From a bacterium (GTDB lineage Bacteria > Electryoneota > Electryoneia > Electryoneales > Electryoneaceae), in contig OY769902.1 of the NCBI GenBank assembly GCA_963669175.1, forward strand, positions 1-64,000: DNA of 64,000 bases. The letters run 5' to 3'. Below are positions 1-64,000 of the stretch, in pieces (position 1 is the first letter of the stretch; each line of letters begins with the position of its first letter). The notes below the pieces were generated by a model, which was not told the DNA's origin, made no database searches, and worked only from the letters and a program-made list of their open reading frames with translations. The position numbers and the translations under genes are program-made.

Positions 1-484
1 GGGCGCCAATCCACCAGAGGAACACACGGAATTCTGCCAGTTTCTGGTTCTTTACCACTCGGTAGGAGAAGTCGAATTGGCGTCCACGGTCAATGATGGC
101 GGCTTCCTTGTCACGGTAGAGCAGCTCCACACGTGGGAATGCAGCGCCGCCGGATGCACGCTTGCCCGCCGTTTTCTTCGCCGGATCGGTATTGATATAA
201 ATGGGACGAACGGTCGGACCTTTTTCCGGCACGCTGACCGCGATCAGGTCCGCCGGGTTCTGCACCATGGTGTAGCCGTGACGGATTTCGCGCAGGATAT
301 ATTCCGGCAGCAGGATCAGCGCGCCACCCACGAAAAACTGTTCGACAGTGATGGTGTTGCGTCCGGCGGTGATCACTTCCTGCACCGCGAGCTGACGTTC
401 AAACGCATCCAGCTCACTGATGACGTTGCCCTGCTTGTCACGTGGGCTCGGATCCATGGTTTCCAGCATTTCACTCAGGGTCAA
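1..484 (-). CDS. Phage major capsid protein, HK97-like (5' part; runs off the left edge; absent from the ORF track)
   Basis: Manual translation of the open minus frame 499->1: AQEQGLTLSEMLETMDPSP...LDAFERQLAVQEV...VEQFFVGGALILLPEYILREIRHGY...AFPRVELLYRDKEAAIIDRGRQFDFSYRVVKNQKLAEFRVFLWWIGA. It resembles a capsid family with LDAF(E/Q)RQL, VEKFF and FPEYI motifs. Start is uncertain: TTG at 484 with AGGAG 6 nt upstream, or ATG at 469. Confidence 0.8.
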   Translation of the reverse strand, partial: MTLSEMLETMDPSPRDKQGNVISELDAFERQLAVQEVITAGRNTITVEQFFVGGALILLPEYILREIRHGYTMVQNPADLIAVSVPEKGPTVRPIYINTDPAKKTAGKRASGGAAFPRVELLYRDKEAAIIDRGRQFDFSYRVVKNQKLAEFRVFLWWIGA

Positions 485-513
485 TCCCTGCTCCTGGGCT
501 TACACCTTATATC

Positions 514-546
514 AATTCCTAATTACTAATTACTAATTTCTAATTA
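514..546. repeat. Heptamer tandem repeat (AATTACT-type)
   Basis: aattcct aattact aattact aatttct aatta; 521-546 is identical to 41787-41812. Confidence 0.85.
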
Positions 547-555
547 AGCGAAGCG

Positions 556-993
556 TCATCCCAGCCACACATCGCAGGTTGTATCCGTAGCATTAACCGC
601 GATGACCTGCCCACGCATCAAGTGGCCGCCTTCCGCGATGTCCGCATCCGCCGAGGCCTTGCGAACCTTGCCCTCGCCTGCGATCTCGACCATCTGGTTG
701 ACTGCCGGGGTGGGCGCTTCATACTTGAACCGCGCCACACCACGCGCCTGCACTGCACAGGTTGCCGGACGAGTGGTGCCGGGAACCATATCCGTACTCA
801 CCCAGACCACTTTTCCGAAGACCTTGTTTCCCGCAGCGCCCTTCCCCGCTTCATTGTTCCCACTTACCACACATGCTGTGGCGTTGTTGTCCACATCATC
901 CTGGTCAAAACCCAGATCCGTGGTCGCATCAATAGACATGGTCAGAAACGGCCCCGACCCGATGCCTTCATTGTCAATCGAATACACACTCAT
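556..993 (-). CDS. Putative phage head decoration/capsid cement protein (DUF2190-like)
   Basis: 145 aa Gly/Ala/Val-rich beta protein (EGIG...FGKVV...AVQARG...TPAVN...VIAVNATDTTCDVWLG) directly upstream of the capsid gene; AGGAG RBS. Confidence 0.65.
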   Translation of the reverse strand: MSVYSIDNEGIGSGPFLTMSIDATTDLGFDQDDVDNNATACVVSGNNEAGKGAAGNKVFGKVVWVSTDMVPGTTRPATCAVQARGVARFKYEAPTPAVNQMVEIAGEGKVRKASADADIAEGGHLMRGQVIAVNATDTTCDVWLG

Positions 994-1054
994 TGAGATA
1001 TCTCCTGTTTTGCACTGAATGTTGTGTTATCACAACATCACATTCAAAAAAATA

Positions 1055-1429
1055 TCAGCGTCCGCTCTTGAACCGTCCGGCTTCGAAACGTGAACCGCGT
1101 CTTCCCTGGATTTCGGGCAGATCGACCTGGTTGGGACGGAAACGGCGTGCGACTTCATGATCCATCTCATCATCGAGACGTTCCAGTTCTTCCAGGGCGC
1201 CATCATTCGCCAGGGCACGGTCCTTTTCGCCACGATCCAGCAGGTCACAACGCGCCAGTACACGTTTGCGCAGACGTTTCAGCATCCGTTCATGCTCTTC
1301 GGAAAGGGTGGGATGATCACGCAACTCATCAGCGGCATAGCGCATCAGGAACGCGAGTTCATCCAGATTGACCTCTTCACCGGCTTCGCACATATCGGCG
1401 GCGGCGACGAGTTTCGGCAGCAATTCCAT
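1055..1429 (-). CDS. Hypothetical helical protein, possible capsid scaffold
   Basis: AAGGAG RBS; charged helical 124 aa; first gene of the head operon, at the usual scaffold position. Confidence 0.5.
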   Translation of the reverse strand: MELLPKLVAAADMCEAGEEVNLDELAFLMRYAADELRDHPTLSEEHERMLKRLRKRVLARCDLLDRGEKDRALANDGALEELERLDDEMDHEVARRFRPNQVDLPEIQGRRGSRFEAGRFKSGR

Positions 1430-1540
1430 GAATTCTCCTTGTGGTTGGCAGGACAGACTCTCTACGGACGCTCACAACAGGGATTGGCCCTGCGACCAAC
1501 CCGCTTCAACTCTGTCCTTGCGATATCATAATATCAACAA

Positions 1541-1556
1541 CTGAACACTTGTTCAG
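1541..1556. promoter_or_regulatory. Palindromic operator CTGAACA-CT-TGTTCAG (contains GAAC-N4-GTTC)
   Basis: Perfect 7-bp inverted repeat just downstream of the predicted transcription start. Confidence 0.6.
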
Positions 1557-1565
1557 CACGACACC

Positions 1566-1594
1566 AAGATAGGCCACGGGAAGCGTGTTGTCAA
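1566..1594 (-). promoter_or_regulatory. Sigma70-type promoter for the head operon
   Basis: Minus strand TTGACA (1594-1589), 17-nt spacer, TATCTT (1571-1566). Confidence 0.7.
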
Positions 1595-1989
1595 TACCCA
1601 ACATTGCAAATTGTGGTAAAAAGGCCTCAGAGGAGGGGAAAACGGGGATTATTTGTTGAGATAAATTGACTCCCCTGTTGTGTTATGCCGGTTCGAGTTG
1701 CGTTGCGTTGTGTCTACACAATGATTATCTTTTGTCTGTTTGGCCCCGCTTGAAGTGTTTTGGCCCCGCTGGCTTGAAACACGCCGTAGCTTGCGAAGGC
1801 GGTTGCCCAGCGGTGGTCTATTCTAAAACAAAATAAGAAGTTAGTCCTTCTGTAGTATGTTGGCTCTGGAACTTTCGTGGACTGTTGTTACCTTACTACA
1901 CTACATGCGGTATAAATCCTTTGTGTTATTTAGAATAAACCCCGCCGGGCAAGCCGTCGGGGCCAAAAGGTCACCAAAGGCAGGAACGA

Positions 1990-2436
1990 GTGAAGGCAGA
2001 GATCGTCGGACAGAGGGTCAGGGAATTGCGTGAGCAAGTCGGCTACACCCAGGGCGGGTTGGCCGAGCGTGCCGGGATTGATCGTGCCAGTCTGAGCCAG
2101 ATTGAGAATGGTCATGCCGCCCCACGTTCGACCACTCTGTTCAAGCTGGCCGAAGCTTTGCACGTGCGTCCTGCCGACCTGCTGGACGGAGAGAGTCCGA
2201 CTGATAGCCGTACACCGGATGAGGATGGCCCCCGATACGCTCCCCTGGAAGACAGCCAGTTATACCCGGGACTTGAACAGCTGTTGAATGATCCACGCGA
2301 CCGTCTTTTACTCCAGATCACCCCGGCCGAGGAGGCGGCATTACGTTCCATTCGTTTACGCAGCGAACGTGTAGCCTCAAAGGATTTCTTCATTGATATG
2401 CTGGCGGTCATTCGTCGCCATCAGCAGGAACTGTAA
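1990..2436 (+). CDS. XRE-family HTH transcriptional regulator
   Basis: VGQRVRELRE..GYTQGGLAERAGIDRASLSQIENG..PRSTTLFKLAEAL is a classic HTH_3; divergent from the head operon. Confidence 0.9.
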   Translation: MKAEIVGQRVRELREQVGYTQGGLAERAGIDRASLSQIENGHAAPRSTTLFKLAEALHVRPADLLDGESPTDSRTPDEDGPRYAPLEDSQLYPGLEQLLNDPRDRLLLQITPAEEAALRSIRLRSERVASKDFFIDMLAVIRRHQQEL

Positions 2437-2533
2437 CCTCCCATCGCTTCTCAAGGTTGATGCATCGGGAAGCATTTTTTCATACATTCCCGCAGGTTTT
2501 CAAGTTACATGTACGACAGTTGACGGAGAGACG

Positions 2534-2878
2534 ATGTTACTTCTGGACTGGGACGAACTGCGTGACGTCATGCTGAAAGCGGCAGGCGAGAAGTTGGAAG
2601 GTTTTGGGTATAGCCAGGACGTGAACCGTGCGGTTCTGGCCAACATGAAATCGATTTACGATGAGATCCGCACGATCCACCGTGAGTATGAAGCCGGCGC
2701 CATGGATGAGGCGAAGGCACGTCAGCAACTCGGGTCACAGAAAAGCCGTGCCATGGACATGATGCTGGTTTCTTCCGAACTCAGCCTTTTCAAGGTGCGT
2801 AAGGTAGTCAACGCGGCACTCGAAGCGATCAACCCGCAGTTCAAAGAATCGACCGGGTTCGATCTGCTCTCAGAATAA
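2534..2878 (+). CDS. Hypothetical helical protein
   Basis: GGAGAG RBS before ATG 2534; 114 aa. Confidence 0.65.
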   Translation: MLLLDWDELRDVMLKAAGEKLEGFGYSQDVNRAVLANMKSIYDEIRTIHREYEAGAMDEAKARQQLGSQKSRAMDMMLVSSELSLFKVRKVVNAALEAINPQFKESTGFDLLSE

Positions 2879-3072
2879 CCTGTTCTGATTCGCTTCGGCG
2901 ATTCAGAACATGGATGCTGTGAAGATGCAGCATCCGTGTTGGTACCCCTCCCCTTTGTACTTCTATTCCTGCCATGCGCATGAGTATAGGGAATGCTCTG
3001 TGCGCTTGAACTGCTCCCTGCTTGCTCCCTATACTGAAGGATGACGCGACCATATCAGGGAGACCATCATCC

Positions 3073-3687
3073 ATGCCAATCCTGTCCGAAACCCCATCCG
3101 AATGGGCGGTGGAATTTGCTGCCCAACACGGTATCCGTCTGAAGTGCGAAACCCCGATCCCGGGAGACTTGCCGGCATTGAAGTACGAGGATGAACATGG
3201 ACCGGTCGTCCTGCTGGAAGCGAAGCTCCCGCACGAACGTCAGAACTTCTCCCTGGCCCACGAAGTCGCCCATGTCCTGCTGGGACACAGCGGCGAACTG
3301 GGCCCATTGGAAGAGAATGAAGCGGACACGTTAGCGTCGGAACTCCTGCTGCCTCGTGAACAGTTCGAACCGGAAGCATGGCGCAACCTGCGTGAACTGA
3401 AGGAGCTATTCCCGCATGCGTCGTTCGAAGCGTTGGCACGTCGCAAGATCACCCTCACCCCCGGCGGCCTGACCATCTGGGACAACATGAAGCTGGTGCG
3501 CCGCCTGTCCGGGCTGGAATTCGCCCTGCCCCCGCATCCGACTCAACCGGAATTCCAACTTGCCAAACAAGCCTATGAACAACGTAGCGATGTGACTGTA
3601 GAAGGTGACGGCTATTCCCTGGAAGCGACGTATGTCGATGAAGGACGTGGGGTCATACGAGTATTGCTGCTGGTGGTTGGGGAGTAG
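3073..3687 (+). CDS. ImmA/IrrE family metallo-endopeptidase
   Basis: ERQNFSLAHEVAHVLLGH (HExxH) followed by EENEADTLASELLLP. Confidence 0.9.
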   Translation: MPILSETPSEWAVEFAAQHGIRLKCETPIPGDLPALKYEDEHGPVVLLEAKLPHERQNFSLAHEVAHVLLGHSGELGPLEENEADTLASELLLPREQFEPEAWRNLRELKELFPHASFEALARRKITLTPGGLTIWDNMKLVRRLSGLEFALPPHPTQPEFQLAKQAYEQRSDVTVEGDGYSLEATYVDEGRGVIRVLLLVVGE

Positions 3688-3822
3688 TCTGCTCCAAATC
3701 AGCGCCTCTCCTGCCTGGCATTTTACAGACAAAGATTGCAATCGGTATAATGATTGCAGATTTCATAATACAGAATGATTAGCCAGAATTTTGTGCATAC
3801 ATTGCTACGAAGGGGGAATAAG

Positions 3823-6021
3823 ATGCACCGAAAACTTCGACTCAGCGTTTTCATCCTGCTGTTGGCTCTACCGCTCCATCTTCACGCCCAGGATAGTGTT
3901 TCCTTCTCGGATCCTGTTGATCTGATAAGCTTCTGGTCTGAAAATGTGAAGGATATAGCATACTGTAATGATCTTGCCTTTGTAGCTTTATCATCAGAAA
4001 TACGTGTGCTTGATCTGTCGGCCCCGGATCATCCGGTAGAAACAGCAATGATGTTTACAGATTCATATCAGGTTAAAAGCTTGGTAACGAATGGTAATTA
4101 TGTTTATGTATTGCATCTTACGGAGCGATATTCAGGGCGGATTTCAGTCGTAGATGTATCCAATCCAAATTCATTGGCTATCGTGGGAGAAATTGAAATA
4201 TCCTACCGTTCGAATACAATGCAGATACATGACAATCTACTCATGATCGGTGGTGGCGAGTTTACAATCATGTCCATTGAAAATCCAAGTTCGCCAGAAT
4301 TTGTGAGCAGTACTGTTGTATCATATGATGTATTTGGCTTCTGTGTACATGACACTCTTGTGTACACGGTCGGCCAGGAAAGAATCAACGTAATCAATAT
4401 CGCCAACCTGGAGGATATACGTTCCCTTTATTTGGGTGATGATGTTACTTCTACGGATTGTGCTGTCTATAATGGTTACCTCTATGCGACATATCGATAT
4501 CCTGTCGATGATCATGTCAGCACTGCCGGCGTTGTATTCTCATTAGAGAATCCTGCTGCACCTGAGCTTTTGGGAACCTTTCGTTTGTACTCACATATTA
4601 CCCAGGCATTTTATAGTGTTGAGAATTACGGGGAATACCTCCTGCTTCATGGTAGAAACCGGGTTGTTTTATGCGAAGTTGGAGAATCGCCGCAACTGCT
4701 TGAGGTTGTTGGAGAGTACTCAAACACAGGCAGAACCTTCATTACAAGCACACTTAACGACAATACCCTGTTCACAATTGTTGATCATTGGGACATAACT
4801 GGACTGCAAAGTTTTTCCATTGAAGAAACCAGCATAACTCCCCAGGGGTTGACCTGTTGGTATGAGGGTACCTACCAGACCCACGAACAGCGTGGTGACT
4901 ATGTCTATGCTTTTGTTTCACCTTTTGATTTGTTCTGTTTTGACATATCCGATCCAGACAACCCGGTTACTGTTTCAGGCAGTTTTCGCGGTGAAGGAAT
5001 GGCACCATATGAATTAACATCGTATCAATGCGATGAATACATATATACAATTACAGGTGATGGCGTACTAAGCGTATACGACACATCCGATCCTGAGAAT
5101 GTCGCTGTAGTCTGGAGTGAATCGATCGGGCCGGACGACATCAACTATCCTGATATACAGGGCTGTGGTGATTTGCTGGTTATAAACCGTGGAAATAGTG
5201 TCCTGGAAGGCTGGTCTGTTGAAAACAGGCGCGAACCTGTACTGGTCTGGTCACACGACACTGCCAGGTGCACGTATATTGTCAACGATGAGTACTTATA
5301 CAAATTCGTGTCAACAACTCTCGTCATTTATAGCCTGGACGGTTTTAATCCACCGGAAGAGGTTTCCCGGTCATTCATATACCTGGGTTGTTCCGCAACA
5401 CCGGCGTCTCATGGCGATTATCTATATATACCATCCTCCTGCGGAGTTGTGAAAACCAATATTAGCGATCCTGTAGCTCCTCGAAGTGAAGCCCTGCTCC
5501 CCAATGGAGCAGGCCGTACAAATGGTGTAGATATTCAGTTCCCTTTTGCTTATGTGTTGGTAGTAAACAGGATCCAGGTGTTTGACATATGGGACCCGGT
5601 CCATCCTCGACTGACAGGCACAGAACTGTATTCTGAACCTCCAGTAAAAATGACTCTGCAAAATGATGTTGTCGTGGTGGGTACAGAAACAACTCTGCAA
5701 TTTCAAACTGTGTGTATCCCTAACACGGCAGATGATGATATCAAGGAATTTGTGCCCACAGAATATTCTCTTCTTACAGCGTATCCCAACCCGTTTAACG
5801 GCGCAATCAACTTGACAGTGATGCTGCAGGAACGAAGTGACGTTCTCATGCAGGTCTATTCTATCGAAGGACGCCTGATAACAACTCTCATGGACCACAC
5901 GATGGAGAAAGGAACTCATCGTGTAACCTGGACACCGGACAACTGTTCCTCCGGAGTGTATTTCGTGTCACTCAAGACAAACGAAACCAGCGCAATTCAG
6001 AAGATTATCTATACCAGGTAG
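3823..6021 (+). CDS. Secreted LVIVD-repeat protein with T9SS-type CTD
   Basis: Signal peptide; repeated V(L/V)D(L/V/I)SxPxxP motifs; C-terminal AYPNPFN...SSGVYFV. Confidence 0.85.
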   Translation: MHRKLRLSVFILLLALPLHLHAQDSVSFSDPVDLISFWSENVKDIAYCNDLAFVALSSEIRVLDLSAPDHPVETAMMFTDSYQVKSLVTNGNYVYVLHLTERYSGRISVVDVSNPNSLAIVGEIEISYRSNTMQIHDNLLMIGGGEFTIMSIENPSSPEFVSSTVVSYDVFGFCVHDTLVYTVGQERINVINIANLEDIRSLYLGDDVTSTDCAVYNGYLYATYRYPVDDHVSTAGVVFSLENPAAPELLGTFRLYSHITQAFYSVENYGEYLLLHGRNRVVLCEVGESPQLLEVVGEYSNTGRTFITSTLNDNTLFTIVDHWDITGLQSFSIEETSITPQGLTCWYEGTYQTHEQRGDYVYAFVSPFDLFCFDISDPDNPVTVSGSFRGEGMAPYELTSYQCDEYIYTITGDGVLSVYDTSDPENVAVVWSESIGPDDINYPDIQGCGDLLVINRGNSVLEGWSVENRREPVLVWSHDTARCTYIVNDEYLYKFVSTTLVIYSLDGFNPPEEVSRSFIYLGCSATPASHGDYLYIPSSCGVVKTNISDPVAPRSEALLPNGAGRTNGVDIQFPFAYVLVVNRIQVFDIWDPVHPRLTGTELYSEPPVKMTLQNDVVVVGTETTLQFQTVCIPNTADDDIKEFVPTEYSLLTAYPNPFNGAINLTVMLQERSDVLMQVYSIEGRLITTLMDHTMEKGTHRVTWTPDNCSSGVYFVSLKTNETSAIQKIIYTR

Positions 6022-6030
6022 GGGGAAAAT

Positions 6031-8370
6031 ATGCCGTCAAACATAGCGAAAACGATCACTATTGCACTGTCGCTGCTTCTCGCCTGTCTGACCGGTTTTG
6101 CACAGGACAGCCTGAATATCAGTCGAGTCGGGCAGATTCCGATCACAGCGGACTGGTGGGGTAAGGCGTTGATGATTGACACCTATGCCTATCTCCCTAC
6201 CGCAGGTTCATGTATAGAGGTTATTGATCTTTCGGATCTGGATGATCCACGGGAAGTCATAACGTTGACGGTCCCGGGATCAGGTTATCCCAAGCTCATG
6301 CTGGATCAACATGATGTACTGTATGTTCAACTCTATCGCAACCGTTTTGAATGGTATGATGTCAGCAATTCGGCAGAACCAGTGTTTCTTGGTTTTATGA
6401 CCACTCCTGAAGGTCTGGAAGGGATGACTTGTGACGAGGATATCCTCGTTGTGACTGGACATGCTCCCGAAAGCCTCTATGACGGCTGGATGCAGGTGTA
6501 TTCGTTGAACGATCCGCATCACCCGGAACAGATTCACGACGGTCAAGTCAGCGAAGCGCTGGGCTGTGCCAATCTCGATGGCGATTACCTGTATATAGCT
6601 GGTCATTATTCTGTTCGAACTTTTGATATGAACAATCCTGAAGAACCGGTGGAATGTTCTAGCCTGTTTATACCATGCTGGTCCATGACAGCTTTGTACA
6701 GATTTGAAGACTATCTTCACATCGCCTTTGTGGATGATGCTCGTCATTCTTATGAATATCGGCGTGTTATTGACCTGTCTGATCCAGCGCTACCAATTGA
6801 TGTGGGAACCATTTTGCTTGATGGAGATCCTCTCCGATTTCACGACCAGGTTGTTCTTGGAGATACATTGCTCATCCTGCCTGGTCTGCGTAAAATAGTC
6901 TTTCACGAACCAAGCCAAGCTTCTATTGTTTGGGAAAATCCAACCCCCAATCCTGGCAGCGCTCTCAAATGGCTTTCATGTTGGCAGGAATCTGAAAGTA
7001 TCATCGTAAACAACAAAATAAATCTTTCACATTTTAACGTCGAGGAGGCCGAATTTTCTTCTCTGATCGACAATACACTCTCTTCACTTCATAAAATGAC
7101 CGTTGAAGATAGTTTGCTGGTAGTAACAAACAATGAGAGCGTAAGAATCTACAATGTGGCTGATCCCGATACACCAGTTGCCAGGGACACATTTACAGTA
7201 ATGAATGATTATTGTCCAAAAGAAATGCAATTGAAGGATGGCGCCCTCTACATGTCCTTGATGCTGTTGGATGCTGACGAGTATGACTGGTGTTTCTACA
7301 GGGCTTTAGGGGCATATGACTTGACAACTATACAAGGTCCATGCCTGTTATATTTCCAGGACCGTGTTCCGGATTATTTCAGCTACGCAACCATCGATAG
7401 TTTCTACCATCTAAAATCCAGCGATACTAGGATGTTTTACCTTGCCCCTTCAGCAATAGTCGCGCTGGATATCACAGATCCGCATTATCCGGCAGATCTG
7501 GCTGTAATACCTGTTGGCGAAGATTGCAAGACTTATTCTGGCTTTGCTGTCAATGATACCATACTCTACCTGACAACCTACGTCTTTGTAAACCAAAGAC
7601 CTCCTGCAGGTTACTTTCAAGGCTATGTTTTCCCGGAATCCGGTGAAGCTGAGCTTCTCTTCGAAACACCTTTCTACCAGGGATATAGTCACCGTTTTTA
7701 TCAACGAAACAATATCCTCTACAGAGAATATATTTCAACTGAAACATATGAAGTAGAAGTCCAGCTATACGACATAACCAATCCCGTATTGCCACGCTAC
7801 CAATCGACCATTACTTCCTGGTTCCCACGAGAAAACCAGGCCAAACTCATCATTGATGGTGACTATGCGTTCGTTGCCGATTCTGTGGAGGGTGTTATAA
7901 TCTACTATTTCGATTCTGACACCAGCTATGTGCAGATTGGACATTCCGATATGTGGGGACCGGCATACCAGATGGAAGTGGATAACGACCTGCTGTATAT
8001 CAAGAACCGTCACCGTGTTGGTATCTATGACATCTCGAATGCGCTGGCCGTATCTGAACCAAAGCACCAGGCTACCAGCGAGTTTCTCCCGATCCGGGTA
8101 GTGCTGGATGCCCCCTGGCCCAACCCGTTTAACTCATCGACTACGGTATCCTGGACGCTTCCGCAGCAGGAACATGTCAGCCTGGTGGTGTATGATATCC
8201 TGGGACGTCGGGTTAGGACACTGTGCAACGAGGTGCGTACGGCAGGCGCACACCGGATTCATTGGGACGGCACAAACGAAGCGAACCGGCTGGTCAGCTC
8301 CGGGACGTATTTCTTGCGCCTGGAAACTGAGTCCGGTACTATGACAAGGTCCATTCATCTTGTGAAATAG
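6031..8370 (+). CDS. Secreted LVIVD-repeat protein with FlgD/T9SS-type CTD
   Basis: Signal peptide (AQDSLNI); DLSDP/DITDP repeats; PWPNPFNS...WDGTNE...SSGTYFL. Confidence 0.85.
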   Translation: MPSNIAKTITIALSLLLACLTGFAQDSLNISRVGQIPITADWWGKALMIDTYAYLPTAGSCIEVIDLSDLDDPREVITLTVPGSGYPKLMLDQHDVLYVQLYRNRFEWYDVSNSAEPVFLGFMTTPEGLEGMTCDEDILVVTGHAPESLYDGWMQVYSLNDPHHPEQIHDGQVSEALGCANLDGDYLYIAGHYSVRTFDMNNPEEPVECSSLFIPCWSMTALYRFEDYLHIAFVDDARHSYEYRRVIDLSDPALPIDVGTILLDGDPLRFHDQVVLGDTLLILPGLRKIVFHEPSQASIVWENPTPNPGSALKWLSCWQESESIIVNNKINLSHFNVEEAEFSSLIDNTLSSLHKMTVEDSLLVVTNNESVRIYNVADPDTPVARDTFTVMNDYCPKEMQLKDGALYMSLMLLDADEYDWCFYRALGAYDLTTIQGPCLLYFQDRVPDYFSYATIDSFYHLKSSDTRMFYLAPSAIVALDITDPHYPADLAVIPVGEDCKTYSGFAVNDTILYLTTYVFVNQRPPAGYFQGYVFPESGEAELLFETPFYQGYSHRFYQRNNILYREYISTETYEVEVQLYDITNPVLPRYQSTITSWFPRENQAKLIIDGDYAFVADSVEGVIIYYFDSDTSYVQIGHSDMWGPAYQMEVDNDLLYIKNRHRVGIYDISNALAVSEPKHQATSEFLPIRVVLDAPWPNPFNSSTTVSWTLPQQEHVSLVVYDILGRRVRTLCNEVRTAGAHRIHWDGTNEANRLVSSGTYFLRLETESGTMTRSIHLVK

Positions 8371-8411
8371 CGTTAAAAAATTAACCCTGTCCGGCTTGAA
8401 GCATGCCAGAC

Positions 8412-8602
8412 GGGTGGCCTGATGCACAAGTGAGAGTGGTGGAATTATTGTTGCGATTAGGATACTGTGATGCTGTTATGATCTGTGACGCAAACAGGAG
8501 TGGATCGGGACGACGACGGGTGGCCCGGGAGTTTACTCCCGGGTTTCAAACAATCGACCAACAAAAAACAGGGACAGACCCCGCTGGGTCAGTCCCTGGT
8601 TT
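8412..8602. repeat. REP-like cluster (92-nt element, short GTGG hairpin, GGGAC hairpin)
   Basis: cctgatgcac...gtggatcggg 8418-8509; gtgg-cccgggag-ttta-ctcccggg ~8520-8543; gggacagacc..ggtcagtccc ~8570-8597, which may also terminate the convergent genes. Confidence 0.7.
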
Positions 8603-8612
8603 GACTAAAAAA

Positions 8613-10283
8613 TCAATGAACATATTCCACTTTCCGGGTCAACTTCTCCTTCGGACCGGCAATAGTAATGAAATAAGTGCCGGAAGCAAGCCCAATTTCT
8701 TCCATGTTCAAAGAAAGACGGTTAAATCCCATCTCAATGCTTGGTTGACGCTGGTATATCGATTCACCCAGCAGGTTGTAGAGGGTGATAGAGATCGCTT
8801 CAGCCTGCTGAATCTCCAGTTCGAGGATGATTTGATGGTTGAAGGGATTGGGATACAGGGCAAGGAGGGAAAATGAGGTGGGTTGTTCAATATCCGATGG
8901 TGATTCGGGAACATCATCTGTCCGCCCGGCAACACTGCCATCTTCATGGACCTTGAAAAGGAAGCAGTTAAAACTGGATTCAATAGCTACAATAACAAGT
9001 TCATTGTTAGTTGTTACTGTTGATAAGCTACCGAGAATGCCGTGATAAGGACTGCAAACAAAAACAGAATCTTGCCAGCATTCGTGTCCGTCATTAGTAT
9101 CTATTTTCTGAGTTCGGTTGCTGGTAATAGCATTGTAGTATTGATGTATAAAAGTACAATAAAGAAATAAATTATCATTAGAAAGATTCAGGCTTTTAAA
9201 ATAGATAAAACCATCGTTGTAGTAATGATGTAGATTGATTCTGTAGCCATCATCATAATATGATGTTCCATCCGGTCTAACACGGATAAAAACAGTATTA
9301 TTACCCGTGCCGACAAGACCAATACTGCCATCCGGAAATACGACTGGACTGCTATTTTGCGTGTTCGCTCCAAAACGAAATGTAAGCCGGTCATCCCATT
9401 GCATATCCGCATCAGAATTGAAGTAGAAGATATTTATTCCAGGAGTAACAAGATAGAAATGATTGTCCAGCGCTTTCATAATATATGTTTTCCTGCTCAA
9501 CGGGCCATCATAAAGCGTAGGGGGATCTTCCCACCGTAAGGATCCATCTGCATTGACATGCTGAATATTAGTGATATCGTCATAGCGCGAGGTGATGAAT
9601 GCGATGTACATGCCCCCTGAATCGCCCTCGGCAATGGTAATGATATCCCCTGACGGCCAAAGGTCTTCGCGTATCAGGATGGGTTCATCCACTTTCATGC
9701 TGCCATCGCTGTTCAAGCCACATACATAAATCGGTGTGTTGGGGGAATCAAAGAAGTAACACCAGAATCCATCGTTCCCATCACTACATATCGTTGGGTA
9801 ATTCGGGTAATTGTCCGCAAGCAGATGTGTCAGGATAGCCGGGGCGCCATCCGGTCCCCACAGCTTTTCCCCATCTGCGCTATAGCGTTGTCCGTAGATG
9901 CTGTTGCCGTATTCCTCATCCATGCTGGCAACAAAGCCAAGGATCACCCCACCATCGGACGTGGGCAATATTCCCATTGGATCCGAAATTACATCCATTT
10001 CCGTCGCACGAATCCCTGGCTGTTCAAACATGGGGTAGCCGTCCTCATCATACCGTTGCAGGTAGGATACAGAGTACTCCGGTCCGGCCAGGAGACCTTG
10101 CAGCACCCAAACAGAGTTGTCCGGGCCTGGGACAATGTCTGTGGCATTGATGAGATAGGGAATCTGGTATCCGTTGTAGCCCCACTGGGCGTGGGAATGC
10201 GGAGGAAGTACAGAAAGAAGAAGTGTAGTCAGAAAAACAATAACGGCGGATAATGTACAATTGCTTTTTATCATGGCAACCAT
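8613..10283 (-). CDS. Secreted beta-propeller-like protein with T9SS-type CTD
   Basis: Signal peptide; DGxGG and QRYxxDG..LWG repeats; YPNPFN...ASGTYFI. Confidence 0.85.
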   Translation of the reverse strand: MVAMIKSNCTLSAVIVFLTTLLLSVLPPHSHAQWGYNGYQIPYLINATDIVPGPDNSVWVLQGLLAGPEYSVSYLQRYDEDGYPMFEQPGIRATEMDVISDPMGILPTSDGGVILGFVASMDEEYGNSIYGQRYSADGEKLWGPDGAPAILTHLLADNYPNYPTICSDGNDGFWCYFFDSPNTPIYVCGLNSDGSMKVDEPILIREDLWPSGDIITIAEGDSGGMYIAFITSRYDDITNIQHVNADGSLRWEDPPTLYDGPLSRKTYIMKALDNHFYLVTPGINIFYFNSDADMQWDDRLTFRFGANTQNSSPVVFPDGSIGLVGTGNNTVFIRVRPDGTSYYDDGYRINLHHYYNDGFIYFKSLNLSNDNLFLYCTFIHQYYNAITSNRTQKIDTNDGHECWQDSVFVCSPYHGILGSLSTVTTNNELVIVAIESSFNCFLFKVHEDGSVAGRTDDVPESPSDIEQPTSFSLLALYPNPFNHQIILELEIQQAEAISITLYNLLGESIYQRQPSIEMGFNRLSLNMEEIGLASGTYFITIAGPKEKLTRKVEYVH

Positions 10284-10398
10284 CCTATGAATTCATATTT
10301 TAAAATGCCGGTAGAGAATCGAGGAAGTCAAGAGGATAGGAGGGTGATCTTTTCTTTTTTCACGTTTGGAGATAGAGGGAGCATACCGAGTGTCAGAC

Positions 10399-10930
10399 GG
10401 GTAGCCCTGTACACTTCCAGCAGTATGTCATAGGAGTGTTTGGCCCGATTTGCCGAAGGTGTGGCATGTATTCTCGAAATACCGACAACATTTGCAAGTC
10501 GTCATCCTGTGATGCGAATGATGAGCAAGTCGGGGTTCGGGAGAGCTTGGGCAGCCAATGCACACGCGCGAAAAGTGGAAAAGCATGCGAAAAATGGGAC
10601 TGTTACCTTTTCATATTTTCAGATGTCGGCCAGTTTCAACTCAGTGCTGATGAAAAGGTAACTGTACCGAATTTTTCGTCTTCTACAGCTTGATTAGCTT
10701 TTATGTGAAAATGTTGGTACAGTTACCTTTTTCGCAACAAGTATTTCTGAAAAGTATCAATCAAGTATACATAGCAAACATCGTCAACACTTCCTACCAT
10801 ACTCGCTGGCGAAAAAGTGTAACAGTCCCCATTTTCCGTAAAATTATGCCTGTTTATCTACCTTCAGCGTGTCTCAAGAGATGAACAAAGTAAAACAGAG
10901 ACTGATCCGCCGGATCAGTCCCTGTTTTTC
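10399..10930. repeat. REP-like cluster with nested inverted repeats
   Basis: 91-nt element 10444-10534; GG(G/T)AC(T/A)GTTACCTTTT arms at ~10591, 10651, 10711 and 10809; gagactgatcc/ggatcagtccc hairpin ~10897-10923. Confidence 0.7.
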
Positions 10931-10967
10931 TTCAACATCTATGTTTTACTCGAAACTTCAGTTCCAA

Positions 10968-11333
10968 TCAGTGACGTTTTCCCATCACCCAGCCGACCCA
11001 GGGTTTACGGCGCAGTTGGTCATATTTGCGGCGTTGACGTGTAATTGCACGGAGCGTACGGGTGACACTCTGGAAATGCTGACGGATTTCTTTTTCGTCG
11101 AGCGGACTGGGGTGTTCTTCACCTTCGCTGAGACGATAGATCAGCTCCCCGATGTGCATGTAATGAGAATAAAGATCACGACGCAAGGAGATCAGGTTCA
11201 GCTTGATACGGCCCTTCTTCGTCTGGTCGCACAGAACGTGCAGCAAGCCCCTCAGCAGACGATTGGCCCTGCGGAGAATACGTTTCCATACATTCAGAGA
11301 GGTAACGCTGTTAAAGGATTCTTCCTGTTCCAT
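10968..11333 (-). CDS. Hypothetical coiled-coil protein
   Basis: ORF with amphipathic helices (KGRIKLNLISLRRDLY...IGELIY); start uncertain (11333 or 11369). Confidence 0.55.
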   Translation of the reverse strand: MEQEESFNSVTSLNVWKRILRRANRLLRGLLHVLCDQTKKGRIKLNLISLRRDLYSHYMHIGELIYRLSEGEEHPSPLDEKEIRQHFQSVTRTLRAITRQRRKYDQLRRKPWVGWVMGKRH

Positions 11334-11563
11334 CCAACCTGCGTGCGATTCCGCCTGCGTCATGCCCAACTCCTCGTTTGCACCACCCGGAACACTCGAT
11401 CATCACTCTGAGCAAATAATATAAGAAAATCATCACGGGAATGTACGTGATCAGGGACGCATGAAACGCATCTCTCAAGGAAATTTCTTTCCCCCTTTCC
11501 CCTATAATTACGGGTGTGTATCTTCTTTTTTTGGAGCCTAACAACCTGAAGGAGTGGATACCC

Positions 11564-14233
11564 ATGAAATCAATGCGGTTTTTCGCCTGGACTTTACTCA
11601 TTCTGTTCATCATAATCCCGGTCGCTTCAGCCGAAGAAACGGAAAGCGAACCTTTCATTCCCGGCGAGTGGCTGGTCACCAACGCTGTCATGATGCCTTA
11701 TGCCCTGATGGACGCGGACAGTTCGGCCGATCCCGTATCCGCTCTGCTTGGCAGGGATATTGTCGATCCTTACCTGTTCTGGCCCTCAGACAAGACCGTG
11801 GTAAACCCGGCCCCGGGTAAAACCATCACGTTTAACGCGAAAAACAGCACGTCACTTGAGTTCACCCCACTCCCGGAAGCCGGACAGGACTATCCCTTCC
11901 TGGCGATGGCGGCAACATACCTGGATGTGGACACCTGGAATGAGGCTACCATCGAGGTGAAGGGACGCGCACCGTTCAAGCTGTACCTGGAGGCGGAAGA
12001 AGTCCTTTCACGTACCAGCACGGCGGATTCAGATACGGCTGTCGAGTCGGGCGACATTACCCTCGACCAGGGCCGTCGCCGTATCCTGCTGGTCAGCGTG
12101 CTCAGCGGCGCCGATTCATTGGCGAACTGGTTACTGGAGCTGTCCATCACCCCGACCTCTCCTGAAGATGCAGTCATTACCGCAACCACAGACCCGAGAC
12201 ACCGTTTTGACATCACCGACTACTACCTGCAAGAGAGTATTGTCGGGCAAGACCTCTCCAAAGATGGCGCCTGGTATGCGGTCATCCGTGGCATTCGTAA
12301 CGGTCAGACCGACAAAACGGAAAAGTGGCTGGAAGTCTGGAGCCTGAAAGACAAGAAGCGGGTCTGGGAATATCGTAACTCCAAAGGGATCGGCAGCGTT
12401 CAGTGGTCACCGGACAGCAAAACACTGTTGATTACGGTCAGCGGCAAGGACAAAGGCACGGACCTGCTGCGCTTTGATCCGGCCACGTTGACACTCTGCG
12501 AGATGGAAAGCAGCCTGGAAGATGCCATGGGGTTCACCTGGAGCCCGGATGGACAGGGCATATACTACACCCTGTATGAAGCTTTCGAAGAAGACGATAA
12601 ACCCTATAAAGTCATGTGGGATATGCCGGATCGCTGGACGGGGTTCCGTGATCATATGAGCCTGTGCTACATGGGGCTTGATGGCAACACACACCTGAAA
12701 TTCAGCGAAGGCAAATACACTCCTGATCAGTGGGTTGTCAGTCCCGACGGCAGCAAAATCCTGGTGATCAGCGGTGTTTCCAGAGTTGAACGTCCCTTCA
12801 TGGTGAACAATTTCTGGATTATCGACACCCAAACCGGCGAAGCTGAGAAGGTTTTCACCTTCGAACACTCATCCACCGGCCACCCGGTCTGGTCACCGGA
12901 TGGCAAGTATGTCGCGTTTGACGCTCCCATGAATCCGGTGCTGGGCAATGACAGCCCTTACCCGGACAACAACGATAACCAGACTGATTTGTGGATACTG
13001 GACCTCACCACACGCGAGGCCGAGAACAAAACCCGCGACTTTGAACCGGCTGTTGCAATGGGCGCATACGGCGTCGGTTTTGGCGGGACAATCATCTGGC
13101 ACGAGGACGGCACTATCGGGTTTACCGGCCTGTACAACAAGCACATGCGCTGGTACATCTATGACCCGGTCAAGGATGTCATGACCACACATGACCTGCC
13201 CACCCCCGGCGCGACCAGCCTGGTAGCGTCTACGGATAAGAAGTCTACGATTGCCGTATTCCGTGGGCAGCAGGTCGGGCAGTATGGCGACATGTACTGG
13301 TACGACTGGAAGAAGAAAAAGAGCGGCATGCTGTTCCCGTTGGCGGAACACATGAAGCAGCTTATCACCTTCGATAACAAGGTGACCGACTACGATGTGA
13401 CCTACTGGGACGCGGTGGAAAAAGACAGCGTAACCGTACCCGGTTTCCTGTTCTACCCGGCTAATTACGACCCGGCGAAGAAGTACCCGGTAGTGACTGA
13501 TTTTTACGGTGGTGTGTTCGGATATGCCGAGGGCTGGATGTGGATGAGCCAGGTATTCTCGACACGAGATTACTTTGTATACGTTCCCACCCCACGCGGC
13601 GCGGCAGGCTGGGGCCAGAAGTTCGCCGACAGCCATCCCAATGACTGGGGCGTTCGCACAACACGTGACATGAATACCGGCTTGCGTCATATCGTGGACA
13701 ATGTACCGGGCGCCGATGGTGATCGTTGCGCGCCGGTATCCGGTTCTTACGGTGGCTTCATGACCATGTACATGCTGAGCATGGATCATAGCAGCCCGGA
13801 TTATTACCCCTACGCTACCGGGATCAGCGATTACGGCATCTCGAACCTGGCGAGTTACTGGGGTATCGGCTGGTGGGGCTACCTGTACAGCGACATGGCA
13901 ACAGCGCGCACCTATCCCTGGACCGATCCGCAGTATTACATCGATCATTCGCCATTGTTCTTCGCGGATAATGTGACCGCGCCACTGCTTCTGCTTCATG
14001 GTGACGGGGATGTGAATGTGCCGGTCGGCGAATCAGACCAGATGTATACCGCGCTGAAGGTACTGGGCAAGGAAGTTGAATTTATCCGCTTCCCGGGCGA
14101 GGATCATGGCATGGCCTCCACACGCGCCAAGTACCTGACCAGCAAACGTATCCACATCGAGTGGTTCGATCGTTTCCTGAAGGATCGTCCTGAAGCATGG
14201 GATTCACGTATGGAAAACGAATTCCAGCGGTAA
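11564..14233 (+). CDS. S9 family peptidase (prolyl oligopeptidase/acylaminoacyl peptidase type), exported
   Basis: Signal peptide; WSPDG propeller repeats; catalytic GSYGG, HGDGD and EDHG motifs; AAGGAG RBS. Confidence 0.92.
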   Translation: MKSMRFFAWTLLILFIIIPVASAEETESEPFIPGEWLVTNAVMMPYALMDADSSADPVSALLGRDIVDPYLFWPSDKTVVNPAPGKTITFNAKNSTSLEFTPLPEAGQDYPFLAMAATYLDVDTWNEATIEVKGRAPFKLYLEAEEVLSRTSTADSDTAVESGDITLDQGRRRILLVSVLSGADSLANWLLELSITPTSPEDAVITATTDPRHRFDITDYYLQESIVGQDLSKDGAWYAVIRGIRNGQTDKTEKWLEVWSLKDKKRVWEYRNSKGIGSVQWSPDSKTLLITVSGKDKGTDLLRFDPATLTLCEMESSLEDAMGFTWSPDGQGIYYTLYEAFEEDDKPYKVMWDMPDRWTGFRDHMSLCYMGLDGNTHLKFSEGKYTPDQWVVSPDGSKILVISGVSRVERPFMVNNFWIIDTQTGEAEKVFTFEHSSTGHPVWSPDGKYVAFDAPMNPVLGNDSPYPDNNDNQTDLWILDLTTREAENKTRDFEPAVAMGAYGVGFGGTIIWHEDGTIGFTGLYNKHMRWYIYDPVKDVMTTHDLPTPGATSLVASTDKKSTIAVFRGQQVGQYGDMYWYDWKKKKSGMLFPLAEHMKQLITFDNKVTDYDVTYWDAVEKDSVTVPGFLFYPANYDPAKKYPVVTDFYGGVFGYAEGWMWMSQVFSTRDYFVYVPTPRGAAGWGQKFADSHPNDWGVRTTRDMNTGLRHIVDNVPGADGDRCAPVSGSYGGFMTMYMLSMDHSSPDYYPYATGISDYGISNLASYWGIGWWGYLYSDMATARTYPWTDPQYYIDHSPLFFADNVTAPLLLLHGDGDVNVPVGESDQMYTALKVLGKEVEFIRFPGEDHGMASTRAKYLTSKRIHIEWFDRFLKDRPEAWDSRMENEFQR

Positions 14234-14287
14234 GCGGATCGAAACTGCTGACTCCACTATTCAAGCACATATTTCTGCACAATACAG

Positions 14288-14316
14288 CAGGCCCGGATCA
14301 CTTCGATTCGGGCCTG
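14288..14316 (+). terminator. Stem-loop after the S9 peptidase gene
   Basis: caggcccg...cgggcctg hairpin; no strong U-tract. Confidence 0.5.
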
Positions 14317-14635
14317 TTACTGCTACATGTTTCACGTAAAGAAAAAACTGTATGTCTCACGCAAAGACGCAAAGGCGCAAAGAAAGACAAAAAAAAACAA
14401 GAAAAGAAAGAAAGAGAAATAGTGTATTAGAAATGAAGTCATTGTAAACTCAAACCATACAGTAATGCTCGAAAGTAATGTCGCATATCTGCGAAATAGA
14501 TGTATTGAATTCGCATTCACAGCTTTGTGTGGTTGCTTCTCGCACAAGACAACACTTTCAATAAACAGTATAAATCGAAAAAATACATTTATTTCTATCT
14601 TACAAATCGCGTTTCACCTTATCTTTTCAATAAAA

Positions 14636-14811
14636 TCATTCTTTTATCCTTTCTATCCCAGGTATCCTTTGCATCCTGTAAATTCAACCATAGCCCATGA
14701 GGCCTGGCACATCTAACCATCATCCTTGACATCCTATTATCCTACCATCCTGTTAAGCGTTTTTCATCCTGTTCATCATTCCCTATCGTGTCCATCCTGT
14801 GAATCAGAGTG
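14636..14811 (-). repeat. GGAT/ATCC-periodic 3' element, copy 1
   Basis: Homologous to 17326-17471, 20024-20210, 22654-22799 and 34521-34630; each copy starts right after a CTD gene stop codon. Confidence 0.85.
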
Positions 14812-17058
14812 TTACTTGAGCAGGACGATACGTTGCGCTGTCTCCCACCTTCCGGCTGTCGCGCGTACGAAATACACCCCGCTGGACAGCCCCGGCTGCG
14901 AACCGAAATGGAAAGCATGACTTCCCGCATGCAGCACTCCTTCATGCAGTCTCACCACTTCCCGCCCCAGCACATCATACACGCACACCATCACCGCCTC
15001 AGCCTGTGGCAACTCAAGCGTGATGCGGGTTTCCGGGTTGGCGGGGTTGGGGTAGGAGGACAAACGCAGTTGACTGGGCAATGATTCGCTGATTTCGATT
15101 TCATGTATCCCGGTAGGATCAAAGGCAAACAAACCCATGCCGTTTTCCCAAGTCGCAAGGATACGGTCATCACTCAAGAATTGGGCATCGCTGACAGGTT
15201 TGGCATCATATTCCGCAACCAGAACCGGTTCAGTTCCTGCCATGGGATCATACTGGAATACTTGCATGCAGCCATCGAGAACCAACCAGAAAGGTGATTG
15301 ATAATCAACTATTTCGCAAAAAGCAGTGACCGTATCCAGGAGAAGAGGCTCTTGTGGTGTGTCAAGTGAATATATATACGTGCATTCGTTATTATTATCA
15401 TGAAGGCACATCATGTTATCATACCCCAGGATATATCCAGATCTGGTCTCTACACCAAATGGATCTTCCAGTACAGCATAACCAAGATTATAAGGGTCAC
15501 TCATATCAATAAATACTTCTTCAATATTGTTTTGATAAATTCCACTGGTGTAACATTGAGTATCATAATAGACCAGATTCCTGTGAGCAGGAAAAAGAGG
15601 TATAGAAAGTTCTAAACTGTCTTCTATGGAGGGAGAGTCCGGATCCTGAATGGATATGCTGCGAATATAGGACGGCGAAGTGTTTAACGGAATAAAAAAC
15701 AGCCAGCCATCCTGACCGAAAATGTACTTACCGCTGTTTGTTGTACCGGGCACGAAACCGTGAAGCGAAAACCCCAACTCAGATTCTTCATCAGCCATAA
15801 CCAGTTGAGCTTCACGACGATTGTCGCCCCATTGGATCAATCCCATATTATCCGTATAAGCGATTAGTGTGCCACGTTTGCCTTCTCCATTCACCAGCAC
15901 CTCAATCGAATCAAGCTGATCTTCCTGTACTCCCGAATAGAGTTTCAAATCCTCAATCAAAAGCTTATTTCCTTCATACAGGCAGGGCATATCATAAAAT
16001 TCACGATAGGCAAAACCGGATACCTCAACGTAAGGATCCTCATTAATCACTGTGAATTCAAATAGATTCCTGCCCCGCGTCCAGGTACATCCCTGTTCAT
16101 AAAAATCAACAGTTGCAGGAAAAGGCACCTCAACCTGAACCATACTTTCCTGTTCAACGGTTAACTCGTCGGTAATACTGAAGACGTAGATCTCATCACC
16201 CGTCGTCAGCACAAACTTGTCATCGAAGAAGTGGCAGAATTCCATATCATCAAAGGGGAACTCCTCATCGGTCCACTCTGTTACCGGTGAGATATCCGGA
16301 AGATTTTGGATTGAATAGAGGCAAAGCCGGTCCTCCTGAATAGTCAACAACCATTCATCGGACATGGTGAACCAGCGGAAGTCTGCGCCAATATCCCAAC
16401 CGTCAGCCACCAAGTGAACATTGGCTGTATCGGAATAATCCCAGATATTCAATGTGTATTCTGTGCCCTCCCACTCCAGGCCGGCAATGAGGGATTCCGT
16501 ACAGGCAGTTGCGCCGTAGCGCGCTGTAGTAATGGGCGATAAGACCTCAAGCAGTTGAGGAGATGAATTTTCGGAAACAGACTCAATTGTGATATAGTCT
16601 TCCAGCATGATATTATGAACCAAGACATCGTCACGCCATAAAGTCATACCATAAGTAAAATTATGGGATACATGTTCATCATATTCCACTTCATATTCTG
16701 CCAACAGCACCGGATTGGCAGGGTCGCTGATATCGAATATGGTTTTATCGCAATGTCCGGTAACCAGGATACGGTCACCATCACGGAAAATCCCCGTTGG
16801 TTCCTCGGCGAAATCCGTGTTCTGATAACATTTGGTATAGGTATTTCCTTCCTTGTGCAATACCACAAACCCAGTGGTACCAGTAGACAGGTAATAATAG
16901 TCGCCATACCGTTCAACACTGCGACAATAATCCAGCGACTGAACCCCGGCGACCATCCCCAAACCGGTACTGTCCTGTGCTACGCCTGCTTGTGTGAACA
17001 AACACACTATCATCACCGAAACTAAGACAGGCAGTATTCTTCCACGTTTCACCGTCAT
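14812..17058 (-). CDS. Secreted LVIVD-repeat protein with T9SS-type CTD (array gene 1)
   Basis: Signal peptide; DISDPANP repeats; CTD YPNPANPETRITLELPQAEAV...WETAQRIVLLK. Confidence 0.85.
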   Translation of the reverse strand: MTVKRGRILPVLVSVMIVCLFTQAGVAQDSTGLGMVAGVQSLDYCRSVERYGDYYYLSTGTTGFVVLHKEGNTYTKCYQNTDFAEEPTGIFRDGDRILVTGHCDKTIFDISDPANPVLLAEYEVEYDEHVSHNFTYGMTLWRDDVLVHNIMLEDYITIESVSENSSPQLLEVLSPITTARYGATACTESLIAGLEWEGTEYTLNIWDYSDTANVHLVADGWDIGADFRWFTMSDEWLLTIQEDRLCLYSIQNLPDISPVTEWTDEEFPFDDMEFCHFFDDKFVLTTGDEIYVFSITDELTVEQESMVQVEVPFPATVDFYEQGCTWTRGRNLFEFTVINEDPYVEVSGFAYREFYDMPCLYEGNKLLIEDLKLYSGVQEDQLDSIEVLVNGEGKRGTLIAYTDNMGLIQWGDNRREAQLVMADEESELGFSLHGFVPGTTNSGKYIFGQDGWLFFIPLNTSPSYIRSISIQDPDSPSIEDSLELSIPLFPAHRNLVYYDTQCYTSGIYQNNIEEVFIDMSDPYNLGYAVLEDPFGVETRSGYILGYDNMMCLHDNNNECTYIYSLDTPQEPLLLDTVTAFCEIVDYQSPFWLVLDGCMQVFQYDPMAGTEPVLVAEYDAKPVSDAQFLSDDRILATWENGMGLFAFDPTGIHEIEISESLPSQLRLSSYPNPANPETRITLELPQAEAVMVCVYDVLGREVVRLHEGVLHAGSHAFHFGSQPGLSSGVYFVRATAGRWETAQRIVLLK

Positions 17059-17325
17059 ACTGTCCTCCCGAACACTTGTATCGTCGATCGCCCCACATGA
17101 GGCGATGCGGTTGTCACTTTGTAACCAGAATACAAAACAACTATATCACGCAAAGCCCCCCCCGACTACTGCATTCGGGGGCAGGCTATCAGGCGCAAAG
17201 AAAAGAAGAAGAAAAAACACATACATACATAAAGAAAATCATTAATAAATCAAATTATTAGCCAATAAATACCATCCATATTCACTAAAAAATGAAAACG
17301 CTATTGGTCTTATCCATCATATAAT

Positions 17326-17471
17326 ATCATTCTTTTATCCTTAATATCCTTACCATCCTTTTTATCCTGTACATTAAACCATCATCCTTGATATCCTATT
17401 ATCCTACCATCCTGTTAAGAAAATCATCCTGTTCATCATTCTCTATCGTGTCCATCCTGTGAATCAGAGTG
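17326..17471 (-). repeat. GGAT-periodic 3' element, copy 2
   Basis: High identity to copies 1, 3 and 4. Confidence 0.85.
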
Positions 17472-19751
17472 TTACTTGAGCAGGACGATACGTTGCGCTG
17501 TCTCCCACTTTCCGGCTGTCGCGCGTACGAAATACACCCCGCTGGACAGCCCCGGCTGCGAACCGAAATGGAAAGCATGACTTCCCGCATGCAGCACTCC
17601 TTCATGCAGTCTCACCACTTCCCGCCCCAGCACATCATACACGCACACCATCACCGCCTCAGCCTGTGGCAACTCAAGCGTGATGCGGGTTTCCGGGTTG
17701 GCCGGGTTGGGGTACGCCTGCATCTGCGGGGTATCAGGAAGCGTTTGGTTTTGTGAGTCTTCGATAGCCATCGGTTCCCATTCATACAGTCCGAAACCGT
17801 TATACCATGTTATCAGGATCTGGTCGTCGTTGACAAAACCGGCATAGACTGCATAGGCGCCGGGTACAGTAACATACGCTGTTTGAACAGGCGAGTAGAA
17901 ACCGTCGCGACAATCATATATGACAATCCGTTCCCATTCCATGTCGCCATCATGCGATTCACTTACCATCAGAAAACCGTTCTCGTAGGCGAGCATGTTG
18001 TTACAGTTGCCAAGCACACACGCCGCAAAAATCTCAGGCGATGCCGGGTTTTCCAGTGAGTAGACACCGATGGCGCCTGATACAGCTTCAATAAAGAGCA
18101 GATCACCGTGTATGTGCATATCCTGGTAGTAATCACCAAGTTCAACTGTTGTAACCAGTTCCGGGATTCGTGGATCAGCAAGTGAATACACATCCAGCTC
18201 AAATTCAAGGGAATCATATTCTATCGTGATGCAATAGAGATAATCATTATAAACGGCTAGTTCGTGGTAGTATGCTAATGGCAGGACATAAGCTGCTTCA
18301 TGAAACGGATTGGCGGGATCAGCAGCATTTACAATAATCAGTGTGTCGTTCACCTCGCCATAGGCAAGTGCATAAATCCATTCACCAAAATTCTCGCTGA
18401 ACATAGCGCTTCCAGTAACAAACGACTCTCCATACACAACTCCGTAGGGATTTGACTCATCTGGAATAAGGATTCTGTTTTCTTGAACATAGGGACCATC
18501 TCCAACACCACTCTGCACTCCCCTTAACAACACTTTCCCAGCGCCTTCTTCACCGAGAAAAACCGTGTTTACCGCTGGTATTGTCCCGAGTGAGGTGATC
18601 GCACCTGCATCGCCGATCTGGTAAACAACCGGGGAAGCCTGATATTTGCTGATAATCGCTTTGTCACCAAGAAGGGTAAACCGGCTCCACTCTGATATAG
18701 GATCAAATACGGATCGTTCTCCAAACGGCTGGTCGCCAAGCGGTACAGTTATCAACCCCTGGTTGCCATACGGCGTGTACACAGTCTCGTCATAAATCAC
18801 ACTTTCCATTGAGTTGTAATACAAGTCACTGTCATCGCTATCCACGAAAACGATGTTTGTATTATCAATCAATTCAAAGGCCAATATCTGACTATTGAAG
18901 GATTCATTAACATAGATATAATCGCCAATCACTCTGGCACGGCTGAAATAGACATCATCTTGACTGGTGTAGGTGGCAAGCAGCGTGATATTCTCAGGAT
19001 CAGCGGCATTGTAAACGGCGACATCTTCATCCCCCGCCGACACAAGAAGTTCACCGGAAATAAAAAAATCACTGCCAGGCATGGAAACCGCTATTTCTTC
19101 AAGTTCCACTGGATTTTCAGGATTCGACACATCCCAGCCTGTAAGCCAGATACCTTCATTGTCAGTCTTCGACAAAAGCAACACAGAATCACGCAATGCG
19201 ACCATGGAATAATAGCTGGTATAGTCAAATGTTTGCACAAAGACTCGCTGCAATGTTCCACCTTCGTTCATCCTGTACACTTCCAGTTCACGACTGTATA
19301 TCATATAGATACAATCATCATGGTCCCAACAGACCCGATTGAATGATGCTATTTCGGAAAAGAAACCTGAATTGACAATCGCATACTGTTCGATTAAAGT
19401 CGGATCCAGCGGGAGAGTTATATCGTACATGTACAGATAATTGCGTCCATATACCAATAAGCGGTTATGATGACGTTCACACGCTAGTATACGATCTTGC
19501 CCGTCCAGGTACTGGTTATAAACGATGTACCCCTGCTGCTCATCCGGCTCCAGGATCAGCAATCCGGACGTTCCGGCAGCGATATACACCACACCGTTGA
19601 CCGCTACTTCCAGATCACGGAAGCCATCATAGGAACTCTCAGCATAACGCTCATAAATACCATTACTTGGCTGCGCAAATACGAGGTTAGATGAAAGAAA
19701 AACCAACAGGCAGATAAGCAGGGACAGAGTACTCTTCGAGTAACCGTTCAT
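17472..19751 (-). CDS. Secreted LVIVD-repeat protein with T9SS-type CTD (array gene 2)
   Basis: GGAGG RBS before ATG 19751; CTD DNA differs from gene 1 at only 2 of 243 nt. Confidence 0.85.
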   Translation of the reverse strand: MNGYSKSTLSLLICLLVFLSSNLVFAQPSNGIYERYAESSYDGFRDLEVAVNGVVYIAAGTSGLLILEPDEQQGYIVYNQYLDGQDRILACERHHNRLLVYGRNYLYMYDITLPLDPTLIEQYAIVNSGFFSEIASFNRVCWDHDDCIYMIYSRELEVYRMNEGGTLQRVFVQTFDYTSYYSMVALRDSVLLLSKTDNEGIWLTGWDVSNPENPVELEEIAVSMPGSDFFISGELLVSAGDEDVAVYNAADPENITLLATYTSQDDVYFSRARVIGDYIYVNESFNSQILAFELIDNTNIVFVDSDDSDLYYNSMESVIYDETVYTPYGNQGLITVPLGDQPFGERSVFDPISEWSRFTLLGDKAIISKYQASPVVYQIGDAGAITSLGTIPAVNTVFLGEEGAGKVLLRGVQSGVGDGPYVQENRILIPDESNPYGVVYGESFVTGSAMFSENFGEWIYALAYGEVNDTLIIVNAADPANPFHEAAYVLPLAYYHELAVYNDYLYCITIEYDSLEFELDVYSLADPRIPELVTTVELGDYYQDMHIHGDLLFIEAVSGAIGVYSLENPASPEIFAACVLGNCNNMLAYENGFLMVSESHDGDMEWERIVIYDCRDGFYSPVQTAYVTVPGAYAVYAGFVNDDQILITWYNGFGLYEWEPMAIEDSQNQTLPDTPQMQAYPNPANPETRITLELPQAEAVMVCVYDVLGREVVRLHEGVLHAGSHAFHFGSQPGLSSGVYFVRATAGKWETAQRIVLLK

Positions 19752-20023
19752 GGTGTCCTCCACAATATACTTTTATCGTCGATCGCGCCCCACAGCGCGA
19801 TGCCGTTGTCTCATGTTGTCTAATATACTGGGCTTACAACTATATTCCTACAAACTTTACATTTCAACACAAGAAAGATGTTTCACGCAAAGGCGCTCTC
19901 ATGTAAATAAAGTAAAAAACGAAAAAAAGGCAAAGATGGTCATTTGCAAATCAACCTTTAAGCAAAGAATCACAATTCCTTTCTTTCCAACAAAATCATT
20001 ATTTCATCACCCAGAAAACATAA

Positions 20024-20210
20024 AATCGTTCTTTTATCCTTGATATCCTTACCATCCTTTCCATCTTGTACATTGAACCATCATTCCTGACATCCTGCCC
20101 ATCCTGTACATTCAACCATCATCCTTTCCATCCTATCATCCTACCATCCTGTTAAGCGTTTTTCATCCTGTTTATCATTCCCCATCGTGTCCATCTTGTG
20201 AATCAACCCG
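20024..20210 (-). repeat. GGAT-periodic 3' element, copy 3
   Basis: Same element, with an internal sub-duplication (atcctgtacattcaaccatcat). Confidence 0.85.
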
Positions 20211-22466
20211 TTACTTGAGCAGGACGATGCGTTGCGCTGTCTCCCACTGTCCGGCAATCGCCTGCACAAAATACACCCCGCTGGCCAATCCGGGCTGCGA
20301 ACCGAAATGGAAAGCATGACTTCCCGCATGCAGCACTCCTTCATGCAGTCTCGCCACTTCCCGACCCAGCACATCATACACGCACACCTTCACCGCCTCA
20401 GCCTGTGGCAACTCAAGCGTGATACGTGTTTCCGGGTTAGCGGGGTTGGGATAGGCCTGCATCTGCGGGGTATCGGGAAGCAAAGAAAACTGCGATTCTT
20501 CGGCGGCGGTCACTTCCCATTCATAGATGCCATACCCGGTAGACCAGGATGCAAAAACCAGGTTGTCGCTGACAAAACGAGCGTCGAATACAGCATGCGG
20601 CAATGTCGTATAGGCCACAGGAACCGGGTATTCGAAACTGTCCCTGCAGTCATAGATATAGACCTTGAAATCAGGATTATCACTCGTGTCGTAATACTTC
20701 ATGATCAGGAAACCATCCCGGTAATCCAGAATTTCCTCATCGGCTTCCACATCCATGGTACACACATATTCCGGGGCGGCGGGATCTTCAAGCGAATACA
20801 GCATGGGGGCGCTGGAAGGATTGTGGAAAAACAGAAGATCACCTGAGATAGTTAAATTCCCCCAACAATAATCGAGATCCAGCGAATGAACCAATTCAGG
20901 GACGGCTGGATCCTGAAGCGAGTACGTTTGCAAGTAATAATCATTGCGATTATCATCAGCGCACACGACATACAGGTATTCTTCATGTACCAGGACGTCA
21001 TAATAGTACATGTCAGAAAAAACAAAAGAAGTATCGATAAATGGGTTCATGGCATCTGTAGCATTCACAACATAGAGGGTATCCGATTCGTAACCGTAGG
21101 AAAACAGGTAGATCCATTCATCAAAGTTTTTGCTGACTGTACAACTACTTGTCAGTAATCCGTTTCCCAGTCGCACGCCCAACGGTTCATTTTCATCCGG
21201 CACAACGATGTGGTACCAATCGACCGAGGATTGAACTCCACCACCACCACTGTTGCCATATAGCAAAACCTTGTTATTTCCCTGTACATCAACATATAGC
21301 GTGCTATCTTCCTCAATAGCGCCAAGGTAGGAGATTGATCCGGCTTCATCGATTCGGTATGCTTTCGGTCCTTGTCCATCGCCATTTACCAGGGCAATAT
21401 CATCACACAATACAAAGTTGCCCCATTCATCTACCGGATCAAAAATGGAAAGGGTTCCAAAGGGTTGATCATCCATTTCCACAGTACGCAAACCACCAGT
21501 TCCATAAGGCGTATACACGTTCTGCCCCAGCACCACGCTGTTTGTCGAATTGTAAAACAAGTCTGACTCTGCGCTGTCAACCAGGACAAGAGTATTGCTG
21601 TCACTCAACTCAAAAGCATAATGATAGTCACTGTAAGATTTGTTTACATAAATGTAATTACCGATAATACGAGCGTTGGAATAATAAGTTCCTTCAGGAG
21701 CAACATACTCAGCGTGAAAAACAATGTTGTATGGGTTGGAAATGTCATAAACAAGCACTTCACGTCCCCCGGCCGATACAAGCAGGTTGTCTTTTATGAA
21801 GAAGTCATACCCGGGAAGGAACTGGTCCACAGTTTGGATTTCATTCGGATATTCAGGATCCTGGCACCCCCAGGCCTTTAGCTGATATGTGCCCCCATCA
21901 AGGTATTTCACCCCATAGAGAATAGAATCATGAAATTTCAATTCATAGACAGACCGATCATCAAAAGGTGTGTATTCAAACACCAGTTCTACGCGGTCGT
22001 TATCCAGCAAGCGGTAAACCTGAAAATTGAAACTATAAACGTAGATATATTCGTCGCCATCCCAACAGGAATAGTAGACAAATGTATAATCCGTATCATA
22101 ACTGTTGACTAATTCCGGTTGTGACGTGTTGGTCACATCGTATAAATACAGGTGATTGGTACACCTCAAATAAAGTTGATTCCCGTTTAACTCACAAAAC
22201 GAATAGGAATCTTCATTCTCCCCAATCTGGTTGATGATGTTGTAAGCATGACGGTCGTTCGGCTCCAGCACCAGCAGGCCGGAATACCCGGCAGCGATGT
22301 ATACCGTGCCATCCTCTGCTACCGCCACATCACGAAACCCACCATAGGATTGCACACCATGAAGCTGGGTCATGCCACGGCTGGGTTGGGCGTCAGCATT
22401 GGAATAAGGAAGAAAAACCAACAGGCAGGCAAGCAGGGACAGAGTACTCCTCAAGAAGCTGTTCAT
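20211..22466 (-). CDS. Secreted LVIVD-repeat protein with T9SS-type CTD (array gene 3)
   Basis: Full-length paralog of gene 2; GGAGG RBS; same YPNPANP CTD. Confidence 0.85.
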   Translation of the reverse strand: MNSFLRSTLSLLACLLVFLPYSNADAQPSRGMTQLHGVQSYGGFRDVAVAEDGTVYIAAGYSGLLVLEPNDRHAYNIINQIGENEDSYSFCELNGNQLYLRCTNHLYLYDVTNTSQPELVNSYDTDYTFVYYSCWDGDEYIYVYSFNFQVYRLLDNDRVELVFEYTPFDDRSVYELKFHDSILYGVKYLDGGTYQLKAWGCQDPEYPNEIQTVDQFLPGYDFFIKDNLLVSAGGREVLVYDISNPYNIVFHAEYVAPEGTYYSNARIIGNYIYVNKSYSDYHYAFELSDSNTLVLVDSAESDLFYNSTNSVVLGQNVYTPYGTGGLRTVEMDDQPFGTLSIFDPVDEWGNFVLCDDIALVNGDGQGPKAYRIDEAGSISYLGAIEEDSTLYVDVQGNNKVLLYGNSGGGGVQSSVDWYHIVVPDENEPLGVRLGNGLLTSSCTVSKNFDEWIYLFSYGYESDTLYVVNATDAMNPFIDTSFVFSDMYYYDVLVHEEYLYVVCADDNRNDYYLQTYSLQDPAVPELVHSLDLDYCWGNLTISGDLLFFHNPSSAPMLYSLEDPAAPEYVCTMDVEADEEILDYRDGFLIMKYYDTSDNPDFKVYIYDCRDSFEYPVPVAYTTLPHAVFDARFVSDNLVFASWSTGYGIYEWEVTAAEESQFSLLPDTPQMQAYPNPANPETRITLELPQAEAVKVCVYDVLGREVARLHEGVLHAGSHAFHFGSQPGLASGVYFVQAIAGQWETAQRIVLLK

Positions 22467-22653
22467 GATGTCCTCCACAATACTTTTATCGTCGATCGCG
22501 CCCTACAGCGCGATGCAGTTGTCTCATGTTGTCTAATATACTGGGCTTACAATCACATTCCTACTACTTCCATGATCGGCAAAAGAATATTTCTCACGCA
22601 AAGACGCTAAGACGCAAAGAAAGAGAATCAAAATATTTTTGTAAAAACAAACT

Positions 22654-22799
22654 CATTCTTTTTCATCCTTGATATCCTTATCATCCTTTGTATCCTGTAC
22701 TTTAAACCATCATCCTTGATATCCTATTATCCTACCATCCTGTTAAGAAAATTATCCTGTTCATCATTCCCTATCGTGTCCATCTTGTGAATCAGAGTG
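22654..22799 (-). repeat. GGAT-periodic 3' element, copy 4
   Basis: High identity to copy 2. Confidence 0.85.
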
Positions 22800-25112
22800 C
22801 TACTTGAGCAGTACGATGCGTTGTGCTGTCTCCCACTGTCCGGCTGTAGCGTGAACGAAATACACCCCACTCGCCAGTCCGGGTTGCGAGCCGAAATGGA
22901 AAGCGTGGTTTCCCGCCTGAAGTACTCCTTCATGCAACCTCGCCACTTCCCGTCCCAGCACATCATACACACACACCGTCACTGCCTCGGTCTGCGGCAA
23001 CTCAAGCGTGATGCGTGTTTCCGGGTTGGCCGGGTTGGGATACATCGCCAGTTCCGGCGCGACCGGAAGCGGCTCGATGTCCTGCCCGCCAACCCCCACA
23101 TCATCACAGGAAAACAGCCCCCAACCATAACCCCAACAGGCGAACAGACGGTTATCCTCGAGAAACATGGCAAGCCCATAATCGGGCAGGGTATAACAGG
23201 CGATCATGGTAGGATCTTCCGTCCATTCATTGAGAGAATGTATTTCAATGTGTTTTCTTGTGTCATAGTTGGTTTCATGCCGGTTCAGCAACAGGTAGTC
23301 TCCGCGTCTGTCGAAAATGTTTACGCTTAACGGCAACTCAATTTCATGATGCAATACCGGCAAGGATGGATCCGAAAGTGAATACACCCCATACTCTTCG
23401 TTGTTATTCGCAGTATGCCAATCCTGCAGCAGGAAAAGATCATTGCCTGTCCTGGTAAAATGATGTGCCCAGTCATCGGCTGCTTCATCAAGAACCACTT
23501 CCGGCGTTGAAGGATCGCTGAAATCCACGATACGGAACCGTGTCCCTATGCCTTGTGATGAGGTCAGATACAGGTGATTGTTATAACAAACAGGAATGTT
23601 AAAAACATGAAAATCCATCCGCACCGTATTCAACAGCGAGAGGTTGTCCGGATCAGACATGTCATAGAAGCAGAAATGTGACGCTTCTTCGTCATAGTCA
23701 TAGAGGTTGTCGTACCCCACAAGCACATCATCATAGGTTTCAAAGAACTGCAAGACTGGTGTCTGGAGGGTATCACGGAAGTCCACCCCCAGTTCAGCAT
23801 CTGGATTGGGAGTAATTACCTGGACTGTAAATGTGGAGGCTGGTCCATGATGTGGGTAAGTAAATTGTATCAACGCCTGCTCATCCCCAACAGATCGAAC
23901 TCTTGCGCCGATGGCTCCTTCCGGCAGCCAGGTTCCCAGGAGAGTAAGTTCATCTGCGTTCGAATGACGATAGAAGCGTAGCGAATCCGACGAACTGCCG
24001 ATTACAATCGTTTCACCAAGCAGAACCGGAGTTCGCAAGTCATACACAGGGTCATATTTGCCAGCGATTATGCCTGGCGCCTCTGCTTGCAGGTCATAGC
24101 TGAGTAAGCCATACTGAGCGCCGGCAAACCAGGCATGATTATCCGATTTGTGTCGCCACGGTCCCAGGAAATCATCTGCCGGAAGAGTATATAACGGCTC
24201 AAGTTCGTCGTTGCTGATATCAAACTGCCTGAAATAACTACCGGAAAAACGGGCCAGCACATAATCATCAAGGAGGGTGATACTGCCAAGGCTATCGACA
24301 GAATCAGCTGTCCATTCGTCAAGCAGTTGAATCTCGTTCGGGTTGGCAAGATTGTATAACGACAGGGTTTGCTCACGTTTGACCAGCAGACGGCCGTCGT
24401 TAATGTCAAAGTTTTCTACCTGCCTGTCAAAATCCTCTGGCAGTTCCACTGCCTGCACAGCCAGGGGATTTGAATAATCAAGAAGGGCAAAATCGAGATT
24501 GCCAAGAGTATCTGCGCAGATGCTGACGGCAACCAGTGAAGGAGTTATTTCAACCTGTTGGATAGAATAAATCCCTGGATCAAAGTAGAAAGAGTCCAAC
24601 AATGCGGGTGCATGCTGATCAGTAATGGAACAGAAAATGATTCCCCTGGATTCTTCCTTAATTAGCACAGTGTCCATCAGGCAGATTTTGCGTACCTGGT
24701 AGATATCTGCATTACTGAACCTGTAAAACATATCCGAATACGCATAGCTGGCTGTTTGCACCGGATGAAGCGGGTCTTCTATTGAGTACAGCATCATTGC
24801 CGTTGTGCCCATCGTAAGCGCGATATCTCCGGACACTTCAATCACGCCAATGTTTTCACCAAGCGTCTGAAGTTGATTGACAACCGTAAACTCACCGTCG
24901 TCTTCTTCGATGATCAGCAGCCCTGAAGTTCCCGCCGCGACAGCCAGGTAATCGCCCAGCACTGCCACATCGTTGAAATAGTTATACGTTTGCTGTCCCC
25001 GGATGATAGAAATGCCAAGACTATCCTGGGAAAACGCTGCCGGAGCAAGGAGAAGAAGAAGTACCGGCATGATGCCACATACCAGGCGTGCTACTGTTCG
25101 CGTCCCGTTCAT
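22800..25112 (-). CDS. Secreted LVIVD-repeat protein with T9SS-type CTD (array gene 4)
   Basis: Signal peptide (AFSQDS); DxSDP repeats; same YPNPANP CTD. Confidence 0.85.
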   Translation of the reverse strand: MNGTRTVARLVCGIMPVLLLLLAPAAFSQDSLGISIIRGQQTYNYFNDVAVLGDYLAVAAGTSGLLIIEEDDGEFTVVNQLQTLGENIGVIEVSGDIALTMGTTAMMLYSIEDPLHPVQTASYAYSDMFYRFSNADIYQVRKICLMDTVLIKEESRGIIFCSITDQHAPALLDSFYFDPGIYSIQQVEITPSLVAVSICADTLGNLDFALLDYSNPLAVQAVELPEDFDRQVENFDINDGRLLVKREQTLSLYNLANPNEIQLLDEWTADSVDSLGSITLLDDYVLARFSGSYFRQFDISNDELEPLYTLPADDFLGPWRHKSDNHAWFAGAQYGLLSYDLQAEAPGIIAGKYDPVYDLRTPVLLGETIVIGSSSDSLRFYRHSNADELTLLGTWLPEGAIGARVRSVGDEQALIQFTYPHHGPASTFTVQVITPNPDAELGVDFRDTLQTPVLQFFETYDDVLVGYDNLYDYDEEASHFCFYDMSDPDNLSLLNTVRMDFHVFNIPVCYNNHLYLTSSQGIGTRFRIVDFSDPSTPEVVLDEAADDWAHHFTRTGNDLFLLQDWHTANNNEEYGVYSLSDPSLPVLHHEIELPLSVNIFDRRGDYLLLNRHETNYDTRKHIEIHSLNEWTEDPTMIACYTLPDYGLAMFLEDNRLFACWGYGWGLFSCDDVGVGGQDIEPLPVAPELAMYPNPANPETRITLELPQTEAVTVCVYDVLGREVARLHEGVLQAGNHAFHFGSQPGLASGVYFVHATAGQWETAQRIVLLK

Positions 25113-25426
25113 GGTGTGCCCCCTTCACGATAGTTTTCATCAAACAGAACAAAAGAACGAATCGTGAATCATGATGAAACCGGATCGAGCAACAAAAGCG
25201 GTCCTGCGCTAACAGGCCGCGGTGCGGGGGGATAATGATGTTACTAATAGAATAAAACATTGTTCTGTTGATTTCAAGCAACAATCACACTTTCTCAAAA
25301 TATTTACTATGTTACCTGGAGCAGGCTCTCCGGAATCTTTTTCACGGATCACTGCACACGGCAGGAACAGGTTGTATCTTTCCCGCGTACCAGATTTGTC
25401 AGTCAACAACCATACAGGGCGCGTAC

Positions 25427-26485
25427 ATGTCCTTCGATATCAGCTTCTATACCGAGAAAGACCGGGCCGAGTGGGAACGATTTGTCCGTCATTCTTCGCA
25501 GGGTAACTTCTTCCATTTCCAGCGCTTTCTGGATTATCACCCGGAAGGCCGTTTTAACATGCGGCACCTGATTTTCCGGCGGAAGGGCCACATTGTGGCT
25601 ATCTGGCCGGGCGCCTACCGTGATGAAGATGGCCTGAAAAGCTGGACCAGTCATCCGGGAGCCAGTTATGGCGGGTTGATCACATTACCCAATATGGGCA
25701 TCCGTGACATTCACCAGTTGGTCCTGTCACTTATCGAGGTGGCAAAGGAAGAAGGCATAGAACGACTTCGTTGCACCCCGCCCCCGCTGATGTACCACCG
25801 CAGGCCGGAGGATACGGTCGAGTTCGCCATGCTTCGCGCCGGGTTCACGTACCTGAAACAGGACTATACCCAGGCAGTTGACCTGGTTTCCCTGCCCAAG
25901 GAAGAAGAAGAAATCATGCTGAAGTATGACGCCAAAACCCGTACCGCGATACGCAAGGCGGTAAAATCGGGCCTGGAAGTCAAGCATGATGTCCCCATCG
26001 AAGGGCAGGAGCTGGATGATTATTACTCCATCCTGTACAACAACCGGAAACGTCTGGGCGTCACCCCGACTCATACTCGTGATGAAATCGCACGACTGGT
26101 CGAACTGGCCCCACGTTATCTCGACCTCTCCATGGCTTATTACGAGGACAAACCTGTTGCAGGTATCCTGAATTTCATCTGCAACGAAAAAGTCATCCTT
26201 GAATTCTACATCGCTCACAAAAATTCAGCCCAGAAACTGCGTCCGGTTCCCCTGCTGGTGCATGAAACCATCCTGCGTTCACAACGACGTGGCTTCCAAT
26301 GGATGGATTTCGGTATCAGTACCGAAGCGGAACACAAGGTGACCTGGGGATTGGCTGCGTTTAAAGAGAATTTCTTTGTCCAGGGATTCTTCCGTAACAC
26401 CCTGATACTGGACACGATCCAGAGCTGGGAACCATCGGAAACCTTCCTGCCGACAACGCAACGCGTGATGACGGATATGCGGTAG
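25427..26485 (+). CDS. GNAT/FemAB-like acyltransferase, probably surface-polysaccharide associated
   Basis: SHPGASYGG, RTAIRKAVKSGL, GFQWMDFGIST and GLAAFKENF motifs. Confidence 0.8.
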   Translation: MSFDISFYTEKDRAEWERFVRHSSQGNFFHFQRFLDYHPEGRFNMRHLIFRRKGHIVAIWPGAYRDEDGLKSWTSHPGASYGGLITLPNMGIRDIHQLVLSLIEVAKEEGIERLRCTPPPLMYHRRPEDTVEFAMLRAGFTYLKQDYTQAVDLVSLPKEEEEIMLKYDAKTRTAIRKAVKSGLEVKHDVPIEGQELDDYYSILYNNRKRLGVTPTHTRDEIARLVELAPRYLDLSMAYYEDKPVAGILNFICNEKVILEFYIAHKNSAQKLRPVPLLVHETILRSQRRGFQWMDFGISTEAEHKVTWGLAAFKENFFVQGFFRNTLILDTIQSWEPSETFLPTTQRVMTDMR

Positions 26486-26505
26486 ACAGAGCCTGAGAAA
26501 CATTC

Positions 26506-26542
26506 ACCGGAATCGTCACCAGATGATTCCGGTTTTTCTTTT
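26506..26542 (+). terminator. Rho-independent terminator
   Basis: accggaatc..gattccggt followed by a T-tract. Confidence 0.7.
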
Positions 26543-26749
26543 TGGACAACTCTCTTTACCAGAACTTCAACTAAACCTCAAGTAAAACGTAAACTTACAA
26601 CCGGGAACAGATTGCCGTACACGGCATTTTTTCCACCTGCTCATCAAACCGGTATTTCCTCATCTCGTTAAAAAACAGCTTCATGGATTGAGGCATATCC
26701 CTTGCCATTCAGATTGGCAAACAACAATCCCCATGCTTACGGAGTAAGA

Positions 26750-27130
26750 ATGAAGTTCACATCCTACGCTTCACGGATTCACGGGACGACAGCTTACATT
26801 TTCGGCGGTCGTGCGCTGGACTTCGACACCCAGGGTGGGTTGGAAGAGATCATGAATGCGATGATCAATACCGGCGTACGTAGAATTGTGCTCACGCTGA
26901 AAGACATGAAATTCCTGCATTACACGCTGTTTGCCGCGTTACTGGCCACCCAGAACCGTCTCGAAAGCCTGGGAGGCGACCTGATCCTCGCGGAAACTCC
27001 TGAATTCGTAAAATGGACATTGAAGGAGCTGGACCTGATGCACCGTTTCGCCCTCGTGCCCCATGCTGACACGGTTTCACGGGCTGAAATGATGACTGTT
27101 GACCTGAATCGTATTGTTCTGCCAGGATGA
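26750..27130 (+). CDS. STAS-domain (anti-sigma factor antagonist-like) protein
   Basis: GRALDFD...RRIVLTLKDMKFL...GGDLILAETPEFVKWTL fits the STAS pattern. Confidence 0.75.
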   Translation: MKFTSYASRIHGTTAYIFGGRALDFDTQGGLEEIMNAMINTGVRRIVLTLKDMKFLHYTLFAALLATQNRLESLGGDLILAETPEFVKWTLKELDLMHRFALVPHADTVSRAEMMTVDLNRIVLPG

Positions 27131-27134
27131 TGAG

Positions 27135-27533
27135 ATGACTGCCGGAGAGATCACGTCAACCAACCTCGTCAGTTTTTCGGTACAGCTTGAAGGAACGCTT
27201 GCATTGGTGCAGGCCGGTAGCAGGCTGGACGAGGACAAGGACAATATGCTTGAAAAAACGATCTCCCGTTGTTTGCAACAGGGGTCACGACATATTCTTG
27301 TCAACCTGCAGGGAATGAAAACAGTAAACCTGCCAAAGCTGACGTCACTTGCACGGTTGCATGAGAAGATCAGGCTCCTGGGAGGCGAGTTGATTTTTAC
27401 CGGAATGCCGGAGTTTGTTCAATGGTATTTGTCGGACATTGAAATGCTGGAGCGGTTTTCGCTGGCTCCACATTCCGAAATTGTCAGGCTTTCACGTCGA
27501 AACAACCGGTTCGACCTGATCCCTGAAAACTGA
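27135..27533 (+). CDS. STAS-domain protein (paralog of the preceding gene)
   Basis: GSRLDE...HILVNLQGMKTV...GGELIFTGMPEFVQWYL. Confidence 0.75.
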   Translation: MTAGEITSTNLVSFSVQLEGTLALVQAGSRLDEDKDNMLEKTISRCLQQGSRHILVNLQGMKTVNLPKLTSLARLHEKIRLLGGELIFTGMPEFVQWYLSDIEMLERFSLAPHSEIVRLSRRNNRFDLIPEN

Positions 27534-27594
27534 TTTATAGACACCCATTTGCACGATTGTTTATCCCATCCCCAGGGATACTACCGCTCATATA

Positions 27595-27630
27595 AGCCCT
27601 GCCGGAAGCTCATCCGGCGGGGCTGTTTTT
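27595..27630 (+). terminator. Rho-independent terminator
   Basis: agccctgccgga..tccggcggggct followed by gttttt. Confidence 0.7.
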
Positions 27631-27802
27631 CATTGTATCCTTACATAACTGATTCGTATATTTAATGTTCGCCAGCTTGATTATGAGTTTCCATAGAATT
27701 GGCTGTGAACTCCAGAGACAGGTGGTGAGGAAGATCAACACGTGTATTAACACTTTCCTTACCATGTGCCTGTTCATTAAACGAAAACGGTTTGAGGCTT
27801 AG

Positions 27803-29698
27803 GTGAGCTTCTTCAGCAAACATCATAATGTTGTCCGCCGGGTTGTCAAGATCGCTCTCGATGTTGGCGCGTTTTTTCTCTCGCTGATTGTGGCGTATTT
27901 CTTACGTTTCAATCCAACGGAAGCCATCTTGGTATTGTCCAACCTGGGCTGGCTGATTTTGATCTTTATCGCAATTCGACTGGGTACATTTTTTCTCTTT
28001 CGATTGCACTCGTCTATCTGGCGATACGGCGGAACGCACGATCTTCTGAATATTCTGAAAGCATCGACCGTTGGCACTCTGATCATCGTTGTGGTGTCCT
28101 ATTTCCTGCATTACAAGGGGATGTCACGGCTTATCATTGCCCTGGATTGGCTGCTGGTTGTATTCCTGACCGGTGGCATGCGGTTGAGCGTACGTTTGCT
28201 ATACGAAACAAAAGACCGGTTCGTCAGGCAATCACGGCAAGAAGCCACATCCGATGACAAAACCAATGTTCTGATTTACGGTGCCGGGCGTGCTGGCGAG
28301 CTGTTGTTGCGCGATATCAACAGTGCTGTTCAGGAAGGTATCAATGTTGTTGGTTTTGTTGATGATGATAAAAACAAGCATGGCCAGTACATCCACAACA
28401 GGAAAGTACTCGGTGGTGCAGCCAATATTCCGGAAGTAATAAACAAGTACAATGTTCAGGAAATTTTCTTCGCCATCGCTTCACTGTCCGGTACAGAAGC
28501 TCGTGACCTGCTAACCTCTATTCGTGAAACAGCCGGAGACCAGGTCAGCATTAAAATTATTCCCGGCTTGCAGGATCTTATGCATGGCCGGATCAGTGTA
28601 AACCAGCTTCGTAATATTGAGATTGCAGACTTATTGCGTCGCAAACCGGTCGAACTGGATTATGATCCGGTCCGTCAGATGATTCACGGTCAGGTTCCGA
28701 TCATCGTGGGTGGCGGTGGAAGTATCGGGAGTGAAATCTGCCGACAGATTGCCCTGTTTAATCCCAGGCGATTGATCGTTCTTGACGCAAGTGAATTTAA
28801 TCTGTATACCACGGAGATGATGTTGCGGGAACAGTTCCCGGAACTTGACCTCCAGATTGTTGTTGGAGACGCTACCAGCAAGAATCTCCTCAAGCATACG
28901 TTTGAGAAATATCGGCCAAACCAGCTATTCCATGCCGCCGCGTACAAACATGTGCCGCTTATGGAGCACAGTCCCTGGTCGGCCGTTTACAACAATATCA
29001 GCACGACTCTCAACCTGGCTGAAATTTCACGTGAATATGAAATTGAACGCTTTGTGATGATTTCTACGGACAAGGCTGTTCATCCCACGAATGTCATGGG
29101 GGCAACCAAACGCATCTGCGAAGAAATTGTCCTGGCCAACAGCGCCAACAGTAAAACTGATTTTATGACCGTCCGTTTCGGTAATGTCCTCGGCAGTAGC
29201 GGCAGTGTGATCCCACGCTTCCAGAAACAGATTGAACAGGGTGGCCCGGTAACCGTTACACACCCCCAGATCAAACGCTATTTCATGTTGATCTCGGAAG
29301 CGGTTGAGCTGGTTTTGCAGGCTGGCGCAATCGGGGAAAACGGTGTCTGCTACGTGTTGGATATGGGACAGCCTGTGCCTATTCTGGAACTGGCAAAATA
29401 CATGATCAACCTGGCCGGATTGAAAGAAGGGACGGACATCCGGATCGAATTTACCGGGTTACGTCCCGGCGAAAAACTTTCGGAAGAGTTGTGCCTGGTA
29501 GGTGAAGAGATCGGCACAACCATTCCCGGCCTGATGATGCTGCGCCAGAGGAATGTAAAGGATGAATCCTTCCTGCAAGCACTGCGGGAATTTGCCAACA
29601 ATACTTACACCTATGATCAGAACCAGATCAGGAAAAAACTACAGCAGTTTGTTCCGGAATATACCCCAAACCAGAAAACAGTACCTGTCGGAAAATAA
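27803..29698 (+). CDS. Membrane-bound nucleoside-diphosphate sugar 4,6-dehydratase (CapD/PglF/WbpM family)
   Basis: Four N-terminal TM helices; GAGxAG; GGGGSIGSE; HAAAYKHVP; ISTDKAV; RFGNVLGSSGSVIP; GLRPGEKL. Confidence 0.95.
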   Translation: MSFFSKHHNVVRRVVKIALDVGAFFLSLIVAYFLRFNPTEAILVLSNLGWLILIFIAIRLGTFFLFRLHSSIWRYGGTHDLLNILKASTVGTLIIVVVSYFLHYKGMSRLIIALDWLLVVFLTGGMRLSVRLLYETKDRFVRQSRQEATSDDKTNVLIYGAGRAGELLLRDINSAVQEGINVVGFVDDDKNKHGQYIHNRKVLGGAANIPEVINKYNVQEIFFAIASLSGTEARDLLTSIRETAGDQVSIKIIPGLQDLMHGRISVNQLRNIEIADLLRRKPVELDYDPVRQMIHGQVPIIVGGGGSIGSEICRQIALFNPRRLIVLDASEFNLYTTEMMLREQFPELDLQIVVGDATSKNLLKHTFEKYRPNQLFHAAAYKHVPLMEHSPWSAVYNNISTTLNLAEISREYEIERFVMISTDKAVHPTNVMGATKRICEEIVLANSANSKTDFMTVRFGNVLGSSGSVIPRFQKQIEQGGPVTVTHPQIKRYFMLISEAVELVLQAGAIGENGVCYVLDMGQPVPILELAKYMINLAGLKEGTDIRIEFTGLRPGEKLSEELCLVGEEIGTTIPGLMMLRQRNVKDESFLQALREFANNTYTYDQNQIRKKLQQFVPEYTPNQKTVPVGK

Positions 29699-29748
29699 GC
29701 TGCGGGTGAAAAAAAAGAAGCACAAACATAAAAGGAGTTACAACGTAC

Positions 29749-31065
29749 ATGGTAAACGTCACAAAGCTGCTTTCAGCATTTGAAGGCAAGAGTGCTCGCA
29801 TCGGCGTGATCGGCATGGGCTATGTTGGATACCCCATGGCGGTACTGGCTGCGCAAAAGGGATATACGGTCGTTGGTATTGAAGTCAACGAAAAGCGTGT
29901 TGATCAGATTAACCAGGGTATCAGCTATATTCAGGATGTCAAATCTGAAGAAGTAAAAACTCTCGTCGAAAATGGGAAACTGAGTGGCACAACAGAATAC
30001 TCTGTTGTGAAAGACCTTGACGTCGTTCTGATTACAGTGCCAACTCCCTTGAACAAGACGGGCGATCCCGATATGGGATTCGTCATTCAGGCAGCGGATC
30101 AGATGCAGGAATTCCTGCACCCCAGCATGATCATCTCCCTGGAAAGCACCACCTATCCGGGCTCAACGGAAGAAATCCTGTCCAAGGCAGTCACTGATGC
30201 CGGGTATGTGCCGGGTGAAGACATTTTCATCGCCTTCAGTCCGGAACGTGTCGATCCGGGGAACAAGGTCTACCAGACCGAGAACACCCCGAAGGTTGTC
30301 GGCGGTATGACGGCAAATTGCAGCGAAGTTGCTACAGCGCTGTATTCCACTCTAGTCAAGCATGTAATCCCGGTATCCTCAACAACAGCCGCCGAAATGG
30401 TCAAGCTGTATGAGAATACTTTCCGGGCGATCAACATCGGCCTCGTCAACGAGCTGGCGATCATCTGCAACCTGCTGAAGATCGATGTCTGGGAAATCGT
30501 GGAAGCCGCATCGACCAAGCCGTTTGGATTCATGCCCTTCTTCCCCGGTCCGGGCCTCGGCGGTCACTGTATCCCGATCGATCCCAGCTACCTTGCATGG
30601 AAAATGAAATCCCTGCAGTACAAGACCCGTTTCATCGACCTGGCGACGGAAATCAACACCGGTATGCCGGTCTGGGTGATCAACCGTGTCGCCACATTGT
30701 TGAACGAGATCGAGAAATCGGTCAAGGGATCAAAGATTATGATCCTGGGGCTTGCGTACAAGGCTGACATCGATGACTTGCGTGAATCGCCCGCTCTGGA
30801 TGTCTTCCGTCTGCTGGAAGAAAAGGGCGCTACGGTCGTCTATCATGATCCCTATTGCCCGCAGGCACATATTGGCAAGCAGACGCATCATTCTCTCGAA
30901 TTGACCGATGAGACTATCCGCGAACAGGACCTGGTGATCATTACAACCGGGCATTCTACTGTCGATTACCACAACGTGCTTTCCAAGGCAAATATGGTCT
31001 TTGATACCAGGAACATCACCCGTAAGATCGCTGAAAAATACGATGGCAAGGTGCGTTTCCTGTAA
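29749..31065 (+). CDS. Nucleotide sugar dehydrogenase (UDP-GlcNAc 6-dehydrogenase, WbpA-like)
   Basis: GMGYVG, VPTPL, ESTTYPG, SPERVDPGN, KLYENTFR and GGHCIPIDP motifs. Confidence 0.95.
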   Translation: MVNVTKLLSAFEGKSARIGVIGMGYVGYPMAVLAAQKGYTVVGIEVNEKRVDQINQGISYIQDVKSEEVKTLVENGKLSGTTEYSVVKDLDVVLITVPTPLNKTGDPDMGFVIQAADQMQEFLHPSMIISLESTTYPGSTEEILSKAVTDAGYVPGEDIFIAFSPERVDPGNKVYQTENTPKVVGGMTANCSEVATALYSTLVKHVIPVSSTTAAEMVKLYENTFRAINIGLVNELAIICNLLKIDVWEIVEAASTKPFGFMPFFPGPGLGGHCIPIDPSYLAWKMKSLQYKTRFIDLATEINTGMPVWVINRVATLLNEIEKSVKGSKIMILGLAYKADIDDLRESPALDVFRLLEEKGATVVYHDPYCPQAHIGKQTHHSLELTDETIREQDLVIITTGHSTVDYHNVLSKANMVFDTRNITRKIAEKYDGKVRFL

Positions 31066-31090
31066 GAACATCCTGCACGAAAAACATCTC

Positions 31091-31124
31091 AGGGCCGCTT
31101 CCACTCTCCGGAAGCGGCCCTTTT
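31091..31124 (+). terminator. Rho-independent terminator
   Basis: agggccgcttcc-actctcc-ggaagcggccct followed by T-tract. Confidence 0.8.
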
Positions 31125-31244
31125 ATGCTCATCAGTATTCCAATAAATAGTAAGAAGTTGCAAGTTTGATTTGACGTACGCCTGAATCTTGATCTATTTT
31201 AAATATTGTTCACCAGCCGGAAAACAAAGCAAGTGGGGTGGCAC

Positions 31245-34200
31245 ATGAAGAAGCTGCATTTATTCTGGTTCATCATTGTACTGCTGACCGCAGGTCTTGC
31301 ACACGCCACAGTGATTGACATCATCGAAGGTCCGAGTGATCAGTACGGGTTATGCTTTGATGGCGAATATCTGTGGGTTGGGTCAAGCAATGACGACAAT
31401 TCAACAACCGCATTCTACAAGGTTGATCCCGAGGATGGCAGTATCCTGAACACGTATCCTATTCATGGAGACGAAATACGTGGTATTGCCTACGATGGCG
31501 AGTACCTGTATCTCTACTCCTGGGATTTTGGGGCCAACAATACCGACTATATTTACACAGTAGACCCATCCGACGGTTCACGAGTGGACTCGGTTGAAGG
31601 TCCGTGGACATCCAACGATTATTGCGGCGGGATGACCTATTACGATGGTTATCTCTACATTTCGCGCTACTATCCCGATGACCCGACGCAAATCCACAAA
31701 GTCAGCATCGAAACCGGTGAATCGGTCAGTACCATCCCCTCCCCATGCACACAGCCTCAGGGTGTTGCCCATGATGACACGTCGCTGTGGGTTGTCGGGG
31801 ATGACTTCAACAACGAAGATGCCCTGCTGTACCATATCGACCCGGATGACGGCGCCCTTTTCGACGACTACTGGGCGATCAGCGAGGATCAGGGCGGTAC
31901 GGTGAACCCGCGCGGCCTCACCATGACCGATGATGGCATGCTATGGATGGCGGCCAACTGGACTGATGCCCAGACAGGACGCGGGCTGTACCTTATCGTT
32001 CCTGGTGACAACCAGCCAATCATCTCGGTAAGTGTTGAAGAAATCGATTTCGGGTATACCGTTCTGGAAGAAACCGCTGAAATCGAGTTTATTATCGAAA
32101 ACATTGGCACCGTTGACCTGGTTCTGGACAGCGCCATATTCGACGAGCACTTCGACTATGAACTTGATCCACAGAACCCGGTGATCGCGCCTGATGGCCA
32201 GGTTACCGTGATCGCCTCCTTCACACCGGATGAATTCGGCCTGGAGACCACTACGGCAACTATCTACTCTAACGACCCGATTCATCCGGCAGTGGATATC
32301 TTCGCCCAGGGCTTTGGCGTCTACTCCATCTCCGGACCAGAAGCGGTTTCTACCATTGTGGACTTTGGATCGGTCTGGATACCGCATGAGCTGAACGGCA
32401 TCGCATCCGATACCATCACGATTTACAACCCCGGCATGGATGATCTTATCCTGGAATCCATGACTTTTGTCGGAGAAGACGGTTTTTCTGCAGAAGACAT
32501 TACCCCATACACTCTTGCAGTCATGGAAACAGTACAGGTTGCCATTTTCTTCCAGCCAACCCTCGATTCGGATTATGAATGTACCCTCGAATTCACCAAC
32601 GACAATACCGATGATATCCTGACATTCTTCCTGTCCGGACATGGTTCCCTGTTCACACAGGATTTCGGCAATCCGTTCTGGTTTGGTCATATCCAGGATT
32701 CCCCCAAAGTGACCGCGGTTGAACCCTTCGGCGATATCAACGGAGATGGCATCCGTGAGATTCTGGTCACGCACGATGATGCCAAATCGGTGTGTATTGA
32801 TGGCGCCTCTTCCGGTCACCCGATCATCTACTGGACCTTTGACACCGGAACCAACAACTACAACACCGGCTATCCCCTGACAGAACGTGATGTTCTGGCT
32901 GCGGGCGATTTGAACGGCGATGAGATAAACGATGTGGTCATCGGTTGTGGTGGCGGCAATGAACATGTCTATGCGTTGAACGGCCTTGACGGCAGTATCA
33001 TCTGGTCTTTCGGGGATGATGAAGACTGGGATCTGGGCGATATCAACGAAGTCTGCCTGCATGTGGACATCACTGGAGATGGAGTCAGGGAAATTCTCGC
33101 GGCGGCAGGTGACAACTCCAGTGGTGATGGACGCCGTTCCGTGTATTGCTTCAACGGCGCAACCGGAGCGCTCGAATGGATGTATGAAACGGGAGGAAGC
33201 GCCTATTCCGTATGCTCAATCTGGGACATTAACGGTGATACGGTGAACGATGTTGTTGGCGTAAACGGTGGTGATACGAACCATCTGCTGGCCATTATTG
33301 ACGGCGCCAACGGGACCGGCATCACTTCCTTCGATCCGGGCGGCCCGATATGGCAGGTGCTTTTCGCTGGCGACCTGACGGACGATGTCATCCCGGACAT
33401 CATCACCGCAGATTTTTATGACGGTATAACGGCCCGCAGTGGAGCTACCGGGGAAATCCTCTGGCAGTATACAACGGGCAGTCTTTTTACAGAGGTCGAG
33501 TTGATCGGTGATGTCAACCGAGATGCTTATTACGACTTTGCCATTGTCAATTTGACCGAAACAATACCTTTGCTTGACGGTTGCACCGGCGAAGTCATGT
33601 GGACATTTACCGCAGGTGATAACATCCTGGATGTGGAATTTTCACCGGATCTGGATAACGACCTGCTCCCGGATGTCCTGTTGACTTCACTCGACGGCAC
33701 CGTGCGTGCAGCTTCAGGCGCTGATGGAACCGAGATATTCATGATGACACCGGGCAACGGCGCTGTGGAAGTGGTTCACTCCATGGATGATATCGACAAT
33801 AACCGTAGTCCTGAGATTCTATTCGGTACTCGTAACGGCGATATCGCCTGCATCAGTGGCGGCGATTTGATCGAGGATTACCCGATCATTGCACATAATC
33901 CCGGGTACATCGAGCTCTATTTCTATGCTCATCATGGCGATTTCATCCTAGAAGAAACCCCGGACACCGTGTACAACGTCGGCACAGACACCCTGTTCCT
34001 GAGCATCGAAGATATTGTCTGGACAACCGGTTATATAGATCCGGATTACATGACTCCATCCGTTACCGATTCCATCCCTCCGGGCGGTTCAGGACTTGTC
34101 GCTCTGAACATCACAGATGAGTTTGAAGGAGATGGCATCATCGGGTATGTTCTGCTCACGACCAATGCTCCGGGCACGGAATCCGATACCGTCTGGATTG

Positions 34201-34520
34201 ATGCGATTTGGGCAGTGGACGAGGATAAGAGATTTCTACCCGACGAATACGCCTTGAAGGCCCCTTACCCGAACCCGTTCAACTCTACGGTTCGCATCGG
34301 GTACACCCTGCCTGAAACGGCAGATATCTCCATGCGGGTCTATGATGTCCTGGGACGGGAAGTTGTTCAACTGGCAACCGGGTTAAAACAGGCTGGCAGG
34401 TATGAACTTGCCTGGAATGGTCGGTCAGCGTCCGGTTCACCTGTCGCAAGTGGGATTTACTTCGTGCAGATGAAAGCCGGAGGCCATTCGTTCATTCAGC
34501 AGGTGCATTTAATCAAGTAA
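31245..34520 (+). CDS. Large secreted protein: beta-propeller, Ig-like (choice-of-anchor D) domains, FG-GAP/PQQ-like repeats, FlgD/T9SS CTD
   Basis: GIAYDGEYL repeats; IDFG...IENIGTVDL...SNDP; GDINGDG/GDLNGD repeats; PYPNPFN...ASGIYFV. Confidence 0.85.
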   Translation: MKKLHLFWFIIVLLTAGLAHATVIDIIEGPSDQYGLCFDGEYLWVGSSNDDNSTTAFYKVDPEDGSILNTYPIHGDEIRGIAYDGEYLYLYSWDFGANNTDYIYTVDPSDGSRVDSVEGPWTSNDYCGGMTYYDGYLYISRYYPDDPTQIHKVSIETGESVSTIPSPCTQPQGVAHDDTSLWVVGDDFNNEDALLYHIDPDDGALFDDYWAISEDQGGTVNPRGLTMTDDGMLWMAANWTDAQTGRGLYLIVPGDNQPIISVSVEEIDFGYTVLEETAEIEFIIENIGTVDLVLDSAIFDEHFDYELDPQNPVIAPDGQVTVIASFTPDEFGLETTTATIYSNDPIHPAVDIFAQGFGVYSISGPEAVSTIVDFGSVWIPHELNGIASDTITIYNPGMDDLILESMTFVGEDGFSAEDITPYTLAVMETVQVAIFFQPTLDSDYECTLEFTNDNTDDILTFFLSGHGSLFTQDFGNPFWFGHIQDSPKVTAVEPFGDINGDGIREILVTHDDAKSVCIDGASSGHPIIYWTFDTGTNNYNTGYPLTERDVLAAGDLNGDEINDVVIGCGGGNEHVYALNGLDGSIIWSFGDDEDWDLGDINEVCLHVDITGDGVREILAAAGDNSSGDGRRSVYCFNGATGALEWMYETGGSAYSVCSIWDINGDTVNDVVGVNGGDTNHLLAIIDGANGTGITSFDPGGPIWQVLFAGDLTDDVIPDIITADFYDGITARSGATGEILWQYTTGSLFTEVELIGDVNRDAYYDFAIVNLTETIPLLDGCTGEVMWTFTAGDNILDVEFSPDLDNDLLPDVLLTSLDGTVRAASGADGTEIFMMTPGNGAVEVVHSMDDIDNNRSPEILFGTRNGDIACISGGDLIEDYPIIAHNPGYIELYFYAHHGDFILEETPDTVYNVGTDTLFLSIEDIVWTTGYIDPDYMTPSVTDSIPPGGSGLVALNITDEFEGDGIIGYVLLTTNAPGTESDTVWIDAIWAVDEDKRFLPDEYALKAPYPNPFNSTVRIGYTLPETADISMRVYDVLGREVVQLATGLKQAGRYELAWNGRSASGSPVASGIYFVQMKAGGHSFIQQVHLIK

Positions 34521-34682
34521 AACTCTGATTTACAGGATGGACAAGATGATGAATGACAAACAGGATAAAAAGTGCTTAACAGGATGATAGGATGATAGGA
34601 TATCAAGGATAACAAAAATGATTCCTTTTTTATAATAGTCTTGTAATTTTTTCTTTGCGTCTTTGCGTCTTGGCGTGAAACA
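34521..34682 (+). repeat. GGAT-periodic 3' element, copy 5, plus CTTTGCGT octamer repeats
   Basis: actctgatttacaggatggacaagatga...gcttaacaggatgataggatgataggatatcaaggat matches the reverse complement of copies 1-4. Confidence 0.8.
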
Positions 34683-34683
34683 T

Positions 34684-34718
34684 AAAAAACACGCGCAACC
34701 GATTCCGGTTGCGCGTGT
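34684..34718 (-). terminator. Rho-independent terminator of prxU
   Basis: acacgcgcaacc-gattcc-ggttgcgcgtgt with an A-tract on its left side. Confidence 0.75.
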
Positions 34719-34742
34719 CAGGTCGTTGTGTTCAGAGGAATG

Positions 34743-35453
34743 TTATTCGAAAGCCATCTCGGGCTTCCATTCTTTCCAGACTTCCCCGGCAAGGTTGAAC
34801 CCAGGTTTCAGGGTCGGTTTTCCGGGCGTCCATCCGGATGGGGTGACTTCTCCGGTAGCCACTACATGCTGGAAGGCCTTCACCTGGCGGATCAGTTCGG
34901 ACACATTCCGTCCGACCTCCGGCGTGAGCACTTCCATGGCACGGATGTTGAAGTCAGGGTCAATGATGAAGCGTCCACGGATATCCACTCCTGCCGCTTC
35001 TTCATACACCCCGTAGGCTTTTCCGATCGCACCTCCGGCGTCGGACAACATGGGAAATGGCACCCCACCCTCGATCATTTTCGAGAGCTCTTCGTTTTGC
35101 CAGATCTTGTGGGTAAACTTGGAATCGGTACTGGCCGCCAGGACCACAACTCCCAGCTCTTCCAGTTCCTTATGCTTGGCCGCGACCGCGGTCAACTCGG
35201 TGGGTCAAACGAAGGTAAAGTCACCGGGATAGAAACAAAGTACTATCCACTTCCCTTTGTAATCGGACAACTTCACGTTTACGAAGTTGTTCTGATAAAA
35301 TGCTCCGGCCTCAAAATCCGGAGCAGGACGACCTACTCGTGCAGTCATCACTCCTCCTCCTGTCTTCTTTTCTTCCGCAACCGCCTCTTCCGGTTGCTCG
35401 GCATCCTCGCCCAGCACTCCTGCTGCCGGCGAGACACACCCTTCATCAGCCAT
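34743..35453 (-). CDS. prxU: Selenocysteine-containing peroxiredoxin (AhpC/Prx family); in-frame UGA at 35207-35205
   Basis: [16 protein letters not shown] places UGA at the peroxidatic Cys of FTFVCPTE. Both halves are in one frame; GGAGGAGG RBS; hairpin after the UGA. Confidence 0.93.
35176..35195 (-). promoter_or_regulatory. Putative bacterial SECIS hairpin
   Basis: mRNA UUGACCGC-GGUC-GCGGCCAA starts 9 nt after the UGA. Confidence 0.65.
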
Positions 35454-35673
35454 GATTCCTCCTCCTCTGTTTTCAACGACCATCTTACCATGTTCGGTAG
35501 ATTCAAGAAGATACGAAGTTAGGCAAGGTCAAAAAACAGAAGGATGTTCTCAAAAGGACAAAGGCGAGAAAAAGAAGTTCAGCGATGTGCTCACAAATTG
35601 AAATAAAGCTTTGAAAACCCCAGGATAATCTTAAAAAGTCCATTCCGAGGAGGTGAGGAGTTTTCCTTTTCTT

Positions 35674-36423
35674 TCAGTTAATTCTATAGACTCGTTCACC
35701 CGTGGGATGATAACAATACTGCACATCCCACGAAGTTCCATCTTCAAAATTCCCTGTCCACTCTGGCCACATGCTGGTATTGAAAACAAACTGAATAGAA
35801 TCCTGCGCTAATTCAGGGACGTACCAATGGAGGTGCCTGCTACTTGTAATCGAACGACTCGCAAGGCATTGGGCAAAATCAGAATTTGAATAAATGTAAA
35901 CACAAATTGCCCCATTTAACGGCGATCCAATTGAAAGATCTATCTGTTGATCAGTGTCCAGGGTTGCGGTATCCGGCAATCCAAGAATCTGCATAGGCGA
36001 TCTTACAAAGATTTCACCGTCAACAACCAGTGAATCACCTAATTCCGCTATCACTGCCGTTATAGTATCAGGAGTAAAACTGTCGAGTTGAAAAATAAAG
36101 GTTGAATCTTCGGTAAAATCTGGTTGAATCACGCCTCCGATAGATACAGTTACATCTGTTAGCGCCCTCGATGAGTAAGATATCCCTGATATGTAAGGAT
36201 TAGTTAAATCATAAAATAAGACTTTCACTTCAGCGTGGACTGGGATGACAGGATCAACACATGCTATAGTTTCATATATTCTCACCCTCATTCGCACATA
36301 CCATTCACCATTTTCAGCATCAATATCTGTTGCAGTAACCTCTTCTTTATCAGTACAACTAACGCAAAAAGAACATATAAGACAAAGAACCAGAGTGCAA
36401 GATAGTACGTTTCGTTGTCCCAC
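35674..36423 (-). CDS. Putative lipoprotein, unknown function
   Basis: Hydrophobic leader ending CVSC-TDKEE; GGAGG RBS. Confidence 0.7.
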   Translation of the reverse strand: MGQRNVLSCTLVLCLICSFCVSCTDKEEVTATDIDAENGEWYVRMRVRIYETIACVDPVIPVHAEVKVLFYDLTNPYISGISYSSRALTDVTVSIGGVIQPDFTEDSTFIFQLDSFTPDTITAVIAELGDSLVVDGEIFVRSPMQILGLPDTATLDTDQQIDLSIGSPLNGAICVYIYSNSDFAQCLASRSITSSRHLHWYVPELAQDSIQFVFNTSMWPEWTGNFEDGTSWDVQYCYHPTGERVYRIN

Positions 36424-36464
36424 AATGAAAATCCTCCCCGTTTTGAAATATTCGCTTCTTCAGG

Positions 36465-37247
36465 TCACTGAATCGTGACTTCACTATTACATTTCAGGTT
36501 TCGCGTGTAGGTGCTGAAGGTATTCCCGGAAGGTGGATATTCCGTAGTTGAATACATAACGAGATAGTTCACATCAGAATTCAGGTATATTCGATCTTTA
36601 GCGCTTTCCGGAACATACCAGTAAAAATGTTGACCTGGCTTTAGCCAGGTGCTGGTCAACTCTTGTGCATTATAGCGCCCCTCATTGCGAATCGAAAGGT
36701 GTAAACTGCTAAAGAATGAATCCGCCTGATAGAACAAATCAACATTTTCACCGCGGTTCCAAGTCGCATCTTCAGGCAACCCGATGAGACTGGGACATCG
36801 TGGTGTTCGAAGAGTATCAATCAGGAAAATGGTATCGCCCAGTGAAGCTTGAACAATGAGAGAATCGGGGTATTCAAATGAGGAAAATTGCAGATAGTAG
36901 CAATCACGCTCATCTGAATAAGGAATAAGAGAATCACCATAGTAAACAATAGCATCATTTATTTTTTGCAGAATAATAATATGATCTACCCATGGTTCGC
37001 TTTCATCCCAATAAAGGACTCCCTGCTTCACAATTTTGAAGGTCAGTAAGGGTGGCACAGCATTAGGGCTGTTCTCTATATAGAAATCTCCGTGTGAATA
37101 AAGTTGATAGAATTCATGTATAATATCATCAGGGTTATACCCCAGAGTATCGCCTGGAGTGCTTGTGAACGAATCATCATCTTCTCCGCATCCTGTAACT
37201 AACCAAAGAGACAAGATCGCGAGGAAGAGTATTCCCTGGACGCGCAT
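36465..37247 (-). CDS. Putative lipoprotein (distant paralog of the neighbouring gene)
   Basis: Lipobox LVTGC; shares LGD..., GLPxxAT and HxxWYVPExAxDxI motifs with 35674-36423. Confidence 0.75.
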   Translation of the reverse strand: MRVQGILFLAILSLWLVTGCGEDDDSFTSTPGDTLGYNPDDIIHEFYQLYSHGDFYIENSPNAVPPLLTFKIVKQGVLYWDESEPWVDHIIILQKINDAIVYYGDSLIPYSDERDCYYLQFSSFEYPDSLIVQASLGDTIFLIDTLRTPRCPSLIGLPEDATWNRGENVDLFYQADSFFSSLHLSIRNEGRYNAQELTSTWLKPGQHFYWYVPESAKDRIYLNSDVNYLVMYSTTEYPPSGNTFSTYTRNLKCNSEVTIQ

Positions 37248-37442
37248 AATATCCTCCATAAAAACCTGAATACCTTGGCACAACCATTTCAAAATTCAAT
37301 ATACATCATTAAGCAAAGCTCCAACAAACGTAGCCCATACCTTTCATTCATCTTTCAACGGTAAGAAGACACGCGCAACCACTTCCGGCTACGCAACAGG
37401 ATGAGAATTTGTATTGCAGTATGGCGCTATTTTTTCAGGGAC

Positions 37443-37540
37443 GGGTGGCCAGATCCGCAAGAACAAATGCTTCCACTGTAATTGAGTCAAAAAACAATGA
37501 TGAAACATCTATTCTTGATGAGGTAGCGAGCGCATCGGGA
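37443..37540 (+). repeat. ~92-nt hairpin-ended element
   Basis: gggtgg-ccagatccgc...gagcgcatcggg. Confidence 0.75.
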
Positions 37541-37739
37541 CAAGTCTGGTTCTGGGCGCCTCAGTCAGAAAATTAAAGCTTTATCCCAGTCTTGATCATC
37601 TGTTATCCCAGCGGGATGTTTCACCGTCTACTGTACGCGGTGAAATGGCAGGAATACCAACAAACAAACCCGGCCTCAAAGAGAGGTCGGGCATAGATGT
37701 CTCAACAAATGCCGGCATAAGCATGCCGGTTGTGCAGGA

Positions 37740-38096
37740 CTATTGGCGCACTTTGTCCTTGATACGGGCAGCTTTACCGATCCGGTCACGGAGATAATAA
37801 ATCTTCGCGCGACGGACACGGCCTTCACGCAGCCGCTCGATCTTCGCAATGGACGGGGAATGCAGCGGGAACACACGCTCCACACCGATGCCGCCCGAAA
37901 CTTTACGGACTGTGAACGCCGCGTTGGAGGTCTTGCCACCCTTGCGGGAGATTACCGTACCACGGAAAATCTGGATACGTTCTTTGCCGCCTTCAACAAT
38001 GCGCACATGCACATCTACCGTATCGCCAGGGCCGAATTCGGGGATATCGTCTTTCAGTTCCCTGCGGTCGAGTTCTTGAATAATCTGGTCCGACAT
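37740..38096 (-). CDS. rplS: 50S ribosomal protein L19
   Basis: [32 protein letters not shown] and [10 protein letters not shown] motifs. Confidence 0.99.
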
Positions 38097-38205
38097 GACT
38101 ACACCGTTATGTTTATGCTTTCGTAGAACGTGCCAATGTATGGAAACGAATACCGTTATGCCACTGTTTTCTCAAAACGAGAGCCTCGTCCGCTCTCTAT
38201 GTCCA

Positions 38206-38907
38206 TCACTTTTGTGCTTTTAACCATGATTCATACAAATCCGGTCGAAGCTCTTTCGTGCGCTCAAGTGCCTGTTGCTGCCGCCACTCATCAATTTTCG
38301 CGTGATGACCGCTGACTAATACATCCGGAACAGACCGCCCTTCCCATTCCTGGGGCTGGGTGTAGTGCGGATGATCCAGCAGGCCACGGGTGAAACTGTC
38401 GCCTTCCGCTGATTCAAAATCGTGCAGCACACCCGGAAGCAGTCGCACCACGGCATCCGCAATCACCACCGCAGCAGGTTCACCACCAGTCAGGATATAA
38501 TCCCCGATGCTGATCTCCATGTCCACCAGGGAATCAATCGCTCGCTGATCCAGCCCCTTGTAATGGCCGCAAAGGATCACCAGGCGTTCTTCACGTGCCA
38601 GGGTTTCGGCCAGATTTTGGTCCAGCTTGCGTCCCTGTGGGCTGGTATACAGCACCTTGGGTTCCGGCTGGGGGTGACGGTCCTTCAAAGAACGCAGTGC
38701 ATCAGCGACAGGCTGCGCTTTCAGCACCATGCCGGGACCACCGCCGAATGGCTTGTCGTCCACGGTTTTATGTTTATCCGTCGCAAAATCACGAAGGTTG
38801 ATCACTTCGATTTCCGCGACACCGAACCGCTGAGCTCGCGCCAGCATGGATTCGTTCAACATCATTCGTACACCATCGGGAAAGAGCGTCACGATCTCGA
38901 TCCGCAT
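38206..38907 (-). CDS. trmD: tRNA (guanine-N1)-methyltransferase
   Basis: VDDKPFGGGPGMV, SIGDYILTGGE and LDHPHYT motifs. Confidence 0.99.
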   Translation of the reverse strand: MRIEIVTLFPDGVRMMLNESMLARAQRFGVAEIEVINLRDFATDKHKTVDDKPFGGGPGMVLKAQPVADALRSLKDRHPQPEPKVLYTSPQGRKLDQNLAETLAREERLVILCGHYKGLDQRAIDSLVDMEISIGDYILTGGEPAAVVIADAVVRLLPGVLHDFESAEGDSFTRGLLDHPHYTQPQEWEGRSVPDVLVSGHHAKIDEWRQQQALERTKELRPDLYESWLKAQK

Positions 38908-38941
38908 AGTTCCCTCCGTAGTACGCTTCCCGGTTCGATGA

Positions 38942-39496
38942 TCAGGCCGAACCTTCTTCAGTCTCGTTGATCAGGCCGTCCGGAAGATCCACATTGATGA
39001 TACGGTTTTCGAGATCCATCTCAACGATGAATTCAATAACCGCGGGAATCAGCACTTCGCCAAACGGGCCGTCAACCTGCCAGATATCCTGAGCTGCCTG
39101 GTCAATTACCCCGGTAACGGTTCCCAGTTCGCCATGTGTCTCATCCACAATTTTGCATCCGACCAGGTCATCGATGTAATACATGTCATCGAACAACTCG
39201 AGTCGCTGGGAATCGTCAATGAACACCTCGCCGCCGACCAGTTTTTCCGCCAGTTCGCGAAGTGGCGCTTCCTTAAATCGAACGTAGACAGCCTGACCTT
39301 CAATCCGCATCCGCTTGAACGTGTAAAACTGCGGTTCCTGTCCGGTCATCTCAACCCAGACACCGTCCAGTTCTTCGAACCGGTAGACGTCCCAGGTCAT
39401 GGGGGCGATTTTCAGGTCGCCACGCAGCCCTCTTACCTTCGCGATCAGTCCGATCTGCAAGCGGCGTGAGGGAGGAGGACAGATTGGATCAGCCAT
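38942..39496 (-). CDS. rimM: Ribosome maturation factor RimM
   Basis: GLRGDLK, YYIDDLVG and VLIPAV motifs; conserved synteny. Confidence 0.97.
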   Translation of the reverse strand: MADPICPPPSRRLQIGLIAKVRGLRGDLKIAPMTWDVYRFEELDGVWVEMTGQEPQFYTFKRMRIEGQAVYVRFKEAPLRELAEKLVGGEVFIDDSQRLELFDDMYYIDDLVGCKIVDETHGELGTVTGVIDQAAQDIWQVDGPFGEVLIPAVIEFIVEMDLENRIINVDLPDGLINETEEGSA

Positions 39497-39752
39497 CTTT
39501 TTCCGATTTCACCAAGTCAAGGGTGACCTTTTTACCGCGCCGTGCAGCCGTTGCAATAGCAATCTGACGAATAGCCTGAATAATACGGCCATCCTTGCCG
39601 ATTACCCTGCCTTCGTCACCAGCAGCCACGTACAAGCTGATACGAATTTTATCACCGGTAACATCAGCGTCCGCACTGACTTCTTCAGGACGGTCCACCA
39701 GATGCTTGGCAATAAAATCGACCAGGTCAGCCAACAGCTCGGCGTCAACCAT
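39489..39752 (-). CDS. khpA: KH-domain RNA-binding protein KhpA
   Basis: LVDRPEEV...GRVIGKDGRIIQAIR; lies between rpsP and rimM. Confidence 0.93.
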   Translation of the reverse strand: MVDAELLADLVDFIAKHLVDRPEEVSADADVTGDKIRISLYVAAGDEGRVIGKDGRIIQAIRQIAIATAARRGKKVTLDLVKSEKDG

Positions 39753-39758
39753 TGCGGT

Positions 39759-40340
39759 TTACTCGGCCTTTTCTTCCTTCACTTCTTCTTCGGCCGCTTC
39801 TTCCGCTTTGGGCTCTTCTGCCGGCTTCTCTTCAGCCTTGGCTTCGGCCTTTTCCTCTACCTTGGCCTCTGCCTTTTCGGGAGCCTTTTCTTCTTTCTTC
39901 TCTTCCTTCTCTTCCTTCTTGGCTTCCTTCTTCGGCTTCGGCTTTTCGACAGGTTCGGGCGGCGTCACATCAAAGACCGGCTTTTCGACCGGCTTCGTAG
40001 CTTCTTTGCCCAGGGTGCCGTAGTGACGTGCACGCAGTTCTTCGACCGCTGCTTCGATCTTTTCCTGATCGTAGCCACGCTTGGTCATGTCCCAGCGAAG
40101 CATGATGCCTTCACGACGGAACAGGCTGCGGACGGTGTCGGACGGCTTGGCGCCATTGTTCAGCCACTTGACGGCGACATCGTGATCGATCTCGACTTTG
40201 GCCGGACGGCTAAGCGGATCATAGATACCGACGTTTTCCAGGTACTTGCCATCACGACGTTGGCGGCTGTCCAATGCGACGATGCGGTAGAACGGCCTCT
40301 TTTTACGACCCATGCGGGTCAGTCTCAGCTTTACTGCCAC
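39759..40340 (-). CDS. rpsP: 30S ribosomal protein S16 with K/E/A-rich C-terminal extension
   Basis: MAVKLRLTRMGRKKRPFYRIV...RDGKYLE...GAKPSDTV. Confidence 0.99.
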   Translation of the reverse strand: MAVKLRLTRMGRKKRPFYRIVALDSRQRRDGKYLENVGIYDPLSRPAKVEIDHDVAVKWLNNGAKPSDTVRSLFRREGIMLRWDMTKRGYDQEKIEAAVEELRARHYGTLGKEATKPVEKPVFDVTPPEPVEKPKPKKEAKKEEKEEKKEEKAPEKAEAKVEEKAEAKAEEKPAEEPKAEEAAEEEVKEEKAE

Positions 40341-40354
40341 GTTTCTTTACTCCT

Positions 40355-41683
40355 CTATCCGGGCAAGGGGCCGAATCCTGCAGGCATTCCTTTTTTACCC
40401 ATCTTGCCCATCCTCTTCATCATCTTCTGCATCTGGGTGAACTGGTTCAACAACCGGTTCACATCTTGTACTGTTGTGCCACTGCCAAGTGCAATCCGTT
40501 TGCGTCGGCTGCCGTTGATGATGTTCGGCTTGCGACGCTCTTCCGGTGTCATGGACAGGATAATCGCCTCAACGTGCTTCATCTCCTTGGGATCAACTTC
40601 GATGCCCTTGAGCTGCTTGCCCACGCCGGGGATCATTTTCAACAGGTTTTCCAGCGGGCCCATGTTGGCGATCTGCTGGAGCTGGCTCAAAAAATCTTCA
40701 AGGTCAAACTGCTGCTTCTTCAACTTCTCAGCAAGCTTGGCCGTCTTTTCAAAGTCCATCGATTCCTGGGCTTTTTCCACCAGGGAGACGACGTCTCCCA
40801 TGCCCAGGATACGATTTGCCATCCGGTCGGGGTGGAATTCCTCGATCTCGTCGAGTTTTTCACCCATACCCACGAACCGGATCGGCTCGCCGGTAACTTC
40901 ACGGATGCTGAGCGCCGCCCCACCACGAGCGTCGCCGTCCATCTTGGTCAGAATAATGCCCGAAATGCCGAGCTGCTCATTAAACGCCTTGGCGGAATTC
41001 ACCGCGTCCTGACCGGTCATGCCATCAGCAACGAACAGGACTTCCGACGGTTTGAGCTGTTCCTTGATCTCGGTCAGCTCATGCATAAGGGCTTCGTCAA
41101 CGTGCAAACGGCCGGCGGTGTCCACGATTAACGTGTCCAACCCTTCGACTGATGCTTTGCGCTTGGCTTCAAGTGCGACCGCCAGGGGATTGCTTGAACG
41201 GTCTACCACGACATTAACGCCGACCTGTTCGCCAACCCGTTCGAGCTGGTCGATCGCTGCCGGACGCTGCATATCACATGCGGCCAACAGGGGACGCATG
41301 CCACGCTTTTTAAGATATAGCGCTAATTTGCCCGAACTGGTCGTTTTTCCTGAACCCTGGAGCCCCACCATCAGGTATACCGTGGGCGGCTCCTTGCTTC
41401 TGCGTAGCTGGCTCCAGTTACGTCCCAGCAGTTCCGTGAGTTCGTCGTGCAGGATCTTGACCACCTGCTGCGCCGGGGTGACCGATTTGATCACCTCTTC
41501 GCCGACTGCACGTTCTTCGACACGCTTCAGGAAACTTTTCGCAACCTTGAAGTTGACGTCCGCTTCGAGCAGAATACGCCGAACCTCACGCAGGGCAGCC
41601 TGAACATCCTTCTCGGTCAGTTTGCCACGGCCGCGAAGCTTCTTGAAAAAGCCGTCAAGTTTATCTTGTAACTCACCAAACAC
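40355..41683 (-). CDS. ffh: Signal recognition particle protein
   Basis: LLEADVN, GLQGSGKTT, DTAGR, TKMDGDARGGAALS and M domain; likely GTG start at 41683. Confidence 0.99.
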   Translation of the reverse strand: MFGELQDKLDGFFKKLRGRGKLTEKDVQAALREVRRILLEADVNFKVAKSFLKRVEERAVGEEVIKSVTPAQQVVKILHDELTELLGRNWSQLRRSKEPPTVYLMVGLQGSGKTTSSGKLALYLKKRGMRPLLAACDMQRPAAIDQLERVGEQVGVNVVVDRSSNPLAVALEAKRKASVEGLDTLIVDTAGRLHVDEALMHELTEIKEQLKPSEVLFVADGMTGQDAVNSAKAFNEQLGISGIILTKMDGDARGGAALSIREVTGEPIRFVGMGEKLDEIEEFHPDRMANRILGMGDVVSLVEKAQESMDFEKTAKLAEKLKKQQFDLEDFLSQLQQIANMGPLENLLKMIPGVGKQLKGIEVDPKEMKHVEAIILSMTPEERRKPNIINGSRRKRIALGSGTTVQDVNRLLNQFTQMQKMMKRMGKMGKKGMPAGFGPLPG

Positions 41684-41692
41684 GAGCAAAAC

Positions 41693-41813
41693 CAATTAGG
41701 AATTAGCAATTAGGAATTAGGAATTAGGAATTTCCAAACCCCATAAAGCAATGTCAATCAACGAATTCCAATGTCTTTCAATTACCAATTACTAATTACT
41801 AATTTCTAATTAT
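41693..41813. repeat. Inverted heptamer repeat blocks (AATTAGG)n ... (AATTACT)n
   Basis: Two opposed tandem heptamer arrays between ffh and rfaE2. Confidence 0.85.
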
Positions 41814-42296
41814 TTAACAGTGTCGTTCTCGAATTGTTTCGATAATCTGTGTCGTGGACAGCCCGGGTACGAGCGGAATAATTTCCACCCGTCCACCGTG
41901 CGCTTCAACCGTATCGCGGCCAACGACAGTATCCGGTGTATAATCGCCACCTTTGACCAGCACGTCCGGGATAACCGTATCAATCAACCCGGCCGGAGTG
42001 TCTTCATCAAAGAACGCGACGGCATCAACCCATTTCAGGGCGAGCAGCATGGCGGCACGATTGTCCTGATCAATAATCGGACGTTTCGGTCCCTTGATCC
42101 TGCGGACACTGGCATCGGAATTCAGGCCGATAATCAGCGCATCCCCGAAAGAACGAGCCTTCCGGATCGATTCCAAATGCCCGGCATGGAGAATGTCAAA
42201 GACTCCATTCGTAAACGCCAGAGTTTCTCCCTGCCGCCTCAGTTCTTCCCGCCAGCGTGCTGCTTCTTCCCAGGAGACCAGGGGCATGAATCGCAT
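41814..42296 (-). CDS. rfaE2: D-glycero-beta-D-manno-heptose 1-phosphate adenylyltransferase
   Basis: TNGVFDILHAGH, GLNSDASVRRIKG and LVKGGDY motifs. Confidence 0.95.
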   Translation of the reverse strand: MRFMPLVSWEEAARWREELRRQGETLAFTNGVFDILHAGHLESIRKARSFGDALIIGLNSDASVRRIKGPKRPIIDQDNRAAMLLALKWVDAVAFFDEDTPAGLIDTVIPDVLVKGGDYTPDTVVGRDTVEAHGGRVEIIPLVPGLSTTQIIETIRERHC

Positions 42297-42312
42297 CCTT
42301 TCAAGCCTGTTC

Positions 42313-42495
42313 CGTCAGGTCTTGCGCAACACACACCGACTTGACAAGGTCCAAAACTTCAAGCGTGTGACCTGGCGGCACTCTTCAGATGGTTCCAAGT
42401 GTCAGGTCACACAGCGACAGAATATCAAGTGCAACTTAACCGTAAAACCAAAATTGAATTCAATTCATTTGCTTTGTCGCTGCAAGACCTGACAC
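42313..42495. repeat. Nested REP-like inverted repeats
   Basis: Outer pair gtcaggtcttgc / gcaagacctgac; inner pair gtgtgacctg / caggtcacac. Confidence 0.6.
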
Positions 42496-42616
42496 AACAA
42501 TGCGAAATGTATTCTTGCTTAATACTACCCGTAAAATCGACGACCATCGATTGCCCTTACAGGAAGGAGGCCCCAGTGGAGCCTCCCGAACATGCTGTTC
42601 TTTCAATACTTGGGTG

Positions 42617-42690
42617 TGGGCGATACTGGAGTCGAACCAGTGACCTCTGGTATGTGAGACCAGCGCTCTAACCAACTGAGCTAATCGCCC
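42617..42690 (-). tRNA. tRNA-Val (anticodon CAC)
   Basis: GGGCGAT acceptor stem, TAGCTCAGTTGGTTAGAGC D arm, CTGGT-CT-CAC-AT-ACCAG anticodon arm, GGTTCGACT T loop; CCA not encoded. Confidence 0.97.
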
Positions 42691-42751
42691 TTCGTCACAT
42701 TATACCCGAGACGTATCAAGCTTTAGAGTATAGGCGACGCGAACTGAAAAA

Positions 42752-43732
42752 TCAATCCCCGGTCTCAGCGAGCAGGGCCTGTGGAGTAATCGGTACGACA
42801 CCAACTTCACCAACCACATAACCGGCTGCCATAGTAGCCAGTTTTGAGGATTCTTCAGGACTCATTCCGACTGCCTGGGCCGCGGTAATGGTAGCAATCA
42901 CAGTATCTCCAGCGCCGGAAACATCACTGATCTGGTGGTTCTTCGCCGGAATATGCAACGGCTGTTCGCCCATGCGGTACAGGCTCATCCCTTCGGCGCC
43001 GCGTGTAATCAGCACCTGCTCCGCCTGCAAACGCGCCAGCAACTCACCGGAAGCACGATCGATGTCGCTGCGGCTGCGGAGCGGACGTCCCAGGGCACGT
43101 TCCGCTTCTTTACGGTTCGGCTTGAACAGGGTAACGCCCCAATATTCGAAGAAGTTGTTAAACTTGGGATCGACAGTAACGATCATGTTCTTTTCACGGG
43201 CGCGACGCAGAGCGCCGGAGATGATATTACGTGTCATAACACCCTTGTTATAGTCTTGCAGGATAATCGCATTCGCGCCTTCCATAAGGACATCAAGGCG
43301 TTCCTCGATAGCGGCTTCCACTTCAGGACTGACTTCCGCAGTTTCTTCATTGTCGAAGCGGACGACATGCTGATCATCGGCAATCACACGTGTTTTTACC
43401 GTAGTGGGCCGATTGTCCACACAGACGATACCGCGAATATCGGCGCCTGAAAGGGCCAGCGCATCGGTCAACGCTGCGCCATCCAGGTCATCACCGATGA
43501 TACCGATCGGGGTGACACGGCAACCGAGGGAAGTCAGGTTGTAGACTACATTCCCGGCGCCGCCGGGCTTTTCCGCTTCTTCGTAGACTTCAACGACCGG
43601 TACGGGCGCTTCCGGGCTGATCCGGTTCACACGTCCCCAGATATACCGGTCCAACATTTGATCCCCCAGCACAACAACGCTGCAATCTTGAAATTTTTCC
43701 AGCGCTTGCTCGACGGTGCTACGATCAAGCAT
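42752..43732 (-). CDS. rfaE1: D-glycero-beta-D-manno-heptose-7-phosphate kinase
   Basis: RISPEAPVPV, GGAGNV, DYNKG and DVSGAGDTV motifs. Confidence 0.95.
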   Translation of the reverse strand: MLDRSTVEQALEKFQDCSVVVLGDQMLDRYIWGRVNRISPEAPVPVVEVYEEAEKPGGAGNVVYNLTSLGCRVTPIGIIGDDLDGAALTDALALSGADIRGIVCVDNRPTTVKTRVIADDQHVVRFDNEETAEVSPEVEAAIEERLDVLMEGANAIILQDYNKGVMTRNIISGALRRAREKNMIVTVDPKFNNFFEYWGVTLFKPNRKEAERALGRPLRSRSDIDRASGELLARLQAEQVLITRGAEGMSLYRMGEQPLHIPAKNHQISDVSGAGDTVIATITAAQAVGMSPEESSKLATMAAGYVVGEVGVVPITPQALLAETGD

Positions 43733-43952
43733 ACCCCTGCCTCCCTCTGGTTCTCGGGATGATTGCCCCAGTTAGGGCGAATACTGCCTGTTACCTGCGA
43801 TGAGGATGCAATGTACTGAAAAATGAAGGGGCAGACCAACCTTGACTGCTCGAAGGGAACCGGGTAACTGCTTCAGATAGCGAGCTTCTCTTGGCTCCGC
43901 TGAAGGAAATCGCTACCTTCTTTCTAAACATCCACCAAATCCAGGGGGGATA

Positions 43953-45128
43953 ATGGAAAAATACAACGTGATGTTCATTGATGATGATGTAGCTATTCTT
44001 GAAACATTCGAGAGTATGCTCAGATTCAAAGAAAACGAGTGGAACATGACATTTGCGCCGTCAGGCGAGGAAGCCTGGCAGTTTATGCAGGACACGCAGT
44101 TTGATGTGATAACACTAGATGTTGATATGCCTGATATAAACGGTATTGATTTGCTGAAACGTATTAAAGCAGATCCGAAAACCAGCGCCACCAAAGTCGT
44201 CATGGTGACCGGGCTGCAAGACGCTGACCTGAAAAGGCAAGCGCTTGAACTGGGCGCTGCCGACCTTCTCCCGAAACCTATCCGGATGATTGACCTGATC
44301 GCACGTATTAATAATGTTTTACGTGTCAAGAGGTATGAGGATGAACTGCTGGAGAAAAACAAAACCCTCCATAATCAGCTCGCGCATATTCAGTTCATGG
44401 AACTGGTCGGGATGATTGCCGCCAAGAATATTCATGATCTCAAGAATATCAACATGATTATCATGGGCTTCCTGGAATTGATGAAGATGGATGTAGAACC
44501 GGACTCGCCGTTGATGGAATCGCTGAGTGAGATGGAAACAGCGACCAAAAGGATGGATACCCGGGTAAAACATATCCTCAAGGTAGGTAAACCTTCGTTG
44601 AACATTCGTACGCTGAATGTTGTCGATGTGCTCAAAGAAGCGCTGGCCATGATAGAGCCCTTCTTCCCGAAGGGAAAAAGCGCAGCATGGGAAGAACCTG
44701 TGGAGAAGTATTACACCCGGATGGCGCATGCGCGTCTGATACAGGTATTCCTGAATCTTCTGATCCAGGCAACTGAATCAGTTTCAAAGAAAGAAACGGT
44801 CAGTATCTCATTGGATACTGTCAATAAGGAAAGTGTGCCGGATTGCCCGGAAATGAACAAAGACTACCTTCGTATCATTATTCGTGACAATGGGAAATCC
44901 CTTTCTGCCAACGCTCTCAAGAGATTGTGTGAGCTGGATGACAGCAAAGAAGGGGTGCAACAACGTAATACAGGTTTTCTTGTCAGCAAGGAAGTGATGG
45001 AAGAAGCCGGTGGGTGTATGAAGGTGAGCGCTGATCCGGAACGTGGTACGATCCGCACCATGTTAATACCTTTGGTGGAAAAAGAAGAAGAGAAGGAGTC
45101 GCTCCAAGATCCCCTGCTCAGAGAGTAA
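43953..45128 (+). CDS. Receiver domain fused to a degenerate histidine-kinase domain
   Basis: REC motifs IDDD, LDVDMPDING and KP; H box HDLKN; N, G1 and G2 boxes are eroded. Confidence 0.85.
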   Translation: MEKYNVMFIDDDVAILETFESMLRFKENEWNMTFAPSGEEAWQFMQDTQFDVITLDVDMPDINGIDLLKRIKADPKTSATKVVMVTGLQDADLKRQALELGAADLLPKPIRMIDLIARINNVLRVKRYEDELLEKNKTLHNQLAHIQFMELVGMIAAKNIHDLKNINMIIMGFLELMKMDVEPDSPLMESLSEMETATKRMDTRVKHILKVGKPSLNIRTLNVVDVLKEALAMIEPFFPKGKSAAWEEPVEKYYTRMAHARLIQVFLNLLIQATESVSKKETVSISLDTVNKESVPDCPEMNKDYLRIIIRDNGKSLSANALKRLCELDDSKEGVQQRNTGFLVSKEVMEEAGGCMKVSADPERGTIRTMLIPLVEKEEEKESLQDPLLRE

Positions 45129-45138
45129 AGGCATAAAC

Positions 45139-45855
45139 ATGTTAAAACGCTTAACCATTCTTCTATTAGTAAGCTTCATTCTGGCGCCTGTATCACATAC
45201 TTTTGCCCGGGAAGATACGCCCTGGTATCGTACCATCGGTATCAGTCTGCAACGTGATGGCATGTTCGCAACCACCTACCATACCACCGGAGATATCTGG
45301 TGGGGTTATTATGGCCCGTCCTACTTCAACGAAGGCAATTCCATTCACCGGTATGGCTACAGCTTCTATGCCCAGGCGGATGTGTATAAAACGTACTATG
45401 TGAAACTTGGCTTCCGTCTGTTGAACCAGCCCGACGATGTGCTCAAAGCGCACTATACCGAGTATGGTGTCAATACGGATGGCGAATCTGTAGAAATTCA
45501 CTACGCATCCGATATCAGCGATATGGCGGACCTGGCTGTCATTGATATCTTTGGCGGATACCGGTATCCCATGCACAAGCTGCTGAATGTCAATTTCGGT
45601 ATTGGCGTAAGCTGGTTCAGAAGTAACAACCAGGGAAAAGCCCTGTTCGGCGGGTTTGCCGACCTGGAATTCAAACCGATTCCCATGGTCGGTTTCAGCG
45701 GCGGTATCAAGTTCGCGCAAAAGGTACGGTTCAGCGAAACTCAGGAGGTCGTCGAGGAGACCACGCCATTTCGTCGAGCGACAAACACGATTCACCTTGA
45801 GTGGGACTCCTGGTGTTATTACTTTGGCATGACGGTATATCCGGGGTTGTGGTAG
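45139..45855 (+). CDS. Putative outer-membrane beta-barrel protein
   Basis: Signal peptide; alternating aromatic beta strands; C-terminal YYFGMTVYPGLW. Confidence 0.6.
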   Translation: MLKRLTILLLVSFILAPVSHTFAREDTPWYRTIGISLQRDGMFATTYHTTGDIWWGYYGPSYFNEGNSIHRYGYSFYAQADVYKTYYVKLGFRLLNQPDDVLKAHYTEYGVNTDGESVEIHYASDISDMADLAVIDIFGGYRYPMHKLLNVNFGIGVSWFRSNNQGKALFGGFADLEFKPIPMVGFSGGIKFAQKVRFSETQEVVEETTPFRRATNTIHLEWDSWCYYFGMTVYPGLW

Positions 45856-45858
45856 GAA

Positions 45859-46372
45859 GTGAAAAAAGTAGGCAGTGAAAAAAGTGAAAAAAGAATCAGA
45901 TAATTGGGAAGTTATTGGGTGGTCCCCGGAGTTGGAAAGTTGGAAAGTTAATCCATGTGCATGACCCGATATGCCTGATATGCAGCATGATTCTCGTGAA
46001 ATGCTGACAACACTTGTGGGGCTTCGCCCTGTGATGAAGATGATGAGCAAGTCGGGATTATCTGAAAAGTTTGAAAGTTGAAAAGTTAATGGGTGGCCCG
46101 ATCCGCAAGTGATGCAGTTGTGTGTTCCTGCTGCTGCTGCAATAGGGTGAAAGACCTGCAATCTGTTGTGTAACCTTGAGCGCATCGGGACTATGCAGGG
46201 TTGGAAGGTTGAAAAGTTCTAAAGTTACTAATTTGTTAAAATAACGACCTCATTTATCAAAGATGTGTGGCCCGGGTGCTGGCACCCGGGAGTTGATTGT
46301 GAACAACAACTTGTAGATTTTGTCGTAGGGGTGAGCCGTGTAGTTTGAGGGAGCGCACGGTGTACCCCTACG
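45859..46372. repeat. Mosaic of REP-like elements and short tandem repeats
   Basis: GTGAAAAAA and GAAAGTTG repeats; 92/93-nt elements at 45965-46056 and 46097-46189; gtgg-cccgggtgc/gcacccggg hairpin; GTAGGGG...CCCCTAC at ~46325-46371. Confidence 0.75.
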
Positions 46373-46404
46373 ACTCCTCATAAGGTCAGCAAAGAAGGCA
46401 TCTC

Positions 46405-47076
46405 ATGAGCCTCTGGACGATTTTCCTGCATGCTTCCATCGTGAACAAGCTGCTGCTTGTCATTCTGTTGGGAGCTTCGGTTTTCAGTTGGGCGATTGTC
46501 ATCGATCGTTTCCGTTATTTTCGTCGGTCACGTATCGCCGACCTGGCATTCCTGGAAGCGGTCGGGCGAGCCTGGACCCGCAAAACACTGCACAGCGCAG
46601 CGACTTCCACGAACGATTCTCCGGTTGGAAAGATTTTTCTCGCCGCAGAAGCGGAAGTCATGGCGCGTGGCAATGCGACAGTTAAAGCCTGGACCGAACT
46701 GCTTGAGATTGAACGTGAGGCCCAGCGTCCCGAGGGCGAACGTGGTCTGCCGATCCTCGCGATTATCGCCAGCGCCAGCCCGTTTGTCGGATTGATGGGA
46801 ACGGTCTGGGGAGTGATGGTAGCGTTCCTTCGGCTGGCGGAACTCCAGGGCGGGCAACCGGCGCTGGAAATGGTCGGTCCCGGTATCGCGGAAGCGTTGA
46901 TTGCTACAGCCGTAGGTCTGTTCGCAGCTATTCCGGCCGTGGTCGCATACAATGCGTTTGTCGCACAACAACGGAACCTGCAACGTCGTGCCACCGATTT
47001 CATCCGACGCCTGGAAGTGGCCATTTCTATCCCGCCCAAGGGACGTGAAGAAGACGGCGAAGAGGCCGACGCATGA
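46405..47076 (+). CDS. MotA/TolQ/ExbB proton channel protein
   Basis: SPFVGLMGTVWGVM and GPGIAEALIATAVGLFAAIPAVVAYN motifs. Confidence 0.95.
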   Translation: MSLWTIFLHASIVNKLLLVILLGASVFSWAIVIDRFRYFRRSRIADLAFLEAVGRAWTRKTLHSAATSTNDSPVGKIFLAAEAEVMARGNATVKAWTELLEIEREAQRPEGERGLPILAIIASASPFVGLMGTVWGVMVAFLRLAELQGGQPALEMVGPGIAEALIATAVGLFAAIPAVVAYNAFVAQQRNLQRRATDFIRRLEVAISIPPKGREEDGEEADA

Positions 47077-47543
47077 TGGGCGTCAACAATAAAAAGGGCG
47101 AGGATGACGGCCTTGAAGGACTGGCAGAAATCAACGTAACCCCGTTGGTGGATGTCTTTCTTGTCCTGCTGGTCATCTTCATGATCACTGCCCCGGTGAT
47201 CAAAACCGCCCTGGAGATGGGATTGCCCGAGTCGGAATCGGCCAATCCCAACCCGGCCCAGGGATTGACGGTGAAGGTGTTCGCCGATTCTACCATGTTC
47301 ATCGTGACCGATGATTATGAAGAACGAGTTTTTATCGGCGCATTTGGCAACCGTTTCAAGGCCATCTGGAACGATATGGATGACGAAGGCAAACGTCGTC
47401 CTGTATTCCTCGCGGCAGACGAAACCATACCCTACAGTGTGATTATTTATGCCTTGGATGTGATGCGTCAGTCCGGTGTTAAGGATATCGGTCTGCTCAC
47501 CCAGAACGCCAAGGAAGCCAAACGCCGGGGGAGACGAAAGTGA
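47073..47543 (+). CDS. ExbD/TolR protein
   Basis: AEINVTPLVDVFLVLLVIFMITAP motif. Confidence 0.95.
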   Translation: MMGVNNKKGEDDGLEGLAEINVTPLVDVFLVLLVIFMITAPVIKTALEMGLPESESANPNPAQGLTVKVFADSTMFIVTDDYEERVFIGAFGNRFKAIWNDMDDEGKRRPVFLAADETIPYSVIIYALDVMRQSGVKDIGLLTQNAKEAKRRGRRK

Positions 47544-48358
47544 CGACCTGGCAGTTCAGAAACGATCCACAATGGAAAAGCAGTGTGCGCCTTGCCCTGA
47601 TCTTGCACGGTGTGCTGCTTGCGTTGTTGATCATACTGCCACAATTTTCCTTTGATTCCAAACCCCAGGAAATCCAGTTCGTGCGCCTGATGGGTGGTGG
47701 GGATCGTACACCCGGCTGGATTACGTCAACCGAACGCCAGGTAACCGAAGCGAAGGTGCATGACGGCCTTCCGGTGCAACCCAAACCGCAGCCACGTGAA
47801 GAAGTGAAGACCGAACCAGCGCCTTCTCAGCAGGAAACTGTGCCCGCTTTGCAGGAAGAGACGTCCAAGCCGAAAGAGGAAACGACCCATCAGGAAGAAA
47901 CACCTGCATTACCGGAACCGGAAGTGAAGAGTAATGCGGAAGAAGGATCCAGCGAGACCGCTCGTGGTGAAGGCGCTCAGACGGAAGAGGTGAAAGAAGA
48001 AGCGTCATCGGGTACAGGAGTGGCACGTGCGCCGGGACCGGAAGGGCCGGGTCGCGGGGCCACCAGTGACGCTCAATTCGCCGGGGCGGATCGTTACATG
48101 CTGAGTGTGGAAGCGGAAGTGAACAAGAATTTCCGTTACCGCAGCCAGGGCAGCAAGCAGGTTTCAGCCGTGGTGCATTTTTACATCAACAAACGTGGAC
48201 GGGTAGAAGAACTGATCCTGATGCAGGCCAGCGGCATTGCCAGCCTGGACCAGGCCGCACAGTCCGCCGTAAAACGATCCGGCTTTCCTCCGCTCCCCAT
48301 GAGCTACCCGGCATCGCGCCTCGGGATTACCTACCGGTTCTATAACCTGAAGAAGTAG
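47540..48358 (+). CDS. TonB/TolA family energy transducer
   Basis: N-terminal TM with His; Pro/Glu-rich linker; TonB-C like end (SGIASLDQAA...FPPLP). Confidence 0.85.
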   Translation: MTTWQFRNDPQWKSSVRLALILHGVLLALLIILPQFSFDSKPQEIQFVRLMGGGDRTPGWITSTERQVTEAKVHDGLPVQPKPQPREEVKTEPAPSQQETVPALQEETSKPKEETTHQEETPALPEPEVKSNAEEGSSETARGEGAQTEEVKEEASSGTGVARAPGPEGPGRGATSDAQFAGADRYMLSVEAEVNKNFRYRSQGSKQVSAVVHFYINKRGRVEELILMQASGIASLDQAAQSAVKRSGFPPLPMSYPASRLGITYRFYNLKK

Positions 48359-48736
48359 CTCCCTCGAGGACCATCAACATTTTTTGGTTCCTCACAAGAA
48401 TTTGCGCATCCGGGCAAAGTTGTGGCAGGTCTTGACGCGACATTCCGTTTTCGGCTTTCGCAATGTATTTCTGAATGCACATGATACTGAAACCACCTCT
48501 CGTCCTGTTATTGTCGCGTTGTGACCTGCCACCGGTATCAGCACTCCAGTGGACCATTGCACCTGCTATGATGTTGTCGGCAATACGAGCATGTCATACA
48601 GAACACCCTGTAAATCAGGCCACCCAGGCATTCCGCAGTTCCCGACGGCAAGTTTACATATCATTCAGCATATCCCGGAATCGTAATGCAGTTCAATTAT
48701 ATATCTTAATTCTTCATTCTTAATTCACAAGAGGTT

Positions 48737-48885
48737 GGGTGACCCGATCCGCAGGTGATGCAACTTCCGTTTTCGATTCAGCAGGAAAACTCTCATTACA
48801 TCTCTTATTCAATCGATACTCATGAGCGCATCGGGACAGGGCTTCACACAAAAGAGAAAACGCAATCCCGACTTGCTCATCCTCA
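48737..48885 (+). repeat. ~93-nt hairpin-ended element plus an inverted half copy
   Basis: gggtga-cccgatccgc...gagcgcatcggg 48743-48835; cccgacttgctcat at ~48867. Confidence 0.7.
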
Positions 48886-49004
48886 CTCGGCACGGTTGCT
48901 ATTGATTGCAAGCGGTGATAGTTTATCAGGATGAGTGTGCTGTAAACGTAGAGGACTATTTCCGTTAATTTGATTCATTTCTGAAAGATACGCATGGAGG
49001 CTAC

Positions 49005-50741
49005 ATGCGGCTTCATTTTCGTGCTAACCTGACCTGCCTGCCAGGGATAGTCCTGTTGTTCACTGTATTGTTTTCAACCGTCCCGGTATTTGCCGATTGG
49101 CCGGACACTGGCTTGCAAGTCACTCCACCGGGTTGTACAGGTCGTTACAAAGTCGTCCCGGATGGTGTGGGCGGCGCCTATATCGGCTGGTATGTCGAAG
49201 TCTCGCCCGATATGATGGGCTCTCTGGTACAACACATCGACGCCGATGGGAACATCCTGTGGGATCCACAGGGAATCTCAGCCGTAGACCCGGATTCTGC
49301 CCACAGAACAATCTTCTATGACCTGCTGGCAGATGGTGAGGGTAACCTGCTGGTACTCTCCATAGCGCGATTGCTTGATCAGGTGGGAAGTTTTTTTACA
49401 GTTCAGAAACTGTCACCATCGGGTGAACGGTTGTGGGGCGCTACGGGACGTAGTGTTACTGGAGATTCGTCATCTACAACAGATGCAGGCTTCTCAGATC
49501 CCATGGTACTGGATGAGAACGGCAATATCATTGTTATTTACATGGCGATGGATGATGACGAGCTCTTGTGCTTTTCAAGCAAGCTGGATACGAATGGAGA
49601 TGTAGTCTGGACCACGCTGCTCGGTGATCATTTTACCTCTCATGGACAGTGTGTTCCTGATGGTGAGGGGGGCGTCATTTATGCCAGGCGTGGAGTCAAT
49701 GCAGACTATGATCATGCGATCCTTGGGGCGCGTGTGGACTCCGAAGGCAACAGCGTTTGGTGGCCCAGTAACTATTATCTCCTGAACCGTCAACCGGACA
49801 ATAATGTATATCCCACACAACACTTCAAGCTGATTCCCAGGCCGTCTGGCGGGGCGCTGATGGTCGCACAGTCTTTCAGTGCATCCAATATCCCGCCTTG
49901 TGAATTTCTGTTAGTCGTCATTGAGCCGGATGGAGACTTTCCACTTGGTCCAAGAGGAGCTACGATATTTCGCTGTGACGACATGGTTGATTTTGATATG
50001 GTAATGCATGATGATATCCTGTATGTATCCCTTTACAACAGGGACAGCCCACCGGAACGTGGGCATTATGTCTTCCGAACGGATGAAAACGGAACACTCC
50101 TGGATCCGGGGGGGTACGTAGAATTCGATACAACTTCACTGCGTGGTAGTGAAGTAAGAATTGAACCAACAACAGACCATCTCCTGATCGCCTATTCGCG
50201 AAAGGTATCTCCCACCAACTCCACGCGTTACCCCCATTGCCAGGCATTCACGGCTGAAGGGAGTTTTCCCTGGGGTGCTGTTGGGCATCTGATTGCGGAT
50301 ACGACACTGCCCTATGACGGTTACCGCCTGCAAACCTGCAATGTGGGTGGCGATACGGTTTTTGTTGCCTGGATGCCTAATGAGACCAGTGTTGTGACTG
50401 TAATGCCCGTTTATCCAGACGGCAGCACACCCTGGTATGACAACCCGGTGCAGGAAAGGTCAACCGCGCCGAATCCCCAGAGTTTCCGGATAGATTCGGT
50501 TTATCCCCAACCCTTCAACCACCAGGTCCATATCTCGTTCTTCCTACCTGAACCGGACCGGGTGACCTTTACCATATACAACCTGAACGGTCAGGTTGTG
50601 CAGAACATGACACACCATTTCGAGCAAGCCGGACAGCAGGTGATGAACCTTGATTTGAAAACAACAGCAGCCGGTGTCTTCTATATAAAAGTAATCAGCG
50701 GAGATCAAAGCTGCGTCTCTAAGCTGGTGCATATAAAATAG
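49005..50741 (+). CDS. Secreted beta-propeller-like protein with T9SS-type CTD (same family as 8613-10283)
   Basis: Signal peptide; PDGxGG and QHIDADG..LW repeats; YPQPFNHQ...AGVFYI. Confidence 0.85.
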   Translation: MRLHFRANLTCLPGIVLLFTVLFSTVPVFADWPDTGLQVTPPGCTGRYKVVPDGVGGAYIGWYVEVSPDMMGSLVQHIDADGNILWDPQGISAVDPDSAHRTIFYDLLADGEGNLLVLSIARLLDQVGSFFTVQKLSPSGERLWGATGRSVTGDSSSTTDAGFSDPMVLDENGNIIVIYMAMDDDELLCFSSKLDTNGDVVWTTLLGDHFTSHGQCVPDGEGGVIYARRGVNADYDHAILGARVDSEGNSVWWPSNYYLLNRQPDNNVYPTQHFKLIPRPSGGALMVAQSFSASNIPPCEFLLVVIEPDGDFPLGPRGATIFRCDDMVDFDMVMHDDILYVSLYNRDSPPERGHYVFRTDENGTLLDPGGYVEFDTTSLRGSEVRIEPTTDHLLIAYSRKVSPTNSTRYPHCQAFTAEGSFPWGAVGHLIADTTLPYDGYRLQTCNVGGDTVFVAWMPNETSVVTVMPVYPDGSTPWYDNPVQERSTAPNPQSFRIDSVYPQPFNHQVHISFFLPEPDRVTFTIYNLNGQVVQNMTHHFEQAGQQVMNLDLKTTAAGVFYIKVISGDQSCVSKLVHIK

Positions 50742-51000
50742 GATACCCCCTGCGTTCTATACTACTTATGGCTGAATTGCCCGGTACACCCCTTTTTCGC
50801 CTATGTGCTCCCTGTGACAATAGTGAACCAGTGTGATTAAACGGAATACTCGCCCTGTTCAGCTCTTCCATTGAAACATCATGCCGTTGACCATCCCCCC
50901 AGCCAGCATGCCCCCTCCATGATCGGAAACTTCAGCTCTGATTTTTCTCTCCATTTTCCAGAGAATTGACGCAGCATTTCACCCCTTGCTTGGCCCAAGA

Positions 51001-51495
51001 TGACAATAGCAAATATTTCGATTTGATTCTTGTCATTTAATTATTGTTGTTGCACAATCATTCAACACTATTACAAAATAATACTGATTATTATCTAATT
51101 AATGCATATTATTATACGATTATATCTAGCTATTATGAGACTCCTGGAGGCATAAAAATTTGTTCTATTCATAATACCCTGTTGTTGACTGGCTATTATA
51201 ACAGTTACTAGAGTATTGATTATGCATATACTATTAGCACTATCATATTTGGTGTTATTGGTAATATTTCACCAATATCGTATTATTTCCTGAGATATAT
51301 CACAAACCAAGAATATGCAAAATTTATCTAATATACCAATTGCATAATATTTGTATTCATTATATTCATCATTTTAATATTTTATATGTTATTACAATAT
51401 GATATCAAAGGTTATTAAGATCTTATTGCAAATATTTAATTATGTTTTAGAAGTCGTATAACAAGTATTAGTGCCATTATTGTCATTTATTAAGC
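51001..51495. other. Strongly AT-rich non-coding island
   Basis: Visibly AT-rich relative to the window; no ORF in the track; lies upstream of the five-paralog array. Confidence 0.8.
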
Positions 51496-51660
51496 ATCCT
51501 GCACTGCTTCCCTGTTGATCTTACGTACATCCTGATTGCAGTAAAACTGAATTGTTGTAACTGGTTGGTTAAGACGATTCTGCCATTCGGGAATACGTTT
51601 ACTGCTCTGGCGAAAGAATGGCCTAACGGAAAGAAGCACTCATCAAAGGAGGGAAGTACC

Positions 51661-52053
51661 ATGAGGAAAACAGTCATTCTGACAGCAGTATTATTGGCCA
51701 TGTTCCTGTTGAGCACGACAGGTTACTGCTGGGTGTGGGAAGAGATTTTCCGGGAAAACACAATCCGGTTTGCCAGGGTTGATGACCACCCGACATCCGA
51801 ACCTGACCAGGCGGCATCGAAGTTCATAAGCACGGATGATGATGTCAGCGCGGTACGTCTGGCTATTTGTGACGATCATGGTTTCCCGGTCCATTATCAT
51901 GTCGTCTTTAATCCTGTGGTAAACACGGGATATGATCTCATCACCACACAGTATGATGATCTGTATGGGTACGAAGCATCCATGACCGTAACTGGCGGAA
52001 GCTTTATGGCATTTTCGCAATATGTTAGAGCCAAGATCATCTATCCGTACTGA
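51661..52053 (+). CDS. Secreted ~130-aa protein, tandem paralog 1 of 5 (unknown family)
   Basis: GGAGGG RBS; signal peptide; CWxWEE, SKF...DDDV, VHYH and AKIIYPY motifs. Confidence 0.9.
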   Translation: MRKTVILTAVLLAMFLLSTTGYCWVWEEIFRENTIRFARVDDHPTSEPDQAASKFISTDDDVSAVRLAICDDHGFPVHYHVVFNPVVNTGYDLITTQYDDLYGYEASMTVTGGSFMAFSQYVRAKIIYPY

Positions 52054-52122
52054 GCAGGCTAATACCACGCCATAGCTCACGAGCTATGGAGACTCGATGT
52101 TCAATTCCGGGAGGAAAGAACG

Positions 52123-52515
52123 ATGCGTAAAACAGTTATTCTGATCACTGTGATGGTTGCCATGTTCCTCGTAACCAGCACGGCATTTTGTTGGGAATGG
52201 GAAGAAGTATTCCGTGAAAATACAACCCGCAACGCCAGGGTTGCTGGTCATCCAACATCAGAACCTGACCAGGCGGCATCGAAGTTCTTGAGCACAGATG
52301 ATGATGTCGCAGCGGTGTTATTGGCAATTCGCGATCCCTTCGGTGTTCCCGTTCATTATCACCTGGTCTTCAACCCGGCCGTCAACACAGCTTATGACCA
52401 CTTCAGCACCCATTACGTTGATCTCTACGGTTATGATGCTTCCATGACAGTTGCAGGTGGCGGTTTCCAGGCGAATACGGAATACGTGAAGGCGAAAATA
52501 GTCTATCCGTACTGA
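52123..52515 (+). CDS. Secreted ~130-aa protein, tandem paralog 2 of 5
   Basis: GGAGG RBS; same motifs. Confidence 0.9.
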   Translation: MRKTVILITVMVAMFLVTSTAFCWEWEEVFRENTTRNARVAGHPTSEPDQAASKFLSTDDDVAAVLLAIRDPFGVPVHYHLVFNPAVNTAYDHFSTHYVDLYGYDASMTVAGGGFQANTEYVKAKIVYPY

Positions 52516-52584
52516 CAACCGTGATCCCCTCCCAACGCCTGAACATTTTGGGCTTGTGATGATCACTATTAGGAGGAAAGAACG

Positions 52585-52977
52585 ATGCGTAAAACAACCA
52601 TACTGATCACAGTTATGCTTGCCATGTTTCTCTTAACCAGCAATGCCTTCTGCTGGGAGTGGGAAGAGGTTTTCCGTGTGAATGAGATCCGCTTTGCCAC
52701 AGTTGCGGGCATCCCAACCTCTATCCCCGATCAGGCAGCCTCGAAGTTTAAAAGCACTGATGATGATGTAACCGGTGTACGGCTGACGATTTGTGACGGA
52801 GGTGGATTCCCTGTCCATTACCATTCCGTAATGAATCCGGTTGTAAATACCACCTACGATCTGGTTACAACTCACGTGGCTAGCTTATACCGGTACGAAG
52901 CTTCCATGACGGTTGCCGGGGGCAACTTCACAAACCTGAGCGAGTATGTGGAAGCAAAAATCACGTATCCATACTGA
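52585..52977 (+). CDS. Secreted ~130-aa protein, tandem paralog 3 of 5
   Basis: GGAGG RBS; same motifs. Confidence 0.9.
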   Translation: MRKTTILITVMLAMFLLTSNAFCWEWEEVFRVNEIRFATVAGIPTSIPDQAASKFKSTDDDVTGVRLTICDGGGFPVHYHSVMNPVVNTTYDLVTTHVASLYRYEASMTVAGGNFTNLSEYVEAKITYPY

Positions 52978-53047
52978 CGCAGGTATTGTCAATTCCGTGA
53001 GCATTTGATCATGGAAGTCTAAAGTTCATTTTGGGGAGAAAAGAAAA

Positions 53048-53437
53048 ATGCGTAAAACAGTCATTCTGCTAACTATCCTCCTGTCGATAGCACTGTTGAG
53101 CAACGTCGGTTTCTGCTGGGAATGGGAAGAAGTGTTTAGGGCCAACCTGGAACTATCCAGCATGGTTGGAGATCCTTCACCCGATATACCTGCTTTTGCT
53201 TTTTCGAAGTTTGAAAACACGGATGATGACGTTGACGCTGTGAAACTGGTCATTATACAGGGTGGAATGCCGGTACATTACCATATGATAGAAAATCCTG
53301 CAACCAATTTCACTTACACTCTCACCACGATCCATTTCATAGACCTGTTTGGATGCCCGGCCTATATGTCCGTATGCGGCGGTAACTTCGAGAATCCAAC
53401 AGAGTACGTTGCTGCAAAAATCGTGTATCCGTTCTAG
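53048..53437 (+). CDS. Secreted ~130-aa protein, tandem paralog 4 of 5
   Basis: Same motifs; ends AKIVYPF. Confidence 0.9.
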   Translation: MRKTVILLTILLSIALLSNVGFCWEWEEVFRANLELSSMVGDPSPDIPAFAFSKFENTDDDVDAVKLVIIQGGMPVHYHMIENPATNFTYTLTTIHFIDLFGCPAYMSVCGGNFENPTEYVAAKIVYPF

Positions 53438-53512
53438 TGAATCGATTCAACAGAAGACCCTGATTCTGTTTCATGGCCTTCTACCATCGTTTGTTGAAAG
53501 AGGAGTATTACC

Positions 53513-53899
53513 ATGCGTAACACAGCTATTGTCCTTGCCATCCTGCTGTCAATGTTCCTGATCAGCGGTTCGGCGTTCTGCTGGGAGTGGGAACAGGTAT
53601 TCACGGCCAATGCCGAGTTGATCGACATCATTACTGACAACGGGATTACGAATCCTGATCAGGCGCTTTCCAAGTTTGTCAATTATGATGATGACGTAAC
53701 AGATGTCAAGCTGGCGATTATCCACAATGGTATTTGTGTTCACTACCATGTTGAAGTTAATCCAGTCGTGAACACGGACTATTACATGATCACAACGCAT
53801 TTCGACGATCTCATCGGAAGCGAAGCTGTCATGGTCGTCGCGGGTGGAAATTTTCAGCCGCGTGAATATCTGGTTGCCAAGATCGTTTATCCTTTCTAA
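53513..53899 (+). CDS. Secreted ~130-aa protein, tandem paralog 5 of 5
   Basis: GAGGAG RBS; same motifs; ends AKIVYPF. Confidence 0.9.
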   Translation: MRNTAIVLAILLSMFLISGSAFCWEWEQVFTANAELIDIITDNGITNPDQALSKFVNYDDDVTDVKLAIIHNGICVHYHVEVNPVVNTDYYMITTHFDDLIGSEAVMVVAGGNFQPREYLVAKIVYPF

Positions 53900-54027
53900 C
53901 GAACGAACTTTTGCAGAAGTCCATGATCACGCATCATGGACTTCTGCTGTTGTTCTATCGCTCTTTCGATATGGACTTGCAGGCAGTTAACACCTGGACA
54001 ATGTCCAGGATGATTTTCGGAGTAATC

Positions 54028-55818
54028 ATGCGTATTCCGGTTCAGGTACTTGTCATCTTGCTGTCGATTTCGTTCGGAGTAAACGCCGCAGTGTTGAACA
54101 TTCCCGGCGATTACGACAAAATCCAGGATGCTGTTGACCAGGCACAGCCGCTTGATACTGTGCTCGTAGCGGACGGCATCTATCATGAACAGGTTATTGC
54201 CTGGGAGGTACCCATTACACTGGCAAGCCTGTTCCTGCTGGATGGCGACTCGAGCCATATCAGTCAAACCATCATTCATCCGGATGATTCCACCCGTTAC
54301 CAGTCAGCGCTTCGGATGGCACTTGCAGATGGTGACACGTCCCGGGTATGCGGACTGACTTTTACCGGCGGGCACCTGGACAGGATGGGGCATAATGACA
54401 GCACACGTTATGGCGGCGGGATTTATACTCATGGGGGAACAGCCTGGATCGAGCACTGTATCATCCGCGACAATGTGGCAAGGATGGGCGGCGGAATCTA
54501 TCTGGATGATGCCAATGGAATCATCACCAACTGCATTGTGGACAATAACCGTATGACAGCCGGTGGCGCAGGGATTCACATGGAGCTGTCCGAACACGCC
54601 TCCAAATCGCTTTACTCTGCTTCGATTACCCGCTCTTCGATTACTCGTAATGAACCCTACAGTATCAATGACATCAATAACAGTGGCGGTGGAATCCTCA
54701 TTACCGGTAACCGGAATGTTCACTGTGACATCATTGACAACACCATTACAGACAACAATGCGTTTGAGATGGGCGGTGGGGTACTTGTCGGGATCAATAC
54801 CGGCAACGGTACCGCTGCCAGCACGTGTACGATGACCGGAAATACAATCCATAATAACGGCGCCTGTGCATTTGGCGGTGTGGGAATTGCCGGGGATATC
54901 GTTGAGCTGAGTTTCCTGAACAACAACGTAACGCAGAACCTGGCAGCGCGTGAATGGGGGTCCGGGATTGGCCTGCTGAATAGCCCGGAAAATCCATCGT
55001 ACGAGATCGCTGGGAACCATTTCGTTGAGAACAAAGGGACTATCGGCGGAGCTGTCCTTTCTTTCGCCAACGCCCGTATCCATGACAATATCTTCATGAA
55101 CAACCAGGGACGTACTATCTCAGCAATTATTTTCTGGACCAACCCGGCGGATACTGGCAAAGTTCTTTATGTTGAACGGAATATTTTCTACGGTCAGCAA
55201 TTCGACACCGAACAACCGGACAAGTATATTGCCGCAGTTTCGCCAGCATCCGACAATATCTATTTACACCTGCACCAGAACGATTTCATCAACAATCAGT
55301 CTTACGCTTCGGGATTACATACCATTGCGCACCAGCGTCACCCCGGTGTTCTTTACGCAGAAAACAATTACTGGGGGCATGCAAGCGGTCCGTATCATCC
55401 TGAGGAAAATCCCGAAGGCCTGGGCGACACGGTACGTTCCAATATCAGCATACTTCCTTTCCTCACGGAACCGGCTACAGCCCCGCACTCAATCAAACCT
55501 ATATTCCCGGAAAACAATGCCGCGATTTCTCCTGAGAAGAATACCTTTTCCTGGACTGCGGCGATTGATCTTACAACCATGACACCGCTTACCTACACGC
55601 TGGAGCTGTCCGAAGAACCCGGTTTTTCGAATACCCGGACAATCCCGGCCGGACAGGATACAAGCGTTGTAGTGGAACAGGTTGATCCTGATCGAAAATA
55701 CTACTGGCGCGTTTATGCGGAGGACTCCTTCGGCCTGCGTGGATATTCGAAGACAGCCACCTTTGTCACCAGTAGCAGCATTGCCAATACGAGAAGCGCG
55801 ACCAGTACACATCAATGA
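54028..55818 (+). CDS. Secreted right-handed beta-helix protein with a C-terminal Fn3-like domain, no CTD
   Basis: IPGDYDKIQDAVD..DTVLVADGIY; GGGIY/NNA repeats; NNYWGHASGPYHP; YYWRVYAED. Confidence 0.85.
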   Translation: MRIPVQVLVILLSISFGVNAAVLNIPGDYDKIQDAVDQAQPLDTVLVADGIYHEQVIAWEVPITLASLFLLDGDSSHISQTIIHPDDSTRYQSALRMALADGDTSRVCGLTFTGGHLDRMGHNDSTRYGGGIYTHGGTAWIEHCIIRDNVARMGGGIYLDDANGIITNCIVDNNRMTAGGAGIHMELSEHASKSLYSASITRSSITRNEPYSINDINNSGGGILITGNRNVHCDIIDNTITDNNAFEMGGGVLVGINTGNGTAASTCTMTGNTIHNNGACAFGGVGIAGDIVELSFLNNNVTQNLAAREWGSGIGLLNSPENPSYEIAGNHFVENKGTIGGAVLSFANARIHDNIFMNNQGRTISAIIFWTNPADTGKVLYVERNIFYGQQFDTEQPDKYIAAVSPASDNIYLHLHQNDFINNQSYASGLHTIAHQRHPGVLYAENNYWGHASGPYHPEENPEGLGDTVRSNISILPFLTEPATAPHSIKPIFPENNAAISPEKNTFSWTAAIDLTTMTPLTYTLELSEEPGFSNTRTIPAGQDTSVVVEQVDPDRKYYWRVYAEDSFGLRGYSKTATFVTSSSIANTRSATSTHQ

Positions 55819-56001
55819 GGAATTAATTCGAATTGCTTGTATAATCTGAATATTCAGCAGAATGTATTTATTGAAGTATTAGATGATTACATAGCCAGGC
55901 AATGACTTGTCAGCAATTCGAGAACTACGGTAGTGGTTTCCCGATAACCCCACCGTCCAGCGTCGCCTGTTTGGCGCTCATGGCGAGTCAACGGCTGCCT
56001 T

Positions 56002-57852
56002 TTACCGCACCAACAGCAGGCGTTTTGTCAATGTCTGCACCTCTGTCTGCATCCTCACAAAATACACTCCGGACGGCAGACTATCCGCATTCCAGGCAAA
56101 TTGGCGATAGCCAGCTTGCAGTTTGCCATTGTGCAGGGTTGCCACGTGCTGTCCCAACACATTAATAACATCGAGTTCAACCACGGCCGTACGTTCCAGA
56201 TCGACCTGTACAATCGTCTGGCCATTGAACGGGTTCGGATATGAGGACAGAATCGCGAAGTCGCGCGGGACGTTCCTGCCGGATGTCCTTTCCGGAGCAT
56301 CCACAGTTCCGATAAACTGCCATCTGTCGATGACACCATCATTATCCAGATCTTCACCCGGATCAAGCAGACCGTTTCCGTTGACATCTTCCCCGTTATA
56401 GGCGACCTGCGCCCATTCGGAGTTGGTATAGAGATTCGCCCGACGCGCCTCGGAATCCGCCCCATCTCCCTGCCAACGTCCCCCAACAACCGCGAAGGCT
56501 ACATGCAGACGTTGCCCGGGAAGCAGATTCGGGTAGGGACCGTGACTGGTCAATAAAATCCAGCTCTGCTGATGATCCATGTCTGTCGGGATGTTCTCGT
56601 AATCCGGATGTCGCGTCATATGCACATAGCGTTGCTCTTCTGTGACGAGCATGGGCCAATCCTGGGGGAACATTGATCCCAGCCATACCCAGGGATGGAA
56701 ATAGGTGGCTGTTGTATCCTGGGAAGGTTCAGCGCCAAGCATGCGAACCCCCAGGTAACTCTGGGACCAGCCTGCATCGCCATCATAGTCGTACCCGATA
56801 CCCATGTTATAATCCTGGGCAAATCCCGGCATATTGTCATACCAGCTCCAGCGCCCTCCCGGACCGCCGTCATCATCATAGATATTCGTGTAGTTCATGT
56901 TCCCGATGGATGCATCTGTCCACACGCCAAACCTGGGTTGCTGAATCACATTCCCCAGCCATACGGTATCGCCAACATCGTATTCCAGCACATCCCTCGT
57001 CTCATATTCATAATAACCATACTCTTCAGCGATGAAATAATCATCCGGAATGTTGGTGATGGTATAATACAGAATGACAAAATCATCCCCGTACTCGAAG
57101 TTCCATGCATAGGCTTCCTGCACGACATGCACTCCCAGCGGCTGATGATCCGGGATATGGTATTGCTCGCCGGGAATAGTGGTGTTCGTATCGGTGTAGG
57201 CGCAGATCAGATCCTGGTGACTGACAGCGTCCGGGTGATGAAGCAGTGCGTAGTTCCGGTACGGACTGCTTGCCGACGTATCAGTCAGAATGGAACGGGT
57301 AACGATGGTATCCCAATCGGTTGTGCCGAAGCTGATAATACCGTCTTGAATGGGCGCTTCGAGAACGTCGTTAAACACGACCACACTGTCAGACGCCACT
57401 CGTGACAGGTCGAACCGTTTGTCCGCCTTGGCCAGGTGCTGAAAGATCGGGTTCCACTCGATTTGATTCGTACGAGCGACAGTGAACTCCATCCCGCCGT
57501 CATCATAATGAAAGACACCGTCATAGATCGCGGTGGACACCAGGCGTTCACCATCTTTCTGCCCACCGATCCAGATCCCGGCATAAGACAGGTGCTCTAC
57601 CTGGAAACGGGTGCTGTCTGTACGAAGCTGGTACCAGCAGGAGGGCTGCCCTTCTGTGTTAAATCCCTGCCCCAGTATCCCGATGTTGGTCACGGTCAGG
57701 CCGAGATTGCCCACGCTGGTGTAATGCAGGTAATCTTCGTCCAGGGTGGCGCGTTGCGGATGGTTTGTCCGTGGTGAGGCCGCAAGCGTGATTGAAACCA
57801 TAATCAGAAGCGAAAAGCTGTAAAGCAAATACTTCTTCAGCGTAACAGTCAT
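56002..57852 (-). CDS. Secreted protein with T9SS-type CTD
   Basis: Signal peptide; VGNLGLTVTNIG; EDVNGNGLLDPGEDLDNDG (Ca-binding-like); YPNPFN...PSGVYFV. Confidence 0.85.
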   Translation of the reverse strand: MTVTLKKYLLYSFSLLIMVSITLAASPRTNHPQRATLDEDYLHYTSVGNLGLTVTNIGILGQGFNTEGQPSCWYQLRTDSTRFQVEHLSYAGIWIGGQKDGERLVSTAIYDGVFHYDDGGMEFTVARTNQIEWNPIFQHLAKADKRFDLSRVASDSVVVFNDVLEAPIQDGIISFGTTDWDTIVTRSILTDTSASSPYRNYALLHHPDAVSHQDLICAYTDTNTTIPGEQYHIPDHQPLGVHVVQEAYAWNFEYGDDFVILYYTITNIPDDYFIAEEYGYYEYETRDVLEYDVGDTVWLGNVIQQPRFGVWTDASIGNMNYTNIYDDDGGPGGRWSWYDNMPGFAQDYNMGIGYDYDGDAGWSQSYLGVRMLGAEPSQDTTATYFHPWVWLGSMFPQDWPMLVTEEQRYVHMTRHPDYENIPTDMDHQQSWILLTSHGPYPNLLPGQRLHVAFAVVGGRWQGDGADSEARRANLYTNSEWAQVAYNGEDVNGNGLLDPGEDLDNDGVIDRWQFIGTVDAPERTSGRNVPRDFAILSSYPNPFNGQTIVQVDLERTAVVELDVINVLGQHVATLHNGKLQAGYRQFAWNADSLPSGVYFVRMQTEVQTLTKRLLLVR

Positions 57853-58026
57853 ATCCCTCTCCGAAGTAGACAGAGTCTTATTGTTAAGCTATTCAGGATA
57901 AGATTCATAGATCAAGTGAATCTTGCAAGTTAATGCAAATACTTCCACCATCGAGAGCAAAAACATGTTTTGCCCAACCCGATCCCCAGGGGATCACACA
58001 ACAAGACACTATACTAATTCGACTGA

Positions 58027-58294
58027 AAATCGGGACTGCTACTCTATTTCGCCAGCAAGAGTGCTGACGCCTGTTATCGGGGTTCGCGAAAAAACCGTGA
58101 TCATTCATTCCCAGAATAGAGATAGCGAAATAGGTAGCTGTCCCAGGATTTTCGACTTTGATACAAAATATTGCTATTCTCGTTTTATTGCCGTCATATT
58201 ATAAAAACACCCGGGATTCACAATGAATCCCGGGCGAGTGAGGTATGCAGAAACGAAAAACGGGACAGACCACTTTGGGTCAGTCCCTGTTTTT
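58027..58294. repeat. REP-like inverted repeats
   Basis: gggactgctac..tatttcgc / gcgaaataggtagctgtccc pair; cccgggattca/tgaatcccggg; gggacagacc/ggtcagtccc (also a likely terminator). Confidence 0.7.
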
Positions 58295-58304
58295 CGTTGG
58301 CAAC

Positions 58305-59771
58305 TCAGAAGGTCTCGTATTCGTCCATGGAAATACGCTGCACTTCACCGAACTTTTCTACCTGCGGAATGATATCATCAGCAACACCAACCAGCACGAT
58401 CCGGATGTTTTCCGGTTGCAGGTACTTGACTGCTGCCGCATTCACTTCATCCAGGGTCACACTGCCGTAATTCTTACGGAAGTTGGCGATGTAATCTTCC
58501 GGGACGCCCAGTTCATAAAGGATGGTAGTGATGAACTTACCGCCAACCTGTGCCGGTGTTTCAAAGCCCATGACATAGGTGCCGATGATGTACGCCTTGG
58601 CATCGGTCAGCTCATCATTGTTGAAACCTTCTGCACGGACATTATTCATCACACCAAGCATCTCTTCTACCATGAGGCCGGTGTTTTCCGTGCCGGTATA
58701 GGTATCCATGGTATAAGCGCCTTTTTGGCGACGGTAATCGAGCCCGGAATACGCACCATAGGTGAGGCCCAGCTCGTTACGTACCCTCAGCATCAGGTGA
58801 CTGGAGAAGCCGCCGCCGCCGAACAGGTAATTCATCAAGTTGAAAGCGTAGTAGTTCTCATGGTTCATGTTCTTCGGAGCAAGAATATATCCCATGCGAA
58901 TCTGGGTCTGGACTGCGTCCGGCTTGTCAACGACCAGGATCTTGCCGCCCGGCTTTTCCGTCGGATCAGGATGCGCCACTGCCGGAAGGTCATTACCTTT
59001 CCAATCACCGAAATACTTGTTGATAAGTTTATGTGCTTTCTTCGGCTCAATGTCACCGGACACCACCATCACAGCGCCCTTGGGGGTCAACAGCACATTT
59101 TGCAGGTCCACCAGGTCCTGACGTGTAAAACTCTGTACGCTCTCCATGGTTCCGTTCTGGGGAAGACCATAGGGGTGATCCGCGCCGTAGACAAAACGTG
59201 TCCAGACTTTATCCGCGATAGCGCTGGGCTCATCTTTTTCCATCATCAGTCCGCTCATCCACTGCTGACGGGCACGTTCGATTTCTGCTTCCGGGAATGT
59301 GGGATTCATAATCACATCGGCCATGATTTCAAGACCGGTTTCCAGGTCGCGCGTCAACACATCCATGCCCACATTACAGGCATTGTATCCGGAGGAGACG
59401 GACAGGGAACCGCCAATGAAGTCCATTGTGGCCGCAATGTCCTGAGCAGAACGGGTTTCAGTCCCCTGGTCCAGCAGACCGGACATAAAATCAACCAGAC
59501 CGGCCTTGTCCAGCGGACAGTACAGTCCAGCGCCCGGCATGTTTATCTGCACAGAGGCAACCGGCAATTCATGGCTCGGGATGTAATAGACCGTCATGCC
59601 GTTCTTCAGGGACTTCTTTGTAATGTCCGGCAAGGGCATCGGAGACATGTCGATGTGTTGTTTCGCATCGTATGCAGGCACCAGGTCCACATCGCCTTCT
59701 GCCATCGCCCAACCAAATCCACTCAGCAGAATGCCAAGTGAAAGCAGCGCAAGCATGGTCATCCGTTTCAT
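58305..59771 (-). CDS. M16 peptidase family protein, non-catalytic subunit
   Basis: Pitrilysin fold with no HxxEH; GGGFSSHL..VRNELGLTY. Confidence 0.9.
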   Translation of the reverse strand: MKRMTMLALLSLGILLSGFGWAMAEGDVDLVPAYDAKQHIDMSPMPLPDITKKSLKNGMTVYYIPSHELPVASVQINMPGAGLYCPLDKAGLVDFMSGLLDQGTETRSAQDIAATMDFIGGSLSVSSGYNACNVGMDVLTRDLETGLEIMADVIMNPTFPEAEIERARQQWMSGLMMEKDEPSAIADKVWTRFVYGADHPYGLPQNGTMESVQSFTRQDLVDLQNVLLTPKGAVMVVSGDIEPKKAHKLINKYFGDWKGNDLPAVAHPDPTEKPGGKILVVDKPDAVQTQIRMGYILAPKNMNHENYYAFNLMNYLFGGGGFSSHLMLRVRNELGLTYGAYSGLDYRRQKGAYTMDTYTGTENTGLMVEEMLGVMNNVRAEGFNNDELTDAKAYIIGTYVMGFETPAQVGGKFITTILYELGVPEDYIANFRKNYGSVTLDEVNAAAVKYLQPENIRIVLVGVADDIIPQVEKFGEVQRISMDEYETF

Positions 59772-61162
59772 TCTTCACCTCCTGTCATGCTTACATCTAC
59801 CGGTTTCGCTTCGTTGTCCGGTACGACGATGACTACAGTACGATTCAGCGGGGAGAGGTACGTCGCCACGACACGCTGCACATCTTCCGGGGTCACTTCC
59901 GCGTAATCCTTCAACCGTTCGGTGAAGGCGCGCCAGTCGCCATTGTTGGTAACTACTGTCTCACCAATCTGGCTGGCTTTACCACTGACAGTCATCAGGC
60001 TGAACACAAAATCAGCTTCAAGCTGGTTGCGGGCTTTCTGCATTTCAAATTCCGTCGGGCCATTCGCGGCAAGGGAATCGATCACGCCAAAAAGGGAGGC
60101 TTCCGCTTCCTCAATATCACGACCGGGAATTACCCCGATATAGGTGATGAACAGGCCGGGATCCTTCAGAGCAATCATCTGGCCACCGGCGAAAGGCGCT
60201 ACCTGCTGTTCGTAAACACAGGTCTTGTACAGACGTGAAGACTGGCCATCCGCGAGGATCTTCTGCGCGATTTCCAGCGCTGCCATATCTCTATGGGTTG
60301 ACGCCGGAATATGGTAAGAAGCCAGCAGAATCGGCAGTTGAGCCGGACGATGCAGATAGATACGACGTTCGCCCTGCTGCGGCGGTTCCTGGGTGATGAC
60401 TTGCGGCGGCTGGGGCTGGGCTTCCAAATTGCCGTAATACTTCTCGATCAGCTTGATCGCCTTGTCGGAATCAAAATCACCTGCCAGCACGATGGTCGCG
60501 TTGTTCGGCGCATAAAACGTCCGGTAGAACTTGCCCATCCGTTCAAGGTCATACGCCTTCAGGTCGCTCATCCAGCCGATGATCGGCCAGCTATACGGAT
60601 GCGCCATGTAGGAGTTGCTGATCAACTGTTCGAAAGCGCTGCCGAACAGATCGTTGTCAACGCGTACCAGGCGTTCTTCTTCGACAACCGTGTGTTCCGG
60701 TTCAAAGGTCTCCGGGGTAAGTTCGAGATTGACCGAACGCTCCGCTTCAAGATGCACCACCAGCTCGAGCTGATCGGAAGGAATGTTTTCGAAGAACTGG
60801 GTACGATCCCAGGATGTGTTGGCGTTGCAGTAACCGCCATGACGCTTCACCATGTTGTTGTGCTCTTCCGGACCGTACTTCTTTGAGCCACGGAACATCA
60901 TGTGTTCAAACATGTGCGCCATACCGGTCATGCCGGCGTGCTCATCACGGCTGCCAACATGATAGAAAACCTTGTAGCTGACAATCGGTGTGCTGTGATC
61001 TTCCAGCATCAATACTCGCAGCCCGTTGTCCAGGGTATGCTCCTTGACATCGAGCAATTCCGGATTCAATTGAATAGGTTCGGGCGCTTCCGGGGTGTCA
61101 CCCGCCCAACAGACTACCGCCATCAGCAGCAGGACTGCCACGATAAACGAGTTTCTCGCCAT
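59768..61162 (-). CDS. M16 peptidase family protein, catalytic subunit
   Basis: TGMAHMFEHMMFRGS (HxxEH) and NANTSWDRT; AAGGAGG RBS before ATG 61162. Confidence 0.93.
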   Translation of the reverse strand: MARNSFIVAVLLLMAVVCWAGDTPEAPEPIQLNPELLDVKEHTLDNGLRVLMLEDHSTPIVSYKVFYHVGSRDEHAGMTGMAHMFEHMMFRGSKKYGPEEHNNMVKRHGGYCNANTSWDRTQFFENIPSDQLELVVHLEAERSVNLELTPETFEPEHTVVEEERLVRVDNDLFGSAFEQLISNSYMAHPYSWPIIGWMSDLKAYDLERMGKFYRTFYAPNNATIVLAGDFDSDKAIKLIEKYYGNLEAQPQPPQVITQEPPQQGERRIYLHRPAQLPILLASYHIPASTHRDMAALEIAQKILADGQSSRLYKTCVYEQQVAPFAGGQMIALKDPGLFITYIGVIPGRDIEEAEASLFGVIDSLAANGPTEFEMQKARNQLEADFVFSLMTVSGKASQIGETVVTNNGDWRAFTERLKDYAEVTPEDVQRVVATYLSPLNRTVVIVVPDNEAKPVDVSMTGGEE

Positions 61163-61519
61163 CTCTCTGTTCTCCTCCTTCGTCACAAAGACGATTCCGT
61201 TGTTTATCTATAGCTCACATCACTTTCTCTTGAAACATGAAAATATCCCAGTAACCACAGGCTCTCAAGAGCGCAGGCACACTTGTTTCACTTTACTGGA
61301 ATTGGTATGACGTACGAGTATTGAAACACTACTCGAAAAGTAGACGGGGAATTGCTGCAAATCCCGACCACACGGGCAGTGTACGGTCAAGACATTGGAA
61401 AATCTGGAATTTGGAATTTCACTCCACCACGCGCTGTGGAAACTACGATTCTCGGCTGGAACCAGCATTGCAAGTTGGGGTCCAGTTTATGGTTAACACT
61501 ACCTGACTTGAGAATAACG

Positions 61520-61554
61520 AACCGGGACTGATCCACCACGATCTGTCCCGGTTT
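61520..61554. repeat. GGGAC-type hairpin (REP-like/terminator) downstream of lon
   Basis: aaccgggactgatc-caccac-gatctgtcccggtt. Confidence 0.65.
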
Positions 61555-61607
61555 CGTATCTAACCCTATGCACAAATCTTACAACAATTTAGATAATGCT
61601 GTCAGCC

Positions 61608-63968
61608 TCATCCCATCAACGCGATATCGAGCACCTCAGCGATCTCTTTTACCGGGTGGAACTCGATCTGCGCCTGCACATCTTTCGGCACATCTTCCAG
61701 GTCTTTCCGGTTATCCCAGGGGATGATCACATGCTTGATCCGGGCACGATTGGCCGCGACCACCTTTTCACGCAAACCGCCAATCGGTAACACTTTTCCG
61801 GTCAGGGTCACTTCCCCGGTCATGGCGACATCCTTGCGAACCTTCTTGTTCCGGAACAAGGACACCAGGCTGGTCGCCATCGTAACCCCTGCGGAAGGTC
61901 CATCCTTTGGCACCGCCCCTTCGGGAACATGAAGATGTAAATCCTGCTTGTCCAGAACCGGCTTTTTAAGGCCCAGTTCTTTCTGATGTCCCTTGATCCA
62001 GGAGAGTGCAATCTGGGCGGACTCTTTCATAACATCGCCCAACTGCCCGGTCACCTGTATACGTCCACGCCCCGGCGAAAGCGATGTTTCAATCTCCAGC
62101 ACCGTACCGCCGACCGTGGTATACGCCAATCCGGTCGTGACTCCTACCGAGGCTTTGCGTCGCACCCAATGCGGGGTCACCTTGTGAGGACCGATATAAT
62201 CTGCAAGCGTGTCCTGTTTAATGACGGCCTGCCCGTTGTGCTTCCCTTCGGCCACATTCAACGCCACCTTGCGACATACTTTGCCGATGGTGCGTTCGAG
62301 GTTACGAACACCCGCTTCACGAGTGTAAAAAGTGACCATGTCCTCAAGCGCTTTGTCCGTAAAACGGATATACTTCTTCGCTAAGCCATTAACATCAACC
62401 TGACGCGGGACAAGGTAGTTCCTGGCAATCTGAACCTTTTCATCCGGGATATAGCCCGACAAGCGGATGACTTCCATCCTGTCCTTCAGAGGCGGCGGGA
62501 TGTTCCCCTCATAGTTGGCCGTCGTAATGAAGAACACCTTGGACAGGTCAAACTCGACCTCGATATAATGATCTGCAAAGGTGTGGTTCTGCGCCGGGTC
62601 AAGCACCTCCAGCAAAGCCGAAGAGGGATCGCCACGGAAATCGGAAACCAGCTTGTCGATTTCATCCAGCATGAACAGAGGATTGCGAACGCCGACCTTC
62701 TTGATGTTCTGCAGGATGCGTCCCGGCATGGCGCCGACATAGGTGCGTCGATGCCCACGGATCTCCGCCTCGTCACGCACCCCGCCCAACGCCATACGGA
62801 CAAATTCACGTCCCATCGCTCGCGCAATAGACTGCCCAAGGCTGGTTTTGCCAACTCCCGGAGGACCAACCAGGCAGATGATCGGGCCGGGCGCGTCCGG
62901 CTTCAGCTTCTGAACCGCAAGGACTTCGAGAATGCGTTCTTTCACATCCTCCAGCCCGTAATGGTCTTCATCGAGAATACGACGCGCTTCCGCCAGATCC
63001 AGCTTGTCATCGCTCTCCTTGCGCCAGGGTAGGGTAACCAGATAATCGAGGTAGGTTGTAATGACAGAGTATTCGGCGGAAGAGGGATTCATTCTCGCCA
63101 GCCGTTCAATCTCTTTCTTCGCTACTTCGACAACCTCTTCCGGCAAGTCCGCTTCTTCGATTTTTCTGCGCCACTCTTCGGCCTCACCATCGCCGTCTTC
63201 ATCCTCACCCAGTTCCTTCCGAATCATTTTTAACTGCTGACGCAGGTAATATTCACGCTGAGTCTTGGATATCTCTTCTTTTGTTTTGTCCTGCAATGAA
63301 GTCCCGATCCGCAGGATTTCAAGTTCACGATCCAGCAGTTTTCGAACCAATCGCAGACGGTCGGGCACCTTTATCGCTTCAAGTACCGACTGCCGCGCTG
63401 TGTTATCGATGTTGATGTTAGCTGCGATCAGGTCAGCCAGCATCCCCGGATCTTCCACACTGTGAACCGCAGTCCTGAATTCATCCGGGAATTGCGGCGA
63501 CTGTTCGGCAACCTCATCAAAGGATTCTCGAACGGTACGAATCAAGGCTTCCAGGCGTACAGTCTTTCTGGGCTTCGCCTGTTGCATTTCGATTTCACCA
63601 ATCGGATAAGGATCGGTCTGCACCAGTCCTTTCAACCTGAACCGTCCAAGCCCCTGGCCGATGATCCGCATGGTTCCATCTGGCGCTCGCAGCATTTTCA
63701 GGATCATCATTACCGTTCCGACATCGTAGACATCCTTCATGGATTCTACTTTGGCAGAGTTGGGTTGACGCATGATGGCTGCAATCATACGATTTCCGCC
63801 ACCCTGCACGGCATCATTGACCAACTGTATGACCTGGTCATCGTTAATTGCCAGCGGAACGATAATACCCGGGAAAATGACCAGTTCGTTCGAGGTAAAA
63901 AGAGGTAGCTTTTCAGGAATACTCAACTTCCCCGGCGCCACGACTTCAATGTTGTCCAAATCGGCCAT
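61608..63968 (-). CDS. lon: ATP-dependent protease La
   Basis: GPPGVGKTS, DEAEIRGHRRTYVGAMPG, PKDGPSAG and PIGGLREK motifs. Confidence 0.99.
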   Translation of the reverse strand: MADLDNIEVVAPGKLSIPEKLPLFTSNELVIFPGIIVPLAINDDQVIQLVNDAVQGGGNRMIAAIMRQPNSAKVESMKDVYDVGTVMMILKMLRAPDGTMRIIGQGLGRFRLKGLVQTDPYPIGEIEMQQAKPRKTVRLEALIRTVRESFDEVAEQSPQFPDEFRTAVHSVEDPGMLADLIAANINIDNTARQSVLEAIKVPDRLRLVRKLLDRELEILRIGTSLQDKTKEEISKTQREYYLRQQLKMIRKELGEDEDGDGEAEEWRRKIEEADLPEEVVEVAKKEIERLARMNPSSAEYSVITTYLDYLVTLPWRKESDDKLDLAEARRILDEDHYGLEDVKERILEVLAVQKLKPDAPGPIICLVGPPGVGKTSLGQSIARAMGREFVRMALGGVRDEAEIRGHRRTYVGAMPGRILQNIKKVGVRNPLFMLDEIDKLVSDFRGDPSSALLEVLDPAQNHTFADHYIEVEFDLSKVFFITTANYEGNIPPPLKDRMEVIRLSGYIPDEKVQIARNYLVPRQVDVNGLAKKYIRFTDKALEDMVTFYTREAGVRNLERTIGKVCRKVALNVAEGKHNGQAVIKQDTLADYIGPHKVTPHWVRRKASVGVTTGLAYTTVGGTVLEIETSLSPGRGRIQVTGQLGDVMKESAQIALSWIKGHQKELGLKKPVLDKQDLHLHVPEGAVPKDGPSAGVTMATSLVSLFRNKKVRKDVAMTGEVTLTGKVLPIGGLREKVVAANRARIKHVIIPWDNRKDLEDVPKDVQAQIEFHPVKEIAEVLDIALMG

Positions 63969-64000
63969 AGGTTATCCCTGTTGTATGTGTATTCTTCTTT

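Follow-up and report, generated by a model that had tools for sequence, protein, structure and literature searches.

A vertically inherited phage head and DNA-packaging module in Electryoneota that may act like a gene transfer agent

The head-type genes at the left edge of the window (the whole stretch analysed here, positions 1 to 64,000 of contig OY769902.1, assembly GCA_963669175.1) form one end of a cluster of about ten genes, and on balance we favour the view that this locus is a vertically inherited, domesticated phage head and DNA-packaging module, acting like a gene transfer agent (GTA), a likeness that we infer. Domestication by the host, which the initial annotation had proposed, is strongly supported, because the cluster is near-universal in the phylum and mostly single-copy, co-diverges with a housekeeping gene, is under purifying selection and has no integrase, replication, lysis or tail genes in the loci that were scanned. 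In what follows, G000 is the genome holding the window, other G-codes are genomes and f-codes are families of the phylum.

The head operon in the window

The left part of the window contains the following features.

2..499, minus strand: 5' part of the major capsid protein gene (ORF 2-484, homology to 499), residues ~30-196 of ~360 aa, leaving window and contig at its start
501..502: assembly omission, with 202 extra letters in public contigs (two runs, one sample) that restore the 5' end of the capsid gene
514..546: heptamer tandem repeat AATTACT x4.7 (TRF score 52), between decoration and capsid genes
556..993, minus strand: 145-aa head-decoration-like protein (phrog_4588 'virion structural protein', E 1.2e-4)
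1055..1429, minus strand: operon's first gene, with a 124-aa acidic product that has a basic C-terminal tail
1541..1556: palindrome CTGAACA-N2-TGTTCAG just 3' of the -10 box, candidate operator
1566..1594, minus strand (1594 to 1566): sigma-70-like head-operon promoter TTGACA-17-TATCTT (consensus scan, 10/12 matches)
1585..1604: second palindrome, spanning the -35 box, consensus GTGTTGTC-TATT-GACAACAC, imperfect in G000
1736..1859: copy of a ~100-nt interspersed host repeat, in the spacer between XRE gene and operon
1913-1970: smaller repeat piece in the same spacer
1990..2436, plus strand: XRE-family HTH regulator (HTH_3, E 7.4e-17; PADLOC capH model, E 2.4e-9), divergent to the head operon
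2393..2878, plus strand: 161-aa ORF between XRE and ImmA genes, not conserved, which may not be a gene
3022..3687, plus strand: ImmA/IrrE-type M78 metallopeptidase (PF06114, Peptidase_M78/IrrE, E 2.4e-15; HEVAH motif; PADLOC capP, E 1.1e-10)
from 3775: host-type T9SS/LVIVD genes, right of the module

Several elements of the initial annotation are thereby confirmed, namely minus-strand head-type genes behind a promoter, a divergent XRE repressor gene together with an ImmA/IrrE peptidase gene, a heptamer repeat inside the operon and host genes directly after it. Against PHROGs, the window capsid ORF hits the 'major head protein' family phrog_3922 (E 9.2e-17, covering profile positions 29-190 of 362), and it is 80% identical to full-length orthologues as far as the invariant FLWWIGA motif. 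Full-length capsid proteins reach E-values down to 6e-47 against the same profile, and 13 of 15 aligned members match Pfam PF25209 Phage_capsid_4 at E-values up to 0.01 and scores close to the threshold. These family matches place the protein among the capsid proteins, and its HK97 fold is putative; a capsid sequence profile had no match in the PDB. The 145-aa gene always lies directly 5' of the capsid gene, and 32 viral-locus ORFs upstream of capsid genes are homologues of its product; orthologues share 63-79% identity across most families and 51% in one, with dN/dS of 0.04-0.15, and the position of the gene suggests a decoration role. The 124-aa ORF, which had been called scaffold-like, has no match in Pfam, PHROGs or NCBIfam, its orthologues were found in families f1 and f7 only, and its dN/dS is 0.20-0.22. 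The 161-aa ORF has neither an orthologue in related loci nor a family match in Pfam or PHROGs.

The heptamer repeat has up to 5 further matches elsewhere in G000, and is hence a repeat of the host genome. Window positions 1-3700 have 57 matching places in G000, most of which map to the ~100-nt repeat (window 1736-1861), which forms a depth spike in public contigs and has no Rfam match. Such host repeats in the intergenic regions of the G000 cluster are a sign of host residence.

The complete cluster across the contig ends

Base 1 of the window is base 1 of an unclosed single contig, at which the head operon runs off and the capsid ORF is severed inside the invariant motif FLWWIGA/Q (slash, contig end). 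Public contigs extend 3457 nt past this base and show that ~1.8 kb at the contig ends, in addition to the 202 nt between positions 501 and 502, are absent from the assembly. In a third public run, a loose end reads on in the capsid ORF as ..MYHE/AQE (compare ..LYHEAQE in a sister genome). The apparent loss of the first ~28 capsid codons (TAA at 502-500) is therefore due to the omitted 202 nt, and the 'stripped-down' look of the locus, with 'only' three head genes, is due to the window edge and the assembly faults.

Across the contig ends and on the same strand lie genes for the large terminase (TerL), the portal, the prohead protease and two small proteins, so that the supposed absence of terminase, portal and protease genes does not hold, while that of integrase and replication genes does in the loci scanned. 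Relatives additionally carry at this place a 126-aa gene and a head-tail-adaptor-like 283-aa gene, which in G000 fall within the unassembled gap; in G000, a CCC run of the 283-aa gene contains a +1 frameshift, which may be real or a read error. The minus-strand order is thus 124-aa, decoration-like, capsid, 126-aa and 283-aa (both in the gap), TerL, portal, protease, 185-aa, FG-GAP and 90-aa, where the FG-GAP gene is a host-type insertion. The cluster extends over ~10-12 kb, after which DnaG and other host genes follow.

TerL matches phrog_2 (E 1.7e-30) and T4 gp17 in the PDB (E 1.5e-18), and its Walker A KS, Walker B WDE and nuclease D/H residues do not vary among 16 sequences. The portal matches phrog_3753 (E 1e-33). 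The protease belongs to phrog_16951, and its predicted model (pLDDT 82.6) resembles T4 gp21 (5jbl_A; Z 10.7, rmsd 4.1, 149/165 residues aligned; Foldseek probability 1.0 for this fold), followed by a herpesvirus protease (Z 4.8). As 19 sequences all have H83, H117, S118 and S136, the modelled fold and the conserved His and Ser residues identify it as a prohead maturation protease of the T4 gp21/HK97 gp4/herpesvirus assemblin fold, with the choice of catalytic residues putative. The 283-aa protein is a weak candidate for a head-tail adaptor of the HK97 gp6/SPP1 gp15/SU10 type: its model matches >15 phage neck or adaptor chains (Z 6.4-8.5), but unrelated helical bundles score equally, prenyltransferase bundles being level with the best of these chains (Z 7.6-8.5), and Atlas leads reach no more than 0.83-0.88.

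Reading the sequence to the left, as had been suggested, hence yielded terminase and portal genes and no tail or cargo genes. Three loci were scanned in full and had no integrase, replication, lysis or tail families; scanned loci also had no att repeats and no recognisable small terminase, and no cargo gene is evident at the cluster. The genome-wide tail search, which covered three families in one genome (G000), found no sheath (PF04984), tape-measure (PF10145) or Neck1 (phrog_5) family. Among 79 viral loci, no homologue of the 126-aa, 283-aa or 185-aa protein was detectable.

Distribution, descent and selection

A capsid profile detected the gene in 70/79 genomes of the phylum (47/51 of high quality), representing 9/9 families and 49/55 genera, mostly in single copy. 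In a sample of 61 genomes, capsid was found in 56, TerL in 53, portal in 52 and the control DnaG in 59, mostly with one copy each. The capsid gene is missing from 9/79 genomes, and since G037, which is 97% complete, is without capsid, TerL and portal, the module is dispensable.

Portal identity to G000 falls from 82% within the genus to 60-70% within the family and 48-56% in other families, and that of DnaG from 80% to 49-60% and 37-47%, respectively. In a portal tree of 35 genomes, the 8 family labels need 7 changes, which is the minimum and was reached by shuffled labels in 0/200 cases, and each of the 5 families with at least two rows forms one side of a branch. Portal and DnaG trees have 22/32 splits in common, and their patristic distances correlate with a Mantel r of 0.91 (0/999 permutations), or 0.95 within the family. 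Across the cluster genes tested, dN/dS is 0.04-0.23, close to DnaG. For the unsaturated pair G013-G014, it is 0.083 for TerL, 0.050 for the portal, 0.121 for the protease, 0.115 for the 185-aa gene (o185), 0.037 for the 90-aa gene (o90) and 0.039 for DnaG, with dS of 0.34-0.65 in cluster genes and a similar 0.455 in DnaG. In some families the cluster is split by host genes: in f5 and f6 it lies in distant loci or contigs with its genes still intact, and the inserts that divide it in two families other than that of G000 hold ordinary host genes. In family f3, five genera share conserved flanking ORFs. The checks of tree congruence (here portal against DnaG), synteny and dN/dS proposed in the initial annotation thus came out in favour of domestication, and two of its refuting cases, a prophage with att sites continuing leftwards and sporadic presence in relatives, were not borne out in the loci and genomes scanned. 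Judged from these comparisons, the module appears to have been inherited since before the phylum's families split and kept intact by selection.

The ancestor was probably a tailed phage, as homologous TerL, portal, protease, decoration-like and capsid proteins occur in tailed phages with the triad phrog_16951/phrog_4588/phrog_3922 (e.g., the 55-kb IMG/VR contig of L095), whose capsids are 24-37% identical to those of the module. In these phages the order is TerS-TerL-portal-protease-decoration-capsid, then Neck1, sheath, tube and tape measure, whereas in the module the capsid block precedes the TerL block and there is no tail. Tail, lysis, integration and replication genes, as well as any recognisable small terminase, would accordingly have been lost from the ancestral phage.

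Regulation

In the family of G000, the head operon is preceded by a conserved promoter, two palindromes and the divergent XRE gene. Both promoter hexamers lie within a block conserved in four genera, and the palindrome at 1541-1556 is perfect in G000 and G008 and near-perfect in G009 and G006, so the palindromes are operator-like and candidate XRE sites. An XRE orthologue (44-53% identity) is on the capsid contig, at most ~5 kb from the capsid gene, in 10/15 other genomes of the family; in family f3, no XRE gene was found beside the cluster. Of the proposed XRE and ImmA switch, the XRE gene and the operator-like palindromes at the promoter are supported, whereas ImmA is linked less firmly than had been supposed. 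A single ImmA orthologue (51-78% identity) is present in 15/16 family genomes, and it is next to XRE and the cluster in G000 and G009 only, while in G006, G008, G011, G013, G014, G002 and G012 it is on another contig or far off; the remaining orthologues are on short contigs or, in one case, in a genome that has no head genes. ImmR/ImmA, DdrO/IrrE and CapH/CapP likewise combine an XRE HTH protein with an M78 HExxH peptidase, found here in one operon in G000 and G009; the module differs from them in that its peptidase gene is far from XRE in most judgeable family genomes. Both the M78 and XRE domains are present, and cleavage of XRE by ImmA on a signal is a prediction.

Proposed function and alternative explanations

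The operon would be kept off by the divergent XRE repressor, bound to the palindromes at the -35 box and the transcription start, until a signal removes it, possibly through cleavage by the family-wide ImmA/CapP-like peptidase. Portal, protease, capsid and decoration proteins would then form a capsid that matures, and the terminase would pack DNA, most likely that of the host, because the element can neither excise nor replicate. The adaptor-like protein may seal the portal, and particles may be tail-less or rely on tails whose genes lie elsewhere or in other phages.

GTAs (RcGTA-type of Alphaproteobacteria; BaGTA, VSH-1, Dd1 and VTA) are phage-derived structural and packaging clusters without integration or replication genes. 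They have descended vertically for very long times under purifying selection, are linked to a regulator that the host encodes and, in some lineages, lie scattered over several loci, and their tailed particles carry random host DNA to recipient cells. The module resembles them in all of these genetic respects: its head and packaging genes descend vertically under purifying selection, have no integrase, replication genes or att repeats with which to excise, replicate or package themselves, and are split in f5 and f6. It differs in its phage lineage (phrog_3922 capsid, phrog_3753 portal, phrog_16951 protease), in having no recognised tail, lysis or small-terminase genes, and in being known from genes in another, uncultured phylum. 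A classical GTA has a tail, and none was recognised here in the families searched.

A tail-borrowing, satellite-like element, either fixed in the chromosome or still mobilised, whose DNA-filled capsids would be infective only with the tails of other phages, is an unlikely alternative. Capsid-forming PICIs (cf-PICIs) are mobile islands that carry integrase and replication modules and occur patchily across species, unlike the module, in whose scanned loci no such genes or att repeats were found and which is near-universal and co-diverges with its hosts across the phylum. Like the module, cf-PICIs code for a capsid, protease, portal, connector and terminase but for no tail, and have a repressor at the edge; according to a preprint, they release tail-less, DNA-filled capsids that join foreign tails (bioRxiv 10.1101/2025.02.11.637232). 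The packaging set, the lack of the three tail families in G000 and the repressor gene at the module's edge hence fit such an element, but a one-piece packaging unit would not tolerate the intact, distant pieces of f5 and f6, and the depth of the module in public contigs equals that of its flanks. Somewhat less probable again is exaptation for a purpose other than transfer, such as anti-phage interference, by hijacking or poisoning phage assembly or packaging, or programmed DNA disposal. XRE and M78 peptidase pairs control defence systems, and the capH and capP models match here; that no delivery apparatus was found with the tail families searched in G000, and that the module is dispensable in a few genomes, also agrees with this reading. 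However, 0/10 structural proteins match PADLOC defence models, and interference alone would not need purifying selection on everything required for a DNA-filled head, down to the decoration protein and the nuclease residues of the terminase.

That the locus is an ordinary prophage, complete or decaying, with its remainder to the left, is very improbable and already contradicted. The cluster does extend leftwards with terminase and portal, the G+C content of window 1-3700 (0.53-0.60) is above that of the T9SS genes to its right (0.41-0.47), and IMG/VR classes one such fragment (L093) as viral, but the whole element ends within its ~10-12 kb at DnaG and other host genes, lacks the integrase, tail, lysis and replication families in the scanned loci, has intact ORFs with low dN/dS and divergences equal to DnaG, and is phylum-wide and mostly single-copy. 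The nanocompartment that the initial annotation had offered as an option, an encapsulin-like shell holding enzymes in place of DNA, is disfavoured to the point of being barely credible: the window by itself shows only shell-type genes under a host-like regulator, but the capsid is conserved together with portal, adaptor-like and maturation protease genes and with a terminase whose ATPase and nuclease motifs do not vary, and no cargo gene is evident. Encapsulins proper, which are shells without portal or terminase and with targeted cargo, do not include this capsid.

Within the preferred reading of a domesticated, GTA-like module, we put forward tentatively a more specific proposal, namely that a head-only gene transfer agent has existed phylum-wide since before the families diverged, as a domesticated virus head that would package DNA, lacks its own tail and would be switched by a host XRE repressor, on which the now-unlinked ImmA may act. 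If true, the module would represent domesticated elements of a new class, whose DNA-filled capsids would be delivered via borrowed tails or by an unfamiliar route.

Organization of the locus

The genome under study (G000) comprises 5,447,365 bp in one contig (C1, OY769902.1) and is 95.9% complete, and the window starts at its base 1, so that whatever lies left of the window is the opposite end of the same contig. In the window, the juxtaposition of a capsid gene with a divergent XRE gene and an M78 peptidase gene, proposed in the initial annotation, was borne out by family matches, as was the onset of host-type genes right after the locus (T9SS-sorted proteins from 3775). The same annotation described a three-gene operon ending at the capsid gene and devoid of terminase, portal and prohead protease genes, but all three are present across the contig ends and continue on the capsid strand.

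Features of the locus at the two ends of the contig
2-484, minus: ORF, phrog_3922 'major head protein' (E 9.2e-17, profile positions 29-190 of 362)
556-993, minus: ORF, phrog_4588 'virion structural protein' (E 1.2e-4)
1055-1429, minus: ORF, no match in Pfam, PHROG or NCBIfam
1990-2436, plus: XRE-type HTH protein (HTH_3, E 7.4e-17)
2393-2878, plus: ORF call between the XRE and peptidase ORFs
3022-3687, plus: Peptidase_M78/IrrE (E 2.4e-15), HEVAH motif
3775 onward: LVIVD and beta-propeller proteins, T9SS-sorted (family matches)
5445689-5447122, same strand as capsid gene: large terminase (phrog_2, E 1.7e-30; Terminase_6N/6C)
5443935-5445224, same strand as capsid gene: portal (phrog_3753, E 1e-33)
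far contig end, same strand as capsid gene: 241-aa protein, phrog_16951
far contig end, same strand as capsid gene: 185-aa ORF
5439745-5442309 (12380-14944 of locus L009), minus: 854-aa FG-GAP/beta-helix protein with signal peptide
far contig end, same strand as capsid gene: 90-aa ORF, with DnaG beyond

The structural proteins match no named NCBIfam family. Intact loci of related genomes (e.g., L020, L018, and L033) have a divergent XRE gene, followed by genes for a 124-aa protein, a decoration-like protein of 146 aa, a capsid protein of 360 aa (phrog_3922, E 6e-47), proteins of 126 aa and 283 aa, the large terminase subunit (TerL), portal, protease, and proteins of 185 aa and 90 aa, after which host genes begin. 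G+C content was tried as a marker of the left boundary and does not discriminate. Several paralogous large secreted proteins, with LVIVD/beta-propeller repeats and a C-terminal T9SS sorting domain, are encoded to the left and right of the element (3775-10283 of the window and 7087-9258 of L009).

Assembly omissions

The single-contig assembly is not closed, as ~1.8 kb is absent between its ends. At one end the capsid protein breaks off within the invariant FLWWIGAQ, after the second A, and at the other the 283-aa gene stops at ..EDKIAARLREGYT; the content of the gap (capsid residues ~197-360, the 126-aa gene, and residues 1-~205 of the 283-aa protein) was found nowhere else in the genome. Joining the ends creates a single 257-aa capsid ORF, which was rejected as a chimera, since the two halves of this ORF lie 1.8-5 kb apart in nine related loci and each contig end falls within a conserved gene. 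A public contig of 5459 nt, which occurs in two runs from a single sample, probably the source sample, spans window positions 1-1800 plus 3457 nt further left and adds 202 letters between positions 501 and 502, and the contig of a third run extends the capsid ORF upstream of 501, as in the sister genome. The heptamer repeat noted earlier within the operon is indeed there (AATTACT x4.7 at 514-546); that this repeat truly shortened the capsid gene at its 5' end is ruled out by the 202 extra letters. The loss of the first ~28 capsid codons (TAA at 502-500) and the ~1.8-kb gap are hence, on the evidence of the public contigs, assembly omissions rather than real features of the genome. The 283-aa gene has a +1 frameshift within a CCC run that may be the same sort of error, and the unclosed contig, the 202-nt omission and this frameshift together advise distrust of frameshifts and short deletions elsewhere in the assembly.

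Folds and conserved residues of the module proteins

The phrog_16951 protein, modeled from 19 orthologs (pLDDT 82.6), matches the T4 prohead protease gp21 in Foldseek (probability 1.0, TM 0.57) and in an independent structural search (Z 10.7, rmsd 4.1, 149/165 residues aligned), the next hit being a herpesvirus protease that shares this fold (Z 4.8). In the phrog_16951 protein, residues His83, His117, Ser118, and Ser136 are invariant. This fold match, together with the genes at the far contig end, identifies the apparent lack of terminase, portal and protease as an edge effect. The terminase profile matches T4 gp17 (E 1.5e-18). In one family (f6), the terminases of five genomes (G025, G034, G043, G046, and G053) match in two pieces, at residues ~39-226 and 216-469, of a single open frame of 476-561 aa, which suggests an insertion between the predicted ATPase and nuclease domains.

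In the model of the 283-aa protein (pLDDT 84), a beta-sandwich is inserted into a helical bundle. This bundle resembles phage neck/adaptor proteins of phiCD508 (Z 8.5), P74-26 (8.4), GP4 (8.1), SU10 (8.0), Mu (7.9), and HK97 (gp6, 7.6), but prenyltransferases tie with these scores, so that the protein is termed only adaptor-like; in Foldseek, the sole match was partial, of the beta-domain with a baseplate chain of phi812. Most of the ESM-Atlas clusters nearest to this protein carry the label 'Candidatus Zixiibacteriota', a lead to Zixibacteria as the probable phylum, although one related MAG is labeled Calditrichaeota. No useful PDB match came from sequence profiles built on alignments of the capsid, protease, and decoration proteins.

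Phylum-wide distribution and vertical descent

The element is spread across the phylum and is inherited vertically. Among 79 species genomes, 51 of them of high quality, 70 contain a full-length match to the capsid profile (47 of the 51 high-quality genomes), covering 9/9 families and 49/55 genera, and the gene is single-copy in nearly all genomes with a match. In a sample of 61 genomes, capsid was found in 56, TerL in 53 and portal in 52, compared with 59 for the DnaG control; capsid, TerL and portal are all absent from G007 (87% complete), G037 (97%), G054 (94%), and G057 (87%). The bin G058 of family f3 has, besides its own locus (contig C20, L083), an extra portal and TerL copy of f1 type on a 4.5-kb contig (C242, L013 and L026), 64-68% identical to G000; this probably reflects mis-binning of that contig rather than a transfer.

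Portal identity to G000 falls from 82% within the genus to 60-70% within the family and 48-56% in other families, and DnaG identity from 80% to 49-60% and 37-47%. On a portal tree of 35 genomes, the eight family labels need only the minimum of 7 changes, compared with a mean of 18.6 when labels are shuffled (0/200 as low as 7), and each of the five families with at least two rows lies on one side of a branch (SH-aLRT 95-100); the DnaG tree behaves likewise for family labels. The two trees have 22/32 splits in common, and their patristic distances are correlated (Mantel r 0.91, 0/999 permutations; r 0.95 within the family), statistics that describe congruence rather than probabilities, since related genomes are not independent. 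The portal evolves at ~0.7 times the rate of DnaG. Flanking ORFs are kept in five genera of f3 and differ among the f1 loci examined.

The genes are also under selection, with dN/dS (Nei-Gojobori) of 0.04-0.23 for all element genes across all pairs tested, many of these pairs being saturated at synonymous sites. In the one clearly unsaturated pair, G013-G014, dN/dS is 0.083 for TerL, 0.050 for portal, 0.121 for protease, 0.115 for the 185-aa protein and 0.037 for the 90-aa protein, next to 0.039 for DnaG, at a dS of 0.34-0.65 for element genes and 0.455 for DnaG. Between G000 and its sister species, the values are 0.071 (capsid fragment), 0.040 (decoration), 0.223 (124-aa protein), 0.054 (TerL), and 0.046 (portal).

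Repeats and inserted host genes

The heptamer is one among several host repeats inside the locus. An interspersed repeat of ~100 nt lies at 1736-1859 (family members at 1736-1861 and also 1913-1970), with more copies between the terminase and portal genes, and accounts for most of the 57 places in the genome that match window positions 1-3700. Its copies are 76-96% identical and often in tandem clusters (e.g., C1:1275261-1275420 and 2090464-2091394), its fold is unremarkable (z -1.1), and it has no Rfam match, nor has the rest of positions 1-4000 of the window. Short hairpin-like repeats also occur in the intergenic spacers of L020 (5150-5267, 8351-8390, 11236-11484, and 13192-13284), a locus of another species, so repeat invasion of the spacers is not peculiar to G000.

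The cluster is split in families f2, f5, and f6, either by intervening host genes (T9SS cargo, TPR, pirin, and YetF) or by placement of its parts on separate contigs, yet the parts themselves are still intact. Host-type genes have also entered the cluster in other species. In L016 (3440-6586), a MacB/FtsX-like permease of 1048 aa, for which G000 has 13 long paralogous matches, separates the capsid gene from the 126-aa gene, and in L018 (2225-3901) a beta-propeller protein of 558 aa is encoded between the XRE gene and the operon. The FG-GAP/beta-helix gene between the 185-aa and 90-aa genes is seen only in G000, its start overlapping the stop of a 98-aa ORF, and G025 has T9SS-sorted beta-helix and PPC-domain proteins between terminase and portal; the beta-helix genes in these two clusters may be a coincidence or a recurrent association.

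Regulation

An ortholog of the XRE protein (44-53% identity) is encoded on the same contig, at most ~5 kb from the capsid gene, in 10 of the 15 other genomes of the family; an XRE gene adjoins the cluster in the sole f7 locus, and none was found beside it in f3. When the spacer between XRE and the operon is aligned across four genera, a single block is conserved, with TATTGACAACA as the -35 and CTATCTT as the -10 box (1594 to 1566 of the window, minus strand), a palindrome GTGTTGTC-TATT-GACAACAC over the -35 box, and a second palindrome, CTGAACA-N2-TGTTCAG, just past the -10 box (1541-1556). In PADLOC models, the XRE protein matches capH (E 2.4e-9) and the peptidase capP (E 1.1e-10). A single peptidase ortholog exists in 15/16 genomes of the family (51-78% identity), but it adjoins XRE only in G000 and G009 and lies on another contig or far away in G006, G008, G011, G013, G014, G002, and G012, and no HTH partner was found beside it in the neighborhoods inspected (G008, G011, G013, G001, and G007). 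The switch of XRE repressor and ImmA/IrrE peptidase put forward initially thus stands in its first half, where the conserved block and XRE adjacency make a repressor-controlled promoter well supported as a prediction, while action of the mostly unlinked peptidase on the repressor is only plausible. The conserved promoter/operator block with its XRE and ImmA genes constitutes a candidate switch that can be tested directly.

Origin of the module and alternative readings

Besides one fragment of the element, IMG/VR holds many true phages with capsid proteins 24-37% identical, in which the gene order is TerL-portal-protease-(decoration)-capsid. A 55-kb contig (source of locus L095) encodes TerS-TerL-portal-phrog_16951-phrog_4588-phrog_3922, followed by Neck1, sheath, tube, and tape measure proteins. 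The element thus retains the head core of a phage lineage with contractile tails, with its capsid block moved in front of the terminase block and all else gone. The 126-aa, 283-aa, and 185-aa proteins have no detectable homolog in 79 viral loci.

Virus-prediction pipelines will score the locus as a prophage, and the fragment in IMG/VR (L093, 8420 nt; capsid 64% identical, same rearranged order) is already catalogued as a viral genome, so that estimates of lysogeny for these bacteria are inflated. An ordinary or decaying prophage is contradicted. Pfam and PHROG scans of three intact loci with their flanks yielded no integrase, replication, lysis, or tail families, no convincing direct repeats bracket the two loci inspected, the last 20 kb of the contig contain no tRNA in a tRNA scan, and searches of G000 for the tail families PF04984, PF10145, and phrog_5 gave no match. 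An encapsulin-like compartment, the capsid-derived alternative of the initial annotation, is likewise contradicted; across 16/16 aligned terminase sequences, the Walker A (KS) and Walker B (WDE) motifs and the Asp/His residues of the nuclease are all preserved.

Implications

As a domesticated phage head module, the element would act upon de-repression, when capsids would be assembled and matured, the matured capsids filled with DNA, possibly host DNA, and the filled capsids used in gene exchange. The main gap in the gene-exchange reading is that there is no recognized tail, and tail-less capsids raise the question of how, or whether, DNA gets delivered. One way out, by analogy, could be the acquisition of foreign tails, as described for the tail-less capsids of cf-PICIs (bioRxiv 10.1101/2025.02.11.637232). 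Among the titles and abstracts listed by literature searches on prophages, capsids, and gene transfer agents of Zixibacteria and on gene transfer agents of Calditrichaeota, none describes the element. Very few phage-particle systems of independent domestication are known, and each of them has altered views on gene exchange. If the reading is true, the element would be a deep, phylum-wide case of domestication in an uncultured lineage, from a different phage group and without a tail.
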